Positions 1 to 64,000 of a stretch of 64,000 nucleotides of DNA are shown piece by piece. Location: positions 222,796 through 286,795 of IMG/VR virus record IMGVR_UViG_3300049044_000033; one strand, 5' to 3'. The first letter of the stretch is position 1. The number at the start of each line of letters is the position of its first letter. A program made the position numbers and the translations under genes. Under the pieces are notes generated by a model. The model had not been told where the DNA came from. It did not search any database and was given only the letters and a program-made list of their open reading frames with translations. The stretch is from a virus. Taxonomy: Duplodnaviria; Heunggongvirae; Uroviricota; Caudoviricetes.

Positions 1-138
1 TTGAATATGGAGGAACAGGAATGAACTTCTTATTCTTTACATCACGCAACTGATACTCGCCGGTCTCGGTGTCCATGATGACCACAACACCGAGAACCTT
101 GCGAGCAATTTCTGCATCAAGATCAGGACCAGGAAGCA
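1..138 (-). CDS. partial CDS (5' part only, runs off the window start), hypothetical
   Basis: Minus-strand ATG at 138-136 overlaps the rpsU stop as TAATG. Open frame MLPGPDLDAEIARKVLGVVVIMDTETGEYQLRDVKNKKFIPVPPYS reaches position 1 without a stop. Confidence 0.3.
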
Positions 139-402
139 TTAGGCAGGCTGCTGACGCAGACGCTTCTTCTGGCGACGAATCGCTTCCTGCTTCTTCTTGC
201 GACGAATCTGACCTTTCGTCTCAACATACTCCTTACGACGCATGTCGCGAATCAGACCTTCCTGAACGACACGACGCTTCAGCGTCCTCATTGCCTGATC
301 CAGGTTCTTCAGTGCCTGTTCTGGGGTATGTGCTGGCTTGACTTCAACAGCCAATCCACGCTTGTGGATTTCACGGCCGTTGCCATTGTAATGACTTCCC
401 AC
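139..402 (-). CDS. rpsU: ribosomal protein bS21 homolog
   Basis: 87 aa, basic and Arg/Lys-rich C-terminus. VEVKPxxxxEQALKxLxxxxxxxGLIRDMRRKEYVE pattern matches the bacterial S21 family. GTG start with AAGGAG 8 nt upstream. Confidence 0.75.
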   Translation of the reverse strand: MGSHYNGNGREIHKRGLAVEVKPAHTPEQALKNLDQAMRTLKRRVVQEGLIRDMRRKEYVETKGQIRRKKKQEAIRRQKKRLRQQPA

Positions 403-520
403 TGTGGGATCTCCTTGTTAGGTTTACTCTACTTGTTTAGCAAAAATGGATAGTAGATTTCAATATTCTGGTTGACGTTCTTGCACTAAGAAACTACGGC
501 ATTCCCGAAAGGAGATTCCA

Positions 521-886
521 ATGTATGCTATTGGCGATATTATCTTTGGTATAAATCTCACCACTGATAGCGATGTCGCAAAGGTCTTTCCGGGATTCGA
601 AGGCGATGAACTTGATGAATTCCTCGAGAGCGGCGAAATCGAAACAAGCTATTCCGGCAACGGTGACCAACCTCGCTATTTCGGCATTGACATGAGTCAG
701 ATTGACGAATGCGATAATGAAAGAGGTTCTGATATTATCGCAAGGTTTCAGGTCACCACACAAGTGAAAGCTGACTGGGACAAAAAGCTTGCAGACTTCC
801 TCGCTAATGAGGAATGGAGTCAGGAACTTCGGGATAAAATCAAAGCTTGTGAGCCAGACGTCTGGCTCCTTTGGGGTTCGAGTTAA
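521..886 (+). CDS. hypothetical acidic protein
   Basis: 121 aa ORF, ATG start preceded by AGGAG-like site, no recognisable motifs. Confidence 0.4.
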   Translation: MYAIGDIIFGINLTTDSDVAKVFPGFEGDELDEFLESGEIETSYSGNGDQPRYFGIDMSQIDECDNERGSDIIARFQVTTQVKADWDKKLADFLANEEWSQELRDKIKACEPDVWLLWGSS

Positions 887-899
887 GAGGGAGAATGAA

Positions 900-1241
900 A
901 TGAAAATCGTAAAGAGTATCGGCGTGGCTCTCGCACTAGCGAGTCTTGGAGCATGTAGCTTCCCTAAGAAGTATGACGAGCAAGTCCGCCAGGTCGAAGT
1001 GGGTGAGACTACTGTGGACGACTACGTGGAACCCGCAGATCTTCACGTAAGCATCACTGACGTTGAATCGGGCAAGAGCTGGGACGTAAATCTCGGCGAC
1101 GAATGTCGTCAGTATCCTCTACCCAAGGGCGAACGCTTTATGACTCGGTTTGACCTGAGCCGTTATGAGCAGCCCAATGAGGACAAGAATACCTATATTG
1201 AGCCGCAGACGACTCCGATCTGGAAATATTTGTGCGGCTAA
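900..1241 (+). CDS. putative lipoprotein
   Basis: ATG at 900 follows AGAGGGAG RBS. N-terminus MKIVKSIGVALALASLGAC has a signal peptide plus lipobox Cys. Confidence 0.5.
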   Translation: MKIVKSIGVALALASLGACSFPKKYDEQVRQVEVGETTVDDYVEPADLHVSITDVESGKSWDVNLGDECRQYPLPKGERFMTRFDLSRYEQPNEDKNTYIEPQTTPIWKYLCG

Positions 1242-1546
1242 TCGTCGGCCTGGCCGCACTCACATTGTTATCAGCATGTGATAACCCATGGGAACCATTG
1301 CCTGATATTCAGAAGGATGTCAAGGTAGTAGCTGTGAATCCTCCAAAGCGTCTATACGTCACGCTAAGGGATGAATCAAATGGTCAGGAGACTAAGGTAT
1401 ATGTGGCGAAACGATGTAACGGCTACGAGAGAGTTCCAGTAGGTTCTCGCTTTAAGATGCCGTTCATTGTATCTAGGCATAAAGAAACCAAAGAGGTCGT
1501 TGTCGAACCTAATAGGAATTTCCTCTACCAAAAGTTCTGTGGGTGA
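1232..1546 (+). CDS. putative lipoprotein
   Basis: GTG start overlaps the upstream stop. N-terminus LIVGLAALTLLSAC has a lipobox. Confidence 0.45.
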   Translation: MRLIVGLAALTLLSACDNPWEPLPDIQKDVKVVAVNPPKRLYVTLRDESNGQETKVYVAKRCNGYERVPVGSRFKMPFIVSRHKETKEVVVEPNRNFLYQKFCG

Positions 1547-1581
1547 TTACTAACTAAGTTCTCCACGAACTAAGGCAGTTA

Positions 1582-1631
1582 TATCCTCCTCGATTTTCTC
1601 CACGGAGATTATTGGGGAGGATATTATTTTG
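1582..1631 (+). terminator. rho-independent terminator
   Basis: Stem ATATCCTCC/GGAGGATAT with an inner TCTCC/GGAGA hairpin, followed by TATTATTTTGG, directly after the CDS ending at 1546. Confidence 0.5.
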
Positions 1632-2198
1632 GAATGGCGAAGCGACAAGTGAACGACAAGTGAGCGCGTTAGTGACTTGCAGTAGGCAAGAAAGACACAC
1701 CTTTATCCCCCGTTACAAAGAAACAGACAAAGAATCTGCTTCCTCATAACGAGGGACTCAGTATCTTGCAGTTAGAGGCTGTCAGATCACTTTGAAGCTA
1801 ACGCTGAATTACTTCAGCACCGGGGTCACATTGTCGGTCTTGCGGTTAGGAATCCTGGGATTGTGGCGGCGTCCTATTAGTAACACTTCAAATTGCTACT
1901 AACAGGCAGAGAGGTAGTTGCGGACGAACTAGAGCTCTCTTCCTACGAAGAGCCAGAGCTGAGGGGAAAGCATATTTGCACCCACAGTTGCCTCTCGGAC
2001 TACCATCCACGTTTTCCCCGTGGACTCTGTTTATACTGGTGCGTCACCCCCGAAGGGATCTCTAATGAGAATGCCAGTTCGCGCCTAGCCGCTACCATTC
2101 CGTCTTCTTCCGGACAAGGTTCAGGTAAAACTAGGATGTCGTGCCTATTTAAAGGCTAATAGAACTGAATAACGCATTAGACATCCCAATGTCAATTA

Positions 2199-2957
2199 TC
2201 AGTTTTGAACCCTACCTCTGCTTTCGATAAGGTCCCCATACATATCAACAAATTCAATCCAGGCCGGACAATCTTTGCCCTTAAGTGGTAATCTGTGAGT
2301 CATAATCACTGAACGCATAGCTAGGATTGCTAACTCAGGTTGAAGAGTCATCGTCCAAGTAATCAGACGGTTCATCTGCTCCCAGAAGAGGATATTGGGT
2401 TTGCCGTATTTCTCGATAAGAGCCTTCAAAGCAGTCGCTGCTTCTCCCACCACTCGGACATTCTCTTCAAAGGTTTCCGCAGGGCCCCTAGCTTGCCCGC
2501 TGAGAACAAGATCCCCTGTGAGCTGCTCGCTATCGAGATCAGTATCAATCTCTTCGAGCAGGGCTTCTAAGCGCTCCTCTTGGGTGCTGCCATCGAGGAA
2601 GACCTTTGGCCAGTGGTACTTGGTAATATTCTTATAGTTCAGAGCCTTGTAGGACTTGCCTTGGAAGACCTTTTCTTCCAGAGGTGCAAGACGAACGGTT
2701 GTTTTGTCATCGGCCAAGATTTCAACATCGTACCGACGACGAATCAATTGCCAGGCATAAACTTGGAAGTTAGGATGGATGCCGCCTAGCCAGAGGGCAA
2801 AGTTGTTAGCCCAGTTGCTATATTCTTCGCCGTTGCGACTTGCGATTGTGATCTTGTCGGCTGCTTCGTTTATAATCTCAAGCTGTACCTGAGGCTCGAT
2901 AGAACCTTCAGGCCATTTGCCTTCAAAAATCTGATCAACTGTTGAGCTAATATCCAT
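2199..2957 (-). CDS. hypothetical protein (252 aa)
   Basis: Long minus-strand ORF, no motif recognised. Confidence 0.5.
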   Translation of the reverse strand: MDISSTVDQIFEGKWPEGSIEPQVQLEIINEAADKITIASRNGEEYSNWANNFALWLGGIHPNFQVYAWQLIRRRYDVEILADDKTTVRLAPLEEKVFQGKSYKALNYKNITKYHWPKVFLDGSTQEERLEALLEEIDTDLDSEQLTGDLVLSGQARGPAETFEENVRVVGEAATALKALIEKYGKPNILFWEQMNRLITWTMTLQPELAILAMRSVIMTHRLPLKGKDCPAWIEFVDMYGDLIESRGRVQN

Positions 2958-3145
2958 AAGAAACCTCCTGTATCACATCACTGTAACACAGGAGGCTCTT
3001 TTGTCAACCCATTGTAGTGAATTCCATACCGTTTCTCGATCCCACATAAGGCTTTCGAGTATCGGTTCTATTGAGATTCAAAACAATGTCGGTTCCCTGC
3101 AATGCGACCCGCAGGCTTTTATCACTTCGCTTGAGAATGTCTGCC

Positions 3146-3541
3146 TTAACTGATCGGCCCGATTCCGTCGAGCTGACCAAGCAGGTCTCCAAAAAGTTCG
3201 TCCGTGTCGTCATGCTTTACTGGCTCCCCATAGCCGAGAGTGAGACGCAGCATATCAACAAATACGCTCCGATCCGATTTCTCTCCAGCGGATCGATCTA
3301 GCATACCTTGGACGACATAAGAGACGATCTTGTAGTCGTTGCGGACATTTTCACATTCAAAATCTACCCCATGGATAGCAAGAACGGTATGAATCTGCGC
3401 ATGAATTCCGGCCGATTTATCTACCGGCTTGCGGAACGAGCTAATCTGAACAACATTGTCCGATGCTACGTTTCCGTTAGCAGCCTCTCCTTTTGTGTCG
3501 TCGCTTTCCATTTTGCGACTTTCTAGATAAACAACAGTCAT
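3146..3541 (-). CDS. hypothetical protein
   Basis: 131 aa ORF. 5' end uncertain. Confidence 0.35.
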   Translation of the reverse strand: MTVVYLESRKMESDDTKGEAANGNVASDNVVQISSFRKPVDKSAGIHAQIHTVLAIHGVDFECENVRNDYKIVSYVVQGMLDRSAGEKSDRSVFVDMLRLTLGYGEPVKHDDTDELFGDLLGQLDGIGPIS

Positions 3542-3741
3542 AAGACACAGCGTCCCCCTTTAGGCTATTCATGTATGGATTTGAAAGGAGCGACCCTCTT
3601 CTCATCCCACAACACAAATCACACCCTCAATTGCGTCTGTGCTGTAAAGGGCAGACTATGCGCTGACCCCTTGGGAGTCAAGCAATTTTAACACAAATGA
3701 AGTGGAAAATTAGAACTTAGGAAAGCTATTAACCCTGTAAG

Positions 3742-3776
3742 AAGCTGAAATCTAAGCGTTTCGCAGCTTTTTTGTA
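3742..3776 (+). terminator. orphan rho-independent terminator (possible sRNA 3' end)
   Basis: AAGCTG...CAGCTT stem followed by TTTTTTG. No plus-strand CDS upstream. Confidence 0.4.
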
Positions 3777-3872
3777 GGTTAATGAAACTGTATTTTTAGA
3801 GTTAACAGGTAACTGGTGAGGTCCCTGTTAACTCTAATGATTAACTAAGGCGTTTCCTAGCTTATCAAGGCG

Positions 3873-4409
3873 TTAGTTTTGCGCACTTTTCTTGCCCGTG
3901 GGAGCAATAATCGCAAACAACTGCCGTTCGCTGCGTGCCACTGGGCGTTCAAACTTGAAATCCTCGAGATAGCTGAGGAATTCTTGCATTACAGATGCAC
4001 CAACATCCAAATGTGTAATCTCACGACCCTTGAACTTGATAACAACCTTGACTTTGTCACCTTCTTCTAGGAAGCCCTGAGCACGCTTTGCCTTGACCTT
4101 GAGGTCATTATTGTCTGTGGTAGGTCTCAGCTGAATTTCCTTCAGCTCAACTCTCGATTCCCTAGACTTCTTAGCAGCTTCCTTGGCACGACGACTCTCG
4201 TCATACTTGAACTTGCCATAGTCCAGAATCTTGCAGACCGGCATACCATTTGCCATGTTGATGGCAACTAGATCCAGTCCTACCTGACGGGCTCGGTTAC
4301 GAGCTTCAATCAGTGAGATAACACCAATCTGCTCGCCGGTGTCACCAATGAGACGTACTTCTTTAGCGCGGATCTGGTCGTTCACCGCATACTTAAAATT
4401 CACAGACAA
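3873..4409 (-). CDS. infC: translation initiation factor IF-3
   Basis: 178 aa. IRAKEVRLIGDTGEQIGVISLIEARNRARQVGLDLVAI...PVCKILDYGKFKYD and the C-domain KVVIKFKGREITH align along the whole length with bacterial IF3. Confidence 0.9.
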   Translation of the reverse strand: MSVNFKYAVNDQIRAKEVRLIGDTGEQIGVISLIEARNRARQVGLDLVAINMANGMPVCKILDYGKFKYDESRRAKEAAKKSRESRVELKEIQLRPTTDNNDLKVKAKRAQGFLEEGDKVKVVIKFKGREITHLDVGASVMQEFLSYLEDFKFERPVARSERQLFAIIAPTGKKSAQN

Positions 4410-4468
4410 TCGTTTCCTTTCATAATGGTAGAGTGGTCAATATATTCCAACCACTCTACCTGTCAATA

Positions 4469-5719
4469 TCATGCTACGTTGGGATTATCATACAGAACAA
4501 CAGGTTCTGCGTTACCCTCAATAACATCCTTTGTGACCTTAACAGTCACAGCACCCTGATCCTTAAGATCAGGAAGTTCGTATTGTACCTTGATGAGACG
4601 CTTTTCAATGACGCTCCTCAAGCCACGCGCACCAGTCTTTCGGGTGATGGCATCAACTGCCACTGCACGGAGAGCGTCTTCGTCAAACTCAAGAGCAATG
4701 TTCTCAAGCTGGAACATTTTGTTGAACTGCTTCACAAGAGCATTCTTAGGTTCAGTGAGAACCTTAATAAGCTGATCCTGGTCTAGCTCTTCCAAGCTAG
4801 TGATGACTGGTAGACGTCCGACTAGTTCAGGGATCAAACCGAACTTCTGAAGGTCTTCTGGTTCAACGCTACCTAGCAGCTTGCTAGACACCTTGTCCAA
4901 ATCATCCTTCACTGAAGCACCGAAACCAATGCTACCCTTGTTCTTGTTCATGCGCTTGGCAATGATTTCATCCAAGCCCACAAAAGCCCCGCCAACAATG
5001 AACAAGATGTTCTTTGTATTCACAACAGCCATTTCGGCGTTTGGATGCTTGCGGTTACCCTGTAGGGGAACTCGAACTTCACTACCTTCGATGATCTTCA
5101 GCAAAGCCTGCTGGACGCCTTCACCCGATACGTCGCGTGAGATGCTAGCCGAGTCGCCCCTGCGAGCCTTCTTATCAACTTCGTCCAAGTAAATGATGCC
5201 ACGCTCGGCCTTTGCAACATCATTGTCACAGACCTGTAGCAAGCGAGAGATAATCGTCTCAACGTCGTCACCCACGTAACCTGCTTCAGTAAGCGAAGTA
5301 GCGTCAGCGATTGTGAAGGGAACATCAAGCAACTTTGCGATGCTCTTTGCCATTAGGGTCTTACCCGAACCCGTTGGACCGAGGAGCAAGATGTTGCTCT
5401 TCTCAAGTTCAACGTCATCAACCACTGGGTTGGCAAGACGCTTATAGTGATTGTGGACAGCCACAGCCATGACCATTTTGGCATCATTTTGACCGATGAC
5501 ATACTGATCTAGGAATTCACGAATCTGACGAGGGCTTGGGATGGTGCCATCCTTAATAGCCATCTTAGTAGAAGATGAATCATCTTCTTTCAAGATATCA
5601 GCGCAGAGCTGAACGCAGTCATTACAGATGAAGACGTCAGGTCCAGCAATAAGCTTCTGGACATGCTCCTGCTTCTTTCCGCAGAAGCTGCAGGTTAGTG
5701 ATTTCTTATTCTCGCTCAT
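4469..5719 (-). CDS. clpX: ATP-dependent Clp protease ATP-binding subunit ClpX
   Basis: 416 aa. N-terminal C4 zinc finger (CSFCGK...CNDC), Walker A GPTGSGKT, ClpX-type AAA+ body including the LDEVDK Walker B region. Confidence 0.9.
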
Positions 5720-5830
5720 TACCGACCTCGAGTATTCAGTTTTACCTGATATTTAGTTTTTGTCGATCAAGGGACCCGAGGGCGTTTCCGAAGGGCACCT
5801 TTACTTTATGCCCTTCGGAACTAGATATCA

Positions 5831-7105
5831 TTATAATCCTGGTCGATTCTGTCGCATACTTTCTACGACCTGCACGATGTCATTGACGATGTCTGGATTG
5901 AGCTCCAGTAGCTCAATGATCAATTCCTTCGGCGTCCTGGGATCATCCTCAAAGGACGGTGTGTTGGATTCTGGTTTCCATGCGTTGATAGCATTCTGCT
6001 GCTGCGTCAGCTGGGCTTCCCACTGCTGTAGGAGTTCACGCTCGTCATTCAAACGAGCTTCCATGTCGAGCAGCTCTTGGTGCGCCTTTGAGAGACTCTG
6101 CTGATCAGACTGAATAGAGGCAGATACCGAAGCGTATTCTTGTGCAAATTCCTGACGCTCTTTGTCAAACGCCGCACGAGCTTCCGCGAGGTCGTTCTTG
6201 AGCTCATCATACTTTGTATCTTGCTCAATTAGGTCCTCAAGCTTCTCCTCAAGCTTCTCCTCAAAAGTCTCAGCTTCTTCCTCAACAGCTTCAATAGGAT
6301 GATCTAGAAGATCAGATACTGGAACCATTTCGACCGGAGGTATGACAGCTTCGACCTTAGTCGCTTTAGCTTTCTCCTCCCTGAGCTTTTGAAGAGATAT
6401 GCTACCCATGATAAACATAGAGATAGCAAGGGGATCAAACGCAGCCATGATAAGGGAAATGATAATCCTGATTGCTTTCTCACCGTCCATACCAAGAGCT
6501 TCGGCAATGAACTTTGCCACACCGAGTTCGCCCTCTACATTACCAGTTTTGATCTTTAGCGGAACAAGCTTCTGAGTAATGTCATTGATCACAGTATTGT
6601 TGGCGTCAATGGACTTCTGAATCTCTGCGGCTTCTTTCTTCGACTGGTTAGAAGCACGAAGACCTGCACGAGCATTGCCCTCTAGAACCTTATCGGTGAT
6701 CTTGCTAATTTGACCCAAGCGAGCTTCTAAGCGAACGTTCTCATCTTGCTTTTGCTTCAACTGGGTTTCCAACTGTGCGACCTGAATACCAAGACCTGCG
6801 AGGGGAGCCTGTTGCTCAAGGTGTCCCTTACTCAAATAGCCGTAGATACCAAGGCTCGTTATAGCCATGAGACACGCGACAAAAAAGCAAAGAAGACCTC
6901 GGAAGTACCAAGGTGCTGAAGGATTTCTCCAGTTAGTGTGAATCCACTTAGCAGTCACGATCTTGCCGACCTCAAGGGCGGCGCCCATAATGACTACGCC
7001 CCAGAAGGTAGCCGCAAAGATGCTACCTAGACCTACTAGGGAGAAATAAGCCGCTACACCACTGATGATTGCTGCTACGAAAAAGATGAATAAGATGAAT
7101 GCCAT
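5831..7105 (-). CDS. membrane protein with long coiled-coil region
   Basis: 424 aa. About four N-terminal TM helices, then Glu/Lys/Gln-rich heptad-like segments. Confidence 0.5.
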   Translation of the reverse strand: MAFILFIFFVAAIISGVAAYFSLVGLGSIFAATFWGVVIMGAALEVGKIVTAKWIHTNWRNPSAPWYFRGLLCFFVACLMAITSLGIYGYLSKGHLEQQAPLAGLGIQVAQLETQLKQKQDENVRLEARLGQISKITDKVLEGNARAGLRASNQSKKEAAEIQKSIDANNTVINDITQKLVPLKIKTGNVEGELGVAKFIAEALGMDGEKAIRIIISLIMAAFDPLAISMFIMGSISLQKLREEKAKATKVEAVIPPVEMVPVSDLLDHPIEAVEEEAETFEEKLEEKLEDLIEQDTKYDELKNDLAEARAAFDKERQEFAQEYASVSASIQSDQQSLSKAHQELLDMEARLNDERELLQQWEAQLTQQQNAINAWKPESNTPSFEDDPRTPKELIIELLELNPDIVNDIVQVVESMRQNRPGL

Positions 7106-7183
7106 AAATGCCTCTAGGGTTCTGAAAAGGGTATATAGACTACCGGAGTAGACTGTCTACTTATCTCTTCAGAACCCAGAGGT

Positions 7184-7606
7184 TCAGGCGAATAAAGCCT
7201 TTAGCTTCTGCCAGAAAGAAAGCTTTGGCTTAGGAGTGAGGTCCGTAAGACCATTATAGCGGTCAAGGAACTTCCATGAGATGTTCTTAGCGCCGAAGAC
7301 TTCCAGGGCCTTGAATGCCATCTGGGGATCGAGATCGCTACAGGTGTAGATATCGAACTCGATAAATGGCTGCTCACATTCGTCCCAAGTGTGAAGAATC
7401 ATGTGCGAAGTTGTGATGTAAACACCAGCGGTCATGCCGCGATTGCCTACCTGCTCACAATATTCCGCAGATGCTTCCTTGAGGACTTCCATGTCCATAG
7501 CGTGAACGATATCGGTGAGCCATTGCTCGACGAATCGCTCATCCTTCTTCAATGGTGGATTGTCCACGTGAGCGTGGACGATAAGGTGCTTGTGAAGCTT
7601 TGCCAT
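7184..7606 (-). CDS. speD: S-adenosylmethionine decarboxylase proenzyme (small pyruvoyl-dependent class)
   Basis: 140 aa. ITTSHMILHTWDE resembles the ESHIxIHTWPE self-cleavage/active-site motif of class 1 AdoMetDC. Confidence 0.7.
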   Translation of the reverse strand: MAKLHKHLIVHAHVDNPPLKKDERFVEQWLTDIVHAMDMEVLKEASAEYCEQVGNRGMTAGVYITTSHMILHTWDECEQPFIEFDIYTCSDLDPQMAFKALEVFGAKNISWKFLDRYNGLTDLTPKPKLSFWQKLKALFA

Positions 7607-7693
7607 TATAGACTCCTAATCAAAAGATCGCGCTGTGCGAATAAGCGTGTCTCAGGAAGATTAGGAGATCCGCTTCTTCCTTCGTTTCACCTT

Positions 7694-8161
7694 TCAGAAA
7701 AACTTTGCCGTAGCGGTGATATTTATCGGATTAGGAATTTTATCCCAACCATCCCGCAACAGGTCATTAGAATTCACTGGCTTGAAGCCAGCTTCGCGAT
7801 CTAACGACCAGGTACAATGATAGGTGCCCCCGTCCGGACGAACGGTAGAACCATCGACTTCTACGACTAAGCACTCGATGCCTGCGTCATTACAAGCATA
7901 GCCCACGACTCGAAAGTTGCTGGCTTCGGGCAGAGGTTGATCAGACTTTGCACCACGCTTGAACGTGATGTGATGTCCAACAAACTCCTCAAACTTGGGA
8001 GGGAAAATAGCTGCCAATTGAGAACGACTCGACGCGCTCAATTCGAAGGCCTGGTAACCTCCCTTTGGCTTGCCAATGATCTCATTTGCTTTCAATTCTT
8101 CCTCCAAAGTAGAGCATTGTCTATGCGAATTTTTCCAACCTGTGTCAACATCAATCTTCAA
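7694..8161 (-). CDS. hypothetical protein with two HxTx motifs (2H phosphoesterase-like?)
   Basis: 155 aa. GHHITFK and YHCTWSL, about 60 aa apart, resemble the duplicated H-x-T/S-x catalytic motifs of the LigT/2H (and Acb1-like) fold. Weak call. Confidence 0.3.
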   Translation of the reverse strand: MKIDVDTGWKNSHRQCSTLEEELKANEIIGKPKGGYQAFELSASSRSQLAAIFPPKFEEFVGHHITFKRGAKSDQPLPEASNFRVVGYACNDAGIECLVVEVDGSTVRPDGGTYHCTWSLDREAGFKPVNSNDLLRDGWDKIPNPINITATAKFF

Positions 8162-8246
8162 ACCGATAAATTAACCTGTATCCAATGTGAAAATTGACAC
8201 GTTGGGTTCTAAATCCATAACGTAAAACAAAGATCAAGGGTTAACC

Positions 8247-10118
8247 ATGTCCAACAATATTAAGAAACTTACAGATTACCAACATGCGCGTCTCAGGACA
8301 GAAATGTACCTGGGTAGTCGTGCGCCACATACACAGACGATTCTTCAGATTGTAGATGGCAATCCTCAACCTGTTGAAATGACCTGGGTGCCTGCACTAT
8401 ATACGGCTTTTCGTGAGGTTCTCGATAACGCACTCGACGAAGTGATTGGCCATGGACATGGTAGCACTGTTAGAGTTAGCTACAATCCTTTGAATCGTGA
8501 AATGTCTATCGAGGATGACGGTCGCGGTATTCCGATTGCATATGATGAAGCACATAAGATGCACCTAGCAACTCTTGTTATGACCGAAGCTCGTGCGGGT
8601 CGTAACTTTGAGGAACGTGGCGAAGTAGCAGGTACTAATGGTATCGGTGCTAGCGTGGTGAACTTCTGCTCCGAGTTTTTCCGCCTTGACATCCAAAAGG
8701 ACGGCGAACGTTTCCAGCAAGAGTTCACTCAGGGCAATGCAGTCTTTGGTGACGAGTTACAGTTTGGCAAGGCAAAGCTGTCCAAGAAGACAGGCACAAA
8801 TGGCACTAAGGTAACCTTCAAACTGAGTAGCGAAGTATTCCCTGATCTAACGCTGCCGGAAGAGTTCATTCAGAGTCGTGTTGTTGAAGTTGCAATCTGT
8901 AACCCACTGGTCAAGATCTTCTACAATGGCAAGCAGATCAAGGTTAAGCCACGAGCTGAGCAGACCCTCTTCCCCGGTAGGAAGCCAATATCCATTGAGA
9001 TCAAGGAAGGTAGCTTCCGTAGCCGTTTTTGGATTGTGCCTAACTGGACAACTGGCGGCGATCATGTTCACACCATCGTGAATAACATTCCGGCTTTCAA
9101 CGGCGGTGTCCACATCGACACTTTCCGTCGACTCTTCTATGGTAATTTGCTAACTGCGCTTGAGCGCGAAAGCAAGCGTCGTAAGCTCAGCCCGAACCGT
9201 AGTGATGTTACCGAAGGTGTTCTGATCTACAACATCACAAATATGCACGGTCCTAACTTTGATAGTCAGTCCAAGACACGACTAATCAATGAAGAAGTCG
9301 GTAAGACGATCAGGACCTATCTAGAAGATCCAGAACTCTACAAGGACTTCATCAAGAAGAACAAGGACTGGATTGAGGAAATCTATAAGCGTTGTGCTGA
9401 ACGCACGATGAAGAAGGATGCCGGTGATCTCGCTAGAGCGGCCAAGAAGAACCTGCGCAACAAGGTTCCCAAGCTTATGGACGCAAGTGGCAAGGATCGC
9501 TCTAAGTGTATTCTCTTCCTAGCTGAGGGTGACTCGGCTATTGCGGGCATGGGCAGCGTTCGTGATCCTGACTATCATGGCGGGCTTGGCATGAGGGGTA
9601 AGGTTCTCAACGTCAATGGCGAATCTCCTAAGAAGGTTGTCGATAACAAGGAACTTGCAGACATTATGAGCTGCTTGGGTCTGATTATCGGTCAGAAGGC
9701 AGACCGCAAGGAACTTCGCTACGGCAAGGTTTATGTGGCTCATGATATGGATCCAGACGGACTTAATATTGGCGCTCTCTTGATCAATTTCTTCCACACT
9801 TATTGGCCTGAGTTGTTTGAAGATCAGGATAATCCGTTCGTCCACATTTTCCGCACTCCCTTTATCATCGCAGAGAAGGGTAAGTCGCGCAAATACTGGT
9901 ATGCTCATAACTACCAGGACTTTAAGCCAGAAGACTACAGCGGATGGACGATCACTCGCGCAAAGGGTCTCGGCACTCTTACTCGTGAGGACTGGGAATA
10001 CTCTCTCAAGAATCCGGAAGTCTACCCAGTTGTGGATGATGGCAAGATGGGTGAGACACTGGACCTGATCTTTAACGGTAAGCGGTCAGACGATAGAAAA
10101 ACCTGGATTGGCCTTTGA
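8247..10118 (+). CDS. DNA topoisomerase II large subunit (T4 gp39-like, GyrB-type ATPase + TOPRIM)
   Basis: 623 aa. GHKL ATPase motifs (EVLDNALDE, GTNGIG) and TOPRIM LFLAEGDSAIAG. The TOPRIM region is contiguous with gene 39, so the T4 gp60 equivalent appears fused. Confidence 0.85.
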   Translation: MSNNIKKLTDYQHARLRTEMYLGSRAPHTQTILQIVDGNPQPVEMTWVPALYTAFREVLDNALDEVIGHGHGSTVRVSYNPLNREMSIEDDGRGIPIAYDEAHKMHLATLVMTEARAGRNFEERGEVAGTNGIGASVVNFCSEFFRLDIQKDGERFQQEFTQGNAVFGDELQFGKAKLSKKTGTNGTKVTFKLSSEVFPDLTLPEEFIQSRVVEVAICNPLVKIFYNGKQIKVKPRAEQTLFPGRKPISIEIKEGSFRSRFWIVPNWTTGGDHVHTIVNNIPAFNGGVHIDTFRRLFYGNLLTALERESKRRKLSPNRSDVTEGVLIYNITNMHGPNFDSQSKTRLINEEVGKTIRTYLEDPELYKDFIKKNKDWIEEIYKRCAERTMKKDAGDLARAAKKNLRNKVPKLMDASGKDRSKCILFLAEGDSAIAGMGSVRDPDYHGGLGMRGKVLNVNGESPKKVVDNKELADIMSCLGLIIGQKADRKELRYGKVYVAHDMDPDGLNIGALLINFFHTYWPELFEDQDNPFVHIFRTPFIIAEKGKSRKYWYAHNYQDFKPEDYSGWTITRAKGLGTLTREDWEYSLKNPEVYPVVDDGKMGETLDLIFNGKRSDDRKTWIGL

Positions 10119-10390
10119 TAAACGATCTTGGACCTAATTATGTTTATGTGAGCTTTAAAGGGGAGGATGAGGATTCCCTTGAAAGCCAGATATACCATTG
10201 GTTTAAGCCAACTGGTCACTGGATTCCATATCAGAAACTGATTTGGTCAGATGCACCTCGTGGCATAGACCGAAAACTCCTTGGCAAATGGTATAGCGTT
10301 GTACGCAATACAAAAGGTTTTATTTGGGACTACGAAGATTACGATCCCGATGTGGTTCTCATGTTCAAACTAACTTGGGGCGGGGCCTGA
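10115..10390 (+). CDS. FKLxWGG-family small protein, array member 1
   Basis: TTG start overlaps the topo II stop. C-terminus VLMFKLTWGGA. Confidence 0.55.
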   Translation: MINDLGPNYVYVSFKGEDEDSLESQIYHWFKPTGHWIPYQKLIWSDAPRGIDRKLLGKWYSVVRNTKGFIWDYEDYDPDVVLMFKLTWGGA

Positions 10391-10644
10391 TGGAAGTTTC
10401 TCTATGGTCCTTTGGAATTCATCCAACTACAAATGAATCCCTCGGGTGTGTGACTACTGACTCACCTGAGGTGTTTAAACTCTGGTTAAACTCTGCCTGT
10501 CCTAATCACCAGGTGATACTAGAATATGAACGCTCAGAAGGTGCCATTCGAGAAGAGGGTGGCCACCTTTGGAGATTGAATGTTAAGATGTTTTCTCGAA
10601 AAGAGGCAGTTCTATTCAAATTAAGATGGCATGATAACAAATGA
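10390..10644 (+). CDS. FKLxWGG-family small protein, array member 2
   Basis: ATG in TGATG overlap with member 1. C-terminus AVLFKLRWHDNK. Confidence 0.55.
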   Translation: MEVSLWSFGIHPTTNESLGCVTTDSPEVFKLWLNSACPNHQVILEYERSEGAIREEGGHLWRLNVKMFSRKEAVLFKLRWHDNK

Positions 10645-10895
10645 CCGAATGGTTTTCATCTGGACGTCTAGAAGTATCAGGCTTCTACCTTAATGAATCT
10701 GGTTGGCTTGTTAATCTCACGACAACTGATCCACTTGAAATTGAAGACTGGTGTTGTGATAACATTAGAGATGACTGGGAAATAAGAAAGATGCAAATGA
10801 GGAGCAGGTCTAAAGATCAGGAATGGTATGTCACCATCAAATTAGATTCTGACCGAGATTATATGCTTCTCAAACTTCGCTGGCAAAACGTATGA
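10641..10895 (+). CDS. FKLxWGG-family small protein, array member 3
   Basis: ATGA overlap. C-terminus YMLLKLRWQNV. Confidence 0.55.
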   Translation: MTEWFSSGRLEVSGFYLNESGWLVNLTTTDPLEIEDWCCDNIRDDWEIRKMQMRSRSKDQEWYVTIKLDSDRDYMLLKLRWQNV

Positions 10896-11161
10896 ACAAT
10901 CTTGATGAAACTTGGTATGAACCTTCGCCGGATGATCATATCGCGTATATCACTAGGCAGAGGATCATAGAGATCGGGAACAACCCTTCTGGTGATTTCC
11001 TCTTAATGGGAATCGCATATCGTCAAGGTTTCAGCATTTTATCCCGATGGTGTAGAGTTAATTGTAAGGACCCCGGCAAACCTGTTAATGTGCGCGGTGA
11101 GACAGGTTGGGCGTTTAACAACAAGGATGATGCCCTTCTCTTTAAGCTAACTTGGGGTTGA
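10892..11161 (+). CDS. FKLxWGG-family small protein, array member 4
   Basis: ATGA overlap. C-terminus DALLFKLTWG. Confidence 0.55.
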   Translation: MNNLDETWYEPSPDDHIAYITRQRIIEIGNNPSGDFLLMGIAYRQGFSILSRWCRVNCKDPGKPVNVRGETGWAFNNKDDALLFKLTWG

Positions 11162-11163
11162 GA

Positions 11164-11547
11164 ATGAAACGCACAAATACCCTCTATGATCTAGAAACCA
11201 CTGCCAAGTTCTGGTTGCTCCAACTGCGCGGTACAAAGATCCAAATTAACCGAGATAATGTTTCTTCTGCTTATGAGTGGTGTAGCTCTAATGTGAAGAA
11301 GCAATGGGCATGGCATCACAAGCCTGATCTAATTGATGATAAGACTCTAGTTCAAAATCTCAGATACCATTTCACCAGAGAATATACTGAAGATCAAGCT
11401 CTTAGTCGAATGGCTGAGGAAATAAGCGAAGATCTAGATCATGAGATCCTTTTCAACTTAGGAGTGGTTGCTTACAAGCAGGCATTTTTCTGGTTTGAAG
11501 ATGATAATGAGGCTATGCGGTTTAAGCTGTCGTGGGGTGAAAGGTGA
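11164..11547 (+). CDS. FKLxWGG-family small protein, array member 5
   Basis: ATG 3 nt after the previous stop. C-terminus EAMRFKLSWGER. Confidence 0.55.
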   Translation: MKRTNTLYDLETTAKFWLLQLRGTKIQINRDNVSSAYEWCSSNVKKQWAWHHKPDLIDDKTLVQNLRYHFTREYTEDQALSRMAEEISEDLDHEILFNLGVVAYKQAFFWFEDDNEAMRFKLSWGER

Positions 11548-11834
11548 AAGACTACGATTTCGTTACAGTCTATGTGCCTTACGCCGGTAGGACTGGTCGA
11601 ACTGAATTTAGCCATTTGATCTCTGAGGAAGTCATTGCTTGGCTAGATGAAAACATAGGTAAGGGAACAATCTCCTATCGTCACTGGCTCCTCGAGCACG
11701 ACAATGATACCTATGCTTGGACCTATAAGGGAACTTCCTACGACCCCTCGACCAACTATACCAAGATAGTTCGCGAGTTCTGTTTCCGTAACATGGATGA
11801 TGCTACTCGGTTCAAATTAGTCTGGGGCGGCTAA
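11544..11834 (+). CDS. FKLxWGG-family small protein, array member 6
   Basis: GTGA overlap. N-terminus DYDFVTVYVPYAG resembles member 7. C-terminus DATRFKLVWGG. Confidence 0.55.
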   Translation: MKDYDFVTVYVPYAGRTGRTEFSHLISEEVIAWLDENIGKGTISYRHWLLEHDNDTYAWTYKGTSYDPSTNYTKIVREFCFRNMDDATRFKLVWGG

Positions 11835-11841
11835 TTAATAG

Positions 11842-12141
11842 ATGAAAGCAGTAAATTACGAAGTCGTCACAGTCTACGTTCCTAATTCACCTAAAATTGG
11901 TAAGATGAATGGTAAGGATTCTTTCCTTTGTGCTGAGCTAATCGAATGGCTTACTATGATGTATGGCTATCAGGCTCCAAACAGCTATCATTTCATTGCC
12001 AACTTAGATAATAATGCCTATGGTTGGGCTTGGGGTCGTTCCTCAGAACCAATGTTCGTTCAATCCGATCCTTGCTGGACTTTCATGTTCAAGAAAGAGT
12101 CAGATGCCCTCATGTTCAAGCTAACTTGGGGTGGACATTGA
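11842..12141 (+). CDS. FKLxWGG-family small protein, array member 7
   Basis: N-terminus NYEVVTVYVPNSP. C-terminus DALMFKLTWGGH. Confidence 0.55.
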   Translation: MKAVNYEVVTVYVPNSPKIGKMNGKDSFLCAELIEWLTMMYGYQAPNSYHFIANLDNNAYGWAWGRSSEPMFVQSDPCWTFMFKKESDALMFKLTWGGH

Positions 12142-12146
12142 ATCAG

Positions 12147-12407
12147 ATGAGGTTCGACGCATTTGAGATTACTCGTGTTATGCGAGAGCTACAGTTACCT
12201 TGGGATCATGACTATAAATCTTGGGAACAAGAATGGACTGCTAATCTCACCAGAGTTATTGACGTTCTGACTCAATGGTGTAAGGATAGTGGCATAACGG
12301 GTCACTATAGCTTTGGCTTCACTCAGATCGAACTTTGCGTAACCTTTCAAGAGAAGAAGGACGCAATGTTGTTCAAGCTGAGGTGGCACAATGGAGCGAG
12401 AGCCTGA
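12147..12407 (+). CDS. FKLxWGG-family small protein, array member 8
   Basis: ATG 6 nt after the previous stop (the six-frame ORF 12024.. is an upstream read-through). C-terminus DAMLFKLRWHNGARA. Confidence 0.5.
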   Translation: MRFDAFEITRVMRELQLPWDHDYKSWEQEWTANLTRVIDVLTQWCKDSGITGHYSFGFTQIELCVTFQEKKDAMLFKLRWHNGARA

Positions 12408-12594
12408 ATCGGGTTATGTGAGATTTACCCCTCCTGTGGAAAACAGGAGTGATCGTTATTTCCGTGTCTGGGAAATACTAGACGAAATGAATCTCCGAAG
12501 ACTAGTAGCGTTCTGCTACGAGGGAAATATGAAATTGGTAGGTCTTTGCTTTCCCACTAAGCAGGAAGCAATGACTTTTAGGTTGAAACTCTAA
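12391..12594 (+). CDS. FKLxWGG-family small protein, array member 9 (divergent)
   Basis: 67 aa. C-terminus EAMTFRLKL. Confidence 0.45.
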   Translation: MEREPESGYVRFTPPVENRSDRYFRVWEILDEMNLRRLVAFCYEGNMKLVGLCFPTKQEAMTFRLKL

Positions 12595-12845
12595 TGGCTA
12601 CAGTTCACAGAAACGGTATTCCTCCTAAGCGTCTACTTCACAAGAAGATAGAGACCTTCTCCGATATGGAATTCAAAGAAGATCAGATTGTTGATTGGTT
12701 GAAAGAGAACATCGATCACCGTGTCCAATATGACTACACAGTATTCAACGGATCTAAGGGTAAGCTCAACCGAACAATTGAATTCACAGTTTGGTTCCAG
12801 ACCAAGCAGGATGCTGAAAAGTTCTCCGAGGTATGGAAGAAGTGA
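12594..12845 (+). CDS. array member 10 (divergent C-terminus)
   Basis: 83 aa, ATG in TAATG overlap. C-terminus QDAEKFSEVWKK keeps the D-A-x-x-F...W spacing. Confidence 0.45.
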   Translation: MATVHRNGIPPKRLLHKKIETFSDMEFKEDQIVDWLKENIDHRVQYDYTVFNGSKGKLNRTIEFTVWFQTKQDAEKFSEVWKK

Positions 12846-13138
12846 ATACTAGGATTTATATCGTTGATCGTGTTGATCAAGTAAAGTGGTATGTGGATGA
12901 AAGCCAAGCTACCACCTTCACACTTCAGCTTGAAGACAATCACAAAGCCATCAGGGAGTGGCTTGAGCTCATGACGCAAGATATTGTGGTTATCAGCGGC
13001 CAAGGCGTTATGCCTCGCGTGGGCACGGCTGATCATCCCACAAACGTCTATGCTGCTATCCAGCGCAACCAGTATCGTCTATATTTCGCCAACCCCGACG
13101 ACGCGATGCTATTCAAACTCAGATGGGGTGGTGAATAA
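12833..13138 (+). CDS. FKLxWGG-family small protein, array member 11
   Basis: C-terminus DDAMLFKLRWGGE. Stop overlaps the next ATG (TAATG). Confidence 0.55.
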   Translation: MEEVNTRIYIVDRVDQVKWYVDESQATTFTLQLEDNHKAIREWLELMTQDIVVISGQGVMPRVGTADHPTNVYAAIQRNQYRLYFANPDDAMLFKLRWGGE

Positions 13139-13320
13139 TGCCTAGTTGTAATCTCTATAAAGTAGCCCTACTGAGTGATAGAGTCGAGGGTCCTAATGTG
13201 CTGGTATTCTACGCCTATCACATGAGCGAAGCCAAAGCCAAAGCCGCAGCAATTCGTTGGGGACAAGCTCAACATCCTGGCGCTAATATCAGTGTGGATA
13301 GGATTGACAAAGCCACATAA
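13138..13320 (+). CDS. array member 12 (divergent, C-terminal extension)
   Basis: 60 aa. AKAAAIRWGQ resembles the family motif, followed by a 20 aa tail. Confidence 0.4.
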   Translation: MPSCNLYKVALLSDRVEGPNVLVFYAYHMSEAKAKAAAIRWGQAQHPGANISVDRIDKAT

Positions 13321-13356
13321 GACATTAATGTAGGCACATGAGCTTAAGAAGCTCTA

Positions 13357-13743
13357 ATGTTTAATCTTTGGCGGCCAGTGAAACTCAGCTATCATCCTTT
13401 CCTCAGTCCCTTCCGCCCTTATAAGGTTGTGTGGCGTCTTCCATATGACCTTGTAAGTTCGCACGAACGTGGATCTCCCTATGGGGAAAGGAATATTCAA
13501 GGTCATCGTTGGGTGATTCGGCGAGATGCTCAGGATTGGCTAATGGCTAGGGCTCCAGCAAAGTGGCTCAAGATCTTCAACATTGCATCTGTGAAATTCT
13601 ACATCAGAAGTGGCTTGATTCCTTTCACCCTCAAAGCTAATAATGGGCGATTGGAAATGGGAGGGAAGCCTCCTGCGATATGGTTTGCTCGAAAGGCAGA
13701 TGCTTTGATTTTTAAGTTGACCTATGGTGTTAGGGATGAATGA
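13357..13743 (+). CDS. FKLxWGG-family small protein, array member 13
   Basis: C-terminus DALIFKLTYGVRDE. Confidence 0.5.
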   Translation: MFNLWRPVKLSYHPFLSPFRPYKVVWRLPYDLVSSHERGSPYGERNIQGHRWVIRRDAQDWLMARAPAKWLKIFNIASVKFYIRSGLIPFTLKANNGRLEMGGKPPAIWFARKADALIFKLTYGVRDE

Positions 13744-14092
13744 AGATCCTGAGATTGAAGAGGTCTCAAAGGTATTCTGCCCCGCTGGATTGAAGTTCAC
13801 TCGTGGGTATCGTCTTCGGCTTCCAGTTGGGCCTGTTCCAATTAATCACAAGCAAAATGGCTACTTCAGACATGGCTTCAAAAATGAAGTCCGCCATTGG
13901 CTAAAAGCCAACGTGGGAGAGACGGTTAGTCACGCGGAGTGGGAACTTGAGGGTAAAGGCGACTGGTTGTTTGTAGGTAGTCAACAAGCCAGCTTTGAGA
14001 GTCAGTATGCTAGGCAAACTCTAGTCAACTTCTTATTTGCTGACAAGAGCAAAGCTATGATGTTTAAGCTGGTTTGGATGGGCAGGCTGTGA
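13736..14092 (+). CDS. FKLxWGG-family small protein, array member 14
   Basis: ATG in ATGAATGA overlap with member 13. C-terminus KAMMFKLVWMGRL. Confidence 0.5.
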   Translation: MNEDPEIEEVSKVFCPAGLKFTRGYRLRLPVGPVPINHKQNGYFRHGFKNEVRHWLKANVGETVSHAEWELEGKGDWLFVGSQQASFESQYARQTLVNFLFADKSKAMMFKLVWMGRL

Positions 14093-14337
14093 CAGTCTAC
14101 TGTGCTAAAACGGGCCAGGAGCTCATAGAAATCTCCGTAAACTTATGGGATAAGGGCTTCAAGTTTAAGGCTGATGAATTCTTCGACTTAGTAGATAGTT
14201 GGGCCATTAAACAAGGTTGGTCTATTCCTCGAGATTGTCACCATATTAGTTCAACCCATGGTTACCAACTCCGCTTGCAAACCTTCTGCTTCAGAGACCC
14301 TAACAAGGCTATGATGTTTAAACTAGCCTGGGCTTAA
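14074..14337 (+). CDS. FKLxWGG-family small protein, array member 15
   Basis: N-terminus MDGQAVTVYCAK. C-terminus KAMMFKLAWA. Confidence 0.5.
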   Translation: MDGQAVTVYCAKTGQELIEISVNLWDKGFKFKADEFFDLVDSWAIKQGWSIPRDCHHISSTHGYQLRLQTFCFRDPNKAMMFKLAWA

Positions 14338-14345
14338 CCAGTTTA

Positions 14346-14375
14346 TTGACATGCCTCCTGTGCGCTAAGTAAAAT
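14346..14375 (+). promoter_or_regulatory. sigma70-like promoter candidate upstream of topo II medium subunit
   Basis: TTGACA, then an 18 nt spacer, then TAAAAT. Located between the array end and the 14400 start. Confidence 0.3.
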
Positions 14376-14399
14376 ACGCACAGAAACAAAGGCATCTCA

Positions 14400-15749
14400 A
14401 TGACTCAAAATAGCTCTGATTATATCCTAGATACTTCACGTGAATATTCTATCTACGTCTGCGAATCTCGCGCCATCCCTAAAGTGACCGATGGTCTTAA
14501 GGATGCCCAACGCAAAGCACTCTGGCTTGTAAAGGGCAAAGCTGATAAGATCAAGACTGTTTCCCTTGCTGGTGAAATGATCTCAAGCGGTCTTTACCTA
14601 CATGGCGACGCATCGGCAGCATCTTCGATCTCTATGTTGGCAGCACCCTATGTGAACAATATTCCTTTGCTAGATGGCATTGGATCGTTCGGTACTCGTG
14701 TTGCGCCCGTAGATGGCATTGGTGCACCTCGTTACACCTACGTAAAGCGCGGTAAAGCAGCTCAGGAACTCATGTTTCCTGATATGGATATTGTCCCAGT
14801 TAAGGAGAACTATGATGGATCTACCATCGAGCCTCAGCACTTTCTTCCTCTTATTCCCACGGTTCTTCTCAACGGAGTCAGTGGCATCGCTGTCGGTTGG
14901 AGCACTGAAATTCTACCCCGCAGCTTTAAGAGTCTCCTCGACGCTACTCTAATGATCTTGGATGGGAAGAAGATCAAGCGTATCCCTCCTTCCTACGAAC
15001 TCTACAAAGTCGGTGTAAAGCACCTTGAGGAAAACTCTTGGGAGTTTACAGGTAAACTCAACATCGTTGATACCTCAACGATCAAGATCACTGAGTTACC
15101 GCCTGAACTGACTTTAGAGAAGTTCAAAGAGCGTTTGAATACGTTTGAGGATGAGAACAAGATTTCCTCCTATACTGATCGCTCTACTGACACCATCGAT
15201 ATTACGATCAAGATGGCACGAGGCGCCTGTAAGGGTTGGCACGAAACTAGAGCTATTGAGTATTTCAAGCTCAAGCAAAAGAAGTCAGAGCGTATCGTTG
15301 TCATCGACTGGAATGGCACTTCTATTCGCCAATATGAGAACGCTGAGAAGCTCATTGAAGATTTCGTGGCTTGGCGTTTGAACTGGTATGTTGTTCGTTA
15401 TGAGAACAAGGTAGCCAAAGATGATTATGAACTTGGCTTCTGGAAGGGTGTGAAGCTTTGCTTTGATAGCAAGCTGCCTGCTCGTTTGGGCACAATTAAG
15501 AGTCGAGCCGAACTAGATGCTGATGTTCAGACCACTACTGGAAAGCTTAACTTAGATTCAAAGCGTATTGACCGCATCGTAAATCTACCTGCTCATCGCT
15601 GGACCAAGGATGCGTATGGTGATGTGTTGGCTAAGATCAAGGAACTTGAAGCCAATATTAAGGAATACAAAGCCATCCTCAAGGATCCTGAACGTCGCAA
15701 GGCAATCTACCGTGAAGAGCTCGAAGCTCTGAAGAAAGTTAGGTTTTGA
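14400..15749 (+). CDS. DNA topoisomerase II medium subunit (T4 gp52-like, GyrA-type cleavage/religation domain)
   Basis: 449 aa. N-terminus ESRAIPKVTDGLKDAQRKALW is typical of GyrA/ParC/gp52 with the winged-helix and active-site Tyr region. Confidence 0.8.
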   Translation: MTQNSSDYILDTSREYSIYVCESRAIPKVTDGLKDAQRKALWLVKGKADKIKTVSLAGEMISSGLYLHGDASAASSISMLAAPYVNNIPLLDGIGSFGTRVAPVDGIGAPRYTYVKRGKAAQELMFPDMDIVPVKENYDGSTIEPQHFLPLIPTVLLNGVSGIAVGWSTEILPRSFKSLLDATLMILDGKKIKRIPPSYELYKVGVKHLEENSWEFTGKLNIVDTSTIKITELPPELTLEKFKERLNTFEDENKISSYTDRSTDTIDITIKMARGACKGWHETRAIEYFKLKQKKSERIVVIDWNGTSIRQYENAEKLIEDFVAWRLNWYVVRYENKVAKDDYELGFWKGVKLCFDSKLPARLGTIKSRAELDADVQTTTGKLNLDSKRIDRIVNLPAHRWTKDAYGDVLAKIKELEANIKEYKAILKDPERRKAIYREELEALKKVRF

Positions 15750-16414
15750 TGGCGTCTAACCCTCTTGGTGAAACTAGGGCCTTGTTTGAGATTGCCCACT
15801 TGAGTCTCAACATGCCTGCTCTTTTGAGAGATGCACCAAAGGGTGACGGTCATCCTGTTATTGTGCTGCCTGGTTTCTGCGCTGGGCAGCACAGCACATT
15901 AGTCCTCCGCTACCTACTCAACGAGTTAGGTTATAAACCGATCGACTGGGGACAAGGCGTCAACTTAGGTCCGAGTGATTCACAAGATGCTGCCTTAGAT
16001 GCACTCTTGGCTAAATCTTCTGAGCACCAGCAAGTCAGTTTGATTGGGTGGAGTCTCGGCGGAATGTATGCTAGAGCTCTAGCAAATGAGTTTCCCGATA
16101 AGGTGCGCAGAGTCTTTACCCTAGGAACCCCGCACAAGAGCGATCCAACATCTAGCAACCTACGTGCTATCTTTGAGCTAGTTAGTTCTAAGAAGCTCTC
16201 AGATTTGGATTTAGAAGAGGTTCTCAGGATGATCAAAGATCCCCCAGTCCCGCTAGTGAGCCTCTATACCAAAAGTGACGGCGTGGTAAACTGGAAGGAT
16301 TGTATCGCGGATGGTCCTTTGACAGAAAACGTCGAGGTCACAGGAAGCCACTTAGGACTTACCCACAACCTCGACGTCCTTAACGCCCTGTTGGAGCGGC
16401 TACCTCAACGGTAG
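15746..16414 (+). CDS. alpha/beta-hydrolase fold protein (lipase/esterase-like)
   Basis: 222 aa. GWSLGG nucleophile elbow (GxSxG). ATGA overlap with the upstream stop. Confidence 0.6.
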   Translation: MMASNPLGETRALFEIAHLSLNMPALLRDAPKGDGHPVIVLPGFCAGQHSTLVLRYLLNELGYKPIDWGQGVNLGPSDSQDAALDALLAKSSEHQQVSLIGWSLGGMYARALANEFPDKVRRVFTLGTPHKSDPTSSNLRAIFELVSSKKLSDLDLEEVLRMIKDPPVPLVSLYTKSDGVVNWKDCIADGPLTENVEVTGSHLGLTHNLDVLNALLERLPQR

Positions 16415-17709
16415 TAGGTAAACTCCAAACCGCTCGCAGTCTTAATCGTCCGCTTGAATCGGTGCATGTCGTTGGGCAGATCCTCAACTGAGGTATCAAT
16501 ATCCGTGCCTACTGTCTCGGTATAGTTCTGAGCGTAGTAGCCGCTACCACGAGAAGCACTTCTAGTTTCAGCTAGGATGTCACCGGTGTCTTTGAATACA
16601 TCTTCCAGGATATGAGTGTATCGTGTGGTCCAGTTGCCCTTGAGATAGTGGGGATGGTGATTCGAACCACCTGGCGCATATTGCTTCTTATACATGTAGT
16701 CGCCTACATCAACAAGAACCATCTGGCCATTGTAGTTCGAGAAGAAAGAACCTTGAACTAGATAGCGCCAGAAATACGTAGGGTTGGTCTTCAAATATAC
16801 TTCATTCTCTTTGCTGAGATTTGAGGTAATATCATCCAAGGTTGTGAGCTCAACTTCTTCCTCGAAGTTGTTCATATCCAGCAGTTCGATGGAGACCCCG
16901 ATAACACCAGCATAATGCTGCCCGGCTTCGTCAAAGCTAACGCCTTCCTTGATCTGGCGGTTAACTTCAGCTTCGGCTTCCTCATGGGTGAGTTCCTTCT
17001 CACCGGAGAATAGTTCAGAAAGCTTTGCCGAACTAGTGGCTTTGAAGAACTTATGAGACGAAATCCCATCTCTACCGGGAGTCTGCATCAAGAATACATG
17101 ACGCTTCTTACCAGTCGTAGAAGCCTGTTTCGTTAGACCGTTGCCATACTTCTCATAAGAAGTAACATAGAACGCACCATAGTAGATGCCTTCGTCGCCG
17201 TTCTGAAGAATCGCAGTATCACCCCGCTTGATATCCTTCATGCTAGCAGACTTGCTAATCCGTTCGGTATTTCGAGCAGCATTGCGATAAACGTCACTGT
17301 CTACGGGAACGAGAATGTTTTCATTGCCCAAACGAGCCCAAATACATTCTTCGAGAATCTCGCCCTTTTCGAGGGTGCAGAAGCTAATGATCTGCGCAAA
17401 ATTGGGAGAGGAAATCTCCAGCTCAAACCCACGAGGGTCTTCAATGCGCCACTTCACATTGCCCTGTCCCCAGCCGTAACCGTGACGAACGCTGCGACCC
17501 ATCTTAAAGCCGATCATAGGCGTGTTGTCATAGGTCTGCGCTTCTTTGGTCTTTGAAGCCCAACCATCTACAGTAGACTTGCGCTTCTCGAAAGCTTTGT
17601 CTGTACCATGTGGTGTCATAAAGCCAAGTGGAACCGAATCCTGGCCCTCTCGACTCTGGAACCCAACATAATGCTTTGCGGGAAACTTGATACTCTTGTT
17701 GTCAGACAA
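16405..17709 (-). CDS. hypothetical protein (434 aa)
   Basis: Long ORF, no motif recognised. Confidence 0.5.
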   Translation of the reverse strand: MSDNKSIKFPAKHYVGFQSREGQDSVPLGFMTPHGTDKAFEKRKSTVDGWASKTKEAQTYDNTPMIGFKMGRSVRHGYGWGQGNVKWRIEDPRGFELEISSPNFAQIISFCTLEKGEILEECIWARLGNENILVPVDSDVYRNAARNTERISKSASMKDIKRGDTAILQNGDEGIYYGAFYVTSYEKYGNGLTKQASTTGKKRHVFLMQTPGRDGISSHKFFKATSSAKLSELFSGEKELTHEEAEAEVNRQIKEGVSFDEAGQHYAGVIGVSIELLDMNNFEEEVELTTLDDITSNLSKENEVYLKTNPTYFWRYLVQGSFFSNYNGQMVLVDVGDYMYKKQYAPGGSNHHPHYLKGNWTTRYTHILEDVFKDTGDILAETRSASRGSGYYAQNYTETVGTDIDTSVEDLPNDMHRFKRTIKTASGLEFTYYR

Positions 17710-17835
17710 ATCTTTTCTCCGGATAACTTCAAGTTCAGTAGCGACGAATTGATAACATTGCTGTTACCTTGCTGGCGCCGCGTTTCCAGCCGATCTAATC
17801 TGAACCTTTAGTCACTCCGGTACTGGTAATCCTTT

Positions 17836-18075
17836 CTAACTTGTCAACTTGATGACTATCGCATAGCGACGTTCAATCTTCTCGATTGCTTCCAAGTAAG
17901 GCTTAGCTGCCTCGTCTGCGGCTTCCTTTTTGGCTTGATTCATCTCGCGCTTGAGATCCTGAATCTGACTCCAAAGAAGACGAGCCGCCCCTTCTTCCGC
18001 TAACGCACCTGCTTCGCCCGTAGAAGACGACATCAATTCCTTACGGACCTTTTCTAGAACCGAACCTGTCTTCAT
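17836..18075 (-). CDS. hypothetical small protein
   Basis: 79 aa, coiled-coil-like. Start overlaps the upstream stop. Confidence 0.4.
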   Translation of the reverse strand: MKTGSVLEKVRKELMSSSTGEAGALAEEGAARLLWSQIQDLKREMNQAKKEAADEAAKPYLEAIEKIERRYAIVIKLTS

Positions 18076-18650
18076 ACAAACTCTGCGTTAACTCCGCATT
18101 GACGGAGGTAGTTGACGCTTGACATGATCTTAGTCTGCCAAGACGATTGCTCAGTGCCTTCTGGCTTCACGGGTAGCGTGATATCTACCCAGTTACCTAC
18201 TGCGCTCTCAACCGCGTGTTTGGCATCAACCAATCCCATACCAGTCACAGCGCGAAGTTCCTTGATCGCATTAATCTTCTGGTACGAGTTATTGTGTGGA
18301 TCAATGCGGATCCGCAGATGACGAACGTTTGGGTATTTGTTGGACACAATGCCGAGAATCAAACGAGCCTTCCAGTCCTTACCCAAGACAGGAACCAGTG
18401 CCTCCATAGCATCAACCGCAGTATCGCGAGTGTAATGCTGCTTGATAGCCCGTAAGAACGCCGCAGAAGCCTCATCGAGGAATGCGAAACCGTCATCGGG
18501 TGTATCTGGATCAATCAGTGGCACAAAAACTCCTTTACCTGCACTCTCATTAGCACCTAGACTACCTGTGTCAACCCTTTCATATAAGTATTGTGCTGGA
18601 AAGAATAGCTTGTTAATATGAAGTATGGTTTGGACGTTTAAACAACGCAT
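18072..18650 (-). CDS. protein with ribosomal bL12 (L7/L12) C-terminal domain
   Basis: C-terminal about 70 aa, KINAIKELRAVTGMGLVDAKHAVESAVG...VKPEGTEQSS, matches the bL12 CTD signature ([25 protein letters not shown]). The N-terminal about 120 aa are unrelated. 5' end uncertain. Confidence 0.6.
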   Translation of the reverse strand: MRCLNVQTILHINKLFFPAQYLYERVDTGSLGANESAGKGVFVPLIDPDTPDDGFAFLDEASAAFLRAIKQHYTRDTAVDAMEALVPVLGKDWKARLILGIVSNKYPNVRHLRIRIDPHNNSYQKINAIKELRAVTGMGLVDAKHAVESAVGNWVDITLPVKPEGTEQSSWQTKIMSSVNYLRQCGVNAEFV

Positions 18651-19218
18651 CCATAGGGCATGCCAAGCCCTAATAGATCGGAGTGCTATTGAGGAGTCTC
18701 AAGTCGAGACACTCAAGCGACCGCTCTACTTTGGCAGATATGCCTATGGCGTAGGGCTTTCTCTCGATCTTAAGAAATGGGGAGATTGGTTCGAAGTCAA
18801 GGATCAAGTTCACGCTTTACTGTCTGATCTTGATTGTGCGATACAGAGCAACCGAAAAACCTACCAATTCAATGTATTCTCCAGCGATCCAAAGGTGCTG
18901 CGTTGTTTGATGAAGTCTAAGGATTTCACAATCAACCACGTTCGCATTGTGGATCAAACTTGTTGGCATCTCAAACTCCCGAAGCCAAAGCCCAAGGGCA
19001 AATTCTACGGAGAGTTCGGATGGCGGTTCGCTTTCAAGGACCGCCATTGGGGAGATAAGCCTGAAAATTTAGAAGTGCTGGAGACACTCTCGGGAAGCTA
19101 TAAACTCGTAGTTCAACCACGATCGTTTCTCTATCTTTCTAATATCTCAGACGTCCTGCTTTTCAAACTCGTCGCGAGCGAGCAACTGTTGAGCTTGGAT
19201 GATAGGCACACCTTGTAG
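18625..19218 (+). CDS. hypothetical protein, distant FKL-motif relative
   Basis: 197 aa. SDVLLFKLVASEQ near the C-terminus. Confidence 0.4.
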   Translation: MVWTFKQRIHRACQALIDRSAIEESQVETLKRPLYFGRYAYGVGLSLDLKKWGDWFEVKDQVHALLSDLDCAIQSNRKTYQFNVFSSDPKVLRCLMKSKDFTINHVRIVDQTCWHLKLPKPKPKGKFYGEFGWRFAFKDRHWGDKPENLEVLETLSGSYKLVVQPRSFLYLSNISDVLLFKLVASEQLLSLDDRHTL

Positions 19219-19286
19219 CCTAGGTTGACAACCTAATGTCCACCAAGTATAAAGAAAGATAGTATCAACAATTCATGAGGTGATGG

Positions 19287-19832
19287 TTGAAATTTTTAGG
19301 AGTGATAGTGCTCCTCTTGTTCTGTATGCTGACGCCAAAACCAGCCGAAGCCGGAACACTATATAGGTACCAAAATCTGCATACTGCGGTTCGTTCGATG
19401 GACACACTCATCCCAGAGGTCCGTCAAGCCAATCGAACCGATCAAGACCAAATGTTGTGCCTTGCGCTCAACATATATCATGAGATTCGTGGGGGGACAC
19501 CGCGTGATCAGTGGGCAGTTGCTTTCGTTACAGTAAATCGCACCAAGCGTAGCGCCTTCAATGCGCGCAATGTTTGTGATGTAGTTTGGGCACGAGGGCA
19601 ATTTAGTTGGACTGTATGGGCAATGAGAGCACAGTTGCCACGCGAGAAGGGTTCATGGATGGAAAGTCAAAGAAAAGCTGTCCTCGTTCTCGCTGGTGAG
19701 AAGATGAATGACCCTACGAACGGCTCAACGCATTTCTACCAGGCAAAGTTGAATCCTGGTTGGGCCCGGCGCTTAGTAGATAAGGTTCGTATCGGAGCAC
19801 ATATGTTTGCGAGACTTCCTGGCAGAAGTTAG
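19287..19832 (+). CDS. secreted SleB-like cell-wall hydrolase (lysis enzyme candidate)
   Basis: Signal peptide MKFLGVIVLLLFCMLTPKPAEA. LCLALNIYHEIRGG...AVAFVTVNR...QFSW...THFY pattern of the Hydrolase_2/SleB domain. Confidence 0.6.
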   Translation: MKFLGVIVLLLFCMLTPKPAEAGTLYRYQNLHTAVRSMDTLIPEVRQANRTDQDQMLCLALNIYHEIRGGTPRDQWAVAFVTVNRTKRSAFNARNVCDVVWARGQFSWTVWAMRAQLPREKGSWMESQRKAVLVLAGEKMNDPTNGSTHFYQAKLNPGWARRLVDKVRIGAHMFARLPGRS

Positions 19833-19862
19833 GGTATGCCCATTAACTCAAAAGAGAAAGGT

Positions 19863-19895
19863 AGAGCCCGCCGTTTCCGGCGGGCTCTTTGTTTC
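19863..19895. terminator. bidirectional rho-independent terminator
   Basis: 10 bp GC stem GAGCCCGCCG/CGGCGGGCTC with loop TTTC, followed by TTTGTTTCT. Separates convergent genes. Confidence 0.6.
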
Positions 19896-19912
19896 TGCAA
19901 AGCTGAGAAAGC

Positions 19913-20632
19913 TTACTTCTTAAAGTTCTCAATACAAGCTTTAATCTTGTCTATTGACAAGTTTCCAACATCAACGCTGAATACCTTACGGATACTATCA
20001 GCTGCTTGGGCAAAGAAGAGATCTTCCGTCATCGTCATTGGGTTAGTTTCTACTGGATCAACATCGCCGTAGTAGACGGCAGAATTAGCGCCATGTTCGA
20101 AGCATTCAACGCTCACTAGACGAACGTCAGGATTGACCGCATAACGACCGAGCTCGCCACTCTTCATCTTCTCAAGAAGCTCAACCGACTTCTCGTAAAC
20201 CAGCTTGGCGGTCAATTCACAGCCAACACCAGGAACAATTCGGAGAGCACAGAGACGACCGCGTTCGTAGGGCTTGGCAATCGTGCTATTGCCAACCTGG
20301 TCAGTTTCAACGCTAGACGGCTTCACACCATCATAGTCATCAATCGTAGATGCACGAGCAAGGGTCTTAAAGGTATCAAGAGCCGGATCATCCTCAGCAA
20401 CCAAGATCGTATGATCGAACATATAGTCCAGGTATTCCTTAATAGGCTTCATTCCGCCGAAATCAAAACACCAGTTCTTTTCATCAAGCGTCTCAGATTC
20501 CCAGACGAACTTGAAGCCTAGGCTGTAGCCGTGAAGGGTAGAGCAGTGTGAGTGATTAGCTTTCCATTGACGGAAGCAGCAAGATAGTCCACGGTCGTTG
20601 CCGTAGGTTTTAGTAGATTGAAACTTTGCCAT
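19913..20632 (-). CDS. T-fold protein, QueD/6-pyruvoyl-tetrahydropterin-synthase-like
   Basis: 239 aa. HSHCSTLHGYS resembles the CxxxHGH zinc motif of PTPS/QueD. Confidence 0.45.
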   Translation of the reverse strand: MAKFQSTKTYGNDRGLSCCFRQWKANHSHCSTLHGYSLGFKFVWESETLDEKNWCFDFGGMKPIKEYLDYMFDHTILVAEDDPALDTFKTLARASTIDDYDGVKPSSVETDQVGNSTIAKPYERGRLCALRIVPGVGCELTAKLVYEKSVELLEKMKSGELGRYAVNPDVRLVSVECFEHGANSAVYYGDVDPVETNPMTMTEDLFFAQAADSIRKVFSVDVGNLSIDKIKACIENFKK

Positions 20633-20764
20633 TTTTGTTCTCTTTATCTGGCAACCAGAATCTTTAGAGAGGGTTGAGTAAATGTCCTCTATACCTCTTT
20701 ATAACAAAACAGGTGATTAAGGTCAAATATTGAACTCCAGAGTAGACGGCGTTATAGAAGTCTT

Positions 20765-21142
20765 ATGAGCAAGGGTTTGTCAAAGGATGATCTAGAGGCT
20801 TGGAAGCAGGTGACCAAGGATGTGACACCCCTTGGTAGTGCCCCTGTGAGCCCCGTAGAAGGCCTGCCCTGTGTTAGGGTGTCAGCGCCTCGCTCAGTAG
20901 AGTATCACCCCCGTATGGACTTACACGGGGCAACAATCCATAATGCTTACGCGATGGTACAAGAGCATGTGCTTAAAGGTGCTATGCTGGGTTATAGAAC
21001 TCTGACCGTTATCAGTGGGAGGTCTGGTCAGATCAACATTGAGATGCCCCGGTGGCTTGAAAGAAATCCGCACGTTAGATCGGTCAACCCTAAAAACGGC
21101 GGCGGAGCCTGGGAAATATGTCTCAAGAGAAAAGATACGTAG
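20765..21142 (+). CDS. Smr (small MutS-related) domain protein
   Basis: MDLHGATIHNAYAMV...LTVISGRSG fits the Smr LDLHG...HGKG core. Confidence 0.6.
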   Translation: MSKGLSKDDLEAWKQVTKDVTPLGSAPVSPVEGLPCVRVSAPRSVEYHPRMDLHGATIHNAYAMVQEHVLKGAMLGYRTLTVISGRSGQINIEMPRWLERNPHVRSVNPKNGGGAWEICLKRKDT

Positions 21143-21393
21143 ACGTCAATAAGCTGAAGAATGCCCTATTGGGTATGTATCCTGCGGTTAGTTCAGGTTC
21201 ATATTCTAGTGGCCAGTTGGATCAACAGGTCCAGCAACTTATTTCGTCGGCCCTGATATCAACCCTTAACGATTTCAAGATGCAGCTCGCCAGGGCTATT
21301 GAAGAGGCTGCAGAGCCCTATAGTCAATGTATGCTTTGCACCCGCAAGTCACATGACTTTGTTCCCGAGCACCCTTTGGGCGAAAATCGCTAA
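21118..21393 (+). CDS. hypothetical protein
   Basis: 91 aa ORF overlapping the upstream stop. Confidence 0.35.
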   Translation: MSQEKRYVDVNKLKNALLGMYPAVSSGSYSSGQLDQQVQQLISSALISTLNDFKMQLARAIEEAAEPYSQCMLCTRKSHDFVPEHPLGENR

Positions 21394-21749
21394 CTGATTA
21401 AGATCTCAATATCACCGCCGACTTCCTTAAGGTCTTTCATAATTTCAAGACCGAAGTCGGTGAAGTGATAGGTACTCTTATAGAAACTATCATTGACAGG
21501 TCGCTTGTCTTGCCAAAAGTGCCGGTACTCGATAAGGCCAATGCTTATCAAACGGTTCAAACTCTCGATCTTAAAACCCTTACAAAGAGGGGCTACTTCC
21601 TGGACGGTGAGGAAAATCTCCTCACCTGGCTCGCTAGAAAGCTTCTTCATTAGAAGCTTTGAGTTCATGGCCTTTAGGAAGCGATGGGCAGATGAGTCTT
21701 CACAGATGATTGCGTAATTGCGACCGTCAATTACTTCAATGTCGTACAT
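21390..21749 (-). CDS. hypothetical protein
   Basis: 119 aa ORF. Confidence 0.4.
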   Translation of the reverse strand: MYDIEVIDGRNYAIICEDSSAHRFLKAMNSKLLMKKLSSEPGEEIFLTVQEVAPLCKGFKIESLNRLISIGLIEYRHFWQDKRPVNDSFYKSTYHFTDFGLEIMKDLKEVGGDIEILIS

Positions 21750-21752
21750 TAC

Positions 21753-22061
21753 TCAACCTTCAAAAGGCGGGCATGTTAAATCGCCGCTATGAGTGAGCTT
21801 AAACAGCACAGCATCGTTGGCTACCTCGAAGCTCACATTGCGTTGAGTCAAGCTGATCTTATCAACTGAATACTTTCCAGTCGTGTTGTCATTGAGCCAT
21901 ACTATATCAACAAAGCTGAGGTTTCGCTTAATCCCTACTCGATATGTGAACTTAGCGTTGATTCTGCGATGAGGATGACGAAAGGTATTGATCTTCTTTT
22001 GATCAGCCTTTGTCATCTTCTTAAGGATAGATGTGATCGATCCCTTCACTTGCCACCCCAT
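21753..22061 (-). CDS. FKLxWGG-family small protein (second cluster)
   Basis: C-terminal region DAVLFKLTHSGD. Confidence 0.5.
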   Translation of the reverse strand: MGWQVKGSITSILKKMTKADQKKINTFRHPHRRINAKFTYRVGIKRNLSFVDIVWLNDNTTGKYSVDKISLTQRNVSFEVANDAVLFKLTHSGDLTCPPFEG

Positions 22062-22411
22062 GCTAATTTGAATAACAGGGCATCACTAGCAGATTCAAAC
22101 TGGATGTAAAGCTCAAAGTGGGAGACAACTGGGAAATTAAAGATCGAATCCTTTGCTTCTGCCTTAGCAGGTTCAAAGATAGCAATCCAGGTTGACAAAT
22201 AGGCCATTTTAGTCTGGTTGCTAGCTAACCAATCAATCAAGAGTTGAGTTGGGCAGACTTGCTTCTCAACTTCATCCCAGAAGGTAAGAGGACCGAAGTT
22301 GTCAAGCATGACCTTATGGAGAGTTTTATCCTTAAACTCATCAGTCTTAAAGTCGCCATCCAGGCAGCCAACCCGCAAGCGGGGCAAGTTGTCTATTTTT
22401 CTCACTAGCAA
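22046..22411 (-). CDS. FKLxWGG-family small protein (second cluster)
   Basis: C-terminus DALLFKLAWGGK. Confidence 0.5.
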   Translation of the reverse strand: MLVRKIDNLPRLRVGCLDGDFKTDEFKDKTLHKVMLDNFGPLTFWDEVEKQVCPTQLLIDWLASNQTKMAYLSTWIAIFEPAKAEAKDSIFNFPVVSHFELYIQFESASDALLFKLAWGGK

Positions 22412-22755
22412 TACCTAAGCTTAAACAACATCGCATCCCGCTTCCTCACAAACGCAAACCGAAGGTGGCTCGCGATGTAGGGGAGAATGAAGATCTTATT
22501 ATCAAAGAGATTGATCTGAAGATATGCCCAACGAGCATATCTATAATCCGTGTGACCATTCCAGGCCTTCTGACCTGTCATAGTCTCACAGAACGAGGCC
22601 AACTCTGGATTAATCAAGTCAATGTTTTCTTCATGATCATCTGCGATATATCGGGTAATAATCTCAGGACCAATAGGAACGTCAAAGAAAAACCGATACC
22701 TCTTTGAATCGAAGATCTGTGAGTTCGGCGTTGAAGCCGGAAGCATTGAGCTCAT
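22405..22755 (-). CDS. FKLxWGG-family small protein (second cluster)
   Basis: C-terminus DAMLFKLRYC. Confidence 0.5.
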   Translation of the reverse strand: MSSMLPASTPNSQIFDSKRYRFFFDVPIGPEIITRYIADDHEENIDLINPELASFCETMTGQKAWNGHTDYRYARWAYLQINLFDNKIFILPYIASHLRFAFVRKRDAMLFKLRYC

Positions 22756-23087
22756 TTGCCACCGAACGTGAGCTTAAACATCGCTGCGATATCCCCTTTA
22801 GACTTGGGAAAAAGGAAGAAGGTGAAATCCCGATAAGAGCTATCAAGCATCATGAGAACTGGCAGATTATGCTGTTCATAAAACTCAGTAGCCTCTGGTC
22901 CACAAATCCTATCGGCCGTATCCGGATAGTCCGTTCTCGGTCGAAGGACAGTGAGTTCGTATCCCTTAATTGGAACGACATGGAATTGTTGCTCCATAGT
23001 GGATACGAACTCAGTATAATCGCAATGGTCAGTCATTCGACCTCCAACAGTTCTTCCTTCGACTTGGACCAGCGCGAGAAGGTCCAA
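22752..23087 (-). CDS. FKLxWGG-family small protein (second cluster)
   Basis: C-terminus AAMFKLTFGGK. Confidence 0.5.
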   Translation of the reverse strand: MDLLALVQVEGRTVGGRMTDHCDYTEFVSTMEQQFHVVPIKGYELTVLRPRTDYPDTADRICGPEATEFYEQHNLPVLMMLDSSYRDFTFFLFPKSKGDIAAMFKLTFGGK

Positions 23088-24187
23088 GCCTGCTTCATGC
23101 GATTCAGCCTCTGACCCATTGCCGGACCAGGCTTCATACCAGTTTCCAGCAGGTCCTTGCCCGAAACCGGGAAGGTCGGGATCACGAAGTTCCTCGCATA
23201 GTCGGCCAGGATAGTTTCACCCTGAACTTCAGCAAAGCTTACAACATGATCCCGAGGAAATTCGTCCCGAGTCAGCAGCACTTCAATCTTCTGCTCATCC
23301 AGGAAGACACCCCGATTGCGGATCATATTCCGAACCTTGGCTTCCTCGTGCGAGCTCATCTTCCAGAACTTGAAGAACTTCTCTTCGTCAGAGCTGGCAA
23401 CCAGTGTCGACAGAGCAGCCAGGGCATCATCGGCGCGAGACAGTTCAGCAGGATTGAAGCGGAACAGACCCAGTGCCCGATTAACCCGAGTCTTGAAGAT
23501 TGCATCAACAATGCGAGTCCGACCCGGCATCTTGGGATCCAGCAGCTTCTGCATTTCCAGCCAGAACCGCTCGACACTAACGACGTTCAGCTTATCCAGC
23601 ACCTCACCCTCGGCGAAGATATCCAGCGTCTCCTGATCCATCTTAGCATCGAAACGGGCTGCGAACCGGAAGAAGCGCAGAATACGCAGGTAGTCCTCTT
23701 CGACCCGCTTGCGCGCATCGCCTACGAATCGAACCACACGATTCTTCAGATCTTCCTGGCCCTTGAAGTAGTCGAATACGTTACCTTCAAAGTCCATCGA
23801 CATTGCGTTGAAGGTCAGGTCACGTCGCTCTGCATCCTCTTCAAACGACCTCGTGAATTCAACCTCAGCATGACGACCGTCAGTCTCGACGTCGATCCGC
23901 AGCGTCGTAACTTCGAAGGGTTCTTTGTCCACAACCAGCGTAGCCGTGCCGTGCTGGATACCAGTGGGAATAAAGCCGAACTTGTTGGTATCGGCGATCA
24001 CCTTCATCTCATCCGGCGTTGCGTCGGTGCAGAAGTCCACATCCTTAGCTTCGACGCCCAGCATGGCATCGCGGACACAACCGCCCACAAAACGAATCTG
24101 GAAGCCTGCTGCTTCAAAAGCAGCACCCAGCTTGTTCGTTTCCGGGGTCATCAGTTTGTCCAGCACGTCGATCTCCTTGTTGTTCAT
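23033..24187 (-). CDS. tRNA nucleotidyltransferase (CCA-adding enzyme) / poly(A) polymerase family
   Basis: 384 aa. GGCVRDAMLG...DVDF head-domain motif of class II nucleotidyltransferases. The plus-strand 322 aa ORF opposite is a shadow. Confidence 0.8.
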   Translation of the reverse strand: MNNKEIDVLDKLMTPETNKLGAAFEAAGFQIRFVGGCVRDAMLGVEAKDVDFCTDATPDEMKVIADTNKFGFIPTGIQHGTATLVVDKEPFEVTTLRIDVETDGRHAEVEFTRSFEEDAERRDLTFNAMSMDFEGNVFDYFKGQEDLKNRVVRFVGDARKRVEEDYLRILRFFRFAARFDAKMDQETLDIFAEGEVLDKLNVVSVERFWLEMQKLLDPKMPGRTRIVDAIFKTRVNRALGLFRFNPAELSRADDALAALSTLVASSDEEKFFKFWKMSSHEEAKVRNMIRNRGVFLDEQKIEVLLTRDEFPRDHVVSFAEVQGETILADYARNFVIPTFPVSGKDLLETGMKPGPAMGQRLNRMKQAWTFSRWSKSKEELLEVE

Positions 24188-24210
24188 GCTTTGCTTCTAG
24201 CACAAACAGG

Positions 24211-24465
24211 TTAGGAGTCAACCGCTTTGTGGCACCAAGTATCCCAAGAGAGTCTAGCCAACATAGCGGCTTTTGGATCTAAGAAGAGATGCCAAGACAT
24301 TATGCCATCCTCCTCTGCCATTGATTTATACCACCTCAGGTTCACATCACGCTTGCCACTATAATGGAAGTCCCACGTAGGGTCGTTAGCTTCAAGCCAG
24401 TCGCAGAATGAATCAAATTCGTCCGAGGGGACGTTGACTGTGATGTGAACCTTGTTAGCTGACAT
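24211..24465 (-). CDS. small protein, distant FKL-family relative
   Basis: Internal ATG (MSANK...) avoids overlap with the HNH gene. C-terminus AAMLARLSWDTW. Confidence 0.35.
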   Translation of the reverse strand: MSANKVHITVNVPSDEFDSFCDWLEANDPTWDFHYSGKRDVNLRWYKSMAEEDGIMSWHLFLDPKAAMLARLSWDTWCHKAVDS

Positions 24466-25219
24466 CGACGAGATCCACAGGACTATTGCGGACCTTCTTT
24501 TCCCAATTGTCTCGTCGAACTTGATCCCTACGGGCAATCTCAGCCAAGACTTCATCCACGGCAGACTTCCACTCGGGTTTCACGTAGAGCAAGACCGCAA
24601 TCTTCCACGTGAGGAGTTCCCTCTTCGTGACCTTCTTCTCGTCTGTCTTAACTTTGCGTTCCTTGAGCTTGGCAGCTTTCATCTTACAATAGATGCGCCA
24701 TGCCTCTGGATTCTGTCGTAGCTTGAGGAACTTATTGAATTTCATTTCGCCGCGCAGGTTATTACAACCCGAACAGGTCATAACCACATTGCTCATGTGG
24801 TCAGTGCCACCTCGACTCTGGCACACAATATGCTCAAGAGTAGCACGTCGATTATTCGAAAGAGGAGTTTGACCCGGAAGCCAAGTCTGCTGACCACAGA
24901 AGTAACAGAGCCCACTTTGCTTTTCGAAAAGCTTGCTGGTCTTGTTCCGCCGGGCAATGGTGAACTTAGCGTACCACCACTCCTTATCCTCAGGCGTATG
25001 CCACTTTCTGCGGACTGCTCTGCCTACGACTTTACCGTAACTCTGTCCATCAGGCCGTTTAGCAGGTGCGCTGTTTGAAACTCGAGCAAAGCTGAACGGG
25101 TAGCTTAATGAGGTCGACGAGACCGATAACGGTGTTGACGACAACGGAACCGATGACAGATCCGGCCACGATACCGAGGAAGAGGACGAGCCTTCCAAAA
25201 CCGATCCGCTTACGTCCAA
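24455..25219 (-). CDS. HNH endonuclease (homing-endonuclease-like)
   Basis: CYFCGQQ...ATLEHIVCQSRGGTDHMSNVVMTCSGCNNLRG is an HNH/zinc-finger core. The Ser-rich N-terminus suggests the true start is downstream of 25219. Confidence 0.65.
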   Translation of the reverse strand: MDVSGSVLEGSSSSSVSWPDLSSVPLSSTPLSVSSTSLSYPFSFARVSNSAPAKRPDGQSYGKVVGRAVRRKWHTPEDKEWWYAKFTIARRNKTSKLFEKQSGLCYFCGQQTWLPGQTPLSNNRRATLEHIVCQSRGGTDHMSNVVMTCSGCNNLRGEMKFNKFLKLRQNPEAWRIYCKMKAAKLKERKVKTDEKKVTKRELLTWKIAVLLYVKPEWKSAVDEVLAEIARRDQVRRDNWEKKVRNSPVDLVDVS

Positions 25220-25247
25220 GATTTTCTACTCCCATAAGTACCTCCAT
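25059..25247 (-). CDS. small hydrophobic protein (possible)
   Basis: 62 aa with one TM helix. Overlaps the annotated 5' end of the HNH ORF, so only one of the two is likely real there. Confidence 0.25.
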   Translation of the reverse strand: MEVLMGVENLGRKRIGFGRLVLFLGIVAGSVIGSVVVNTVIGLVDLIKLPVQLCSSFKQRTC

Positions 25248-25264
25248 TTCACCTACCCTTTAAG

Positions 25265-25468
25265 CTATTCTCCACCCCATGTCAACTTGAACATGAGTGC
25301 ATCCTCAGGTTTGGTAAAACTGAAGATTTCCTTATTATCCTTATGTCCTGCGTAGGTATAATCATCAGGTGACTTAAGGTTCTTCTCATTAAGCCAGATG
25401 ACAACTAGACCAATTCGGTGACTGTCTAGGATCTCAACCACATGCCCTGGAAGCCCTTTAATCAGCAT
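25265..25468 (-). CDS. FKLxWGG-family small protein
   Basis: 67 aa. C-terminus DALMFKLTWGGE. Confidence 0.5.
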   Translation of the reverse strand: MLIKGLPGHVVEILDSHRIGLVVIWLNEKNLKSPDDYTYAGHKDNKEIFSFTKPEDALMFKLTWGGE

Positions 25469-26096
25469 GGTTGTGGTCCTCTCTTATGAGGGTGTCAATC
25501 CATTTGTCGTCGTCTTCGTCAATTTCAACTTGCCAACGAGGATCATTAGCGTCGGTCATTTGAAAATCACGTTCTAAGATGGAACATGAAAATACATAAG
25601 CTGGCGAGCCGTCATGGTAGGTATAAATTGAGGAGTCAGCGTATATACCTAGACTACAAAGACCTGCCTTCATGGTCTTATAGTTAAAGCCTGTATCAAC
25701 TAACGCAATAAGGTCAAAGGTCCAACCTCGCCCCTCGACTACTTCTTCCAAGCCTTCATACATTACGATATCAATATCTACATCAGAGCAGACATTGCTA
25801 ATCGTCACTTTCTGAAAAGATGAGTAGAGACGCTTGGAATCAATGATACTAGCCGGATTAGCCTGAGTCTCAAACCGATGCTCACACATCCAACGCTCGA
25901 GAGCCTCGAAAGTAGTGAGAGACTGAACGTGGTCTCTGATTGCAACATATTGTTTCGTAGCTAGTCGAAGCCTACGATACTGGTCAGCATCCCTGCCCCA
26001 ATCGCCAAGTTCTCTGAATTCCCAGAACCAGTCTCGATAATATCGGACTAGATCTTCGCGATCTTCTACTCGGACGTTTGAGAGAACGTTCCTCAC
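25458..26096 (-). CDS. hypothetical protein (212 aa)
   Basis: ORF with ATGA-type coupling to its neighbours. Confidence 0.5.
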   Translation of the reverse strand: MRNVLSNVRVEDREDLVRYYRDWFWEFRELGDWGRDADQYRRLRLATKQYVAIRDHVQSLTTFEALERWMCEHRFETQANPASIIDSKRLYSSFQKVTISNVCSDVDIDIVMYEGLEEVVEGRGWTFDLIALVDTGFNYKTMKAGLCSLGIYADSSIYTYHDGSPAYVFSCSILERDFQMTDANDPRWQVEIDEDDDKWIDTLIREDHNHAD

Positions 26097-27274
26097 TTGA
26101 CTTCCTTCACACGGGTGAGAAGAGTTGACTTCTTGTCCTTGTAGACTTCGTGCTTCTTGACCGTGCCCTTGATCCTAACGCTCTTGCCAATCTTGTCTCC
26201 AAAGACCCGCTTAGTTGCGAACCACTTGTAGGCATTACCATGTGCGTCATGGAACATATGGAGGTAGCTGTTGTCAAGGGTGCGAATCTGATCGACCATA
26301 ACTTCAACTTCTATCTTCTGTCCCTGAACGCCTTGGAAATGACTTTCCAACTTTGCGGGACGATTGCGAGAATAATACACGCCTACGATAGAAGCCGCAA
26401 TGCCAATGCTCCGTTCTTCCAGGGATTCACTATTTGCGACCACATAGCAGTTGTGCTCATACTCGGAAAGTTCACCCTCGAGTCCCCGTGCCCAGTCAAG
26501 AGCCGCATGAGCGAGGTTCTGAGCTGCGTTACTCACGATGGGAAGCTGATAGCTCATTGATCCCCATACGTCATCTGCGGTGCTAGGCCGGCCAGTTTCC
26601 TTGCTGGACTTCTTGCTCGTAAATCCATGCTGGAGAATAGACTCAGCACAGAGCATCATAAAGTCCTCGGTATCGATCCAGCGGTAATCCCGAAGATCTC
26701 CTTGAACTCCGGTGTTGCGACTACCACGCACAAACTCGCCAATGCTAGCGACGACCTCGGCCATCTTGGCCCATTTCTCTGCATCGCCGTGACCCAGGAA
26801 GTCCTTGAGGCATGAACTGCCAACTTGCTTGAAGCCCTGCTCTTCATGGAAGACCACGAAAGTATCACGACGACGGCGCTTGTGATTACAATGATCGCAA
26901 GAGGGATCAGAATGTCTGTAGTGTTCGGGAAGGTCACGAAGACCAGTGGTGCGCACAATATTGCCTGCTTCACTGGCATGATCGATTCGAGCCACAAACT
27001 CCCAGCCGTCAAGCTTGGGTTCAGGGAAGGCCACGAATACTTCGTTGATGCGCTGATTATAGAATTTGGAAGTTTTATCCTCTTCCTTGTGGAAGCCCAC
27101 AACAGTGAGGAACAGGCGTTCGCCCGTAAGACGCTTGGCGCGCTTTGCGAGAGTCTCGAGCTTGGTCTTGAACCATTCAAAACCAGCAGCGGGAATTTCG
27201 TAAGTTTTGCCTTCGGCCACGTTCGATCTCCTGTTGTTATGCTTATAACATAACGCCAGTTTGGCAAACGTCAA
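26093..27274 (-). CDS. hypothetical protein (393 aa)
   Basis: Long ORF, Cys/His cluster CDHCNHK, no confident domain. Confidence 0.5.
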   Translation of the reverse strand: MTFAKLALCYKHNNRRSNVAEGKTYEIPAAGFEWFKTKLETLAKRAKRLTGERLFLTVVGFHKEEDKTSKFYNQRINEVFVAFPEPKLDGWEFVARIDHASEAGNIVRTTGLRDLPEHYRHSDPSCDHCNHKRRRRDTFVVFHEEQGFKQVGSSCLKDFLGHGDAEKWAKMAEVVASIGEFVRGSRNTGVQGDLRDYRWIDTEDFMMLCAESILQHGFTSKKSSKETGRPSTADDVWGSMSYQLPIVSNAAQNLAHAALDWARGLEGELSEYEHNCYVVANSESLEERSIGIAASIVGVYYSRNRPAKLESHFQGVQGQKIEVEVMVDQIRTLDNSYLHMFHDAHGNAYKWFATKRVFGDKIGKSVRIKGTVKKHEVYKDKKSTLLTRVKEVK

Positions 27275-27321
27275 CCAGATAAGGTGAACCCCCGCTATGG
27301 ACTAGCAGGGGTTCTAAAGGA

Positions 27322-27705
27322 TTAGACTTCTTCTTCTGGAGTGAAGTCGTCAGTGTCGACTTCTTCAGCTTCCATTACGCCTTCCGATGCGGCTGCGAAG
27401 GACCATGCCGAAGCAGTACCGTCGCCGAAAGTAGCCATGTGAGCCTTGATCTTTACAGCGTTCTTGACGTTGTCATCTGCATCCTTGAGCGCGATGGTCA
27501 TATCGCCAGCAGCGAGGGTGCCTTCTACCTTGTCAACTAGATAGCAAACGCCGGTATCAGAACCGACCTTAACAACAAAACGCTTCGAACCAGTCTGCTT
27601 TACGATGAAACCATCGCCTTCAGCAGCAGAACCGATCTTAGCGCGAACCTTGAACTGATTGCCAGCACCAGTACCGAAAAGCGACTTCTTAAGTGGACGT
27701 CCCAT
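27322..27705 (-). CDS. hypothetical protein (127 aa, acidic C-terminus)
   Basis: ORF with clean start context. Confidence 0.45.
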   Translation of the reverse strand: MGRPLKKSLFGTGAGNQFKVRAKIGSAAEGDGFIVKQTGSKRFVVKVGSDTGVCYLVDKVEGTLAAGDMTIALKDADDNVKNAVKIKAHMATFGDGTASAWSFAAASEGVMEAEEVDTDDFTPEEEV

Positions 27706-27764
27706 GATAATCTCCTAAATAGGCGTGGGTTTAACCTATTTAGTGGATTTTCGGAGTAGAATGT

Positions 27765-28208
27765 CTATATGGTTAAGCGAAACAAGACCATATGCTTCGG
27801 GGTATCGGACAATGGGGAATCAATCATCTGAACAATCAAAGGGGTGACCTTAATAGCTCGTTCGCTACAAACTTCATTGCTTCTCTTTAGGTCATTGCTG
27901 ACCATACCCAAATCAATCCAGCGACAATAACCCATATCTGTAAAGCTACTAGGTGATACCTTTATAGCATAGAGGTAAGCGTGAAGATACGCAGCAACTT
28001 TAGATTGCCCATGCTTCTCGTGAAGTTCCCAGAGGTTCCTACCCAATCGAGTGCAGGTCTTCTTCAATCGACCTTTCTCGTAAGGCGTGATACCTAGAGT
28101 GTTTACAGATACCTCTTCACATTCCATCTTGTCCTTGATATCAAGAGCTAGGTTACGGATAAGACGGAGGTCTTTGATAATAGTCTTATAGAGCTCTGCA
28201 ATATCCAT
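27765..28208 (-). CDS. hypothetical protein (147 aa)
   Basis: ORF. Its stop overlaps the upstream gene's start. Confidence 0.45.
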   Translation of the reverse strand: MDIAELYKTIIKDLRLIRNLALDIKDKMECEEVSVNTLGITPYEKGRLKKTCTRLGRNLWELHEKHGQSKVAAYLHAYLYAIKVSPSSFTDMGYCRWIDLGMVSNDLKRSNEVCSERAIKVTPLIVQMIDSPLSDTPKHMVLFRLTI

Positions 28209-28699
28209 TACCGGTATCCCAATTCCTTGATATCATTGCGCACCTGAGTCTCAATCTCGCCTAAGTCGTTAGAACCTTGCCAAGTGGATCGGCTCAAAGC
28301 CCGAGGATCATTGGCCGCCAAGCCAATACCCCAAACTCTGTCCCATGGGGACGCTTCCACTAGAGTCGTGCCATCCGTAGCCAGTAGCCAATTCAGGCAA
28401 TTGGTATCCTGAGTGAACTTGGCAAAGTTGGCTCGATATACGATCAGCTTCCGGTTAGCCTCCCATTTGGACGACACAAAACCTCGTACCAAGCGACCAG
28501 TGGCTTTCTGAACCTTGGGATTGTCACTTTTCATAATGATGTCAAGGGCGTCATCATCACCAAACAGTCGGGCTTTCTCAGCCATCATGAACTGTTCCGC
28601 GCAGTTGTATTCCACACCCTCTATGGTAAACCAGCTAGGATACCACTGGCTTCCAGGTCCACCATAGAAGAATGTGAATTGCTCGCTCACTGGCACCAA
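28208..28699 (-). CDS. NADAR / YbiA-like (DUF1768) domain protein
   Basis: FFYGGPGSQWYPSWF...CAEQFMMAEKARLFGD...LVEASPWDRVWGIG matches the NADAR family signature. Confidence 0.75.
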   Translation of the reverse strand: MVPVSEQFTFFYGGPGSQWYPSWFTIEGVEYNCAEQFMMAEKARLFGDDDALDIIMKSDNPKVQKATGRLVRGFVSSKWEANRKLIVYRANFAKFTQDTNCLNWLLATDGTTLVEASPWDRVWGIGLAANDPRALSRSTWQGSNDLGEIETQVRNDIKELGYR

Positions 28700-29130
28700 C
28701 CTGCCCGCTTGCCGCCAATATAGGGACGAGCATAACCACGAGCAATCAACATATTAGTGAGGCTCTCTCCGCCCACGAACACATCAGCATCAACGCGCCC
28801 GCCATACTTGTCCCACTTGAGGTTGGTCAGCGTAACCTTGCGACCAGCAGTGAGGATCACGCGAGTTGTAAATGCCTTGGCCGCTTGTGCGTTATACTTT
28901 TCTGAAGGGCACTTGCCGCGCATCTCAGGGGTATCAACACCACGAACCCGGACGCCAATCCGGCTCAGTTCAGGCGGCAGACCAGTCATCTTAATGTAAA
29001 AGGTATCTCCGTCATAGATACCCACAACATCGTAGGTATAGGTCGGAGCAGCGATTGCTGGGGTTGCGACAAAAGCCGCAAGAGCAAAAAGGGCGTTACG
29101 AATAATCTTCATAACACCCTTTTTACACAT
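28687..29130 (-). CDS. secreted staphylococcal-nuclease-like (SNase/thermonuclease) protein
   Basis: Signal peptide, then VVGIYDGDTFYIK...RVRGVDTPEMRGKC...YGGRVDADV...LIARGYA, the SNase GDT...R.GIDTPE pattern. Confidence 0.65.
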   Translation of the reverse strand: MCKKGVMKIIRNALFALAAFVATPAIAAPTYTYDVVGIYDGDTFYIKMTGLPPELSRIGVRVRGVDTPEMRGKCPSEKYNAQAAKAFTTRVILTAGRKVTLTNLKWDKYGGRVDADVFVGGESLTNMLIARGYARPYIGGKRAGWCQ

Positions 29131-29152
29131 TTAGGTTAGGCTGTCAATACCC

Positions 29153-30352
29153 TTAGCGGGCATTAAGCTGTGCCTGTCGCTGTGCTGCCGAGGCCAGCGA
29201 TTCCTTGAGCTTCTGCTCTGCTGCGATCAAACGCTGCTCAGCATCGGCGCGCTTGGCCTTACCTTGCTCTGCGAGATCGATGGACTCATTGATCGTAGCG
29301 ATCAAGAGTTCATTAGCCTGTTCCGCTGCCTCAACATCGAAGATGCCGCGCTCGATTTCCTTGCGGGCAACTGCGTTGCTAGTATTGAGCTGCTTCGCGG
29401 ACTGAACGATCAGCTCGTTGGTGAAATCAGTAGCCGTCTTAGTGGCCTTGCCGGCTTCTTCTGCGCGCCATGCTGCAATGGAAACAGCCATAGTGCGCTT
29501 CCAGAGGGGCAAAGTATTGAGCAGCTGACTCTGGATCTTCTCTGCGAGACCCTTATCATTTGCCTGGACGATGCGGATGCTAGGTAGCGCCTGGATGGTC
29601 AGGTTACGCGTCAGCAAGAGATCAGCCCGCTTGCGTTCCAGAGAATCACGAGCTTCGGTCAAGTCCCGCAGATCCTGCACATCTGCCATATCACCGCTGG
29701 CATCGGACTTAGCCTTGGCGGCCGGGATCATATTCGTGTTAACGTCCTCGAGCAGGTAGTCCATAGCGGCAATCTGCTCATCGAGCGAATCCAGCAGACC
29801 CAACGTGGCTTCGTATTGCTTGTCGAGTGCCACAATATCCTTGAGCATCTGGACGCGATGCCCTTCAAGAACGTTGTAGGTCTTGAGAATCTGACCTTCG
29901 ACCGTCTGGTAGCGATCCAGGAACTTCTGCAGGACGCTGGCCTTACCTAGCAGCTTTTGGAAGAAGCCAGGCTTCTGACCAGTAGCAAGAGCCGCAAAAT
30001 CCAGCCCCTTCATTTCGCGGACCATCTGGTTCATCGCGTCGCCGACTGGACCAGTATCCTTGGTACGAACGCCCTGGAGCATTTGTTCGGAAACTTGCGT
30101 AGTTGCCTTCTGTGCTTCAACGCCGAAGGTGATAATCGACTGACTATCCTTGAGGTTGATCTTGCTTGCGAGCTCCTTGGCACGTTCGCGCGACACCTTG
30201 TTGGGAATACGTCCGGCCTGACCATTGAGGCTGACAATATCCTGAGATCCGATCTCAGGCACGGTCAGAGCATTTTCAGCCGTCGGTGTGGGGAGAAGTT
30301 CACCGGTCAACGACGGGGTCGCCGTACCGATCTTTGTAGGATCACTTGCCAT
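29153..30352 (-). CDS. TelA-like (toxic anion resistance family) protein
   Basis: 399 aa alpha-helical protein. Family-level resemblance only. Confidence 0.4.
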   Translation of the reverse strand: MASDPTKIGTATPSLTGELLPTPTAENALTVPEIGSQDIVSLNGQAGRIPNKVSRERAKELASKINLKDSQSIITFGVEAQKATTQVSEQMLQGVRTKDTGPVGDAMNQMVREMKGLDFAALATGQKPGFFQKLLGKASVLQKFLDRYQTVEGQILKTYNVLEGHRVQMLKDIVALDKQYEATLGLLDSLDEQIAAMDYLLEDVNTNMIPAAKAKSDASGDMADVQDLRDLTEARDSLERKRADLLLTRNLTIQALPSIRIVQANDKGLAEKIQSQLLNTLPLWKRTMAVSIAAWRAEEAGKATKTATDFTNELIVQSAKQLNTSNAVARKEIERGIFDVEAAEQANELLIATINESIDLAEQGKAKRADAEQRLIAAEQKLKESLASAAQRQAQLNAR

Positions 30353-30354
30353 TT

Positions 30355-31071
30355 TTAGATTCCCTCGTTGTTGAGTCGGTTCTTCATAACAGTCATGTTG
30401 ACATCAAAGTCCATGACATCATTTGCCAAAAGCTTGTCGAGCAGCTTTTGGAAATTATCATCGATGGTGTCGAGCATTTCGTCGAACTGTGCCATCTGCT
30501 TCTGTGCTTCGAGATTGCGAGCACCGGTCCGGCTCAGCTGAGCATAGCCCTTGACTAGTGTGATCGTTTCATCCAAGTAACTGTTGAGCCAGCTTTGAGC
30601 CAGCAAAACGTCCTTGGGATCAACGCGGAAATCCTCGATGATCTTACGACCAATAGCATCAATATGCTTGATGCGTCGGATTGTGTTGGGGCTCTTGATC
30701 TGGGTAGCTTCCATGAGGATCCGGTCCAGCTTGTCACTGCCCATCTTGATCGCTTCCACGACCAGCTTCGTATCCACGCCCGAAGTACCTGCTGCGATAT
30801 CGTCAATATGCCGGTAGAGATCCTTAATGTCTTGTGCGGTTGCCGGGCGCCGACCAGGGAAGAAGTACCAAATCCCTAATCCAGTTGCTGCGCTCAACGG
30901 GCCAGCTAGTGCGAGATCACCGATAAAGGAAAGTGGGAAAGCAGCCATGCCGCTTACAAAGACACACGTTGCGCCTCCAAATGCTGCTAACTTACTCACT
31001 AGATCTTTGTTCATCGGTTCCTCGCTTAACACTGGCTCCTTTATAGCAAGGTTTACCAATGTGTCTACCAC
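30355..31071 (-). CDS. hypothetical membrane-associated protein (238 aa)
   Basis: ORF with hydrophobic N-terminal segments, coupled to its neighbours. Confidence 0.45.
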   Translation of the reverse strand: MVDTLVNLAIKEPVLSEEPMNKDLVSKLAAFGGATCVFVSGMAAFPLSFIGDLALAGPLSAATGLGIWYFFPGRRPATAQDIKDLYRHIDDIAAGTSGVDTKLVVEAIKMGSDKLDRILMEATQIKSPNTIRRIKHIDAIGRKIIEDFRVDPKDVLLAQSWLNSYLDETITLVKGYAQLSRTGARNLEAQKQMAQFDEMLDTIDDNFQKLLDKLLANDVMDFDVNMTVMKNRLNNEGI

Positions 31072-31129
31072 TGATTAGAAAAGAAAGGGCGACATTGCTG
31101 CCGCCCCTTCTCCTATAGGTTAGTCCAAC

Positions 31130-32869
31130 TTAGTCTTCTGGGTTAATACCAGCAAGCTTCTGGATCTCAGCCTTCTCGCTAGGAGCAAGAGGAGCCTCGA
31201 TTACCGTCTTAGCTACGCGACGTGCTGCTGGCTTTGCAACCTGCGGAGCACCCACGACTGCCAGACCTTCATCATCCAGAGGAGCAGCAACCGATTCGAC
31301 CAGACCATTAAGGCCACGGCTCAGGTCAACGCCAAGCTCGCGAGCCAGTTCGTCAACAACCGGAACCTGCAGTCGGTAGCCCAGCATCGAGTTGGTCAGG
31401 TCAGTAGCGAGGTTTCCTGTAGGAGCCGACTGACCGCCGAAACCTTCGCCATTGGAATGACCGCCCAGGCCACCCATCTGAACTACGCGGATGCTGTCGA
31501 CCTTCTCCATCGGCTTGGTCATCTTTTCCATGATGGCCGGCAGAGCTTCAATCAGAGCCTTGCGCATGTTGTATGCCATCTGGGCAGAGCTTGTCACGTT
31601 AGCAGCTTCGTTGAGGGCGCGCTGACCTTCCGATTCAACTTCGTAACGCTTTGCGTCAGCGTCGATGAGGCGTTCCTTGGCCTGTGCGCTTGCGTCAGCA
31701 GCAGCCAGTTCAGCTTCAGCACGGATACGAATACCCGCAGCTTCTTCCTGAGCCTTAGTCTCAGCCGCAATAACAGCAACCTTCTGGCTACGTTCTGCCT
31801 GTGCCTGTGCCTCAACAGTCTTCACCGCTTCAGCAGCCTTAACAGCTTCCGCGCGAGCAGCATCAGCAGCCGCACGGGCCTTGGATTCCTGCTCCGACTT
31901 CTCAGCAACCGCAATACGTGACTGCTGGCTAGCAATCTCGAGAGCCTGCGCTGCTTCAGTTTCGGCTACCTGGATAGCGCGCTTCTGTTCGACGCGAGCC
32001 TGCTCAGTAGCACGAGCAGCTTCAATTTCTGCCAGATCAGATTCACGCTTACGGTCGGCGCGGGTCTGGGCCAGTTCAGCTTCCTGCTGGGCACGACGGG
32101 TTTCAACTTCGCGCTCCTGCTCCAGGGTAGCGAATTCGTCCTGCTGCTTAATATCCAGCGAGCGCTTGTTGGCTTCGAAGTTCTTCTGCTCAATCGCAAC
32201 GCGGTTGTCAGCTTCGATGTCGTTACGCTCCTTCTTGCGAGTCTCAGTAACCTGAGTCAGCTTCGCAAGACCTTCAGCGTCGAAGGCGTTGTTGGGGTTG
32301 AAGAATTCAACCGAAGTCTGGTCCAGACCAGTTAGCGACACCGATTCAAGTTCCAGACCGTTCTTGCGCAGGTCTTCAGCAACAGTTGCCTGAACCTTCT
32401 GAACAAACTCAGCGCGCTTTTCGTGAAGGTCCTGCATATCCATACCAGCTGCCGCAGCACGGAGAGCGTCGATGAACTTGCCTTCAATTAGCGAAGCCAG
32501 CTGATCAGGAGCCAAGGTGCGGCGACCAAGCGTCTGTGCCGCAGCCGCAATGCTCTGCTCATCTGGAGCAACACGAACATAGAACTCTGCCTTCACGTCA
32601 ACGCGCAGACGGTCCTTAGTGATCAGCGAATCACGACCCTTACGTTCGACACCGAGACGCAGCGTCTGCATGTTGATGGGGATGGTTTCGTGGAACACTG
32701 GCAGAATAACAGCGCCACCGTCCTTAACGACCTTCTGTCCACCCATACCAGTACGGACAAAAGACTGTTCCTTGCTTGCGCGATGGAACATTTTGGTCAT
32801 GATCAAACCGATGACCATGAAACCTACTAGGAAGACGCCTAGCAGAATACCTGCAAATTGAAGAGTCAC
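31130..32869 (-). CDS. SPFH/band-7 flotillin-like protein (YqiK-like)
   Basis: 579 aa. N-terminal TM, SPFH core (VRTGMGGQKVV...), then a long Ala/Glu-rich repetitive coiled coil (AEAELAAADASAQAKE). Confidence 0.75.
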   Translation of the reverse strand: MTLQFAGILLGVFLVGFMVIGLIMTKMFHRASKEQSFVRTGMGGQKVVKDGGAVILPVFHETIPINMQTLRLGVERKGRDSLITKDRLRVDVKAEFYVRVAPDEQSIAAAAQTLGRRTLAPDQLASLIEGKFIDALRAAAAGMDMQDLHEKRAEFVQKVQATVAEDLRKNGLELESVSLTGLDQTSVEFFNPNNAFDAEGLAKLTQVTETRKKERNDIEADNRVAIEQKNFEANKRSLDIKQQDEFATLEQEREVETRRAQQEAELAQTRADRKRESDLAEIEAARATEQARVEQKRAIQVAETEAAQALEIASQQSRIAVAEKSEQESKARAAADAARAEAVKAAEAVKTVEAQAQAERSQKVAVIAAETKAQEEAAGIRIRAEAELAAADASAQAKERLIDADAKRYEVESEGQRALNEAANVTSSAQMAYNMRKALIEALPAIMEKMTKPMEKVDSIRVVQMGGLGGHSNGEGFGGQSAPTGNLATDLTNSMLGYRLQVPVVDELARELGVDLSRGLNGLVESVAAPLDDEGLAVVGAPQVAKPAARRVAKTVIEAPLAPSEKAEIQKLAGINPED

Positions 32870-32885
32870 TTAATTCTCCTATGAA

Positions 32886-33530
32886 TTAGATCTTACGCAC
32901 CATGTGGGCGTGATTAATTGACCTATGTGGACCGGTTAGCACCGCAGTTTCACCCACATCAATATTTTCTTCACCATCGGCAAAGACATAAACGTAATGA
33001 TCAGTACCATACTGATCGGTTACCCGGATTGAACCACTCTGGGTATTTGAGACTGGTCCGACAACAATAGGACCGGATAGATTAGATAAACTTTCCAGAG
33101 ATACCGCGGATGTAATATCTCTAGGCATTAATTGTGCAGCCACAATCGACCCCCAACGAACAAAGGGGAGCGTCAATGAGAACACAATAGGACAACTGAG
33201 CAACATAGGAGCATAGGCACCTGTCAGGCCTTCATAGACCCACTGTGCGCTATATCCAAGGATTGTGAACACTGTGCTGAAGATCACAAGGAAGATCATC
33301 ACTGGAACACTTCCAGGATTAAACCAACCTAAGATGTGAGAGTCTACTTCTAAGTAGTCGGGAATGCCGTTCCCGTTCAGATCCGCAGAGAAATCTATAT
33401 CATGATGGAATGAGCTAAAGCCCAAAATCAATCCGATGATTTCAAGAACCAAAATAGCACCGAGGAGACACGCACTCACAAGGAATGGTGTGTTGGCTTG
33501 TGCTAGTAAGAAAGTAGAAATGTTGTCCAT
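32886..33530 (-). CDS. NfeD-like membrane protein (YqiJ-like partner of flotillin)
   Basis: 214 aa. Multiple TM helices plus a C-terminal beta-rich segment, immediately upstream of the SPFH gene in the same orientation, as in yqiJK operons. Confidence 0.5.
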   Translation of the reverse strand: MDNISTFLLAQANTPFLVSACLLGAILVLEIIGLILGFSSFHHDIDFSADLNGNGIPDYLEVDSHILGWFNPGSVPVMIFLVIFSTVFTILGYSAQWVYEGLTGAYAPMLLSCPIVFSLTLPFVRWGSIVAAQLMPRDITSAVSLESLSNLSGPIVVGPVSNTQSGSIRVTDQYGTDHYVYVFADGEENIDVGETAVLTGPHRSINHAHMVRKI

Positions 33531-33565
33531 ATACCGGCCATAACGAACCGATATCTAAACTGTCA

Positions 33566-33865
33566 TTATTCTTTTGGTGGGAGAGAGTCAGCTAATCGTG
33601 CGAGGACGTTACCGTGACAAGGAGAGGGTGAACACCAGCAACCTAACTTTTTGCCTTTGAGTTCATAGAGGGCATCCATAAGAGCTTTTTGCTCTACTAC
33701 CCACTCAGCATATTGCTGGATACATTCTTCTCGGGTGCCGTCACGCCCGACCACGAAGGGATTGCCCCACTTTGTCTTCCGGTCGATACGAACGTCGTAG
33801 TGATCTTCTTTGAGATTAACTACCGAGGTTCCGGGCGGGGGCCATGAAAAGAGATCGTCTGCCAT
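33566..33865 (-). CDS. DUF4326-like small protein
   Basis: 99 aa. WGNPF...LGCWCSPSPCHG motif. Confidence 0.5.
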   Translation of the reverse strand: MADDLFSWPPPGTSVVNLKEDHYDVRIDRKTKWGNPFVVGRDGTREECIQQYAEWVVEQKALMDALYELKGKKLGCWCSPSPCHGNVLARLADSLPPKE

Positions 33866-34052
33866 CCTAATACTTATAAGGTGACCCAGAAGTTTTTCAA
33901 CCCCTGGGTCTGCTTCCGCAGTGCTTGAGGGTAACTGCTCGGCAGGTCAAATATGTATTACTACGGAAGTATTAGCAAGGGCAGATTGTGCTTTAGGTGC
34001 GTTAAAACGCATATCATAAGAAAAGGTAGACCTAGGTCTACCTTTTCTTACT

Positions 34053-34124
<72 letters not shown>

Positions 34125-34170
34125 CATGTTGTGTGCTCTCTTTGTAGCACCTACATACCTATTTAGCAAT

Positions 34171-34530
34171 TTAAACTTTGAACTCTTTCTTCAAAGCTTC
34201 TTCCATTTGAGAAAAGGAGAGTGGCTTTTCTAAGACTGTGAAGCCATGGAAGGCTTCCGGAAGCTTATGGGGATCACCGGTGCAAACAATCACAGGGGTG
34301 AGGCTATGCCGGAGGTGCTCTGCTACTTCTTCAGTAGTGCCATCTGTGAGCGTCACATCAAGGACCACCCCGGCGAATCTGCTATTTTCCACAAGCTTTA
34401 TGGCTTCAGGAACTGTTGAGGCAAATCCCGCTACTGTGAGACCGACCTCATCGCATACTTCTTCCCAGTAGATTTGAAGATATGCTTCATCTTCAATAAT
34501 CAGGACTTGTTTGCGATTTATTCCAAACAT
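34171..34530 (-). CDS. stand-alone response-regulator receiver (CheY-like REC) domain protein
   Basis: VLIIEDE acidic pocket, VVLDVTLTDG phospho-acceptor Asp region, PVIVCTG, LEKP Lys. 119 aa with no output domain. Confidence 0.7.
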   Translation of the reverse strand: MFGINRKQVLIIEDEAYLQIYWEEVCDEVGLTVAGFASTVPEAIKLVENSRFAGVVLDVTLTDGTTEEVAEHLRHSLTPVIVCTGDPHKLPEAFHGFTVLEKPLSFSQMEEALKKEFKV

Positions 34531-34538
34531 ATGAACCC

Positions 34539-35063
34539 CTAGAACATACTCAGCTTTGCTAACATGACTTGGTTAACTGTGCCGCCGTCTAGGATCATCG
34601 CGCTAGTTGGCTTACCAACACGAACAAGATCGCCGGCTTTGTTTCCCTGGGCGCTCTTAAAGAGCTTGGCGTAAATTGCTCCCTTGTCAGAGATCTTCTT
34701 CACCGTGCCCATAACCATATCAACTCGGGCGCCTTCTGTGCCGCGAGGGAAAAGGATAGTATGACCAATCTCAATAGTGCGTCCCATGAGATCATTGAAG
34801 CGCGGAGTGGTTTCGCGATCTTCTACAAAATGCGTCCCGCCCTTCCAATCGGCCAGATGCTCGAGCTCACTGCCCTTCATCCAAAAGCTGCGGCGGCCAT
34901 TCACAGATAGCTGATAATCATGAGCGCTGTAATATTTGGAGCGGACGCTAACGACTCGTCCAACAGTGCCTTCCCGGACGCCTGAAATGATCCGCACAAA
35001 CTGTGGACCATCTTCCATGCTTTTAATCAAAGACGTTGCTGCGTGATAGTTATTGAGATTCAT
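34539..35063 (-). CDS. hypothetical protein (174 aa)
   Basis: ORF, no motif recognised. Confidence 0.45.
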   Translation of the reverse strand: MNLNNYHAATSLIKSMEDGPQFVRIISGVREGTVGRVVSVRSKYYSAHDYQLSVNGRRSFWMKGSELEHLADWKGGTHFVEDRETTPRFNDLMGRTIEIGHTILFPRGTEGARVDMVMGTVKKISDKGAIYAKLFKSAQGNKAGDLVRVGKPTSAMILDGGTVNQVMLAKLSMF

Positions 35064-35270
35064 GCGAAACCCCTCGTAGTCCGATCTAGCAACGATCTTT
35101 GGGAAGGACCCTAGGAACGCTTATTTTTATTCGCAACAAAAACAACGCTTTGTGCGTTATTTGCGTTGTGCAGCAAGTTACGATAACTCTCCACGCCAGT
35201 CTAGTCTACACCTATAAAAAATCTAGACTTATCAAGTCTTTCCATATTTGTTGGACTTATAGTCACAAAG

Positions 35271-35303
35271 AAACGTGAATTGCGCCAGCAATCCACGTTT
35301 TTC
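35271..35303. terminator. hairpin terminator candidate
   Basis: AACGTG...CACGTT stem followed by TTTTCT. Sits between convergent or adjacent transcription units. Confidence 0.35.
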
Positions 35304-35314
35304 TGTTAACCCTT

Positions 35315-35506
35315 TTATTTGATTAGGGCTTCGTCAAACTGTAGTCGAAAACGGAAAGCGTCACTGATTTCAGAGAAGATCAATTCAACTGACTCATCGT
35401 CAACATCAACAATGGCCTCAAGATCGCCCTGCTCTTCAACGAGCCATTCTTCGACTTCATTTTTAGATGCGGCATCAACCCGCAATGTCCATGTGCTTGC
35501 GACCAT
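35315..35506 (-). CDS. small acidic protein, possible distant FKL-family relative
   Basis: 63 aa. C-terminus SDAFRFRLQFDEALIK echoes DALRFKLSF of the 62941 member. Confidence 0.3.
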   Translation of the reverse strand: MVASTWTLRVDAASKNEVEEWLVEEQGDLEAIVDVDDESVELIFSEISDAFRFRLQFDEALIK

Positions 35507-35604
35507 TTGTCCCTCGTCTGTGTTGCTAATAAGTCTTAATTAGCGTCCTACAGCCCTTTTTATCAATATATAGTTTACCAATAAAATTAGGGATAGGTGA
35601 TCAA

Positions 35605-35975
35605 GCCAAAAGAAAATGCCCCGTTTCCGTTGATCAGTCGGGGCCACACTGCACCTAGAGAGTTGATCCTCTAGGGATTGTGAGGCATAGGAGTCTACCG
35701 AAGCTTCTTCCTAACCTCGCCGCAATCAAGCAGCGAGCGCCTCGACAACATTGTTGTCATTTGCATTTACATGCTTGGTCTTTTAGAGGAACCACCCTCG
35801 TCATCTCTCGCAGCCGTTTGCTCCCACGTCGATCCTAAGCTCAGGCCCATCATAACCGCTCTTTGCAGAGCCAAGCCACTCCTTAGGTAAAGTGACTCTC
35901 AGTTATGGTGGACCTGCCGGGTACCGCCCCCGGGTCCGCTAGTCGCTATTAAGCTTTGGTCATCAATAACATCAC
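35605..35975 (-). ncRNA. ssrA: tmRNA (ssrA), circularly permuted two-piece type
   Basis: On the minus strand, an acceptor segment GGAC-CCGGG-GGCGGTA-CCCGG-CAGGTCC-ACCA (T-arm plus 3' acceptor strand plus CCA, ending at plus 35906) lies upstream of a coding segment. That segment starts GGGCCTGAGCTTAGGATCGACGTGGG at plus 35848 (compare E. coli GGGGCUGAUUCUGGAUUCGACGGG) and gives a G3-U wobble with the 3' strand. A PK1-like CGAGGGTGGTTCCTCTAAAAGACC follows, then tag ORF GCA AAT GAC AAC AAT GTT GTC GAG GCG CTC GCT GCT TGA = ANDNNVVEALAA-stop (plus 35765-35727). The terminator hairpin GCCCCG...CGGGGC plus TTTTCTTTT lies at about 35606-35644. The 5' limit of the acceptor piece is not defined. Confidence 0.75.
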
Positions 35976-36009
35976 TCTTATAACATTGGTTTGCCAATGC
36001 GTCAAGAGC

Positions 36010-36306
36010 TTATTCAGCTACTGCCTGCCTATATTGCTCAGCAGCATCTTCCCTTGCGATTGCGGCGCCAACAATGTGTTGTTCGCGGATATCAATTTTA
36101 CCCTTGTTCGCAGCAACCATCCAGGGTGTAAACATTACTCGAGTCTGTGCCGGATTCTCAGGGTTCTCTGCCATGACCATAGCGAGTGGGTTCTTGACCT
36201 CAATAAAGCCCTGAAGCACATCTACTTGCTCGGCAATGATTTCCTCACCGGTGATCAGCTTATAGGCCATAATGAGTGGCGTAGCCGGTGCCTTTTCCTT
36301 CAACAT
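36010..36306 (-). CDS. hypothetical protein (98 aa)
   Basis: ORF. Confidence 0.4.
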   Translation of the reverse strand: MLKEKAPATPLIMAYKLITGEEIIAEQVDVLQGFIEVKNPLAMVMAENPENPAQTRVMFTPWMVAANKGKIDIREQHIVGAAIAREDAAEQYRQAVAE

Positions 36307-36315
36307 ATCTTTTCC

Positions 36316-36831
36316 TTATATTTTGTGTTTCTGGTTCAGCAGGGCACGGTGGAACCCCTTGTAGAGATCAAGAGTCATATAGCCTACGAACTTGCTATTC
36401 TGCATCAAAGGGTAACGATCAAATGCACCAACGACGACTACACTGTCACCGAAACGCACATAGTCGTCATCTACAATGAGAAAGCTATCTTGAGGTTCGA
36501 CTAGGATTTTCCAATCTTTGTCGCCGCGATTGCTGCCGAGGTAAGCTTCTCCGCAATCCCAGATCCGAACTTCATAAGTTGCTGGGGGGATTGACTTTGC
36601 GACTTGATCAGCTCTATCGCATTCTTCCAAGATATCATTTAATCTTTCCTTTTGACCCTTACCGCCCGAGGCTTTGAGGATTTTTAGTGCCTCTCGCACC
36701 CATAGGGGCTCACTCAGAACATCTATCTCTTCTTGCGACATTTGCCCCACTGAATCAACCAGAGCTTGTAACCGTGGCTTTTTCTTTGCCACGGCTAACA
36801 ACATCTCATCTTTTGAGTAGTAGGATCTCAT
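36316..36831 (-). CDS. hypothetical protein (171 aa)
   Basis: ORF coupled to the glutaredoxin gene. Confidence 0.45.
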   Translation of the reverse strand: MRSYYSKDEMLLAVAKKKPRLQALVDSVGQMSQEEIDVLSEPLWVREALKILKASGGKGQKERLNDILEECDRADQVAKSIPPATYEVRIWDCGEAYLGSNRGDKDWKILVEPQDSFLIVDDDYVRFGDSVVVVGAFDRYPLMQNSKFVGYMTLDLYKGFHRALLNQKHKI

Positions 36832-37187
36832 GCGTTCTTAAAGTGAGCATCCAGTTCAGTAAAGCCACCGATATATTGCTCACCTAGCCAAATCTGAGGG
36901 ACTGTGCGAGGGGCTGCGCCAGTAGCAGCAGTGACCTTTTCAATCAATTCTTCGCGCAAGTCAACTGCGCTTAGTTCAACATATTCGATACCCTTGCTCT
37001 CAAGCAAATTCTTAGCGCGAACGCAGAATGGGCAATTGGGCTTGCTATAAACTGTTGCTGACATAATATCTTTCCTTGAGTTTTCTTCATACCAGACGAA
37101 TGTCTTACGTTTGGTTAGATCAACCGGGCCAGCTTCCAAGAGTGCTTTCTTGGTTGCTGCCCAGTCTGATTCAAATAGTTTGCTCAT
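36828..37187 (-). CDS. glutaredoxin (NrdC/NrdH-like redoxin for RNR)
   Basis: CPFC active site in YSKPNCPFCVRAKNLL, Grx fold. Immediately downstream of nrdB. Confidence 0.7.
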   Translation of the reverse strand: MSKLFESDWAATKKALLEAGPVDLTKRKTFVWYEENSRKDIMSATVYSKPNCPFCVRAKNLLESKGIEYVELSAVDLREELIEKVTAATGAAPRTVPQIWLGEQYIGGFTELDAHFKNA

Positions 37188-38317
37188 CAGAGCTTGAAAG
37201 TGCTGAAATCGTCGTCACTGGCATCCTGCTTGACGCCGCCAACCACATAGCTCGAAATCTCAGTTTCCTGAGGAGCCACCTGAACCGACTTGCTGGCGAT
37301 CCAGCTAGAAGTCCATGGCAGAGGATTACGAGCAGGAACACTGAACGGAGCCTTGAGACCAACACCGCGCATACGAGTGCCTGCGATATAGTCCACATAC
37401 TCATTCAGCAGAGCTTCGTTGAGACCGATGATGCTACCATCCTTAAACAGGTACTTGGCCCAAGTCTTTTCCTGATCAATAGCAGACAGATACATCTGAA
37501 CCGCTTGTTCCTCAGTTTCCTGAGCAATCTTGATGTAGTCAGCATCATCTGACTTCAAGATGTTACGAAGCAGGTTCTGAGTGGCTGCTAAGTGGAGGTT
37601 TTCGTCACGCGCAATGAACTTGATGATCTTTGCGTTACCTTCCATTCGCTTGTTTTCCGCGAACGCCCACGAGCAAGCAAAGGAAACATAGAAGCGAACA
37701 CCCTCAAGAATGTTGACGCTCATCAGGGTCAACCAAAGCTTCTTCTTCAGTTCATAGGTATCAACCTTAACTGTTTCGCCGTTGACCGTGTGAGTACCTT
37801 CACCTAAGAGTTGATACCACTTAGAAGCCTCAATCAAGTCATCATAGTTGGCAGAGATATCTTTAGCGCAATCTACAATTTCCTGGATTTCCTTCATTGT
37901 GTCGAAGACTTCGCCGGGATTGCTGTAGACGTTACGAATAATGTGGGTATAGGAACGACTGTGGATCGTTTCAAAGAACGCCCAAGTCTGTGCCCAAGTT
38001 TCCATTTCAGGCAAGCTCGTGATACCGCCGAACGCTTGAGTGGGCGAACGACCCTGAACCGAGTCAAGCAGAATCTGACGCTTGAGGTTCGAGGTAAAGA
38101 TGTGCTTCTCATGATCAGTCAGCTTCGCGAAGTCACCACGATCAGTGTTGAGATCGACTTCTTCAGGACGCCAGAAGAAGCCCAGCTGCTGACTGGTCAG
38201 ATGTTCCAGTTCAGGATACTTGACCTGATCGAATCGCTGAATGTCTACAGGACCCGAGGGATCGAAGAACATTCTAGCCGTTAAGTGATCGACCTTATTT
38301 AGGTTAAAGACGCTCAT
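37187..38317 (-). CDS. nrdB: ribonucleoside-diphosphate reductase beta subunit (class Ia)
   Basis: 376 aa. Diiron/tyrosyl ferritin-like motifs EGVRFYVSFA...ARDENLH. Confidence 0.9.
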   Translation of the reverse strand: MSVFNLNKVDHLTARMFFDPSGPVDIQRFDQVKYPELEHLTSQQLGFFWRPEEVDLNTDRGDFAKLTDHEKHIFTSNLKRQILLDSVQGRSPTQAFGGITSLPEMETWAQTWAFFETIHSRSYTHIIRNVYSNPGEVFDTMKEIQEIVDCAKDISANYDDLIEASKWYQLLGEGTHTVNGETVKVDTYELKKKLWLTLMSVNILEGVRFYVSFACSWAFAENKRMEGNAKIIKFIARDENLHLAATQNLLRNILKSDDADYIKIAQETEEQAVQMYLSAIDQEKTWAKYLFKDGSIIGLNEALLNEYVDYIAGTRMRGVGLKAPFSVPARNPLPWTSSWIASKSVQVAPQETEISSYVVGGVKQDASDDDFSTFKL

Positions 38318-38544
38318 TTGGCCCCTTTCAGTTTGTTGATTTCATATTCGATTGTGCGGAGACGAACAGAGATATAGATTGCCAGACTTCCTGCTAGGCA
38401 TTCACGACCATTGGCCAAAATGTCATTGGGAACCTTCTGGTTATCAATGGCTACCATGAAGGGTAAATCTGGTTGACCCACTTTGTAGATCATCTGTTTC
38501 AAATATTCTCGCTCTTCTTCGAGAGCTTTTATCTGGGCGTTCAT
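38314..38544 (-). CDS. hypothetical small protein between nrdA and nrdB
   Basis: 76 aa ORF overlapping the nrdB start. Confidence 0.4.
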   Translation of the reverse strand: MNAQIKALEEEREYLKQMIYKVGQPDLPFMVAIDNQKVPNDILANGRECLAGSLAIYISVRLRTIEYEINKLKGAK

Positions 38545-38641
38545 CGCCTTCTCCTTTTCACCAGAATACTAGAAACTGGTGGGAAAGTCTATCTTTGACA
38601 GACAAGCCCGCGAGCGAAAATCACCCGCGGGCTCATTGACC

Positions 38642-40954
38642 TCAAAGCTTACAAGAGTCGCAGTCGTCGTCTTCAAGAAGTTCCAACTGACCTTCCTCAG
38701 TTTCAACCTCAGGAGTATCCTTCAAAAGAGTGATATCTTCCTGACCATCATAGGTGTTGAAGTAGTAGAGGTTCTTACCGCCATACTTGTAGAAAGTTAG
38801 CAAGTCAGTGATCATATCCTTCATCGAGATCTCACGATCAGGATAATGCTCTGGATTGTAGGAAGTGTTGATGCTCGCACTCTGATCCAGGTACTTATTC
38901 AACACACAAGCAATCTTCAGATAACCACGCGGGCTCTTCTGATCCCAAAGGAGTTCATACTTGTTCTTCAGCTTGCCAATCTCAGGAACAACCTGCTTCA
39001 AAACACCGTGCTTGCTAACCTTCTCACTAACTAGCGCACGAACTGGCTCAATGCCGTTTGTGGAGTTCGAGAGCTGTGCAGAAGTCTCAGCTGGCATGAG
39101 TGCCATCAGTGTGGTGTTGCGAATGCTAGTGTTGAGCAACTGAGTGCGAAGCTCTTCCCATGGCATACGGAACTCGGGAGCAACTAGCTCGTTGACTTCT
39201 TCCTTGTAGGTGTCGATAGGCAGAATACCCTTGGAGTATTTGCTCATGTCAGCCCTTGGAGCAGCACCTTTTTCTACTGCCAAATCAGCCGAAGCCTTGA
39301 TCAGATAGTAGGACATGCCTTCCATGTATTCATCAACTAGAGGCAACGCACCGTCATCATACTTCAAGCCATTCTTAGCCAAGAAGTAAGCTAGGTTAAT
39401 GATGCCCACGCCTAAGGGACGAAGTTCCTTGGTCGCAAGTTCAGCTGCCTTAACGGGGTAGTTCTGATAGCTGAGGATCTCATCGAGGAATCGAACAACC
39501 AGCTTGGCTGGCTTTTCGAAATCGTGAGGTGTCTTAACTCGACCCCAATTGAGAGCACTTAAGGTGCAAAGGCTGATACGACCATTAGGGTCATCAAAGC
39601 TCTGCATTGGCACTGTGGGAAGAGTGATTTCCTGACACAGGTTGGACTGTGTGATTGGCGCTAGTTCAGGAATATAAGAGCCATGCGAGTTGGCATGGTC
39701 AATATTCATGAGGTAGATACGACCAGTTTCCTTACGCTCGGTCATGAACGTAACGAACACATCCAAAGCCTTCATGGACTTCTTACGGATCGTTGGATCG
39801 TTCTCATACTGAACGTAGAGTTCGTCGAACTTGTCCTGATCAGCGTAGAAAGCATCTAGGAGACCTGGCACATCCTTAGGGCTGAAGAATGTGATGTTAC
39901 CACCTTCAACGAGACGCTTATACATCATGCGGTTGAAGAGGAAGCTGTAGTCCAACTGACGGATACGATTGAATTCAGTACCCTTGTTGTTCTTCAGAAC
40001 GACCAGATCCTCAAACTCGTAATGCCATAGCGGGAAGTGAACCGTAGCAGCACCACCACGAACGCCACCCTGCGAACAGCTCTTAACTGCTGCTTGCATC
40101 CAGCGCACGAAAGGCAGAAGACCAGTATGCTCTGCATCACCGTTCCTGATCTTGCTACCAAGAGCACGAACACGACCCATGTCAATACCTAGGCCGGCCT
40201 TCTGGCTGATATACTTGATCACGCTGCTATTCGTGGCAACCAGAGAATCCAAGGAGTCATCAGTCGCGATAGTAACGCAAGAGCTGAACTGCTTCTGGGG
40301 AGTCCTCAGTCCTGCCATAATGGGCGTAGGCAAGCTGATGTCAAACTGGCTAACTGCGTCGTAGAAGTCCTTAACATAATCCATACGAGTTTCGCGTGGA
40401 TAAGCCATGAACCCGATTGCGCTGATGAGAACCAGAGCAATCTGTGGAGTCTCGAAGAACTGACCAGAAACGCGATCCTTGACAAGGTATTTGCCGCGCC
40501 ACTGTTCCATGCCCGCATAGGCGATCAAGTCATCGCGCTGATGCTTGACAATCTTCTCAATCTTCTTCCAATCATCTTCGGAATAGTTGTCGAGCAGTTC
40601 CTGGGTATAATGACCCAGCGAAACGTTCTTCTCAACAACCTGCTTGACTGTCCATGGTTCATAGCGGCCATAGACTTCCTTACGAAGCTGATAAGATGCG
40701 AGACGACTCGCAACATACTGATAGTTTGGAGTATCTTCACTGATCAGTTCACTAGCACTCTTAACGAGCAGCTCGTGAATCTTAGTGCTCAAAACACCGT
40801 CTTCCAACTGTAGCTTGGCGCGGAGTTCAATCTCCGAAGGCGAAACGCCTGCAAGTTCTTCACAAGCCCAGAAGACAACCTTATGGATTTTCTCGAGGTC
40901 CAATGCCTCTTTTCGGCCGTCCCGCTTGACGACCATAATTGGTGTGTTGCCCAT
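38642..40954 (-). CDS. nrdA: ribonucleoside-diphosphate reductase alpha subunit (class Ia, with ATP-cone)
   Basis: 770 aa. N-terminal ATP-cone (VVKRDGRKE), catalytic Cys/Asn/Glu region, C-terminal CxxC tail (CDSCKL). Confidence 0.9.
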   Translation of the reverse strand: MGNTPIMVVKRDGRKEALDLEKIHKVVFWACEELAGVSPSEIELRAKLQLEDGVLSTKIHELLVKSASELISEDTPNYQYVASRLASYQLRKEVYGRYEPWTVKQVVEKNVSLGHYTQELLDNYSEDDWKKIEKIVKHQRDDLIAYAGMEQWRGKYLVKDRVSGQFFETPQIALVLISAIGFMAYPRETRMDYVKDFYDAVSQFDISLPTPIMAGLRTPQKQFSSCVTIATDDSLDSLVATNSSVIKYISQKAGLGIDMGRVRALGSKIRNGDAEHTGLLPFVRWMQAAVKSCSQGGVRGGAATVHFPLWHYEFEDLVVLKNNKGTEFNRIRQLDYSFLFNRMMYKRLVEGGNITFFSPKDVPGLLDAFYADQDKFDELYVQYENDPTIRKKSMKALDVFVTFMTERKETGRIYLMNIDHANSHGSYIPELAPITQSNLCQEITLPTVPMQSFDDPNGRISLCTLSALNWGRVKTPHDFEKPAKLVVRFLDEILSYQNYPVKAAELATKELRPLGVGIINLAYFLAKNGLKYDDGALPLVDEYMEGMSYYLIKASADLAVEKGAAPRADMSKYSKGILPIDTYKEEVNELVAPEFRMPWEELRTQLLNTSIRNTTLMALMPAETSAQLSNSTNGIEPVRALVSEKVSKHGVLKQVVPEIGKLKNKYELLWDQKSPRGYLKIACVLNKYLDQSASINTSYNPEHYPDREISMKDMITDLLTFYKYGGKNLYYFNTYDGQEDITLLKDTPEVETEEGQLELLEDDDCDSCKL

Positions 40955-41046
40955 ACTTTTCCTTGTTCTCTTTTATCTTAGGGCAGATATTTAGTGAACC
41001 CAATTTCTCATTCTGTAGCAGGTTAAAGTGCTTATAGAACTGCTAA

Positions 41047-41499
41047 TTAGACTTCTTCGTGGCCGCCCTCAGGGTTAACACGATAGCTTACCAAATATGC
41101 ACAATCCAGGCGCTCGTTGTCAAAATTGATAACGCGAGCATGGAGATAATTTAGCGCCCACTTGTTATCGACCAGGAGAACCATAGTTTGGAATGACTCT
41201 TTGGAATTACGAACATAATGTAGGCGCAAACGCTCAGGTGCCCATCCGGCTAGGACGAGGGTCTGCTCCATCAGATATGCCTTGGCAGTATCATCGAAAT
41301 CACCTTGGTTCAAAAGTTCCCAAGGAGTTGGCCATGCGGCCGGTTGATCATAATCTAGAACGTACACAGACGTCGGTGCTTGGGATACCCATTCCGTAAC
41401 CGCTTTTAGCTGGTCAGCTTCTTCTAAGTTGGTTAGACTTTGACGGAATTCTCTCCAAGCAGTGAGTCGCTCACTAGGAGACTGTAGAAAGGGATTCAT
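41047..41499 (-). CDS. hypothetical protein (150 aa)
   Basis: ORF. Confidence 0.45.
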   Translation of the reverse strand: MNPFLQSPSERLTAWREFRQSLTNLEEADQLKAVTEWVSQAPTSVYVLDYDQPAAWPTPWELLNQGDFDDTAKAYLMEQTLVLAGWAPERLRLHYVRNSKESFQTMVLLVDNKWALNYLHARVINFDNERLDCAYLVSYRVNPEGGHEEV

Positions 41500-41524
41500 G
41501 ATAATTCTCCTGGGAGAAAGACGT

Positions 41525-42160
41525 TTAGACTATAGGGGTGGACCATTCTCGACCACTCAGCGAAAGCGTTAGTTGAACACCGAAGTTGTTCCTAAACGCA
41601 AGCCAAGTTGTTCCAGTGTCACTACCTGTTAGATCATTACGGGTGAGCTGGAAATGTGCCGACGAACTTGTTGGTAGATTGGCAGTACCGCCTGGCCAAT
41701 TCATTGCGCACATCGATCCAGGGGTAAGATTGACCACGGATGCATCTGGGTTACTGGGATGGACACATACTGTCATAATACCCATTAGCTTCACAGTGCC
41801 ATTAGCATCAGAGAGACTAAAATCATAGGTAGCAAAGTCTCGTTCATGGTGAGTGAATAGAGGAATAACACTCGTCATCTGATTATTAGCTAGACACTTA
41901 ACAGCAACCAGCGGTCCGTGATAATAAACATCACCACCAATACTACGCTGAACATCTAGTTCAGTCAGAAGCTTAATATTTTGGTAAGGATATGATTTCC
42001 TACCAGAGACGCTTGGGTGATTTTGCGCACCAATGAATACCTCTCCGGTATCCGTTGTCATGCCAATCTCACCATCAGCTAGAGCAGTAGGGAGTTCCCC
42101 ACTTGTTCCTCGCCTATGCTGAACCCTCGAGATTTGGTAAACAGCCATGTTATCCTCCAA
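41525..42160 (-). CDS. hypothetical protein (211 aa)
   Basis: ORF. Confidence 0.45.
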   Translation of the reverse strand: MEDNMAVYQISRVQHRRGTSGELPTALADGEIGMTTDTGEVFIGAQNHPSVSGRKSYPYQNIKLLTELDVQRSIGGDVYYHGPLVAVKCLANNQMTSVIPLFTHHERDFATYDFSLSDANGTVKLMGIMTVCVHPSNPDASVVNLTPGSMCAMNWPGGTANLPTSSSAHFQLTRNDLTGSDTGTTWLAFRNNFGVQLTLSLSGREWSTPIV

Positions 42161-42219
42161 TTTACCCTATATTTATTCACTTGGCTTGACTTCTATCCAA
42201 AACTTGCTACAAAGTTCAT

Positions 42220-42621
42220 ATGAGCAATTTTGTTGTGCCAGCGATCGGAACCCGAGTCGAAGTTCTTTCAAGGTATCGGCTACCTTGGATGAATGAATAC
42301 CGTAAGCCAACTATTGGCACAGTAGCCCATAGTAACAAGTGGGATGCACCCGGGACGTTCAGACTCATCAATGTCCAACATGGCCCCTTCGAAGTTACTA
42401 TTTCACTTGACCGAATAGAATACATCAAGGTTGTGAATACATCCAAGACTTCCGACAAGCCACTAGTCTCGGATGTTGCTTCCTTTGAAATCGAGGGAAG
42501 CAAAGGAGACATCTATATTGTGACGCTCGACGGAGACAAGTCCAAATGTACCTGCCCCGCCGGGACACATGGGCGGGAATGTAAGCATGTCAAGAAGGCG
42601 CGGGAAGAGCTCCATTCTTAA
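42220..42621 (+). CDS. SWIM zinc-finger protein
   Basis: C-terminal CTCPAGTHGRECKH fits the CxCxnCxH SWIM signature. Confidence 0.5.
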   Translation: MSNFVVPAIGTRVEVLSRYRLPWMNEYRKPTIGTVAHSNKWDAPGTFRLINVQHGPFEVTISLDRIEYIKVVNTSKTSDKPLVSDVASFEIEGSKGDIYIVTLDGDKSKCTCPAGTHGRECKHVKKAREELHS

Positions 42622-43285
42622 AGAATATGTCTAGGCGGTCTAGCCATTCCTTAACAGCCGCTTCAAACTCGTCACCTTCAAAGACATATTCCTGATAGCT
42701 TAGATCTCTAGCTACCATGAAGATCACGCCACGCTTGATTTCGGTGTCGAATAGCTCATTATGGGCTAAAGCATAGGCGGCGAGCTGACAAGCATAGTTG
42801 TTGATCTTGTCCTTGCTCTTCATCTTATTGGTTGTCTTGTAGTCCATAATGGCAGGTTGACCATCATGGATGCCAATTAAGTCAGCGGTGCCTGCATACA
42901 ATCCTGGGAAGTAGAGCATCTCTTCCATAGCCCATACTTCAGACACTTGGGTTAAGCCTTGGGCAATAATGACATCGGCCATATTACTAGCCATTTGCCT
43001 TACTACATTTGAACCACGTGGGCGTTCTTCACCCATCATGTAATTTTCCAAATGTGTATGCATCAAGGAGCCTAGACCAGCAGCTTCGTCACGAATCTGA
43101 TCAGCTTTCTTGTCACCAACCCAAGCCCGCCATTCCATGAGACCCTTCTTATCCTCAGTAGCACCAAGGATTGTGGTCACACTCGCATGTGGGATTTGTT
43201 GGTCACAAATATAATGACGGGTGCCATTTTCCTGCGTGACTCGTTCAAGGGTGGGATATTTGTAAAGTTTGTTTAAAGGTATCAT
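42590..43285 (-). CDS. PD-(D/E)XK family nuclease (RecB/Cas4-like exonuclease fold)
   Basis: GTADLIGIHDGQPAIMDYKT carries the D...(D/E)xK catalytic triad. C-terminal Q-L-A-Y-A motif. Confidence 0.55.
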   Translation of the reverse strand: MIPLNKLYKYPTLERVTQENGTRHYICDQQIPHASVTTILGATEDKKGLMEWRAWVGDKKADQIRDEAAGLGSLMHTHLENYMMGEERPRGSNVVRQMASNMADVIIAQGLTQVSEVWAMEEMLYFPGLYAGTADLIGIHDGQPAIMDYKTTNKMKSKDKINNYACQLAAYALAHNELFDTEIKRGVIFMVARDLSYQEYVFEGDEFEAAVKEWLDRLDIFFKNGALPAPS

Positions 43286-43388
43286 GTCTTTTCTCTTTAG
43301 CTTACGGATTTTGGGTGTTTCTTGTCTATATCCGATCTAGCCCAGACATGGTAGGGGCGGGGAATTGCCTCCCCGCTCCCTATTTACC

Positions 43389-45011
43389 TTAACGATCGTA
43401 GGACGTCTTGGTGATCTTCTTGGATTTACCAAATTCCTGACGAGCAGCCTTCTTGAGCTCATCCAAGCTGCCATATTCTAGCTCAGCTTGCTTGATGATT
43501 GCTTCGTGGATTGTTTCGTTATCCTGAAAGTGCTTTTGACATACTGCCCTAATGGCCTGGTAGACACTCGCGTGTGGATTTGCCTTGATGGTTTCACGGA
43601 CAATACGTAGAGCTTGGGCCAACTGTCCTTGGGTCAAATTATGACCAGCAGCTTCCTCTAGTTCTGCCTCTTCCTCTTCAAGTGCTTCAACGAGCCCCTT
43701 AGACAGGGCCTCAAGACGGGCACGAGTTTCATGGACGCTAGGTGTACCCTGGTTCTGATAGGACCCTTGCTGAACGCCTGCGAGCTTCTGAACCTCTTGG
43801 ATCTGCTGAGAGAAGAATACATCATCAGTCGTATCTTCTTCGACCTTTTCTTCCTCTTCGACTTCCTCGTGGAACTGACGGTATTCACTAGTTGGCATAA
43901 CATCAATACCTAGGACGTAAGCGCCTTCCTTAATGTCGACTTCTACTTCTCCAGCAGCAACCTTGGCCGCGATAGAACGAGCAGCGCCATAATCAGCGAA
44001 GCCTTCCTGGATTAGCTGAACCTTAGTACCAGCAGTAGCCCAGCTTGGATTCTCAGCCGTGCCAATGTTTTCCATCATCTGGGTGTGGACCACCACAACA
44101 AAATTATTGGCCTCCATTACAGGCTCCTCCTCTGTTTCTTCTAGTGATTCCTCGATATCAGCCAATGGCATGTTATCGTTGTCGTAATCATCACGGATCT
44201 CTTCATTAAGACTCTCGTGGATTTCATCTTCAATATCAGTTGCGAGCGCATCTTGTTCCATCACATAGTTGAGAACTAACTGATGAAACTCTGCTTCGCC
44301 GAGTATGCCATTTTCCTGCATATATGGCGTATTGACATAATGTCCATAAGCACGGGAGAGCACGGTCTCAATTGGAAAGCCCTCATTATACCCTGACCAA
44401 TCCAAGCATTCTACCAAGTCACCCTTGTAGATTACATCACCGATAGACTGAAGACCTTCTGAAAGACTCTCGCTGATCTTCTTAGCAATCATAATTGGAC
44501 TCTTGATCCCAGTAGTGATCAGACCCTTCTTCTTGAATTCGCTGTAGGTCTTTTCGTCAGTCAACATCGCGCTGCTATTCGAGGCAGAGAATGCAATGAC
44601 CTGAAAGTGTTCCATATCGAACTCAGTGCAGCCACCATACATGACATTTGGCTTAAAGGTAACTTCCTTGAATGCCTTGATAGCTTCTCCTTTGCTCGAA
44701 TAACCAAGCATGACTTTGTCTTCGTCAAACTTGCTTCCATCAACAGTCAGCTGATGCATCACATAAACCCTAGCATCTTTCTTGGGGTTCTTCCTCAGAT
44801 AACAATCGAGGTGTTCTCCGTCAGGGCTATGAGTGCCTTTGATATAGCCATAGTGGGCTGGGATCTTTATAGCCCATTCCTCACCGGTCTTTTTGTTTTT
44901 GCCGCGGCGATAACCGTCGGCGGGCACCTCAACTGAGATATCTAGGCCTTCAAAATGTTGACGGCTGTGAAGTTTTGCCTCATTGAGGCTCTTGAAAAAT
45001 TCCATGCTCAC
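43389..45011 (-). CDS. protein with N-terminal inorganic-pyrophosphatase-like domain and long acidic C-terminal extension
   Basis: IPAHYGYIKGTHSPDGEHLDCYL and VYVMHQLTVDGSKFDEDKVMLGY parallel the family I PPase NYGYI..T...DGDPLDVLV and V..M.D..G.D.K motifs. Total 540 aa. Confidence 0.4.
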   Translation of the reverse strand: MSMEFFKSLNEAKLHSRQHFEGLDISVEVPADGYRRGKNKKTGEEWAIKIPAHYGYIKGTHSPDGEHLDCYLRKNPKKDARVYVMHQLTVDGSKFDEDKVMLGYSSKGEAIKAFKEVTFKPNVMYGGCTEFDMEHFQVIAFSASNSSAMLTDEKTYSEFKKKGLITTGIKSPIMIAKKISESLSEGLQSIGDVIYKGDLVECLDWSGYNEGFPIETVLSRAYGHYVNTPYMQENGILGEAEFHQLVLNYVMEQDALATDIEDEIHESLNEEIRDDYDNDNMPLADIEESLEETEEEPVMEANNFVVVVHTQMMENIGTAENPSWATAGTKVQLIQEGFADYGAARSIAAKVAAGEVEVDIKEGAYVLGIDVMPTSEYRQFHEEVEEEEKVEEDTTDDVFFSQQIQEVQKLAGVQQGSYQNQGTPSVHETRARLEALSKGLVEALEEEEAELEEAAGHNLTQGQLAQALRIVRETIKANPHASVYQAIRAVCQKHFQDNETIHEAIIKQAELEYGSLDELKKAARQEFGKSKKITKTSYDR

Positions 45012-45370
45012 CAGAGGATCCTCCAGAAGAATGTGTTACCCGTGCTAGTGTTCTTTAGCGGAGTGACCTGGTAGCCGAGATCAACAAAGTTTTTCTGCAC
45101 AATGTCAATCTGCTCTTTGAGGCTGCGGTTATCAACTTCGGCGAATAGAACGCCATAATAGTCACGGGCGTCGGTTTTGGCTTCATTGGAGGGATCGTAG
45201 CTCTGTGGATCAGTCATCGGGCTGACTACAGTTTTACCAACATCGACGGATAGTTCACCTTCCTCAATGGCTTGGTAGATTGCCTGTTCAATGGCACGGA
45301 TCTCCGCATGAACCGCAAGGTTGTTGCGCGATCCAGCTCTAGCTTCGGAAGCCGTAGGGAAAGTCCTCAT
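45008..45370 (-). CDS. hypothetical protein (120 aa)
   Basis: ORF coupled to its neighbours. Confidence 0.4.
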   Translation of the reverse strand: MRTFPTASEARAGSRNNLAVHAEIRAIEQAIYQAIEEGELSVDVGKTVVSPMTDPQSYDPSNEAKTDARDYYGVLFAEVDNRSLKEQIDIVQKNFVDLGYQVTPLKNTSTGNTFFWRILW

Positions 45371-45735
45371 AGTTCATCACCCTTCCTGTCAATCGAACGG
45401 AGAGCAGCGCTCTTGATCGCTTTATCATCTTTCTCAGCTTGCTTTTGATCTACTTGACGACCAGCAGCTGGATTGTCGATAAAGATGCTCATCTGACCAG
45501 TCTCTGGATCGGGGGTAACATTAATACCCTGGACTCCATCTAGAGCTTGATTAACTAGCTCAGGGGAGGCAGCTGTTCCTTCGAGTTCTGGATTAACCGA
45601 AAGCTGATCTACGACTTGTTGAACCGTGATAGTTTTGGCACCCTGAGCCTTTAGAGAAGCCATAATATCAAGGATGAGGTTTTTAGCAAGCTCTACCACT
45701 CCTATATCTTCGGCAAGAATCTCATTCCAACGCAT
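45367..45735 (-). CDS. hypothetical protein (122 aa)
   Basis: ORF. Confidence 0.4.
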   Translation of the reverse strand: MRWNEILAEDIGVVELAKNLILDIMASLKAQGAKTITVQQVVDQLSVNPELEGTAASPELVNQALDGVQGINVTPDPETGQMSIFIDNPAAGRQVDQKQAEKDDKAIKSAALRSIDRKGDEL

Positions 45736-45809
45736 AGCGCCCTCCTAATTTATCCACTATTTACTATAGTCATGGTAAAGCCCCAGCGTTTCCACCGGGG
45801 CTCCACTTC

Positions 45810-48002
45810 TTACTTGTTCAGCTTAGGATTAATCGAAACTTTCTTCGAAGGTGTAGGGTTAATTGAAACCTTCTTCGAAGCAGTTGGATTAATTGAGACC
45901 TTCTCAGAACCCTTTGGATCAATACGGACTTTTTCAGAACCAGTTGGATTGATCGAGACCTTATGCGAAGGGGTCGGGTTGATTCTAGTTGCAGCACCTG
46001 CTGAAGCACCGGCCATAGCAGCGGCAGCGCCCATGCCAAGAGCTGCCTTCTTCAGCTTGTCCTTCAGACCTTCTTCGAGATCTTCAGACTCTTCGACCTT
46101 CTCTTCCTTTGGCTCTTCGGCCTTTGGCTCTTCCTTCTTTTCCCAAGGCTTACCACCTTCTGGAGCCGAAGAGCCCTTGACTTCTTCAGCCTTTGGTTCA
46201 GCAGCTTTTTCGCCACCTTCGGTCTTAGCAGAACCTGCTGGGTTAGACTTTAGCTTCTGGTAATCAGTTGAGAATGGCTCACCCTTATACTGACCCATAG
46301 TATCTACTGGCCAGTGAGCAGCATTGATGTTCTCTTCCAAGGACTCGTTAGTTTCATCATCAACCATAGCTGAACCGTTAGTCGCGAAGTCACCAACGTT
46401 CTTTGGGTTCTGACCGTCCTTCTTCATGTTGTTGATCATCTTCTGAGCAACACTACGTTCTTGACCATCGAGACCCTGCATTGCAGTAGAGATGCCCTTG
46501 TTTGCTGCGCTCTTGTCCTTAGACATGTTAGCAGCAACCTTGCCCATCACGCCAGCAGCGACTTTCTTGTCCTGGCTAGATAGAGCGTTGAACTCACGAA
46601 GCTTGCTTACGCTGTAGGATGCTGGGCTCATACCGTATTCGGCCATGAAGGACTCAACAACCCAAGTGTGGCAGTTTTCAGCGCCTTCCATCAGACCGCC
46701 GGCACTTGCCATCTTATTAGCAAATTCGGTGACAGTCTTGCTTGCCATGCCCTTACCGAACTTCTTGAGGTTACCCTCAATCAAGCCAGCGAGAGTGCGA
46801 GCAACTAGAGCGCCTTCAGAAACAGCGTCATCACCCTTCTGCTTCTCGCGACGTGCCGACTTGCGAGCCTTGAACTTTTCTTCCTTGTCGGAATCTTCAT
46901 CATCAGAATGACGGAAGGTCTTACCTTCTTCTAGTTCATCATCGCCCTTCTGCTTTTCCTTACGGGCAGATTTGCGAGCTGCGAAACGATCAGCCTTGTC
47001 TTCGTCTTCGTCGTCACCCTTGCGGAAAGTCTTGCCTTCCTCGAGTTCGTCTTCGCCCTTACCCTTTTCCTTGCGAGCAGACTTACGAGCCTTGAAGCGA
47101 TCTTCCTTATCGGAATCCTCATCATCGTTCTTCTTGAAGGTCTTACCTTCAACTAGGTCAAGGTCAGCAGACTGGGTGAAGGTTGGCTCAGCGAGCTGTG
47201 CCATTGCGGCCATACCGTGCTTCTTCTTACCAATCCAACCAGCAAGCTTAACTGGATCCTGAGCAGCCTTCTTGGCAACGCTCGAAGCAAAGCTCTTGAA
47301 GTGATCTTCTGGCATACCGAGAGCAGCTTCATTGAGAACCCAATCAATCAGTGCGTCAAGACCTTCGGTCTCAATCAGCTTCTGACCAGCAGCTTCAAGG
47401 ATGATGGACTCGTTGAGAGCCTTGCCGCCTTCAACGCTTTCCTTCTTAGCACGACCCAGTGGCTCTTCAACTGGACCAGCAGCCGCATCAGCAGCACCAA
47501 AATCGTCCATTGCGCCATCGATGTCAGCTTCGCCGCCCATGTCATCACCGGCTGGTTCAGCAAATGGTTCAGCAGCAGGTTCTGCGCCAACATCAGCAGC
47601 CATGTCGTTAGCTGGCAGCTTGCCCTCTAGACGCATAATTGCGTTGCCCATTTCGTCCTTAGCGGAACGAACGCTATTCATAGCAGCAGTGATAACACCC
47701 TGAGCTGATTCCTCAAACTGGTGGGCACCGTCCTGGCCGAAAGTTGCCTTCATCTTGTCCACTAGTGGGAAAAGATCCTGTGCGTTCATCTTAGCGAGAT
47801 CTTCAGCCATGTTCTGCAACTTGTGCATCATGTCCTGTGCTGCTAGGATGAGTTCTGCCTGGTCTAGGTCATTTTCAAGAAGGGTTGCCATGCCGGTTGG
47901 CTGAGCAGCTTCTTCCAGCTTACGAGCAGCGACGAGACGAGCCTGCACGGTTGCAACCTCCTCCTTGATCGCCTGAAGCCTGTCAATCTTGTTCTTGTTC
48001 AT
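45810..48002 (-). CDS. large repeat-containing protein (coiled coil plus tandem repeats)
   Basis: 730 aa. Three tandem 36-aa repeats (EGKTF[KR]K.DDED.DKE[DE][KR]F[KA]ARKSAR[KR]EK.KG.DEL). A C-terminal run of 9-aa repeats (S.KVSINPT) is repeated six times. Confidence 0.55.
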   Translation of the reverse strand: MNKNKIDRLQAIKEEVATVQARLVAARKLEEAAQPTGMATLLENDLDQAELILAAQDMMHKLQNMAEDLAKMNAQDLFPLVDKMKATFGQDGAHQFEESAQGVITAAMNSVRSAKDEMGNAIMRLEGKLPANDMAADVGAEPAAEPFAEPAGDDMGGEADIDGAMDDFGAADAAAGPVEEPLGRAKKESVEGGKALNESIILEAAGQKLIETEGLDALIDWVLNEAALGMPEDHFKSFASSVAKKAAQDPVKLAGWIGKKKHGMAAMAQLAEPTFTQSADLDLVEGKTFKKNDDEDSDKEDRFKARKSARKEKGKGEDELEEGKTFRKGDDEDEDKADRFAARKSARKEKQKGDDELEEGKTFRHSDDEDSDKEEKFKARKSARREKQKGDDAVSEGALVARTLAGLIEGNLKKFGKGMASKTVTEFANKMASAGGLMEGAENCHTWVVESFMAEYGMSPASYSVSKLREFNALSSQDKKVAAGVMGKVAANMSKDKSAANKGISTAMQGLDGQERSVAQKMINNMKKDGQNPKNVGDFATNGSAMVDDETNESLEENINAAHWPVDTMGQYKGEPFSTDYQKLKSNPAGSAKTEGGEKAAEPKAEEVKGSSAPEGGKPWEKKEEPKAEEPKEEKVEESEDLEEGLKDKLKKAALGMGAAAAMAGASAGAATRINPTPSHKVSINPTGSEKVRIDPKGSEKVSINPTASKKVSINPTPSKKVSINPKLNK

Positions 48003-48014
48003 ACGATTTGCTCC

Positions 48015-48317
48015 TTAAGCGGAAGTCTTTGTTCGCTTGATACGCTTTGGCGCTACTTCACTGAGAAAAATGGAAATGGCTCCCTGGATCAAAACAGCCT
48101 CACTATAGTGGGGATTGTCATTGTAGGAATTAAAAGCAGACTCAGAAATGATACTGCTACGCTTTTGACCATATGCCTCATAGACACTCTGGAGTTCAGC
48201 CAAGCTATTAGCTGCTTCAAAGTCAATCGTTACCCCATGGGTAGATTCTAGGATATTTAGAATCCTAGACAAACGATAACTTGAGCTAGTGTTGAGGTCA
48301 TCGATGACCATAAGCAT
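48015..48317 (-). CDS. hypothetical protein (100 aa)
   Basis: ORF. Confidence 0.4.
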   Translation of the reverse strand: MLMVIDDLNTSSSYRLSRILNILESTHGVTIDFEAANSLAELQSVYEAYGQKRSSIISESAFNSYNDNPHYSEAVLIQGAISIFLSEVAPKRIKRTKTSA

Positions 48318-48413
48318 CCTTCCAGTTAGCGCGCTGCGTTAGTTCACATATTTAGCGCGGATGCCGTTCAGTCAGCAGGAAACAGCTAACATTATGCTAG
48401 CCGTTCCTTTCTA

Positions 48414-49142
48414 TTAGCGGAGGGATTCGTTAATGGACTTGATAGTATCCTGAGCCACTAGCGCATTTGCTTTAGCGGCATTGAATCGGTCCTTGAACAC
48501 GTTAGCGGCAGCCGTTTCACCTAGTTCCATAGAACGCTGGTAACGAGCTTTGTGCCTACCAGTTTCGATGCGATTACGGTTGAAGTCCTCTTCTAGTTCC
48601 AGGACTTCCTGAACCTTGGATGAAGAGAGGTCATGACCCTTGTTCATCAGCTTCATGATCGCAGTAGCAGATTCCTTAATAACTAGGTCACCTACTACGT
48701 CCTGACGAGAAGCATCAACAACAGAATAACGGTTTACTTCTTTGCCATTGCTTTCCTGGATGGTTGCAAGAACCGTGAAAGGTCCATTACCCTTAGGTGC
48801 TGAGGTAAACTGAGAAGATTCAATCAATGGCTGCGTCTGGCGAGGAGCCGAAACTTCATCACCGCCTAGAGCATTCATCTTCTCTAGCAGGTTCTTCATT
48901 GCATCTACTTCTTCACGACTAGTTCCGTAGCTTGGCATATATGGCTGCGCCGGAGGTGCCTGACGAGATTCGTGGAGAGGACGCTGAGTTCCTGCGTATC
49001 CACCGCTGTATTGGCCCTGCTGTGGTTGCTGAACTGCAGGAACATTTGTACCGCCGCCATTGCCACCATTCATGATTTGTAGAAGACGAGCCATCTCTGC
49101 CTTATCAGCGTTACTAGGGCCCATAGGAATTAGGTTTGACAT
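48414..49142 (-). CDS. hypothetical protein (242 aa, Gly/Gln-rich N-terminus)
   Basis: ORF. Confidence 0.45.
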   Translation of the reverse strand: MSNLIPMGPSNADKAEMARLLQIMNGGNGGGTNVPAVQQPQQGQYSGGYAGTQRPLHESRQAPPAQPYMPSYGTSREEVDAMKNLLEKMNALGGDEVSAPRQTQPLIESSQFTSAPKGNGPFTVLATIQESNGKEVNRYSVVDASRQDVVGDLVIKESATAIMKLMNKGHDLSSSKVQEVLELEEDFNRNRIETGRHKARYQRSMELGETAAANVFKDRFNAAKANALVAQDTIKSINESLR

Positions 49143-49143
49143 G

Positions 49144-49374
49144 TTATCTCCAAAGATCGTCGAGTCGACTCACTATATAGAAGAGAGCACCATCACGCTG
49201 GGTTCTTTCCAAAACACCACGGCTGACCATCTTTCTGGCAACCTCACGTTGACGTTCATCCAACTCACTACGTTGGATAAAGCCTCCTTCTTGAGATTCA
49301 ATCAAGTCAATCAGTCCCTGTTCCTCAGAGGAAACAGGGATCTGAATCCCGCCACGAATCTCTCGGAATCGCAT
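49144..49374 (-). CDS. hypothetical small protein
   Basis: 76 aa ORF tightly packed between neighbours. Confidence 0.4.
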   Translation of the reverse strand: MRFREIRGGIQIPVSSEEQGLIDLIESQEGGFIQRSELDERQREVARKMVSRGVLERTQRDGALFYIVSRLDDLWR

Positions 49375-49377
49375 AGT

Positions 49378-50718
49378 TTACTTCTTACGGCGTTCGCCGA
49401 GGTAGTCACGACCCATCATCTGCACCTGATTAGTCAGATCCTGCAGCTTCTGGATCAAGCTTTTGTATTCGGAAAGGCGAATGTCTGCCAGCATGGTCTG
49501 AATGTTATTCAAGCCATCTTCAATCTGCGACATTGCTTCACTCTGAGTTGGAGCCATTGGCATCTCACCTGGCATACCAACTGGTTCAATTGGGTCAGTA
49601 CCAATAGCGCCTGGAATACCGGCATCGTCTGGAAGATCTGAACCTAGTTCAGCATCAAGATCGCCACCCATATCTACTGGTTCTTCGCCCGCCGGCGCCA
49701 TCTCAGGAGCATCAAGGTCACCAAGGTCGTCAGCTACATCACCAACCGGACCAGCAGCTAGAATACCCTCTGGATCAATCTCAGGGGCATCTGCAACTTC
49801 AATACCTGCGATGTCATCGTCCATGAGAGGAAGACCTGCGAGTTCGCGCAGGCGGAAGAGTGGATTTACTTTGTTCATACCAATTACTCCTTCGTCTAGG
49901 CGGCTCACTTCAGTCTCAGCTACCATTTCAAGCTGGCCGTTCATAATAACGCCGATGGTTCCGTTTGGTCCGTGAGGGATCTTGACCTGGCCAGAAACTT
50001 CACCGACCATTACATCCTCACCAATTGCGAATTCGATCTCCTCGTCAAAACGACGACCCTTGTGCTTTACGCCACGGCCATATTTGTCAGACTTACGAGG
50101 GTCCTTACCATCAGCATGGGCGCCTGAACGACCAGCTACTGGCATTGCTGCTAGAGGGTTACGTGGCTTCATATCAGCCATCTTTGCCTTAGCGTCATTG
50201 ACACGCTTATTAGAATTCTTGCTCATCTTTTCCTCAATTTCCACGGAATCACGCACCGTTGGCTTACGGAGGATCTCCGATAGAGCGCGACCAGTGCGAT
50301 ACGCTGCCTCGCGATCCATACACTCAATGTTGTAGGAAAGCGGGCTAGTAGCCTGATACTCTACTTGGTTTTCATCCAACCAGTCAAGAACTCGGTCGCG
50401 GGTCTGTTCGGAAACTTCAACAGCATAGCTGAAGCCTTCATCCACTCGGGTCATCACACCAAAGGTCTCGTCTAACGCTTTACCTTCGCGGATGCTTTCC
50501 CATTGTGCGTTCAGAAGATCGTCGCTCATTGCTGCCTCACTCATAATCTTGATACCATATTTACCTAGTCGTGAATTGACTCGAGCAGTTCGACCAGACT
50601 TTATGTCATCGACAAGACCCATTAGTTCATTGCCGTCAATCTGAGCCTTAACTTCGGTTGCCTTCTTCTCGTCAACACCCTTGCTCACAAGATAATCAGC
50701 TAAGTCGAACTTATCCAT
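49378..50718 (-). CDS. hypothetical protein (446 aa, acidic C-terminal region)
   Basis: ORF. It is the last minus-strand gene before the divergent intergenic region 50719-51025. Confidence 0.5.
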   Translation of the reverse strand: MDKFDLADYLVSKGVDEKKATEVKAQIDGNELMGLVDDIKSGRTARVNSRLGKYGIKIMSEAAMSDDLLNAQWESIREGKALDETFGVMTRVDEGFSYAVEVSEQTRDRVLDWLDENQVEYQATSPLSYNIECMDREAAYRTGRALSEILRKPTVRDSVEIEEKMSKNSNKRVNDAKAKMADMKPRNPLAAMPVAGRSGAHADGKDPRKSDKYGRGVKHKGRRFDEEIEFAIGEDVMVGEVSGQVKIPHGPNGTIGVIMNGQLEMVAETEVSRLDEGVIGMNKVNPLFRLRELAGLPLMDDDIAGIEVADAPEIDPEGILAAGPVGDVADDLGDLDAPEMAPAGEEPVDMGGDLDAELGSDLPDDAGIPGAIGTDPIEPVGMPGEMPMAPTQSEAMSQIEDGLNNIQTMLADIRLSEYKSLIQKLQDLTNQVQMMGRDYLGERRKK

Positions 50719-51025
50719 TCTTCTTGCCCTTTCTTACGTGGATGCGGGTTTTGATCTTTGGACCACGGCTTTCCTGAATGATCAGCTCAAACTGGTGAGC
50801 CCAAAGACTTTTAGCCTGCTCAAATGTAGCGGCAGACAATTTTAAAGGCTCATCGCCAAATAGCTCAGAAAGAGTCATCTAATACTCACTCAGTTCATGT
50901 TGGATCTAGTGGTATTTAGCTTATTGCCTACTCTTCGGAGCAAACTTGCTAGTTAAAGCAACACACCCGAAATCAACACTTTACGGTAAATAATCGTAAC
51001 AGCTCGCGAACTAAGGAGACTACAA

Positions 51026-51271
51026 ATGGGCGATCTATTTAAAAGTGTAGTCGAAATGATCGCGAAGGGCGAAGCAGGTTCACTGACGGCTATCCTTCTA
51101 GCTATCATCGGGGTTCTGGGATGGTATTGCTACCGTCTTATGAAGCAGGTGGAAAAGAAGGACGAGAAGATCTACAAGATCATCGACGAATATTCCAAGA
51201 ACAACATTACCATCACTGATGCGTTGAATGGTCTAAAGACTGTGTTGATCGAGATTAAGGCAAAGCTCTAA
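51026..51271 (+). CDS. small membrane protein
   Basis: 81 aa, one TM helix (SLTAILLAIIGVLGWYCY). AAGGAG RBS 8 nt upstream. Confidence 0.45.
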   Translation: MGDLFKSVVEMIAKGEAGSLTAILLAIIGVLGWYCYRLMKQVEKKDEKIYKIIDEYSKNNITITDALNGLKTVLIEIKAKL

Positions 51272-52938
51272 TGTGGTTCAATAAGGATAAAAAGGCTAAG
51301 AAGCAGCAAAGGGAAGCAGTTCTAAAAGCTGCGATGGAATCTAGCGAAGCTTTGGAAAAGGCCGCTAAGGGGACCATGAATCTAGCCGAAGATGTTACTA
51401 AGACTCTTCAGAGCCGAATTGATGATTATGCCCAGCAGATTGACCAAACAGCCCGCCTCCTAAGTGATGCCCTCATGCTTGTTGATGATCACGGAATCAT
51501 TGAAAGCTTCAACCAAGCAGCTGAAAGCATGTTTGGTCATGCTCGTCGTTCAATTAGAGGCAAGAATCTTTCTACCCTTTTTGAATTCCAACAAGACACA
51601 AAGATCACCCCAGACTTCATGGAAGAGCTGATGAACAAGGTGAGCGAGAATGATCTCTCTGCTACTGTTCATTATGAAGACTTTATGGGAGTCCGCAAGG
51701 ATGACACGAAGTTCTATGTTGATGTAGGCGTAAGCAAAATCATCCGTAGCAATTCAAAAGTCAAGTATATCATCCTGGTTCGTGACGTAAGCCAAAAGGT
51801 CATGAATAGCAAGATGCTAGAAGAATTAGCTCAGAGGAACCAAGAACTCCTAGCAACTATCGATGCTTCAAATACTGGGTTCATCATTATTAGTCCTGAT
51901 GGTAGTGACTTCAAGATCAACTTCGTGAATGAAGGCTTTAGTCGCCTAACTGGTTATTCGAGAACTCAAATACGTAACATGAGTCTAATGGACCTTCTTG
52001 GCATAGAGCAGACATTCTGGTCAGTGCGCCGCAGTCTATTGGAGCACGTAGAAGCACGTCATGAAGTTCAGCTAGAAATCGGCAACTGTCAGACTATTTG
52101 GTTCGACGTTCAGATTACACCGGTCTTTCAGAATGGTGTGTTGAACCAGTGGATTCTAGTATTCTATGATACTACCGCACTCAAGAAGGCCTATCACGAC
52201 CTACGCAAAAGCGAGTCGCACTTTAAGGCATTCAGTGACGCTAGCTCTGAAAGTATGTTGATTCACAACTTTGGCCAGGTGATTGATTGGAATGATCGAC
52301 TCAATAAGCTGACCGGCTACTCTGACGAAGAGATCGAGCAACTCGGTCCACTAGATTTGGTTCATCCTTTAGAGCGTGAAAAGATTCGTGACGAAGTTCA
52401 TCTTCTAGGTAGTAACAGCTACGAAACCCTCTTCATGACCAAGCAGGGAGACGTTCGAGAAGTAGCAGTGAATAGTCGTTCAATTGAATGGGAAAATGCT
52501 GACGCTCGTATTGCTATCGTGCGTGATGTAACTGAATACAAGGATATCGAGACTCAGCTAAAAACAGCTAGAGAGCGTTACCGCACTGTCATTGATAACA
52601 CAATCGACATGGTGATCTGCTTTAATGCCAATTTCGAGATCACTTTTAGCAACCAGACCTTCCGAGACTACTATGATGTAGAACTCGAAGATATTAATGG
52701 ATTCTCCCTCCTAGAGATTATCCCAGAGCCTGATCACCGCAAGTTCATGGAGTATATGTTGAGCATTACTCCTGATATGCAAGTTCGTCGTGGAATTCAT
52801 CGCGTTCAGCGTCACGATGAGGTTAGAATGCAGGATTGGATCGATCGTGGTATCTTTGATGAAGATGGCACCTTGATCGAAATCCAAAGCATTGCTCGAG
52901 ATGTAACGAGTCTACTTCCTCCCCCAAATCAGACTTGA
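51271..52938 (+). CDS. multi-PAS domain protein without recognisable output domain
   Basis: 555 aa. About four PAS-like modules (for example LMLVDDHGIIESFNQAAESMFGH, FIIISPDGSDFKINFVNEGFSRLTGYS, MLIHNFGQVIDWNDRLNKLTGYS, MVICFNANFEITFSNQTFRDYY). ATG overlaps the upstream stop. Confidence 0.65.
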   Translation: MWFNKDKKAKKQQREAVLKAAMESSEALEKAAKGTMNLAEDVTKTLQSRIDDYAQQIDQTARLLSDALMLVDDHGIIESFNQAAESMFGHARRSIRGKNLSTLFEFQQDTKITPDFMEELMNKVSENDLSATVHYEDFMGVRKDDTKFYVDVGVSKIIRSNSKVKYIILVRDVSQKVMNSKMLEELAQRNQELLATIDASNTGFIIISPDGSDFKINFVNEGFSRLTGYSRTQIRNMSLMDLLGIEQTFWSVRRSLLEHVEARHEVQLEIGNCQTIWFDVQITPVFQNGVLNQWILVFYDTTALKKAYHDLRKSESHFKAFSDASSESMLIHNFGQVIDWNDRLNKLTGYSDEEIEQLGPLDLVHPLEREKIRDEVHLLGSNSYETLFMTKQGDVREVAVNSRSIEWENADARIAIVRDVTEYKDIETQLKTARERYRTVIDNTIDMVICFNANFEITFSNQTFRDYYDVELEDINGFSLLEIIPEPDHRKFMEYMLSITPDMQVRRGIHRVQRHDEVRMQDWIDRGIFDEDGTLIEIQSIARDVTSLLPPPNQT

Positions 52939-52989
52939 CGTTCTGGAAATTGGTGCTATTCCTATCTTATAGACAGATAGGAGGCAACT

Positions 52990-53187
52990 TTGGACGACGA
53001 CAAGATTATCGAAGATACGTTCGACGATGCATTCGAGATCATTCGGGACGGCAAGTTCCGAGTGCGGAAGAATAATGCGCTTCTAGCTGATATAGCTCGA
53101 GAACGCCGACTGAACCAGCTAAAGCAAGAAAGCCGATACCGGCATGATGTAAATCGTTTTGCCGACCAGGTCAGGAAGGTCGCTTAA
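52990..53187 (+). CDS. hypothetical small protein
   Basis: 65 aa ORF followed by a terminator. Confidence 0.35.
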   Translation: MDDDKIIEDTFDDAFEIIRDGKFRVRKNNALLADIARERRLNQLKQESRYRHDVNRFADQVRKVA

Positions 53188-53196
53188 AGACAAGAA

Positions 53197-53235
53197 ACCC
53201 CGGTAGTTGCCTACCGGGGTTCTTTGTTTCGTTTC
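53197..53235 (+). terminator. rho-independent terminator
   Basis: AACCCCGGTAG/CTACCGGGGTT stem followed by CTTTGTTTCGTTTC. Confidence 0.55.
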
Positions 53236-53245
53236 TAAGTAGAAC

Positions 53246-53578
53246 TTAGAAAGTGAAAGCTGCTACCACAACAGTGAAGCCGCAAGCGTTCGAAACTTCA
53301 GTGCTGAACGCAGTCAGGTCACCGAAAACTTCGTTGTGCTCAACAGCAAAACGCAGGGTGCCAGTGGTGGTGTTACCAGCTGGGGTGCCCATGATCACTG
53401 GCTGTGCGCGGATCGAAAGTGCTTCGATCAGCTTGTCCAGCTTAACGTTGTGACCTGCAGTTGCGGTCAGGATGTCACCAGTTACGGTGGCAGTGAACAT
53501 CTTCATTGCGCCCGAAAGGAACTGGTCTGGGGTAGCAACGAAGCCGTTTACCTTATCAGTCATTGTAAATCTCCTCAA
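53246..53578 (-). CDS. hypothetical protein (110 aa)
   Basis: ORF, Thr/Ala/Gly-rich. Confidence 0.4.
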   Translation of the reverse strand: MRRFTMTDKVNGFVATPDQFLSGAMKMFTATVTGDILTATAGHNVKLDKLIEALSIRAQPVIMGTPAGNTTTGTLRFAVEHNEVFGDLTAFSTEVSNACGFTVVVAAFTF

Positions 53579-53616
53579 AGAGAGTTTCTATTTCTCTTAT
53601 TTATACAAGAGCGGAT

Positions 53617-53802
53617 TTAACGACGGATAATTACGGTCTCATTCTTAGCTTTACGCTTCTTTTTGCGCTCAGCTGCGTCGTAGATTCCTTTGTGCCCATT
53701 TGGATCAAATCCAGCACCGATGCCACCGATACTAGTGGCCACGCTACCTGCTGCTGAGGCGCCCGCAGACGCTGTCTCGTTTATAATTTCTGCCCAACGC
53801 AT
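53617..53802 (-). CDS. hypothetical small protein
   Basis: 61 aa ORF. Confidence 0.3.
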   Translation of the reverse strand: MRWAEIINETASAGASAAGSVATSIGGIGAGFDPNGHKGIYDAAERKKKRKAKNETVIIRR

Positions 53803-53803
53803 A

Positions 53804-54709
53804 TCACACCCTCAAGCCCATCTTTCTAAACTTATCGACAGGGATTTCTGCCTTCAGACTATTTAAGCGCTCAAGATAGATTTTCTTAATTGTTGCTACT
53901 TCTTGGACTGAGAAGCAGCGAGTGACTGAATACCAGATCGCTTCAAGAGAATCTAGGTCAGAGTTACGGAAATAGTTTCCACGAAAGATGAACTCTTCAA
54001 CTTCCTTGGGGTTATCAATGACGGTCGCCGAAGCTGTCAAGGCCGAGGGGTAGATAGCCAAGAAGTCATCCTTAGCTAGTTCAGCAAAGTCCTTCACTCG
54101 ACCCTTTCCATCTTTCCTCATAGGGCGGTGACGATAACGCCAAACTATACCACGATCATGGAAGAAGGTCGGACCCACTCGGGCAATGACTTCTTCATTC
54201 TCTTCCAAAACCCAGTCACTATTGAAGGCAACTAGAGCCTTGATTAATTCTGTTCGATAAAGACCCTTAAAGTTAGACTCGCCAGATCCCAAATGCCACC
54301 AGTGGGCAGGCTTAATAGGCATACTAGGAGAATAATAGGAAAACGCTTGCCAGGCATAGTTTCCAAACATGAAGTCTACTTGAACGTAACCATGCTTCTC
54401 ATTGCCTCTAATGGGCACCGCAGTGAAGATCTGATTATTACCAGGGCGAGGCTTAACATGATCTTCTCCCAAGAGCGTAGTCAATGCGTTAGCTACCTCT
54501 TCTTGGTTATAGAGTTCAATATTCATGTTGAGGTCCAGGTCACCAGAATCGATGTTCTTACCCGCACTGCCTAGGAGGTGATCAATATAGTCACCGCCTT
54601 GAATCTTAGACCCAGACCAGTTAGCTGTTAGCCAATTAAGAGTCGGCTTGATCTCTTCCTTTAGGATGCGACGGGTAATCCCCTCAAATGCCTTACCGCC
54701 CATTTTCAA
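53804..54709 (-). CDS. Pol-beta-superfamily nucleotidyltransferase
   Basis: LGSAGKNIDSGDLDLNM fits the [GS]-x(7-13)-D-h-D-h NTase signature. 301 aa. Start overlaps the stop of the ligase gene. Confidence 0.5.
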   Translation of the reverse strand: MKMGGKAFEGITRRILKEEIKPTLNWLTANWSGSKIQGGDYIDHLLGSAGKNIDSGDLDLNMNIELYNQEEVANALTTLLGEDHVKPRPGNNQIFTAVPIRGNEKHGYVQVDFMFGNYAWQAFSYYSPSMPIKPAHWWHLGSGESNFKGLYRTELIKALVAFNSDWVLEENEEVIARVGPTFFHDRGIVWRYRHRPMRKDGKGRVKDFAELAKDDFLAIYPSALTASATVIDNPKEVEEFIFRGNYFRNSDLDSLEAIWYSVTRCFSVQEVATIKKIYLERLNSLKAEIPVDKFRKMGLRV

Positions 54710-55859
54710 TTCTCTTTCTTGTATCGTAAAACATACCTAGGGTTCGTAGATGTAGAGACCCGTCATACCTAATAGACCACTTCTTTCTAAGGAGATGAAT
54801 TTCCTTAGTCAGTTTTGTGTGATGCTTCAAATACCGCTCTAATAGCATATCTAAGCGGGCTAGTCGCTCTGCTTTTGGCCAATCCTTTGTTCGACTCAGA
54901 AAGCTTGATCGAGCAGGACGGCGACCTCCAACAATCCAGTATTTTACCCTGTGGGTAAACAGATTCAGGTCCGGAAAGACCTCACGATTGACGATCTTAA
55001 AAGTCACGTCGTCAGCTTGAACCACAAAGCCTTCCTGGAGGCCAGTAGTGCTCTTGACCGAACCTATCCCCTGTCGAGTAAAGGATTCAAAAACACTTCG
55101 TATGAAATCATATAAGATATCATCATATGACTCTTTTAGGAGAGCCTTCTCAGTTTTGATCTCTTCTTTTAGTTCGGCCCACTTTCGGTCACCTGTCATA
55201 GGATGCTTTTTAGCCAAACTAGCTTCCATAACATCGAGAGCTGTTAAGCCAGTTATGTTACTTTTCCGAAAGAGGAACTGCTTTAAATTAGATTCCAACA
55301 CAGATATCGGATGGAAGAGGTTAGCGTTATATTCACTGAACTTGCTAAGGATTGAGAACTTCCAGTTCCACTCAAGGCAGTAGGTTTGCGGGTTTCTTCC
55401 ATCAAGGGTAAACAATGCCCCTGGAGGGGACATAACGCTGAATGACCGTAATATGATCTCCACATCAGTAGAGATTTCAACATTAGAGCCAATGATAACA
55501 ATCCGCGCAGATTCACCCGCCCCTAGTGTGTAGGGGATGGTGTTGGGCATAGTTCCATGGATAATTTCAGCCTGGAACTTGTGACCTTTGTCTATCAGGT
55601 CCTGGCTAATCAGTTCAGCTATTAAAGAGCCTGCACAATGGTGAGCCATCCGATAGGTAGAAGCCCAACACTCAAGAGGCCATTCATCAATTGAATAACA
55701 TGCAGGAGCGCCTTTGCGCTTGGAGAAGAAACGACCGTCATCGTCGAGACCGAACTCGAAAGAGGATCCGTCAAGCTTTTCACTGATAGTCCAGCTACCA
55801 TGAACTAGCCTCAAAAGCGTTCGAGGAGGAAGATCACCTATGTGCGGTATGCTGGTCAT
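54693..55859 (-). CDS. ATP-dependent polynucleotide ligase (DNA/RNA ligase nucleotidyltransferase family)
   Basis: Motif I EKLDGSS (KxDG), motif Ia-like FSKRKG, motif IV-like EGFVVQ. 388 aa. Confidence 0.55.
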   Translation of the reverse strand: MTSIPHIGDLPPRTLLRLVHGSWTISEKLDGSSFEFGLDDDGRFFSKRKGAPACYSIDEWPLECWASTYRMAHHCAGSLIAELISQDLIDKGHKFQAEIIHGTMPNTIPYTLGAGESARIVIIGSNVEISTDVEIILRSFSVMSPPGALFTLDGRNPQTYCLEWNWKFSILSKFSEYNANLFHPISVLESNLKQFLFRKSNITGLTALDVMEASLAKKHPMTGDRKWAELKEEIKTEKALLKESYDDILYDFIRSVFESFTRQGIGSVKSTTGLQEGFVVQADDVTFKIVNREVFPDLNLFTHRVKYWIVGGRRPARSSFLSRTKDWPKAERLARLDMLLERYLKHHTKLTKEIHLLRKKWSIRYDGSLHLRTLGMFYDTRKRIENGR

Positions 55860-55895
55860 GCCTGGCTAATAGCACAAGCATGACCAAAGATCAAA

Positions 55896-56831
55896 TTAGG
55901 TTCGGCTGCGAAGGAGTGCAAAGCCGATCATTGCCAAGGTTTTCTTTTCCTTGTCGGTGAATTCGCTAGGCTTGTTGGTCATACTGGCCTTGCGCAACAT
56001 AGCAGAAACAGTTTGTGGTTTGATGCCCATAGCATCAAGAGCGCGCATCATTTCCTTAGTGTCATACTGTCCGCTTGGCTTCTTACCGCCTTCGTTCGGA
56101 CCTAGATCAGGATCTCGACTCGAACCAAAAGTTTTTGCCTTGCCGGCAAGACCCATCTTAGTAGCCTGAGCAATTGCATCAGCCTGGTCGTTTTCTGGAC
56201 CATTATAGAGATACTGGTCATTGATACGAGCTGCAGAAAAGTTCATGATAGCATCAACGACGTTGCTGGACAGAACATCGCCATCACCAACAGCAACCTT
56301 TTCTTCAAGATCAATTGACTCTTTGGCAGGTTGACCGACCTTACCGTAGTCACTCAACTTAGTATTGAGATCCTTGGGAATTGGACGACCATCTTCCTTG
56401 TCAGCAGTGCTAGAAGGAGTCTTAGGAGAGGGTGCGGGTTTCTTTTCATCTGCTGAATCATTAGAAGCCTCGGGAGAAATCTCTGCCTTATGCATCACAA
56501 AATCAATGTCTTCATCATCGAAGCCAATCCTGTGAGTCATGAAACGATCCATGTCATCTAGAGTTCCTTGACGATCAGTCTGACCCAACCAAGTCGTCCA
56601 CTGTTGCTTCAGATTCTTAGCAAGTTCCTTGCGCTCTTTGTCGCCGAGATTACGATGAATCTTGTTCTTGAGGTTGTCTACCCAACCTTCAAGCAAAGTC
56701 TCTTCTCGAGTTTCGAGGAGGTCTAGAACTCGACGCATGTCTTGACTGTCATTTGCCATTCTTTTTCTCCTCTTTTCTGAACTCGCGAATCTTCCTATTA
56801 AATTTGTCAGGATCTCGGTTCTTGATTGCAC
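55896..56831 (-). CDS. hypothetical protein (311 aa)
   Basis: ORF with acidic segments. Confidence 0.45.
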   Translation of the reverse strand: MQSRTEILTNLIGRFASSEKRRKRMANDSQDMRRVLDLLETREETLLEGWVDNLKNKIHRNLGDKERKELAKNLKQQWTTWLGQTDRQGTLDDMDRFMTHRIGFDDEDIDFVMHKAEISPEASNDSADEKKPAPSPKTPSSTADKEDGRPIPKDLNTKLSDYGKVGQPAKESIDLEEKVAVGDGDVLSSNVVDAIMNFSAARINDQYLYNGPENDQADAIAQATKMGLAGKAKTFGSSRDPDLGPNEGGKKPSGQYDTKEMMRALDAMGIKPQTVSAMLRKASMTNKPSEFTDKEKKTLAMIGFALLRSRT

Positions 56832-57015
56832 CTAAGAGACGACGCTGAAGTTCGTCTGCTTCCTCTTCACTGAAGCTTTCAGCAATAAGGTTCATTAGGT
56901 TGACCGCACTAGCGATGACATTGCTCGCTCGGGCCTCTAGAATTTGGTGCTTATCCCTCTGGGGGACGAAGAGATCAAGCTCTTCAATTAAGCTTTTGAC
57001 TCGAGCGTCTTTCAT
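56749..57015 (-). CDS. hypothetical small protein
   Basis: 88 aa ORF. 3' end overlaps the 5' end of the downstream ORF, so boundaries are uncertain. Confidence 0.35.
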   Translation of the reverse strand: MKDARVKSLIEELDLFVPQRDKHQILEARASNVIASAVNLMNLIAESFSEEEADELQRRLLGAIKNRDPDKFNRKIREFRKEEKKNGK

Positions 57016-57020
57016 AGCTC

Positions 57021-57341
57021 TTACTCCTTGGAGAATCCAGAATAGCGTTCCAATAACCTTTCCAGCATATTGGCAGCGAGTGCTAAACCCTCTTCGACGC
57101 CGCGAGCATAGTCCAGATTACCATCGGGTTCACTGTAACTGCGGAGTTTAAAAATCATATCATTTACATCTTCAACTAGGTATGGAGTACCATCGAGGTC
57201 AGGGACCTCGATGCTCTCTAGAATCATGTCATCCTCAAGAGACATGGAAGTGCTTTCAGTTAATCTGAAATACCTCCTAATGTCATCTGGTTGGCTGTCC
57301 ATCCATGACTCTCCTAACTGGCGCGCAACCCTATTTAGCAA
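57021..57341 (-). CDS. hypothetical protein (106 aa)
   Basis: ORF immediately downstream of the helicase gene. Confidence 0.4.
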   Translation of the reverse strand: MLNRVARQLGESWMDSQPDDIRRYFRLTESTSMSLEDDMILESIEVPDLDGTPYLVEDVNDMIFKLRSYSEPDGNLDYARGVEEGLALAANMLERLLERYSGFSKE

Positions 57342-58865
57342 TTACCTACGGAGGTTCTTTGCAAGATTCCGTAGATTAGCGCCATCTGCTTGAGCCTTAC
57401 CTACATCACCTGCTGCTACTGGAGCAGAATGTTTCTGTAATATGGGATTATTAGCCGCTGGTCCCTTGAGGGCAGTTGGATCTTTCTCTTGATTATACGA
57501 GGTGCCGATATTCTTAGGCACTACCGTTGAGATGTTTGCCTTCAGACCTTGTGTAATTGCCGAAACCCCTGAGCTGCGCCCTTCTGCCATTTCAGCAGGT
57601 GCGTCAGTGATCCTAAGGGTGTTGGGATCAATCTTCAAGAAGATCTTCTGACCTACACCAGAGGATGAACGCGTCTTGAGGAACTGAATCTGGTACTCAC
57701 CACGTTCCTTCATAGCAGCCGTAGTCAAGATGGCCATCACGTTATCTGCCGTGTTGATCTTCGAAATACCACCTGCAATGTGACTTGCGTCAAAGTCTTG
57801 TTCCTGAATAGAAGCACGATTAAGCTGAGAAGCTGTCGCGCACAAGATGTTCCATTCAACTGCTAGGGCTCGTAGTTCTTCAGAGGTGAACTTATCCTTG
57901 ATGAACTGATCCGAAACGTTGATCTTACCACTATTGGGATGCATCAAGTCCAAGTAGTCGACCACGATTGCGTCGGGACGAGCACCGGTCTGGATCTCAA
58001 ATTCCTGCAAGTAGGCTCGGATATCATTAGCAGTCGTACCAGCCATGGGCAGCTTCTTAATCTGAAGCTTGCCCCACTTATGAGCCTTACCACCTTGCTT
58101 GCGCATCATACCGAGGCGCATCGCAACTTCATCAATGTCTTTGAAGATCTGCTTAGTGGGCATCTCAGTGATCATTGCGTCATAACGCAAGCCCACCAGT
58201 TCTTCAGAAAGTTCCATTGTGATGTAGATAACGCTAAGACCCATCTGAACCCAGTTGAGTGCTAGGTTCTGAAGGAAGAGCGATTTACCCGTACCAGGTC
58301 CACCACAGAAGAAGCTGATTTCACCGCGGTTAAAACCACCATACAGCTTGGAGTCAATATCCTTCCAACCCGTCGGAGTAGTGTCAGTCTTATCCCTCAT
58401 GCGCTCAAGGCGCTCCTTGGGATCCATGAAGTAATCCGTACCGAGTTCAGTCTGTAGACTGATCAGCATGTTCTCTTTGGACCGGCGTTCAAGCTCTGCG
58501 TAGTCACCCTTGGAGATCAACTGTGGACCTTCAAAGACAAGGGCTTCCATGGCTTTGTGTCGACAAAAATCCGCAATTGTGTTTAGGAACCATTCAACGT
58601 GATTCGATTGAACATTGGGGATCGTAGGAGTATCAACACCTGTCTCTGCCTTTACCTGTTCAGGTGTGGGAAGAGCACGGTATTCGTTTGTGAACTTCTG
58701 GATATAACGAACAACCGGGCGAAGGCGCTCATTCCAGTAATCGGGCTTTACAATATTCTGACAGCGAACGTATGCGCTGTTATCGGTAAGCATGAACTGA
58801 ATGAGGACCTTCTGGACCTCTTCGCTATATTCCTTGAGCTCTGTTTCTTCTTTTCTTTGGCTCAC
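57342..58865 (-). CDS. DnaB-family replicative DNA helicase (T4 gp41-like)
   Basis: 507 aa. Walker A FFCGGPGTGKS, RecA-like DnaB C-terminal domain motifs. Confidence 0.85.
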   Translation of the reverse strand: MSQRKEETELKEYSEEVQKVLIQFMLTDNSAYVRCQNIVKPDYWNERLRPVVRYIQKFTNEYRALPTPEQVKAETGVDTPTIPNVQSNHVEWFLNTIADFCRHKAMEALVFEGPQLISKGDYAELERRSKENMLISLQTELGTDYFMDPKERLERMRDKTDTTPTGWKDIDSKLYGGFNRGEISFFCGGPGTGKSLFLQNLALNWVQMGLSVIYITMELSEELVGLRYDAMITEMPTKQIFKDIDEVAMRLGMMRKQGGKAHKWGKLQIKKLPMAGTTANDIRAYLQEFEIQTGARPDAIVVDYLDLMHPNSGKINVSDQFIKDKFTSEELRALAVEWNILCATASQLNRASIQEQDFDASHIAGGISKINTADNVMAILTTAAMKERGEYQIQFLKTRSSSGVGQKIFLKIDPNTLRITDAPAEMAEGRSSGVSAITQGLKANISTVVPKNIGTSYNQEKDPTALKGPAANNPILQKHSAPVAAGDVGKAQADGANLRNLAKNLRR

Positions 58866-58881
58866 AGGACCTCCTGGTCTC

Positions 58882-59913
58882 TTATATTAGACGTTGCCGC
58901 CTTACACCTATTTCTAGCTTATTCTTTGTCATGGCATCAATAATTGACCACACCGTGTAGAGTTTTCCGTAAGCTTTTACGGCATCCGCAGCGTCCTTGA
59001 TGCCCTGGTCCCAGCGAGGGAAGCTAACGTGCCAGCCTTCACTGAGCGCAACATCAACAAGCTTACCGCCTTGTTCTACGCGATCGGGAACAACGATGAT
59101 CTTTTTGCCAGTTTGATTAAGCCAGCGTGCCTGGTCAGGCATGACTTTGTCACCTAGCATCGCTATACCATTTATCGCAATACCGTCGAAGGGACCTTCA
59201 CAGATGAAGATATATTCCCAGTCATTCTTGATTGCGTCGGTATTGAATAGATAGCGAGGCTGAACCTCACTGAAGTACCGCATAGGTGACGAATTGTCGA
59301 TCACACGAGCAGTCCAACCTACGACTTCGTTTTCCCAGTAGAAGGGAATAATGATTCGTCGGTTGAGACTGTTCGCTTTGTTTGGTGTCCAGTAGAAATC
59401 CCCACCTAAGAGGATGTCATCTCCTCGACTAGACAAATAGGTCAGTGCGTCTTGGAAATCCGGATCTTCCAGTCCATGCTCTAACCAATACGAGATCGGC
59501 TTGGCATCCTTAGGCAAAGCTACTGACTTGAACGTCAGTTTCTCTAGGAGCTCACGAGGGGCTAACGAGATAGCTTCGCCCTTGTTGAGCATATCCTTTC
59601 GGAGTTCATCAACATAGAAGCCCAGCCAGTCGAGTTCCTCCTTGGGCATTCCCAGCCACTGAAAATAGCTGCGCCATTTAGAAGTTAATCGACTGCCCGG
59701 AGACCAAGACGTCTTAAATCCACAGTTGAAGCAGGAGATTGTTGTTCGACCATCAAAGTCAAACATCAAGCCTCCACGCTTCTTAGTATCAGGACGAGAC
59801 TGACCGTTGTGAATACAGCATGGTCCATTAAACCTCATCCACCTACTAGGGGTGACTTGCGCCCTAGATATGTGTTTGATCAACGCATCGTAGACAAGGG
59901 TTAAATGGGACAT
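58882..59913 (-). CDS. DNA primase (zinc-binding plus TOPRIM, gp61/DnaG-like)
   Basis: N-terminal Cys cluster CCIHNGQ...CFNCGFK and TOPRIM IFICEGPFDGIAI. Adjacent to and coupled with the helicase gene. Confidence 0.8.
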   Translation of the reverse strand: MSHLTLVYDALIKHISRAQVTPSRWMRFNGPCCIHNGQSRPDTKKRGGLMFDFDGRTTISCFNCGFKTSWSPGSRLTSKWRSYFQWLGMPKEELDWLGFYVDELRKDMLNKGEAISLAPRELLEKLTFKSVALPKDAKPISYWLEHGLEDPDFQDALTYLSSRGDDILLGGDFYWTPNKANSLNRRIIIPFYWENEVVGWTARVIDNSSPMRYFSEVQPRYLFNTDAIKNDWEYIFICEGPFDGIAINGIAMLGDKVMPDQARWLNQTGKKIIVVPDRVEQGGKLVDVALSEGWHVSFPRWDQGIKDAADAVKAYGKLYTVWSIIDAMTKNKLEIGVRRQRLI

Positions 59914-61616
59914 TAGAAATCAAACAATCCATTGTTGACAATCTGAGCTTCTTCCTTTTCCTTAGGATTAGCCAAAATAGTCATCTTCTCTTCAGTTTTA
60001 ATAGCCTTAACGACATTTCGGTGAACCTTAATGTCAGGCATATCGAAGTCCACTAGAACCTGCGTTCCCTTTTCAGCATTGTCGCTTGCTAGGTAATTAA
60101 GGACCTTACGATTCCTTTCCAGGTAATCGTAATAGTTCTCAACCTGAAAGGCATCTTCCACTACACCCTTAAGCTCTAGCAATTGAGCTGGAACTTTAGC
60201 AGGATCACCTTCGTCGTAGAGATCCTGAGACTCATAAACCCCTTCCAAGTGAACTTGGACGTTGTGATTCATGAGCATCGCGTAGGTCACAACGTCCCAT
60301 GTCGATGTGAACTTAGGATCCACATTAACACAGATGTCACCCATTGTCAGCTTTTCGCCGATTGCGGTGCGAACAAAACGTGAACCTTCCACACCATCTA
60401 GACGTGCATGAAACATCTCTTCCAAGACATTAAGGAAAGGACGATCAGCCTCTGGCCCACGTGGAGGAAGAGGAATCTTCTCACCATTTGCATCAAGCTT
60501 GTATTTGACTCGACCTTTACCCGTACCTAGCATCTCATGACCAATGAGCTCAACTTCGTGCTCATCATCTTCATTGATCTTACCCATGTAGGTATTAGTT
60601 GGCAAGTAATGACGTCCGTCTAACTTCTCGCCCTGAATACTCCAGCTTTCCTTATTCAAGTTGTAGCCGAGGAAGACTTTTCCATAAGCTGCTAGAGTGA
60701 ATGGAGAGCTCACATCATAGGAGATAGTGAAGTTTGGATTTATGCTCTCACGTACCTTGCGCTGGATAGTTGTGTAGACACAACCATGCTGGAACTTACC
60801 AACACCTAAGAAGTGCATCCAATCCTTGTCCTGGAGAAGACCATCTTCCCGCATATCCAAAATACGTCCAAGAGCCATCTCAAAGTTTTCCTTGTGATGA
60901 CTTGCTAGCGACCAACCCTCAAAGGGATAGTGCTTGACATTTTCATACCAGTTCTTGGATTCGTGCTTGTTACGACCCTGCACAACATTCAAAAACTTTG
61001 TAGCCCCCGGAACCCGGTTAGCCACAAAATAATCATTGTTGATCAAAGTCTGTAACATACAGGTGTAGAAGAGACGATCGTTAATATCGTTGATATCTCC
61101 ACCGTTCTTAATGATCAGAGCATCAAGTGCGTCTTTGTTTCCAGAATCAACAACTGCTGGATCCAAAGGATGTTCTAGACGCTTCAAGTGCTGGTCAATA
61201 TTACCAAGACCGATACCACCAGTAGGAAAGTCGAGAACCATTGACCAATCACAGTTGGCTTCCATCCAGCGCATCATCTTCTCGCGGGTCTTATCACCCT
61301 CGAACTTGATTGCACCAGTCTGGATCTGGAAGCCTCCCGAGTCACCCAACACTGTGGTCGGAGCGCGATCTCGTCCAGTAACCATATCCTTGCGATGCGT
61401 CACAGCATTGCCCTTAGCTGCCTGTCCTGCAGAATACAGAGCACAAGGTAGGTAGAACAAAGAAGTGGTTGGATCAAAGAAGTTTAGTTCTTTGCGAGGG
61501 ATAGGTGGTTCCCTCTTAGGGTTTTCCGCATTCACATAGCGGACATACATTTCCGATATGGCCGGAGTGAATCGCGCATAATCGCGATAACGCTTGGAAT
61601 AATCAATTCCGGACAT
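59913..61616 (-). CDS. tRNA-guanine-transglycosylase (TGT) superfamily protein, DpdA-like DNA transglycosylase candidate
   Basis: 567 aa. VLGDSGGFQIQ matches the TGT catalytic DSGGFQ and HFLGVGKFQHG matches LxGVGxP. Sits beside the replication genes. Confidence 0.55.
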   Translation of the reverse strand: MSGIDYSKRYRDYARFTPAISEMYVRYVNAENPKREPPIPRKELNFFDPTTSLFYLPCALYSAGQAAKGNAVTHRKDMVTGRDRAPTTVLGDSGGFQIQTGAIKFEGDKTREKMMRWMEANCDWSMVLDFPTGGIGLGNIDQHLKRLEHPLDPAVVDSGNKDALDALIIKNGGDINDINDRLFYTCMLQTLINNDYFVANRVPGATKFLNVVQGRNKHESKNWYENVKHYPFEGWSLASHHKENFEMALGRILDMREDGLLQDKDWMHFLGVGKFQHGCVYTTIQRKVRESINPNFTISYDVSSPFTLAAYGKVFLGYNLNKESWSIQGEKLDGRHYLPTNTYMGKINEDDEHEVELIGHEMLGTGKGRVKYKLDANGEKIPLPPRGPEADRPFLNVLEEMFHARLDGVEGSRFVRTAIGEKLTMGDICVNVDPKFTSTWDVVTYAMLMNHNVQVHLEGVYESQDLYDEGDPAKVPAQLLELKGVVEDAFQVENYYDYLERNRKVLNYLASDNAEKGTQVLVDFDMPDIKVHRNVVKAIKTEEKMTILANPKEKEEAQIVNNGLFDF

Positions 61617-61672
61617 TAACTGCCTCTCTCTTTATAGGGTTAACCACACTATAGGCTAACCCTACTGGACAG

Positions 61673-62593
61673 TCAATTTCTAAACGCTATTTTGGTGATT
61701 TTACCTAGGTCAGCAGGAAGGGGCTGAGGCATTTCATCTAACTGTTCAAAGCGGTTATAAACCCAGACACGAACCCACATTAAGTTTGCTTCAAAGGTAA
61801 AAGCTTCAGTAGAGGTTTGATGGTCATATTCTTTGATCTCAATATCAAACCAGTTCGATTCAGTAGGAGTGCTTGGTTCCAAACTACCTTGAATTCTGAT
61901 CTTACCAGAGAAGTTATCTAAGGTGGCTACTAAGGTGTGAACCCCGGAGGTGTTATTCCTCTGGAGAGAACCCTGTAGAGCAGACGAAACACGAATAGAT
62001 GTATCTACACCGTCGATCTCTTCACTTGTTTGCGACAGAGCTTCGTAGGGAATCTCAATGCTAGGTTGGGGATCAAAGATCGGCCCTTGTGCTAACTCGA
62101 AGAAGCCAGTCTGACTCTCGAAGGTATCCATATAGAGCAAGTGAGTGCTGCCATCAACATTGGTGACTTGAACGCTATAGGAATAGGTCTGTAGAAACCA
62201 GTCGGCCGTAACATCAGGTAGAAGCACTAGCTTACAGATACCCTTAGCTTCGTTAATGACTTTAAGGTCTTGCTGATGCAAGAGGGTATTGGTCTTCTGA
62301 TCAAATAGATTGATCTTAGCCGATCTACCCATCATATTAACAGGCTTGCGATCTGCATTCCTAACCACAAACTCGACGTCATTTTGGACGTCCTTGAAGA
62401 CACGGAAATCGTTGCTATTCATAGGGAGGTTCCAATTCACGACACCGCTGGGAAATTCCCTCAGGGTCAGTTCAACTCGTCGCTTTTTATCGTAGAGAAA
62501 AACTGTCATATGGTCCCCTAGGAAGCCCAAACTAGGATAGGCTAAATACCCCGTATTTATAGCAATATGTAGGTCGTTATAGTGTTGCCTCAA
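61673..62593 (-). CDS. hypothetical protein (306 aa)
   Basis: ORF. Confidence 0.45.
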   Translation of the reverse strand: MRQHYNDLHIAINTGYLAYPSLGFLGDHMTVFLYDKKRRVELTLREFPSGVVNWNLPMNSNDFRVFKDVQNDVEFVVRNADRKPVNMMGRSAKINLFDQKTNTLLHQQDLKVINEAKGICKLVLLPDVTADWFLQTYSYSVQVTNVDGSTHLLYMDTFESQTGFFELAQGPIFDPQPSIEIPYEALSQTSEEIDGVDTSIRVSSALQGSLQRNNTSGVHTLVATLDNFSGKIRIQGSLEPSTPTESNWFDIEIKEYDHQTSTEAFTFEANLMWVRVWVYNRFEQLDEMPQPLPADLGKITKIAFRN

Positions 62594-62944
62594 TTAGAGA
62601 AATTTCCATTTTTGACCCTAGGTCGATACCTTGATCAAGAATACCTTGGTATCGTGGGCAACAGTGATAACCAAATCACATCAATGTATATCTACAACAT
62701 GTTGCCAGACGAAGAGCACAAGAAGCTCTTTCTTCAGCTAGGTGACGAATGGTGGTGGGAAACGAATAGAGAAATGCCTATCAACGTTACCTTAAAGGAT
62801 CGTTGGACTGTATTTCGCCCATACTTGAAAACATTCATAACAAGCGACTTTCAGATCATCCAGGGGCCTTGTGTGAGCCTGGATACCGTTATGGTCAAGC
62901 GAGTTCGCCGTCGTCAGATTCAGCTTGTTCGTAAGCAGGACTAA
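62582..62944 (+). CDS. hypothetical protein (120 aa)
   Basis: ORF on the opposite strand in a divergent intergenic context. Confidence 0.35.
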   Translation: MLPQLEKFPFLTLGRYLDQEYLGIVGNSDNQITSMYIYNMLPDEEHKKLFLQLGDEWWWETNREMPINVTLKDRWTVFRPYLKTFITSDFQIIQGPCVSLDTVMVKRVRRRQIQLVRKQD

Positions 62945-63357
62945 AAGGACAGTTTGAACCTCAAGGCATCTGAAGAATCTTCAAACGTCCAATAAATTTT
63001 CAGATCATGAAGATGTTCCATTGTTATCGTGAAACTCCAACCACTGTTCGTATTGGCTGCTATCCAATTCACTCGCTCTTCAAAGAGCGAGTAAAGTTGA
63101 CGAACAGTATCGAGGTGATCAAAGTTAACAGTCGTGATCACTAAATTGTCTTGAGCCTCTTCCCTGAAATGAATGAAACGATTACAATTTAGACTACGTT
63201 CGTCTTCCTTCAGCTTCAGCATCTTTACGCTGTAGAGCGTCTGAGAATGTGGATAGAGTGTTGAAATAACATCGACCGCTAGCCAGGGTCCTTCTGGCCA
63301 CTGAGTGCTTATTACCTTCTCATACCGTCGGTTCTGAACCATTGGCCTTTTCCACAA
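62941..63357 (-). CDS. FKL-family related protein (dispersed copy)
   Basis: 138 aa. C-terminus SDALRFKLSF. Confidence 0.4.
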   Translation of the reverse strand: MWKRPMVQNRRYEKVISTQWPEGPWLAVDVISTLYPHSQTLYSVKMLKLKEDERSLNCNRFIHFREEAQDNLVITTVNFDHLDTVRQLYSLFEERVNWIAANTNSGWSFTITMEHLHDLKIYWTFEDSSDALRFKLSF

Positions 63358-63934
63358 GAAGGTTTAGCTGAACCACAATCACAAGCGCATAACTCAGGGC
63401 ATGAGCTCTCTTAAAGCCATAGAGACTATCGTCACCGGCTTGCCAGATCTCTGCTTTGATCTCGTCCCACTCTCTACCTATAAGGTGCTTCTTACGCGGG
63501 CGGAGAAGTGCTAGGAAGATTGCTAGGTCATCTAGAGTTTGTGGCTTATAGGCTTCGATGAGATCATAGGTAGGGATACCGTCGATCGTACCACCTAGCT
63601 GGAAGAGCTGCTCACAAATATCTTTGTCATAGAGCAAATCCCACAAGGGTGGCCTAGCGACTAGTTGATTAAGATGCTCTTCATCCCTGACATCTTTGTA
63701 GACGTTTAGGTTTAGGAAATCCAGCTTGAAATAGCCTCGCTCCTCAGCTTCCTCGTAGGGAAGGCTAGAAAACCCCGTAAGAGGATCCTGAGGGATGGCT
63801 TGGAAATATACACCCACGTTATGTCGGCGTAGCTCTCCGTTCTGTATCATGCTCGCAGGGATAGATAGAAGCCCCTTAAGAGCTTCTTCTCGATTAGCAA
63901 AATCGATGTCAACGTCAGGGACAAACTTGCCCAT
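63320..63934 (-). CDS. compact protein carrying DnaE (Pol III alpha)-like palm/finger motifs
   Basis: VPDVDIDF (compare DnaE PDIDIDF), GYFKLDFLNL (compare GLLKMDFLGL) and YGFKRAHALSYALV (compare YGFNKSHAAAYAL), in the same order but within 204 aa. The upstream end may extend beyond the window. Confidence 0.45.
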   Translation of the reverse strand: MGKFVPDVDIDFANREEALKGLLSIPASMIQNGELRRHNVGVYFQAIPQDPLTGFSSLPYEEAEERGYFKLDFLNLNVYKDVRDEEHLNQLVARPPLWDLLYDKDICEQLFQLGGTIDGIPTYDLIEAYKPQTLDDLAIFLALLRPRKKHLIGREWDEIKAEIWQAGDDSLYGFKRAHALSYALVIVVQLNLLVEKANGSEPTV

Positions 63935-64000
63935 TAGATAAACCTTAGCTTGAATAGAGCCGCGAGGGCGGGCATAGTCTGAAAATCGAGAACGACAATG

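Follow-up and report, generated by a model that had tools for sequence, protein, structure and literature searches.

Tandem PAS domains connected by helical linkers occur in DosP, FixL, the Brucella LOV-PAS-HK protein, and PpsR, all of which bind heme or flavin and carry EAL/GGDEF, kinase, or HTH output domains. PpSB1-LOV, Neurospora VVD, Drosophila PER, and mammalian IPAS consist only of PAS domains and flanking helices and have a protein-protein output; these proteins contain one or two PAS domains, and the LOV members have a flavin-Cys photocycle. Phages that sense their surroundings are a topic of current interest, and vibriophage VP882 encodes VqmA, a PAS receptor for the ligand DPO that one report describes as a DNA-binding transcription factor (PMC8284805).

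Here, we analyze a gene from a 64,000-nucleotide stretch of phage DNA (the window) that encodes a soluble, effector-less four-PAS protein belonging to a phage-specific family that includes gp49 of Agrobacterium jumbo phage Atu_ph07. DosP, FixL, LOV-PAS-HK, and PpsR are the best sequence and fold matches of this protein and resemble it in their tandem PAS domains and helical linkers, but an output domain, a heme histidine at the DosP position, and a LOV cysteine are all missing from the window protein. It is PAS-only, like PpSB1-LOV, VVD, PER, and IPAS, but has four divergent PAS domains, lacks the cysteine, and is accompanied by a dedicated gene for a small membrane-protein partner. VqmA and the window protein are both phage-encoded PAS proteins. 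By contrast with VqmA, however, the family described here has no output domain, DNA-binding or otherwise, occurs clade-wide in jumbo phages of 400-500 kb, and is tied to a tiny membrane protein. At present, it is a conserved protein family and not a demonstrated new mechanism.

Results

A soluble protein made of four PAS domains

The gene (51271-52938, plus strand, ATG start) encodes a 555-residue, 64.3-kDa protein with a pI of 5.0. A first-pass annotation had assigned it four PAS modules and no kinase, GGDEF/EAL, HTH, or other effector domain, and both assignments were borne out by Pfam, NCBIfam, AlphaFold2, and Foldseek. First, the Pfam models PAS_9 (140.7 bits, cut-off 27, E 2e-41), PAS (87.4 bits, cut-off 22.6), and PAS_8 (78.3 bits, cut-off 21.8) each matched four stretches of the protein, PAS_4 (76.4 bits, cut-off 23.1) and PAS_3 (57.0 bits, cut-off 25.6) matched as well, and NCBIfam TIGR00229 matched four stretches with 163.7 bits. 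Second, in an AlphaFold2 model built from 56 orthologs (mean pLDDT 78), DSSP assigned a five-stranded antiparallel sheet with flanking helices four times over. Third, Foldseek matched the model to the PAS arrays of DosP, PpsR, LOV-PAS-HK, and FixL with E values of 1e-11 to 1e-17.

In the model, a long N-terminal helix (residues 5-63; 51283-51459) was followed by PAS1 (residues 64-173; 51460-51789), PAS2 (residues 200-301; 51868-52173), PAS3 (residues 325-421; 52243-52533), and PAS4 (residues 444-545; 52600-52905), all encoded on the plus strand. Linker helices at residues 174-199, 302-324, and 426-443 connected the PAS folds, and an 11-residue tail completed the chain. PAS1 was closest to the PAS-A domains of DosP and FixL, PAS2 had a LOV-like sequence whose best PDB sequence matches were PpSB1-type short LOV proteins, PAS3 was of the PAS_3 type, and a PAS4 profile retrieved just one generic PAS domain (3eeh) from the PDB. 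The mutual arrangement of the domains is undefined, because pTM for the model was 0.35. A recent internal duplication was rejected as the origin of the four domains, which were mutually divergent, with z-scores of up to 5 and only short alignments.

No non-PAS family scored above the Pfam cut-off, and the scan thus turned up no overlooked C-terminal effector domain and no fewer than four PAS folds. Pfam gave no match to a HisKA/DHp domain with a phospho-accepting histidine or to GGDEF or EAL domains, Pfam and NCBIfam detected no HTH family, and HATPase_c was absent both from the window protein and, for all 59 orthologs, from the precomputed lists of Pfam matches. NCBIfam models of kinases, phosphodiesterases, and regulators scored 10- to 100-fold under their cut-offs and matched the PAS part alone; kinase equivalog models reached 30-72 bits compared to cut-offs of 334-2000, again over the PAS region only, and the DosP and Tlr1612 models aligned just to PAS parts. 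The protein is soluble and contained no transmembrane segment. The Atu_ph07 ortholog is annotated as a histidine kinase, but this annotation is wrong, as there is no HisKA domain, no HATPase_c domain, and an end 10 residues past PAS4. Action by protein-protein contacts, which the first-pass annotation had also proposed, is the only reading that the architecture leaves open.

PAS4 was the best-conserved domain, with 34% of its columns conserved at 95% or above. Conservation was highest in PAS4 and the PAS3-PAS4 linker and, among the domains, lowest in PAS2; PAS4 is a candidate output or interaction domain. The N-terminal helix carried the motif AAxxTxxLAxDVTxxLxxRIDDYxxQIxxT in both three-PAS and four-PAS forms, with T35 and A39 invariant in a wide alignment (A7), and may serve as a dimerization or docking helix.

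Candidate cofactor sites

Light-, heme-, or redox-dependent regulation, which had been suggested for this protein, was not supported by a search for cofactor-binding residues. At the site where LOV domains read QDCRFLQG, PAS2 reads MSLMDLLG, with Leu in place of Cys, Met in place of Arg, and Leu in place of Gln, and the family consensus is MNLRDLLG. LOV chemistry is therefore excluded for PAS2, which lacks the photoactive cysteine and the adjacent flavin-binding Arg and Gln, and which is missing altogether from three-PAS relatives. In PAS1, a threonine aligned with His77 of DosP, excluding heme ligation of the DosP/FixL type; this exclusion, made from sequence, concerns ligation by histidine and not non-His ligation. 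The ortholog alignment contained no invariant histidine in PAS1 or PAS2, and the wider PAS family no invariant histidine or cysteine. His332, His365, His510, and Cys450 are conserved in the close family but were rejected as candidates because they are not retained in Atu_ph07 or at loci L016 or L017, and His489 likewise was not conserved in these relatives. We infer that a ligand of the PAS protein would be neither a LOV-type flavin adduct nor a His-ligated heme. A sensory role would be one part of the model proposed below; ligand-binding residues were not found.

A phage-specific family under purifying selection

The window protein is an ortholog of Atu_ph07 gp49 (AUZ94861.1, UniProt A0A2L0UZB1; 27% identity over 100% of the query), which was also its best Foldseek match in BFVD (E 1e-38), and of a PAS protein of Sinorhizobium phage Phosso (XYS97609.1; 31% identity over 98%). 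The family comprises 59 clusters at 44-100% identity (the ~58 others at 44-84%), all PAS-only, 550-567 residues long, and encoded on contigs that reach ~480 kb. The Phosso protein and other more distant relatives have three PAS domains and lack PAS2, compared to four in the window protein. A megablast search of positions 50000-54000 against 50,697 phage records returned nothing, and relatives were detected at the protein level only.

The first-pass annotation called a phage-encoded multi-PAS protein unusual. This description holds insofar as PAS folds are rare in viruses, with 21 PAS-fold matches at E <= 0.001 in BFVD, but the family itself is a conserved gene of one jumbo-phage clade, with sequences in GenBank from 2018 onward. 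In the literature on PAS proteins of jumbo or huge phages, we found no paper on the PAS-only family, and the Atu_ph07 paper, the Sinorhizobium jumbo-phage (AP-J-162) paper, and a comparative jumbo-phage paper do not discuss it. The PADLOC library of defense systems gave no meaningful match.

The PAS gene and the small gene upstream of it are under strong purifying selection, with dN/dS values of ~0.03-0.15 (0.03-0.10 for the small gene) obtained from alignments in which synonymous sites were saturated. This selection refutes the idea that the PAS gene is functionless, left over from a bacterial sensor kinase that was captured, shed its kinase domain, and decayed. The kinase annotation of the Atu_ph07 ortholog and the usual position of PAS arrays ahead of an output domain would fit a remnant, but the constant length across 59 clusters, the conserved genome position, and the clean end, with a stop codon 10 residues past PAS4, make this origin extremely improbable.

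Below the family, scores dropped from 494 to 132 bits, and the next matches, which are the closest non-phage relatives, were bacterial PAS-GGDEF and PAS-kinase proteins. One could therefore imagine that the PAS protein acts as a decoy, entering mixed dimers with host PAS histidine kinases or c-di-GMP enzymes as a dominant negative, with the small upstream gene functionally unrelated. Indeed, the protein has the full sensor and dimerization scaffold of PAS kinases or c-di-GMP phosphodiesterases with the output domain gone, and the FixL, PdhS, and DosP models matched weakly and partially, in the PAS part only. The isolated relatives infect Rhizobiaceae, which depend heavily on PAS kinases, and PAS-only VVD, PER, and IPAS act as dominant negatives in eukaryotes. 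However, identity to any bacterial protein was just 22-26%, which is low for a mimic that pairs with a particular host protein. The family also spans phages of 32-58% GC with presumably varied hosts, which disfavors a tailored host target. Moreover, a late-type promoter (see below) would be odd for host takeover, and a decoy leaves the invariant coupling to the small gene unexplained. On balance, we consider a decoy function rather unlikely.

A small membrane-protein gene precedes the PAS gene

The gene directly upstream (51026-51271, plus strand), an open reading frame examined in alignments A1 and A6, encodes an 81-residue, 9.1-kDa protein that is predicted to span the membrane once. Its hydrophobic helix covers about residues 17-39 (Kyte-Doolittle 19-residue maximum 1.89), leaving a predicted periplasmic part of only ~18 residues. 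The C-terminal side of the hydrophobic helix is Lys-rich. The C-terminal part is of mixed charge, with 9 Lys/Arg and 7 Asp/Glu residues, and contains a conserved helix (KIIDDYxKxNxTxTEALNxLKxVLxEIKxKL). The TAA stop codon of the small gene overlaps the ATG of the PAS gene by one base (TAATG, 51269-51273), and the two genes form a conserved, translationally coupled module.

The pairing, which is new in the present analysis and was absent from the first-pass annotation, extends across the family. The small gene lay directly upstream on the same strand at every PAS locus with upstream sequence (L001, L002, L004-L010, L013, L016-L026, and L028-L029), including L017, where the pair was kept despite different flanking genes. 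In the phage collection, both genes were found only in Phosso and Atu_ph07. The small gene occurred without the PAS gene at L011/L012 and L015, and the PAS gene without the small gene was never seen; such an asymmetry is consistent with a partner that is older than its accessory regulator. Apart from the 81-residue protein gene, the PAS gene has no invariant partner. Adjacency could, on the other hand, mean only that the PAS gene shares the promoter of the small gene.

Two other connections were considered and rejected. An IDDY sequence is shared by the C-terminal helix of the small protein and the N-terminal helix of the PAS protein, but hhalign gave a probability of 0.2 for common origin. 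Long proteins among the small-protein matches (P0153 and P0184), which we considered as fusions of the partners, were unrelated repeat proteins.

A putative late promoter within a virion-gene block

A putative T4-late-type promoter, GGTAAATA (50985-50992, plus strand; core TAAATA at 50987-50992), is located 34 nt before the ATG of the small gene, and an AAGGAG ribosome-binding site was read from the sequence at 51013-51018 on the same strand. On the minus strand, TAAATA (GCTAAATACC, 50913-50918) lies 35 nt upstream of a divergent operon that starts at 50878; the block GGTATTTAGC is conserved in alignment A4, and the element may function as a second site of the promoter type. In 14 of 15 related loci, with GC contents from 32 to 58%, TAAATA was present 32-54 nt upstream of the small-gene ATG. 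Non-coding sequence makes up 7% of the window and holds five of its eight RTAAATA sites, each located ahead of a gene on the same strand, and the same TAAATA motif preceded virion-gene homologs. RTAAATA was not over-represented in the window (8 sites compared to 11 expected), so the promoter role is argued from placement and cross-locus conservation and not from enrichment. Atu_ph07 has a gene for a gp55-like late sigma factor (PMC6102473), and we infer that the TAAATA element acts as a late promoter.

Several observations place the pair in a phage genome, as had been assumed. The window contains genes for virion proteins, ribonucleotide reductase, and DnaB helicase, and an identical PAS protein is encoded on a 462-kb contig. 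In addition, the locus shows synteny with two phages, Atu_ph07 (490 kb) and Phosso (469 kb), in which the PAS gene has the same upstream small gene, the same orientation, and the same neighbors. As in Atu_ph07 gp49-type loci, the pair has virion-protein genes on one side and the DnaB helicase gene on the other, and homology of the flanking genes was confirmed.

Mass spectrometry of Atu_ph07 virions detected gp40-47, gp50, gp53-69, and gp48, the 9.11-kDa ortholog of the small protein (3 peptides, 37% coverage; PMC6102473 Table S5), but not gp49 (PMC6102473). Thus, the small protein may be a virion component rather than an anchor in the host membrane. These results raise the alternative that the PAS protein is a non-sensory morphogenesis factor, whose PAS folds would be the binding modules of a chaperone or scaffold for late assembly, absent from the finished particle, with the small virion-associated protein or neighboring virion proteins as clients. 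Consistent with this role, the pair sits inside the virion-gene block, the late-type promoter motif is common to the pair and the virion genes, and cofactor-binding residues are not conserved. Three points make it distinctly unlikely, however. First, a chaperone would not usually be built from four distinct PAS domains, each conserved separately and with canonical motifs. Second, the syntenic locus L015 keeps the small gene without the PAS gene, and the PAS protein is therefore dispensable for the role of the small protein. Third, virion association is known just from a preparation purified with PEG only, which also contained ribonucleotide reductase, RecA-like, and SSB proteins (PMC6102473).

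PAS domains often report redox or energy state. A regulator of this type could make the timing of lysis depend on cellular energy or redox state, with the 81-residue protein resembling a holin or antiholin and the PAS protein acting on it from the cytoplasm, by analogy with the action of T4 RIII on holin T. The predicted single transmembrane segment, charged C-terminus, and late-type promoter of the small gene would suit such a function, and the holin and lysis system of Atu_ph07 have not been identified (PMC6102473). Nevertheless, the small protein matched none of the holin families of Pfam, PHROGs, or NCBIfam, and no lysozyme-type, endolysin, or spanin gene was present beside the pair among the flanking genes scanned. 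The predicted periplasmic part is short, and gp48 was detected in virion preparations. We therefore regard a function in lysis timing as very doubtful.

A model for the gene pair

As a tentative model, which we favor although we hold it as possible rather than probable, the pair forms a PAS adaptor or sensor that is split in two, tethered to the membrane, and active late in infection, when it modulates the small protein. Transcription of the pair would be late, from the T4-type TAAATA promoter, and would accompany that of the flanking operons for virion proteins. The PAS protein would dimerize along its N-terminal helix and inter-PAS helices, as the arrays of DosP, FixL, and PpsR do, and would either dock on the small membrane protein, at its cytoplasmic C-terminal helix, or regulate it otherwise. 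Output would be neither enzymatic nor DNA-binding and would consist of altered protein-protein contacts, most likely through the C-terminal PAS4 domain; the phage REC protein described below would not be part of the pathway.

In a more specific and much less probable form, the four-PAS protein would read the metabolic or redox state of the host from the cytoplasm and gate a small membrane protein of the holin-like or ejection type. If this two-piece sensor exists, a jumbo phage would tune a late decision, such as lysis timing or superinfection exclusion, to host physiology, using a sensory mechanism that so far has not been described for lytic phages. More generally, if the pair forms a signal-dependent switch, large lytic phages would have a new means of sensing the state of the host, whereas a PAS protein that is a mere assembly helper would chiefly call for a correction of annotation. 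Atu_ph07 and its host, Agrobacterium tumefaciens C58, constitute a workable experimental system.

The REC protein

The first-pass annotation proposed that the PAS protein might act in one signaling pathway with an orphan REC protein encoded in the same window (34171-34530, minus strand; Pfam Response_reg, 33.5 bits compared to a cut-off of 30.2). Both are signaling-type domains in one genome, and the REC domain has a canonical acidic pocket, with the aspartate in VVLDV, and the Lys-Pro element. However, among 5.8 billion proteins, the REC protein had no homolog other than itself, and a tblastn search against 50,697 phage records, including Atu_ph07 and Phosso, gave no match. A singleton set against ~59 PAS clusters means that the two genes do not co-occur in related genomes, and the proposed partnership fails on this point. 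In addition, the genes are 17 kb apart on opposite strands, and a kinase or phosphotransfer domain through which the PAS protein could act on REC is missing. A shared pathway is thus exceedingly unlikely.

The plus-strand island

The PAS gene had been placed in a small plus-strand island with its own promoter region and terminator. The island is real, but it consists of three open reading frames, not of the PAS gene alone: the 81-residue protein gene, the PAS gene, and a candidate 65-residue frame (52990-53187, plus strand) that has a TTG start with GGAGG five nt upstream and is not conserved in relatives (alignment A2). Promoter and terminator both found support, in the upstream TAAATA element and in a downstream hairpin with a T-run (53196-53221), at which the island ends. 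The GC-rich hairpin has 11-12 pairs, is followed by T-runs on both strands (53196-53231 in all), and is likely to be a bidirectional intrinsic terminator that serves both the island and the convergent minus-strand gene at 53246-53578.

A protein composed of tandem PAS domains

The PAS gene at window positions 51271..52938 (plus strand, ATG start, 555-aa ORF) lies exactly where the first-pass annotation placed it, and the description given there, a protein made only of tandem PAS domains, was confirmed by domain, model, fold, and divergence results from Pfam, NCBIfam, AlphaFold2, and Foldseek, which agree. First, the Pfam families PAS_9 (E 2e-41), PAS, and PAS_8 each matched four stretches of the protein, PAS_4 and PAS_3 also matched, and no non-PAS Pfam family scored above its cut-off. 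Second, the TIGR00229 'sensory box' model of NCBIfam matched four times; the equivalog models DosP, FixL, PnpS, WalK, PdhS, YtvA, and others fell far under their cut-offs, and the alignments of kinase, phosphodiesterase, and regulator equivalog models were confined to the PAS parts of those models. Third, an AlphaFold2 model built from 56 orthologs (mean pLDDT 78; pTM only 0.35, so that relative domain placement is undefined) contains a long N-terminal helix (residues 5-63), four PAS folds (PAS1, residues ~64-173; PAS2, ~200-301; PAS3, ~325-421; PAS4, ~444-545), linker helices (residues 174-199, 302-324, and 426-443), and a C-terminal tail of 11 residues. Finally, a Foldseek search of the PDB with this model matched PAS dimers of DosP, PpsR, Brucella LOV-PAS-HK, and FixL. 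PAS1-PAS4 are mutually divergent, and we therefore rejected a recent internal duplication as their source.

The protein (64.3 kDa, pI 5.0) has no hydrophobic segment. Its most conserved parts are PAS4, where 34% of columns are ≥95% conserved, and the preceding linker (27%), and the N-terminal helix keeps invariant positions throughout the wide family; from this conservation, PAS4 with its linker and the N-terminal helix are candidate binding surfaces. The protein is neither a histidine kinase nor a GGDEF/EAL enzyme, and it is not a LOV photoreceptor, a heme sensor of the DosP/FixL type, or a regulator of the type of VqmA (the PAS regulator of phage VP882); for each of these classes we looked for a defining feature and found it missing. 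By analogy, the protein would be functionally similar to short LOV proteins, VVD, PER, and IPAS, PAS-only regulators that work by partner binding.

Light, heme, or flavin sensing, considered in the first-pass annotation, gained no sequence support, because alignment across the PAS protein family revealed no cofactor site that depends on a conserved His or Cys. PAS2 is closest to short LOV proteins and YtvA, and at the position of the LOV motif QDCRFLQG, PAS2 has MSLMDLLG, with Cys replaced by Leu, Arg by Met, and Gln by Leu; PAS2 is also the least conserved domain and is absent from three-PAS relatives. PAS1 is closest to the PAS-A domains of DosP and FixL, and DosP His77 aligns to a threonine. 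His332, His365, His510, and Cys450 are invariant in the close family and are replaced in Atu_ph07 or in the distant loci L016 or L017. A non-covalent small-molecule ligand is possible.

Relatives and phage origin

The window carries genes of large tailed phages, including those for a virion structural protein, class I ribonucleotide reductase, a DnaB-type helicase, topoisomerase II subunits, and a CCA-adding enzyme, together with one tRNA, and a 462,455-bp JGI contig encodes an identical PAS protein. In the phage collection, the only matches were full-length orthologs in Sinorhizobium phage Phosso (469 kb, 31% identity) and Agrobacterium phage Atu_ph07 (490 kb, 27% identity). A collection of 5.8 billion proteins contained 59 clusters at 44-100% identity, every one PAS-only and, bar a few fragments, 550-567 aa long, on contigs of up to ~480 kb. 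Scores then dropped from 494 to 132 bits, below which stood ordinary bacterial PAS-GGDEF and PAS-kinase proteins. By sequence comparison, this constancy of length, PAS-only content, and abrupt drop in score identify the protein as a member of an orthologous family of its own, specific to phages, rather than a recent host capture. The PAS gene shows a dN/dS of ~0.03-0.15 in every domain, with synonymous sites saturated. A dead kinase remnant, in which the PAS domains would be what is left of a lost enzyme, is essentially refuted, and we give it almost no credence.

Distant members reached through the partner gene (Phosso, L013, L016, and L017) are 410-434 aa long and lack PAS2. Among predicted viral structures (BFVD), there were only 21 matches at E <= 0.001, and the sole full-length one was Atu_ph07 gp49, encoded at positions 6992-8602 of MF403008.1 (L007). 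Atu_ph07 gp49 aligns over its whole length to the PAS-only family, its end coinciding with PAS4, and two near-identical contigs (L009/L010) carry 536-aa gp49-type genes whose recorded Pfam hits are PAS-only.

The PAS protein belongs to the PAS superfamily and to the Atu_ph07 gp49 family, which has been in GenBank, mis-named, since 2018. Bacteria commonly encode multi-PAS proteins that stand alone, and several PAS-only bacterial proteins were among the matches in the 5.8-billion-protein collection. What is new is the conserved pairing with a small-protein gene, a putative late-type promoter, the absence of cofactor signatures, and the correction of the annotation. So far nothing points to a new mechanism; as an unknown of jumbo phages, the protein is clean, conserved, and amenable to experiment.

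A conserved gene pair

Directly upstream of the PAS gene, an 81-aa ORF (51026-51271, plus strand) with a good AAGGAG ribosome-binding site encodes a small membrane-type protein. Its TAA stop and the PAS ATG share one base (TAATG, 51269-51273), an overlap that points to translational coupling. In the small protein, a short N-terminus leads into a single, strongly hydrophobic helix (19-residue Kyte-Doolittle maximum of 1.89, at residues 17-35), and the C-terminus is helical and conserved. According to the positive-inside rule, the Lys-rich side of a membrane protein faces the cytoplasm; here the Lys residues are concentrated after the hydrophobic helix, which would place the C-terminus in the cytoplasm.

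The small gene lies immediately 5' of the PAS gene, on the same strand, in all loci fetched with the PAS protein that have upstream sequence. The pair recurs in loci fetched via distant small-protein homologs (L009/L010, L013, L016, and L017), and in L017 the two genes are adjacent even though neighboring genes differ. An exhaustive HMMER search found 67 small-protein cluster representatives at 50% identity, some from loci with no PAS gene downstream: L011/L012, where the genomic context is unrelated, and L015, where upstream synteny is kept and the 440 nt downstream hold no PAS ORF. The AT-rich L015 contig (32% GC, only 3.2 kb) has just short broken reading frames at the expected PAS site (2790-3232), and the PAS gene may have been lost there. 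Small proteins without a PAS gene retain the same conserved C-terminal motif. Given this one-way linkage and the kept motif, we conclude that the small protein has a function of its own, with the PAS protein behaving as an accessory never found alone. Between the PAS gene and the terminator, a 65-aa ORF (52990-53187, plus strand) starts with TTG, preceded by the ribosome-binding site GGAGG; it is not conserved, and the same place in relatives holds either no ORF or unrelated small ones.

A putative late-type promoter and a model

The first-pass annotation had given the plus-strand island its own promoter region and a terminator, and both were borne out: a putative TAAATA element precedes the small gene, and a strong hairpin with T-runs on both strands (53196-53231) closes the island. 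The putative late-type element GGTAAATA (50985-50992, plus strand) lies in the 147-bp divergent intergenic region (50879-51025), and a TAAATA hexamer occurs 32-54 nt before the small-gene ATG in 14 of the 15 loci compared, which span 32-58% GC. In the same region, GCTAAATACC (TAAATA at 50918-50913, minus strand) is a putative promoter of the divergent operon, which begins 35 nt further on. The window as a whole holds no excess of RTAAATA (8 observed versus 11 ± 3 expected); five of the eight sites fall within the 7% that is non-coding (42176, 43387, 45764, and 53604, minus strand; 50986, plus strand), a placement with a chance of ~1e-4 by binomial arithmetic. These five sit 16-102 nt 5' of a same-strand gene, which in one case is a homolog of virion protein gp50. 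The T4 late promoter consensus is TATAAATA, which the window element resembles, and the clustered sites fit a class of T4-late-type promoters in this clade of phages. Since Atu_ph07 also encodes a gp55-like late sigma factor (PMC6102473), we can reasonably infer that the small and PAS genes would be co-expressed late with virion genes. A separate block in the intergenic region, TAGTTAAAGCAAC (50950-50962, plus strand), is conserved in the nearest relatives, L001, L006, and partly L002, and not in distant ones.

The evidence shows an effector-less four-PAS protein whose conserved phage family is under purifying selection and whose gene is obligately coupled to that of a small membrane-type protein; it could work as follows. 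The pair would be expressed late, the PAS protein would dimerize along its helical spine, as DosP, FixL, and PpsR do, it would dock on or regulate the small protein, and output would pass through protein contacts of PAS4. This joint model is our tentative preference, held with less than even confidence. The same PAS-only content would suit a decoy that disables PAS kinases or cyclases of the host, a reading that leaves the gene pair aside and that we consider unlikely.

Virion data from Atu_ph07 concern both partners of the preferred model. The PAS gene there is gp49 (1,611 nt, functional class 'Other'; PMC6102473), and neighbor gene sizes matched to GenBank order identify gp48 (9.11 kDa) as the small partner. 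Virion preparations contained gp48 (3 unique peptides, 37% coverage) as well as gp40-47, gp50, and gp53-69, and gp49 was not among the proteins detected (PMC6102473 Table S5). Because the preparation was only PEG-purified and also contained RNR, a RecA-like protein, and SSB (PMC6102473), membrane debris could have contributed to this list. In the window, 45810-48002 and 53246-53578 encode homologs of virion-associated gp44 and gp50. Beside such neighbors, the PAS protein might serve as a non-sensory assembly factor for the adjacent virion proteins, a role that we regard as distinctly doubtful. Were the small protein, with its single hydrophobic helix, holin-like, the PAS protein could regulate lysis timing; the lysis system of Atu_ph07 is given as unknown (PMC6102473), and we judge this proposal quite improbable.

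The receiver gene and other features of the window

A partnership between the PAS protein and the REC gene (34171-34530), proposed in the first-pass annotation, did not hold up. The REC gene encodes a single-domain response-regulator receiver with a canonical Asp pocket (Response_reg, 33.5 bits versus a Pfam cut-off of 30.2); it lies on the minus strand, 17 kb from the PAS gene and adjoining a tRNA-Thr gene, co-occurrence with the PAS family is lacking, and the PAS protein offers no domain for phosphotransfer. The REC protein matched only itself among 5.8 billion proteins and nothing in the phage collection; its gene looks like an orphan specific to this phage. Action of the PAS protein in a REC pathway is essentially refuted, with scarcely any probability left. 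The neighbors of the REC gene are tRNA-Thr (34053-34125) and a DUF4326 gene (33566-33865), both on the minus strand.

At lower coordinates, also on the minus strand, is a bacterial membrane-stress-type cluster (29153-33530) comprising genes for TelA (29153-30352), an XpaC-like Halogen_Hydrol protein (30355-31071), a flotillin/SPFH protein (31130-32869), and a YqiJ-like protein (32886-33530). This is the only stretch of raised GC (0.52-0.54 versus ~0.47 elsewhere), and a host may have been the source of the cluster. Accessory genes with RNA- and NAD-related functions form a run (23033-29130, minus strand) that includes those for a CCA-adding enzyme or poly(A) polymerase (23033-24187), an HNH endonuclease (24455-25219), a NADAR domain protein (28208-28699), and a staphylococcal-nuclease-like protein (28687-29130), all on that strand. 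In the 540-aa protein encoded at 43389-45011 (minus strand), the N-terminal 120 residues match Pfam InPase (PF18823, 109 bits) and also PHROG minor head, virion, DarB-like, and endolysin families; this may be an ejected virion protein with an enzymatic head domain. Finally, the 388-aa protein encoded at 54693-55859 (minus strand) has a weak, sub-threshold match to an RNA ligase family (16.8 bits versus a cut-off of 27), and the position of its gene is conserved in all syntenic relatives.

Follow-up and report, generated by a model that had tools for sequence, protein, structure and literature searches.

The window, i.e., the whole 64,000-nucleotide stretch of a Caudoviricetes record from IMG/VR that was analyzed here, carries on its minus strand a gene for a DpdA-like protein of the tRNA-guanine transglycosylase (TGT) superfamily and a gene for a QueD-like protein, with the following features:

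59913..61616, minus strand: DpdA-like (TGT-superfamily) transglycosylase gene, an intact 567-aa ORF with an ATG start
61623..61630, minus strand: Shine-Dalgarno sequence GAGAGAGG, 6 nt upstream of the DpdA-like ATG, read directly from the sequence
59911..59915, minus strand: TAATG (read directly from the sequence), shared by the TAA stop of the DpdA-like gene and the ATG start of the primase gene downstream
19913..20632, minus strand: phage-type QueD (6-carboxytetrahydropterin synthase-like T-fold protein) of 239 aa, PF01242, phrog_2389

The first-pass annotation had placed a TGT-family ORF beside the helicase-primase, and both neighbours were recognized as such: the adjoining primase matched phrog_47 (E 3e-26), while the DnaB-like helicase matched phrog_19 (E 3e-73) as well as PF03796 (E 3e-17). 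The TAATG overlap suggests that the DpdA-like gene is co-transcribed and translationally coupled with the replication genes. The same DpdA-like/primase gene order was present in Phosso, a cultured relative with a complete genome collinear with the window, and in window-clade contigs, and in most lineages the DpdA-like gene was located beside DNA polymerase and clamp.

The motifs from which the enzyme had originally been proposed, DSGGFQ (residues 92–97) and LGVGK (residues 270–274), lie in one ORF in the order known from TGTs, and each occurs a single time when the whole window is translated in six frames (expected 0.005 and 0.085 per shuffled window, respectively). Both are therefore present as described, but the catalytic role given to LGVGK did not hold, as this is a conserved TGT strand motif, and the nucleophile position instead corresponds to D301 in SYDVSSP, aligned by hhalign on MFD280CVLP of the Z. 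mobilis TGT. A nucleophile at GVGKxxD (H277) was considered and rejected, as H277 is not conserved and both the DpdA study (PMC10164549) and the Z. mobilis TGT alignment point to D301. Catalytic roles were assigned after the essential residues of DpdA (D95, D130, and D256; PMC10164549), by which D92 is predicted to be the general acid/base, D129 to recognize the base, and D301 to be the nucleophile. We inferred the positions of D92 and D129 from motif identity (DSGG[FY]Q; M.LD.P vs. AFDECTP) and strand position; as hhalign of the protein to TGT or DpdA3 was weak (8–28% probability), the residue mapping relies on motif order, local alignment, and predicted strands. Across 184 distinct members, down to approximately 28% identity, D92, D129, and D301 were invariant in all non-gapped sequences, and F/Y96, Q213 (177/184), G214, and H451 (184/184) were likewise conserved.

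The predicted structure is a (beta/alpha)8 barrel of TGT type with a helical C-terminus, resembling TGT/DpdA structures more than other TIM barrels, and its best structural match was DpdA. Foldseek neighbours included a Motura protein (E 1e-10) and R9TGF0 of Vibrio nt-1 (E 5e-8), although the latter may not be the DpdA2 of nt-1. Vibrio nt-1 encodes a validated DpdA2. A C-terminal, tRNA-binding PUA domain, as in archaeosine TGTs, was found neither by Pfam search nor in the predicted structure. The structural zinc site (CxCx2Cx22H) is degenerate: C429 (166/184) and H451 are left, 22 residues apart, and the first two cysteine positions are occupied by T/K and G/K in the 184 members. The Gly-Gly loop, by which TGTs read the 7-substituent, is replaced as well (FEGWSLAS against FDGYAVGG of TGT).

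No Pfam match was obtained for the window protein at E-values up to 0.1, hence neither PF01702 nor PF20314 (DUF6610), nor for the Phosso and PA5oct homologues at E-values up to 0.01, and none of 120 homologues carried a precomputed Pfam domain. PHROGs and NCBIfam HMM searches of the 567-aa protein gave no match, and neither did phmmer or a 40-sequence profile against PDB sequences. An exhaustive search returned 1,135 clusters at 50% identity, with at least 594 confirmed IMG/VR loci; the homologue of the likewise cultured phage PA5oct (QCG76197.1; EST35_0316) shares 30% identity with the window protein. The DpdA-like protein is a very divergent member of a large, unnamed family outside the standard annotation libraries, and it falls outside every named DpdA subfamily by HMM and profile tests. 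In the literature searched, a DpdA-type enzyme was neither annotated nor named for the PA5oct group and the large environmental jumbo phages, among which the window is placed.

The gene at 19913..20632 had been described as a T-fold QueD/PTPS-like gene, an identification confirmed by PF01242 above the gathering score (E 1e-11, 45 bits vs. a cutoff of 22.4) and by phrog_2389 “QueD-like” (E 3e-36). The protein has the motif FRQW...HC..LHGY, an insertion of 33 aa, and approximately 50 additional aa at the C-terminus; it is 33.5% identical to the QueD of Cellulophaga phage phiST (E 2e-27), and in tblastn it matched QueD of Iggy, immuto_2-6A, Motura, and RHEph phages, while a syntenic QueD is present in Phosso. 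The canonical CxxxHGH and three zinc-binding histidines are not found, the protein reading C-S-T-L-H-G-Y with Phe at the first His, and its score for the NCBIfam equivalog TIGR03367 (28.5 bits) lies below the cutoff of 89. This motif variant is common to phiST, Phosso, and MA9V-3, and since the protein matches the QueD of phages such as Iggy and immuto_2-6A, whose DNA is proven to be modified, the variant is probably functional. It is the sole 7-deazaguanine biosynthesis gene within the window.

The remaining pathway genes had been expected elsewhere in the genome. FolE, QueE, DpdL, the glycosyltransferase described below, and QueC were not found by tblastn and HMM searches in the window and its 10-kb extension (72 kb read), and the window's own contig was not among the matches of a metagenome scan with the Phosso QueE; FolE and QueE were, however, found in relatives. 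FolE, QueE, QueD, and DpdL are physically linked to the DpdA-like family in many phage lineages, and DpdL, FolE, or QueE lay at most 10 kb away at 38 of the 45 IMG/VR loci that extend 9 kb or more on the downstream side. The gene orders are variable (e.g., DpdL-TGTlike-GT-FolE-QueE or GT-TGTlike-FolE-QueE). The linked FolE matched PF01227 (E 1e-37), the QueE homologues matched PF04055 and bear the JGI name 7-carboxy-7-deazaguanine synthase, and DpdL was recognized by its match to phiST DpdL and the published HRHxF motif. Within the clade of the window, contig 3300034073_003340, reached with a closer QueE probe, carries an 80%-identical TGT-like gene together with the biosynthesis module, and the Phosso genome contains single copies of the TGT-like gene, DpdL, GT, FolE, QueE, and QueD. 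From these relatives, we infer that FolE, QueE, and DpdL are also encoded on the window's own contig of 462,455 bp. QueC, another of the genes initially listed for the pathway, was not found in the complete Phosso genome (two QueC queries, E < 0.1), where DpdL is present instead, so that the preQ0-derived base first suggested is replaced by a predicted dDG-type 7-deazaguanine. Annotation together with family, QueC/D/E, and FolE searches revealed no second TGT/DpdA candidate in Phosso.

Every module additionally contains a glycosyltransferase of GT-B type that forms an in-register fusion with DpdL, and often a phosphoribosyltransferase (PRTase), neither of which is accounted for by the plain dDG pathway. 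The module of the PA5oct lineage further encodes a cupin dioxygenase, a HIT protein, and a GalE-like epimerase. Neither the GT-like nor the “cluster 3” family of partners had a significant sequence relative in the PDB.

We consider it likely, with a probability of roughly 0.8, that the ORF product is a catalytically active member of the TGT/DpdA superfamily, a DNA-guanine transglycosylase that installs a phage-made 7-deazaguanine and thereby makes the DNA restriction-resistant. Its initial assignment as a TGT-family, DpdA-like enzyme is supported by DpdA being the best structural match, by the invariant aspartates, by the lack of a PUA domain, and by the physical linkage of the family to the pathway genes, also in the clade of the window. 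By analogy with TGT and DpdA, the enzyme would flip a guanine out of the phage DNA duplex and into the pocket of its barrel, whereupon D92 would serve as general base and the free 7-deazaguanine base would be installed. This base would be made from GTP by the phage FolE, QueD (the window gene at 19913–20632), and QueE, and is most likely 7-deazaguanine or a derivative rather than preQ0, given the lack of QueC and the presence of a T-fold protein of DpdL type. Given its apparent coupling to primase and helicase, the enzyme would be made with the replisome and act on newly replicated DNA; the outcome would be phage DNA resistant to host restriction, from which the modification probably serves to hide the genome. 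Hutinet et al. (2023) argue that a DpdA-type transglycosylase is encoded by every virus with 7-deazaguanine DNA, and all phages known to make such DNA have a DpdA (PMC10516641). The DNA of PA5oct is resistant at five G-containing restriction sites and behaves as G-modified (PMC12191111). A reconstitution of DpdL and DpdA in E. coli, tried by others, failed.

A tRNA-guanine transglycosylase of queuosine or archaeosine type, modifying phage or host tRNAs as part of a jumbo-phage translation toolkit, is very improbable here. The first-pass annotation had named PUA domains and a lack of biosynthesis genes as signs against a DNA-modifying enzyme; no PUA domain was found, and the pathway genes are linked. 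The zinc motif conserved in TGTs is degenerate, the closest structure is that of a DNA-acting DpdA, the gene is apparently coupled in translation to the primase and stands beside DNA polymerase and clamp in most lineages, and the preQ0 or preQ1 used by tRNA TGTs could not be produced by a linked pathway without QueC. Furthermore, PA5oct DNA behaves as G-modified, and the names that phage DpdAs bear in BFVD stem from automatic annotation.

A TGT fold employed in a different reaction, e.g., by a DNA glycosylase confined to base excision, in an exchange of some base other than a 7-deazaguanine, or in an action on a nucleotide pool for which the linked PRTase would supply or recycle substrates, is also unlikely, if slightly less so. 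The divergence of the family beyond the reach of any HMM, the replaced Gly-Gly loop, the lost zinc site, and the co-travelling PRTase, GT-B glycosyltransferase, cupin, and HIT protein, all outside the described 7-deazaguanine DNA pathways, would fit such a role, but the residues mapped to the base-exchange mechanism, three catalytic aspartates and a stacking aromatic, are invariant, and the tightest and most widespread partners are 7-deazaguanine biosynthesis genes. In addition, all known makers of such DNA have a DpdA (PMC10516641), for which Phosso yielded no other candidate in the searches given above. The latter result, in the sense that no canonical TGT/DpdA partner was found there, also speaks against a protein without catalytic activity that serves, like QTRT2, in an accessory or structural role, and against a gene in decay; with active-site residues invariant across at least 184 sequences, 1,135 clusters at 50% identity, an intact ORF, and a good ribosome-binding site, we regard this as extremely improbable.

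Beyond the DNA-guanine transglycosylase itself, it is possible, though doubtful, that the family is the insertase of an uncharacterised jumbo-phage guanine hypermodification that goes further than plain 7-deazaguanine. In that case, the DNA could carry a 7-deazaguanine that has been hydroxylated and glycosylated, and guanine freed from the DNA could be turned back by the PRTase into GTP to feed the pathway. To our knowledge, DNA with a glycosylated 7-deazapurine has not been described, and the unexplained glycosyltransferase and PRTase may define a new DNA base. The DpdA-like family would fill the place of the missing transglycosylase in the PA5oct group and large environmental jumbo phages, and its PA5oct member is a concrete candidate for the gene behind the “modified G” of this therapeutic phage. 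As Pfam, PHROGs, NCBIfam, and PADLOC-style annotation all miss the family, 7-deazaguanine DNA modification would be under-counted in genome surveys. The family also represents a natural TGT-fold protein that dispenses with the structural zinc site.

Compared with known systems, the window protein shares with the Z. mobilis TGT (PF01702) the fold, DSGG[FY]Q, LxGVGK, the (F/Y)D nucleophile motif, and the HN of the last helix, whereas its predicted substrate is DNA instead of tRNA, the zinc subdomain and the Gly-Gly loop are altered as described above, no HMM match exists, and the genomic context is the replisome rather than queuosine biosynthesis. The bacterial DpdA (the preQ0 insertase of Salmonella Montevideo, PDB 7ui4) is only 13% identical to the window protein, which is approximately 150 aa longer, has other insertions, and lacks a Pfam TGT match; the bacterial enzyme has the zinc site CxCx2Cx22H, of which the DpdA-like family keeps the last Cys and the His only. 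A DpdB-type ATPase partner, as in the bacterial Dpd system, was not seen for the family, and as the linked pathway is without QueC, its base is unlikely to be preQ0. DpdA1 and DpdA2 (e.g., phage 9g, CAjan, Vibrio nt-1) and the archaeal-virus DpdA4 have the same predicted role, post-replicative insertion of a 7-deazaguanine into viral DNA, with undetectable sequence similarity to the window protein; according to the literature, phages with DpdA1 or DpdA2 carry a QueC or Gat-QueC gene, unlike the partner set of the DpdA-like family, and membership in DpdA4 was rejected as no PF20314 (DUF6610) match was present. The phage DpdA3 (Cellulophaga phiST gp042/CGPG_00065; Hutinet et al. 2023) has the same partners, i.e., FolE, the QueD subtype, QueE, and DpdL without QueC, as well as a similar motif order (...QTL.N...QG...HFLGxG...S.D...), and both families are reached by remote-homology methods only. 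Membership in DpdA3 was nevertheless not supported (hhalign 28% with the single sequence and 12% with the profile, over approximately 100 columns; no tblastn cross-hits). DpdA3 is a minimal barrel of approximately 260 aa (259) with LDNGAGD, whereas the window protein has 567 aa and GDSGG[FY]Q, and a GT-B glycosyltransferase and a PRTase accompany the DpdA-like family in addition to the partners of DpdA3.

The open reading frame (ORF) at 59913-61616 on the minus strand was confirmed as real: GAGAGAGG forms its ribosome-binding site 6 nt 5' of the ATG, and its TAA stop and the start codon of the primase gene directly downstream share a TAATG; the primase gene is followed by a DnaB-like helicase. 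In the first-pass annotation, this 567-aa ORF had been singled out for two tRNA-guanine transglycosylase (TGT) motifs and for its place beside the helicase-primase genes, and both observations were borne out by the primase (phrog_47, E 3e-26) and helicase (phrog_19, E 3e-73) matches, and by DSGGFQ (residues 92–97) and LGVGK (residues 270–274), each found a single time when the window is translated in all six frames (expected by chance per shuffled window: 0.005 and 0.085, 200 shuffles).

The protein had zero matches in Pfam, PHROGs and NCBIfam, and none among PDB sequences by phmmer or with a 40-sequence profile. Its family comprises > 1,600 matches among the candidates scored in a 5.8-billion-protein collection (many on ~ 460 kb contigs, and none of the matches listed with a Pfam domain), 1,135 clusters (50% identity) from an exhaustive HMMER scan, with E < 1e-30 for 434, and at least 594 confirmed IMG/VR loci. 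Among cultured phages, homologues annotated as "hypothetical protein" occur in Sinorhizobium phage Phosso (52% identity), in PA5oct-group jumbo phages of Pseudomonas (30% identity) and in one Vibrio jumbo phage.

In a Foldseek search of the PDB, E < 1e-3 was reached by TGT-family chains only. The DNA 7-deazaguanine transglycosylase DpdA ranked first among the structural matches:

Structural matches of the 567-aa protein, by rank and score
1. DNA preQ0 insertase DpdA (7ui4; 309 residues, 13% identity), 20.1
2. QTRT2, 18.5
3. Bacterial TGT, 17.7
4. Archaeosine TGT, 15.2
5. Cap10, 14.5
Remaining TIM barrels, all ≤ 11.9

Among viral models, the protein's own family came out on top, followed by proteins of Achromobacter Motura, Vibrio nt-1 and Dinoroseobacter R5C, all of them phages known or predicted to carry 7-deazaguanines in DNA. 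A tRNA-binding PUA domain, which had been named beforehand as a sign of a tRNA-modifying enzyme, was found neither by Pfam search nor by structure prediction, and the C-terminal region is helical.

According to the DpdA structure paper (PMC10164549), three Asp residues of DpdA are invariant and essential: Asp95 as general acid/base, Asp130 for base recognition and Asp256 as nucleophile. Phe99 has a stacking role there, and the zinc site has the form CxCx2Cx22H. The Z. mobilis TGT sequence was checked against PDB 1enu and aligned to the family profile, with a weak score (probability 8%) and a local alignment only:

Local alignment, family / Z. mobilis TGT
FEGWSLA / FDGYAVGG
HFLGVGK / YLMGVGK
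SYD301VSSP / MFD280CVLP

The register of the third stretch places D301 at the putative nucleophile position. Based on motifs, this local profile alignment and predicted strand ends, we infer D92 of DSGG[FY]Q as the putative general acid/base, F96 as the stacking residue and D129 as the base-recognition Asp. Across 184 distinct family members, including the PA5oct-like branch at 28–31% identity, D92, D129, D301, G214 and H451 are invariant wherever not gapped and Q213 is kept in 177; the zinc motif has lost all but its final Cys (C429, 166/184) and, 22 residues on, its His (H451).

The protein is predicted to work like a DpdA, and by the tests run here it falls outside the named DpdA subfamilies: it matched neither PF01702 nor PF20314 in Pfam, hhalign against DpdA3 gave 12–28% probability over ~ 100 columns, and DpdA3, a barrel of 260 aa, has LDNGAGD where this family has DSGG[FY]Q. 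No further named subfamily was found in the literature searched. Iyer et al. 2021 ascribe to PA5oct a "deazaguanine synthesis/incorporation system", the protein not being named in the text, and a 2025 preprint (PMC12191111) reports five restriction enzymes to which PA5oct DNA is resistant; for this phage it lists QueE and PTPS, without a transglycosylase.

ORFs from 80 IMG/VR loci, Phosso, PA5oct and the window were clustered, and the PA5oct-like loci were found to share a conserved run:

Conserved run of PA5oct-like loci, in order
1. DNA polymerase
2. Homologue of the Phosso sliding clamp
3. TGT-like gene
4. 177-aa protein without assigned function
5. 131-aa T-fold protein with the DpdL signature LxxxHRHxF
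6. 365-aa protein
7. FolE (PF01227, E 1e-37)
8. Phosphoribosyltransferase (PRTase)
9. QueE

The signature is that of DpdL according to Hutinet et al. (PMC10516641), and a search with the DpdL-like protein retrieves the published DpdL of Cellulophaga phage phiST; the QueE-like proteins carry a Radical_SAM domain and the JGI name 7-carboxy-7-deazaguanine synthase. In 38 of the 45 loci whose downstream sequence spans 9 kb or more, DpdL, FolE or QueE lies within 9–10 kb downstream; the remaining seven are of the Phosso/window type, in which the TGT-like gene is relocated next to primase and helicase. Other lineages have other orders (DpdL-TGTlike-GT-FolE-QueE and GT-TGTlike-FolE-QueE, GT being a glycosyltransferase), and since gene order varies between lineages, the linkage is more than inherited synteny.

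Several QueE homologues of these phages (430–645 aa, e.g., P0259, P0324, P0338) bear Hint/intein domains (PF07591, PF14890), the radical-SAM enzyme being interrupted by inteins. PA5oct EST35_0314 (8906-9652 of the PA5oct piece L002) is annotated as "structural protein (ESI-MS/MS)", a label that may be misleading, its family profile matching the annotated Phosso sliding clamp (E 2e-75). The DpdL-like protein has at least 8,000 matches, and all of the 120 matches listed, Tara Oceans entries included, are ≥ 70% identical to that of Phosso; the candidate pathway appears extremely common among environmental viruses.

The T-fold gene reported earlier at 19913-20632 proved to be a PTPS/QueD gene:

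19913-20632, minus strand: QueD, 239 aa (PF01242, E 1e-11; phrog_2389, E 3e-36)

It is 33.5% identical to phiST QueD (E 2e-27) and also matches QueD of the Iggy, Flavobacterium immuto_2-6A, Motura and RHEph phages. This phage subtype keeps the catalytic Cys and has two of the three canonical zinc histidines replaced (E. coli H16 to F, H33 to Y); the window protein has an additional 33-aa insertion and a ~ 50-aa C-terminal tail, absent from Phosso, phiST and MA9V-3 QueD.

The first-pass annotation had expected FolE, QueC, QueE or other queuosine-pathway genes elsewhere in the genome. QueD was the only pathway gene in the window and its 10-kb extension, and the complete Phosso genome was searched directly, where each of the following is present in a single copy:

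TGT-like gene, 323 kb
DpdL, 150.4 kb
GT, 150.7 kb
FolE, 152.4 kb
QueE, 155 kb
QueD, 372 kb

FolE and QueE were recovered in Phosso, and QueC was absent from this genome. Phosso and the window are collinear for the TGT-like gene, SPFH, TelA, CCA enzyme, Smr, QueD, topoisomerase subunits, ClpX and IF3. A contig from the clade of the window, IMG/VR 3300034073_003340 (435,856 bp), has the same gene order; its TGT-like gene shares 80% identity with that of the window, and ~ 300 kb away lie clamp-DpdL-GT-FolE-PRTase-QueE, which suggests that the module also lies on the window's own 462,455-bp contig. Module and TGT-like gene were found apart on 3300031088_000008 and _000033 (416,714 + 44,279, ~ 460 kb) and on 3300034072_002211 and _002212 (277,444 + 181,816, ~ 460 kb), each pair from one metagenome and probably two parts of a single genome.

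Other genes seen in the window were the following:

28208-28699 and 28687-29130, minus strand: overlapping NADAR-domain (PF08719, E 3e-43) and staphylococcal-nuclease-like genes
29153-33530, minus strand: TelA (E 1e-88), PF10112 "Halogen_Hydrol", flotillin/SPFH and YqiJ-like membrane protein
3873-5719, 18072-18650, 23033-24187 and 34053-34125, minus strand: translation/proteostasis genes (IF3, ClpX, ribosomal L7/L12 C-terminal-domain-like fragment, CCA-adding enzyme, tRNA-Thr(GGU))
41525-42160, minus strand: 211-aa protein with Mtd_N (major tropism determinant N-terminal) domain (E 1e-10)
51271-52938, plus strand: 555-aa protein with at least four PAS-domain stretches matched and no recognisable output domain

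NADAR enzymes remove the ADP-ribose that DarT toxins attach to guanine in DNA, and this one may be an anti-defence gene likewise concerning guanine in DNA. The TelA block looks like a membrane-stress module, with SPFH and TelA in the same position in Phosso; the PAS protein recurs at the equivalent position in Phosso and a Logan contig, and the Mtd_N protein could be a receptor-binding protein of the retroelement-diversified kind.

The neighbour of DpdL belongs to a divergent GT-B-type glycosyltransferase family (~ 360 aa; 8 of 24 members match PF00534, best E 3e-6), and a PRTase lies between FolE and QueE in both the window clade and the PA5oct lineage:

GT, always adjoining DpdL: 12363-13454 of the Phosso piece L085 (overlapping the DpdL stop); 6270-7415 of locus L391; 11611-12672 of L002
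PRTase: 9462-10016 of L391; 9516-10016 of locus L390; 13940-14374 of L002

The PRTase might activate the modified base or recycle guanine freed from DNA. Recurrent in the PA5oct lineage are a cupin "cysteine dioxygenase"-like protein (phrog_4786, E 6e-38), a HIT protein and a GalE-like epimerase; together with the GT and PRTase, they would allow for a base that is elaborated further. DNA is not known to contain a glycosylated 7-deazaguanine.

The DpdA-like reading of the first-pass annotation is supported by DpdA (7ui4) as top structural match, by the conserved putative catalytic Asp and by the pathway gene linkage; the TGT-like gene most likely encodes the insertase by which a jumbo phage places 7-deazaguanine in its DNA, and its family represents a widespread, unnamed DpdA variant without the zinc site. 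Phage phiST carries 7-deazaguanine (dDG) in place of all G (PMC10516641), and its gene set, FolE, QueD, QueE and DpdL without QueC, is the same as the one found here, which makes 7-deazaguanine itself or a base derived from it the most likely predicted substrate, rather than preQ0.

Follow-up and report, generated by a model that had tools for sequence, protein, structure and literature searches.

The gene at 63320..63934 on the minus strand of the window (the whole stretch of 64,000 nucleotides analyzed here, taken from the Caudoviricetes record IMGVR_UViG_3300049044_000033) is a complete coding sequence of 204 aa plus a stop codon, and we read its product as the C-terminal unit (C-unit) of a split minimal polymerase of the DNA polymerase III alpha type. 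In the protein, palm strands that bear the three carboxylates are combined with a finger segment that has been cut short. With a probability that we put at roughly 85%, it is the complete C-terminal subunit of the two-piece minimal C-family polymerase of a group of jumbo phages; the N-terminal subunit (N-unit) is encoded elsewhere, and the two units would jointly make one accessory polymerase. The window comes from a jumbo phage with a genome of about 460 kb that has not been cultivated, kin to Phosso, Atu_ph07, PA5oct and the Rak2/121Q group.

In the translation of the window, the C-unit ORF starts with ATG on the minus strand. The frame is open from this ATG upstream as far as base 64000, and for this reason a longer gene had been suspected: an earlier note, made from the letters of the window, took the ORF for a possible C-terminal part of a larger gene cut by the window edge. 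The C-unit protein was found on three public contigs by exact-sequence look-up. The Logan contig SRR35211493_183700 (L006; 145,469 bp), which carries the gene, is identical to the window across all 10,681 overlapping bases and runs 9.9 kb past the edge. On this contig the codon directly past base 64000 is an in-frame stop, and there is no start codon earlier than the ATG. The starts of 60 homologues differ from that of the C-unit by no more than a few residues. With its 204 aa the gene is thus whole. A Shine-Dalgarno-like candidate, AAGG, can be read at 63943..63946 (minus strand), 8 nt upstream of the ATG.

The window edge does cut a different gene. The 3′ end of an 87-aa ORF lies upstream of the C-unit at 63934..64000 (minus strand, in another frame), and the whole ORF is found on L006 at 9738..10001. 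Its TAA overlaps the ATG of the C-unit (TAATG), an arrangement that suggests translational coupling. This ORF has neither a PHROG match nor similarity to the N-unit and is not a piece of DnaE. We give next to no credence to the idea that the C-unit forms the C-terminal end of a longer gene of the DnaE type running past base 64000, or that the rest lies in the adjoining upstream ORF. The open frame between the ATG and the edge spoke for it; against it stand the stop codon directly past the edge, the common start of the homologues, the lack of N-unit similarity in the upstream ORFs, and an N-unit that sits on a different contig from this sample. Upstream there is no PHP/palm continuation, and the 10 kb beyond the edge are free of any piece of DnaE.

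On the other side, an extra ORF of 133–138 aa lies at 62941..63357 (minus strand), directly downstream of the C-unit; in a public gene call it shares about 23 nt with the 3′ end of the C-unit gene. This ORF, with a weak PHROG match (2.5e-4), sits between the C-unit and an opposite-strand gene of family phrog_11637. Phosso, PAC2 and Atu_ph07 differ from the window here, since in these phages the phrog_11637 gene directly follows the C-unit and the extra ORF is absent.

Three DnaE motifs occur in the one ORF of 204 aa and in the order that had been reported from the letters; the strand (minus) is added here. The first, PDVDIDF (aa 6–12; 63899..63919, minus strand), aligns to ‘MPDIDIDF’ at 413–420 of DnaE1 of M. 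tuberculosis. The second, GYFKLDFLNL (aa 67–76; 63707..63736, minus strand), aligns to ‘GLLKMDFLGL’ of DnaE1 and includes D72, encoded at 63719..63721. The third is the finger-domain motif YGFKRAHALSYAL (aa 172–184; 63383..63421, minus strand), the equivalent of ‘YAFNKSHAAGY’ in DnaE. We take D7 and D9 to be the first two catalytic aspartates, corresponding to D401 and D403 of E. coli, and D72 corresponds to the third, D555. On this E. coli numbering the three carboxylates that bind metal are D7, D9, and D72. An alignment of 58 C-unit sequences has 28 invariant columns, including D7, D9, D11, R15, K70, D72, H178, and Y182; G67 and L74 are likewise invariant (58–60 homologues). The finger motifs RP-x-K and YxFK-x-H-x3-Y are retained. 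Thus, conservation extends to the Mg2+-binding carboxylates (DxD plus the later D) as well as to the finger motifs that bind the template, and all of these are collinear with residues 412–424, 565–663, and 774–788 of DnaE1.

Searches with the single C-unit sequence gave sub-threshold or no matches to the known polymerase families. The finger domain PF17657 was matched at 13.5 bits (E 0.045), below its cut-off of 22; phmmer against PDB sequences gave an E of 0.8, and a search of NCBIfam gave no match. Such searches are too weak to decide the matter, so family profiles and fold searches were needed. The phage family phrog_11778 (‘DNA polymerase’, 197 positions) was matched end to end at 3e-64, with residues 7–196 of the C-unit on profile positions 8–194, and the family of full-length DnaE-type proteins, phrog_405 (1190 positions), at 9.6e-7. 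PF17657 was matched by 15 of the 58 family members, the best at 2.7e-7. The profile of the C-unit family matched M. tuberculosis DnaE1 at 1.3e-4 in four collinear segments: positions 4–16 on DnaE1 412–424, 56–141 on 565–663, 165–179 on 774–788, and a weak fourth segment, 43–86 on 484–528, that overlaps the others.

From the family alignment, AlphaFold2 produced a confident model (mean pLDDT 91, pTM 0.75), and a Foldseek search of the PDB with this model returned seven DnaE chains at the top with probabilities of 0.89–0.99. The C-unit has the palm and finger fold of the C-family. An hhalign comparison of the C-unit profile with the DnaE of Enterococcus phage 9183 gave a 25-column stretch around YxFxxxH at 5% probability, a match that is uninformative because the template was one divergent sequence. 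The similarity to DnaE that the earlier note had proposed is thus borne out by profile and fold searches and extends beyond the short motifs. The same note held that its reading would fall if a palm continuation upstream and DnaE similarity in profile searches were both missing; the continuation is absent, yet the profile and fold similarity is there.

The tblastn search of 50,697 phage records with the C-unit revealed 96 records, every one of them a jumbo phage. Sinorhizobium phage Phosso is the nearest cultured phage (53% identity), followed by Agrobacterium phage Atu_ph07 (49%), the PA5oct-like Pseudomonas phages (46%) and the 121Q/PBECO4/Rak2-like phages (41%). The homologue is a separate CDS in Phosso (191 aa, XYS97594.1) and in PAC2 (200 aa, XAI94078.1). 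In Atu_ph07 it is gp074, annotated as 164 aa, and the match starts upstream of the annotated start. Some recent GenBank phage records label the homologue ‘DnaE-like DNA polymerase III alpha’. A large protein database holds 3077 homologues, with lengths of 188–218 aa among the 120 listed, and public data contain more than 3000 clusters of the C-unit and about 2000 of the N-unit. Across 185,579 prokaryotic species, with one genome each, the C-unit was found at only 16 loci (L170–L185), all of them on contigs of metagenome-assembled genomes (MAGs). These MAGs were assigned to Gammaproteobacteria, Marinimicrobia, Elusimicrobia, a haloarchaeon, Pacearchaeota, and others. Since the taxa belong to unrelated phyla and include archaea, the 16 loci are probably contigs of jumbo phages mis-binned into the MAGs. 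The C-unit is a conserved, phage-restricted protein.

It had also been suggested that the ORF is a relic, that is, the decaying and functionless remainder of a once full-length DnaE. The length of 204 aa, compared with about 1160 aa for DnaE, and the sub-threshold matches of the single sequence to Pfam and PDB would suit such a relic. However, the 3077 homologues are of one length class among those listed, the 28 invariant columns of the sampled alignment include the three catalytic aspartates, the phage family profile is matched end to end, and the predicted compact fold is confident. Synteny is also kept across phages in which the protein is only 41–53% identical. A relic is therefore very improbable.

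The neighborhood of the C-unit includes replication genes. A DnaB-like helicase (57342..58865, minus strand) and a primase (58882..59913, minus strand) lie downstream of it, and a phrog_11637 ORF lies on the opposite strand at 62582..62944 (plus strand); all three were assigned by PHROG matches. The order C-unit, opposite-strand phrog_11637 ORF, virion protein, primase and DnaB is shared by the window, Phosso, Atu_ph07 and the PA5oct-like phages, and it was read in PAC2 as well. Between the primase and the virion protein, the window has a 567-aa ORF (59913..61616, minus strand) with no match in Pfam, PHROGs, NCBIfam or PDB sequences. It contains LGDSGGFQIQTG, a stretch similar to DSGGFQ, the signature of tRNA-guanine transglycosylase and of DpdA-type DNA-modifying enzymes. 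Phosso has a 549-aa hypothetical protein at this position.

A number of other genes were identified in the window. The type II topoisomerase is split into GyrB-like and ParC/GyrA-like genes at 8247..10118 and 14400..15749 (both plus strand), about 4 kb apart with small ORFs between them. The large subunit of a class I-type ribonucleotide reductase with an ATP-cone is encoded at 38642..40954 (minus strand). A 555-aa protein (51271..52938, plus strand) consists almost wholly of PAS domains, at least four of them (PAS_9, 2.2e-41); a sensor-like protein of this sort is unusual in the genome of a phage. Two further genes on the minus strand encode a 579-aa protein with SPFH/Band-7 and flotillin domains (31130..32869) and a 540-aa protein (43389..45011) with an N-terminal inorganic pyrophosphatase domain (InPase, PF18823; 2.1e-31) followed by about 400 aa that match no assigned domain. 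The single tRNA gene, for tRNA-Thr (GGT), lies at 34053..34125 (minus strand). A jumbo-phage origin of the window is supported by a 462-kb contig, by best matches to Phosso, Atu_ph07 and PA5oct, and by the genes for DnaB, primase, topoisomerase II and ribonucleotide reductase.

The partner of the C-unit can be recognized in Atu_ph07 as gp316, a protein of 177 aa annotated as ‘DNA polymerase’ that ends in ...VGRGSCVSSYILYIIGVHKVNSIKYDLDFSEFLE. This C-terminal stretch equals the helix-loop with GRGS that binds the nucleotide in the palm of DnaE. The N-unit ends in ...EFLK, exactly where DnaE goes on with ‘PDxDxDF’, and the C-unit starts with MGKFVPDVDIDF. The break thus lies inside the catalytic palm, because the C-unit’s PDxDxDF picks up where the N-unit ends. 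Comparison of the N-unit with a full-length phage DnaE by hhalign gave a probability of 96%.

No N-unit was found when the window and the next 10 kb on L006 were searched. The N-unit of the window’s genome is P0184, a protein of 178 aa that matches PF07733 at 38.6 bits (cut-off 23.9). A search with Atu_ph07 gp316 returned 33 proteins, P0184 not among them; it was retrieved with a closer query from IMG/VR locus L088. One JGI contig that carries P0184 is 462,455 bp long, and so is the longest contig bearing the C-unit. From these two figures we infer that both are encoded on one molecule. P0184 occurs, too, on a contig of 406,756 bp from JGI sample 3300071358. Four further N/C pairs were found on contigs of equal size (468,011, 470,746, 287,948, and 958,096 bp). 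P0184 is also present on SRR35211493_41827, a 134-kb contig of the same Logan sample as L006.

The two genes are far apart in the cultured phages: about 224 kb in Phosso (N-unit at 97,210, C-unit at 321,331), about 44 kb in PA5oct (187,546 and 143,938), and about 31 kb in 121Q (44,455 and 13,327). Among 160 loci on viral contigs, 80 for each unit and read with flanks of 2–3 kb, there was no case of adjacency or fusion of the units. The N-unit has a conserved neighborhood of its own, with MazG, a GroES-like gene, a clamp-loader ATPase and PhoH. Of the proposal that the window holds part of a split DnaE-like polymerase, both the kinship with DnaE and the split hold, the latter through the separate P0184; truncation by the window edge does not.

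The cultured relatives also encode a family B polymerase. In Atu_ph07 it is formed by two adjacent ORFs, gp276 and gp277 (16878..19847 of locus L003): the exonuclease and the first part of the polymerase domain are in a 565-aa ORF, and the remainder of that domain is in a 417-aa ORF. Orthologues were identified in Phosso and in PA5oct-like and Rak2-like phages. At least 80% of gp277 was covered in 95 phage records, essentially the same set as the carriers of the C-unit. The question raised earlier, whether the genome also encodes such an enzyme, can be answered in part: it is present in the cultured relatives, and none is found among the 10 largest ORFs of the window, which include the ribonucleotide reductase, the split topoisomerase II, the flotillin and the PAS protein.

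The N-unit holds the GRGS loop and the helical part of the palm, the C-unit holds the three carboxylates and the finger motifs, and both units are conserved and co-occur. The two may associate to rebuild one nucleotidyltransferase active site of the Pol-beta-like type within about 380 aa. In such a site the N-unit would grip the triphosphate of the incoming dNTP, and the C-unit would bind two Mg2+ ions and contact the primer-template. Without thumb, PHP, clamp-binding or OB parts, the split enzyme alone would probably be poorly processive. It would probably assist the family B replicase as an accessory enzyme, whether by extending primers, by synthesizing one strand or in repair, a role that fits the conserved position of the C-unit beside the primase-helicase genes. 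The position of the N-unit near the clamp loader gives further supporting context.

Other activities have to be considered for the same architecture. The two units could form an active Pol-beta-fold nucleotidyltransferase serving neither replication nor repair, for example in template-independent tailing, synthesis of a nucleotide signal or handling of modified bases, or the C-unit could work alone as a DNA- or metal-binding factor. The loss of the thumb, clamp-binding, PHP and OB parts would be in keeping with this, as would the location of the two genes in separate genome regions, where co-expression is not required, and the presence of a family B replicase in these phages. However, RP-x-K, YxFK-x-H and Y182 are kept invariant, and in DnaE these elements contact the template and the incoming dNTP. 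The C-unit is always in the primase-helicase neighborhood, and the N-unit near a clamp loader. A lone C-unit would have an incomplete site, lacking the triphosphate-binding half, since the GRGS loop is in the N-unit only. We consider these activities unlikely and prefer an accessory DNA polymerase.

A more specific role for the accessory polymerase can be suggested by analogy. In Bacillus subtilis, DnaE hands off to PolC. The heterodimer of about 380 aa might similarly be a hand-off enzyme of the replisome, extending primers from the adjacent primase-helicase and then passing them on to the family B replicase, and it might be the smallest functional C-family DNA polymerase; we regard this as speculative, with the odds well against it.

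A split minimal DNA polymerase III alpha has been described in group 2.2 jumbo phages (Iyer et al., 2021; Viruses 13:63, PMC7824862). It has been noted that it accompanies a family B polymerase, and cooperation of the two in one-strand synthesis or repair has been suggested; it has further been proposed that the ancestral core of the replicase of bacteria might survive in the split minimal polymerase (Iyer et al., 2021). In the genome papers on Atu_ph07, Sharanji and AP-J-162, ‘DNA polymerase III’ subunits are merely listed, and the omics paper on PA5oct makes no gene-specific statement on the expression of the two units. No biochemical or genetic study of any member was found in the literature. 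The system is thus not of a new kind, being already published (PMC7824862) and having its own PHROG family. Its value lies in a large and strictly conserved family rather than in the copy of the window. With a natural cut through the active site, the enzyme would be the smallest core of the C-family, and it coexists with a family B replicase. Experiments on how small the catalytic unit of the bacterial replicase can be would find a tractable system here. It also poses the question of why a phage keeps two unrelated polymerases.

Compared with bacterial DnaE and PolC (PDB structures 5lew, 7pu7, 5fku, 2hpi, and 3f2b), the split enzyme is strongly reduced. Bacterial DnaE is one chain of about 1160 aa, whereas the two phage pieces total about 380 aa and are without the PHP domain, the thumb, the beta-clamp-binding region, the OB fold, and the tau-binding region of DnaE/PolC. 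No Pfam match to a PHP domain was obtained in the N-unit. In E. coli DnaE the thumb occupies about residues 433–510. The interval from the DxD strand to the third aspartate, thumb included, is about 140 residues in DnaE1 and about 40 in the C-unit, where a beta-hairpin (aa 25–43) is found. In the fingers, RP-x-K and YxFxxxH are about 110 residues apart in DnaE1 and about 25 in the C-unit. The parts beyond the fingers are present in DnaE1 but absent from the C-unit, which ends some 20 residues past YxFxxxH. The palm of DnaE is contiguous, while that of the split enzyme is broken between ‘...FLN’ and ‘PDxDxDF’. The C-unit scores below the DnaE cut-offs of Pfam and NCBIfam; the N-unit exceeds the PF07733 cut-off but reaches only about 26 bits against the more than 400 of the NCBIfam DnaE equivalog cut-offs. 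Unlike bacterial DnaE/PolC, the split family is found on phage contigs only.

Full-length DnaE-type polymerases of phages (phrog_405) are known from Enterococcus phage 9183 (gp053, 1284 aa) and from Streptomyces phage Lika; group 3.2 jumbo phages, phage G among them, have such enzymes too. Like the split enzyme they are phage-encoded C-family polymerases, but they are host-like single chains with a PHP domain and serve as the sole replicase, whereas the split version is minimal, comes in two pieces and is accompanied by a family B polymerase. The closest counterparts are the group 2.2 systems. The group 2.2 C-unit (phrog_11778) and that of the window are alike in length (about 200 aa), motifs, invariant residues, and primase/DnaB neighborhood; in both cases the N-terminal unit is separate and distant, and the genome is that of a jumbo phage. 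A 6-residue insertion, TIDGIP (aa 114–119), is present in the window’s C-unit and its closest metagenomic relatives, and there is no difference in kind from the group 2.2 proteins. The C-unit of the window fits the description of Iyer et al. (2021) on every testable point and is of a kind known since 2021.
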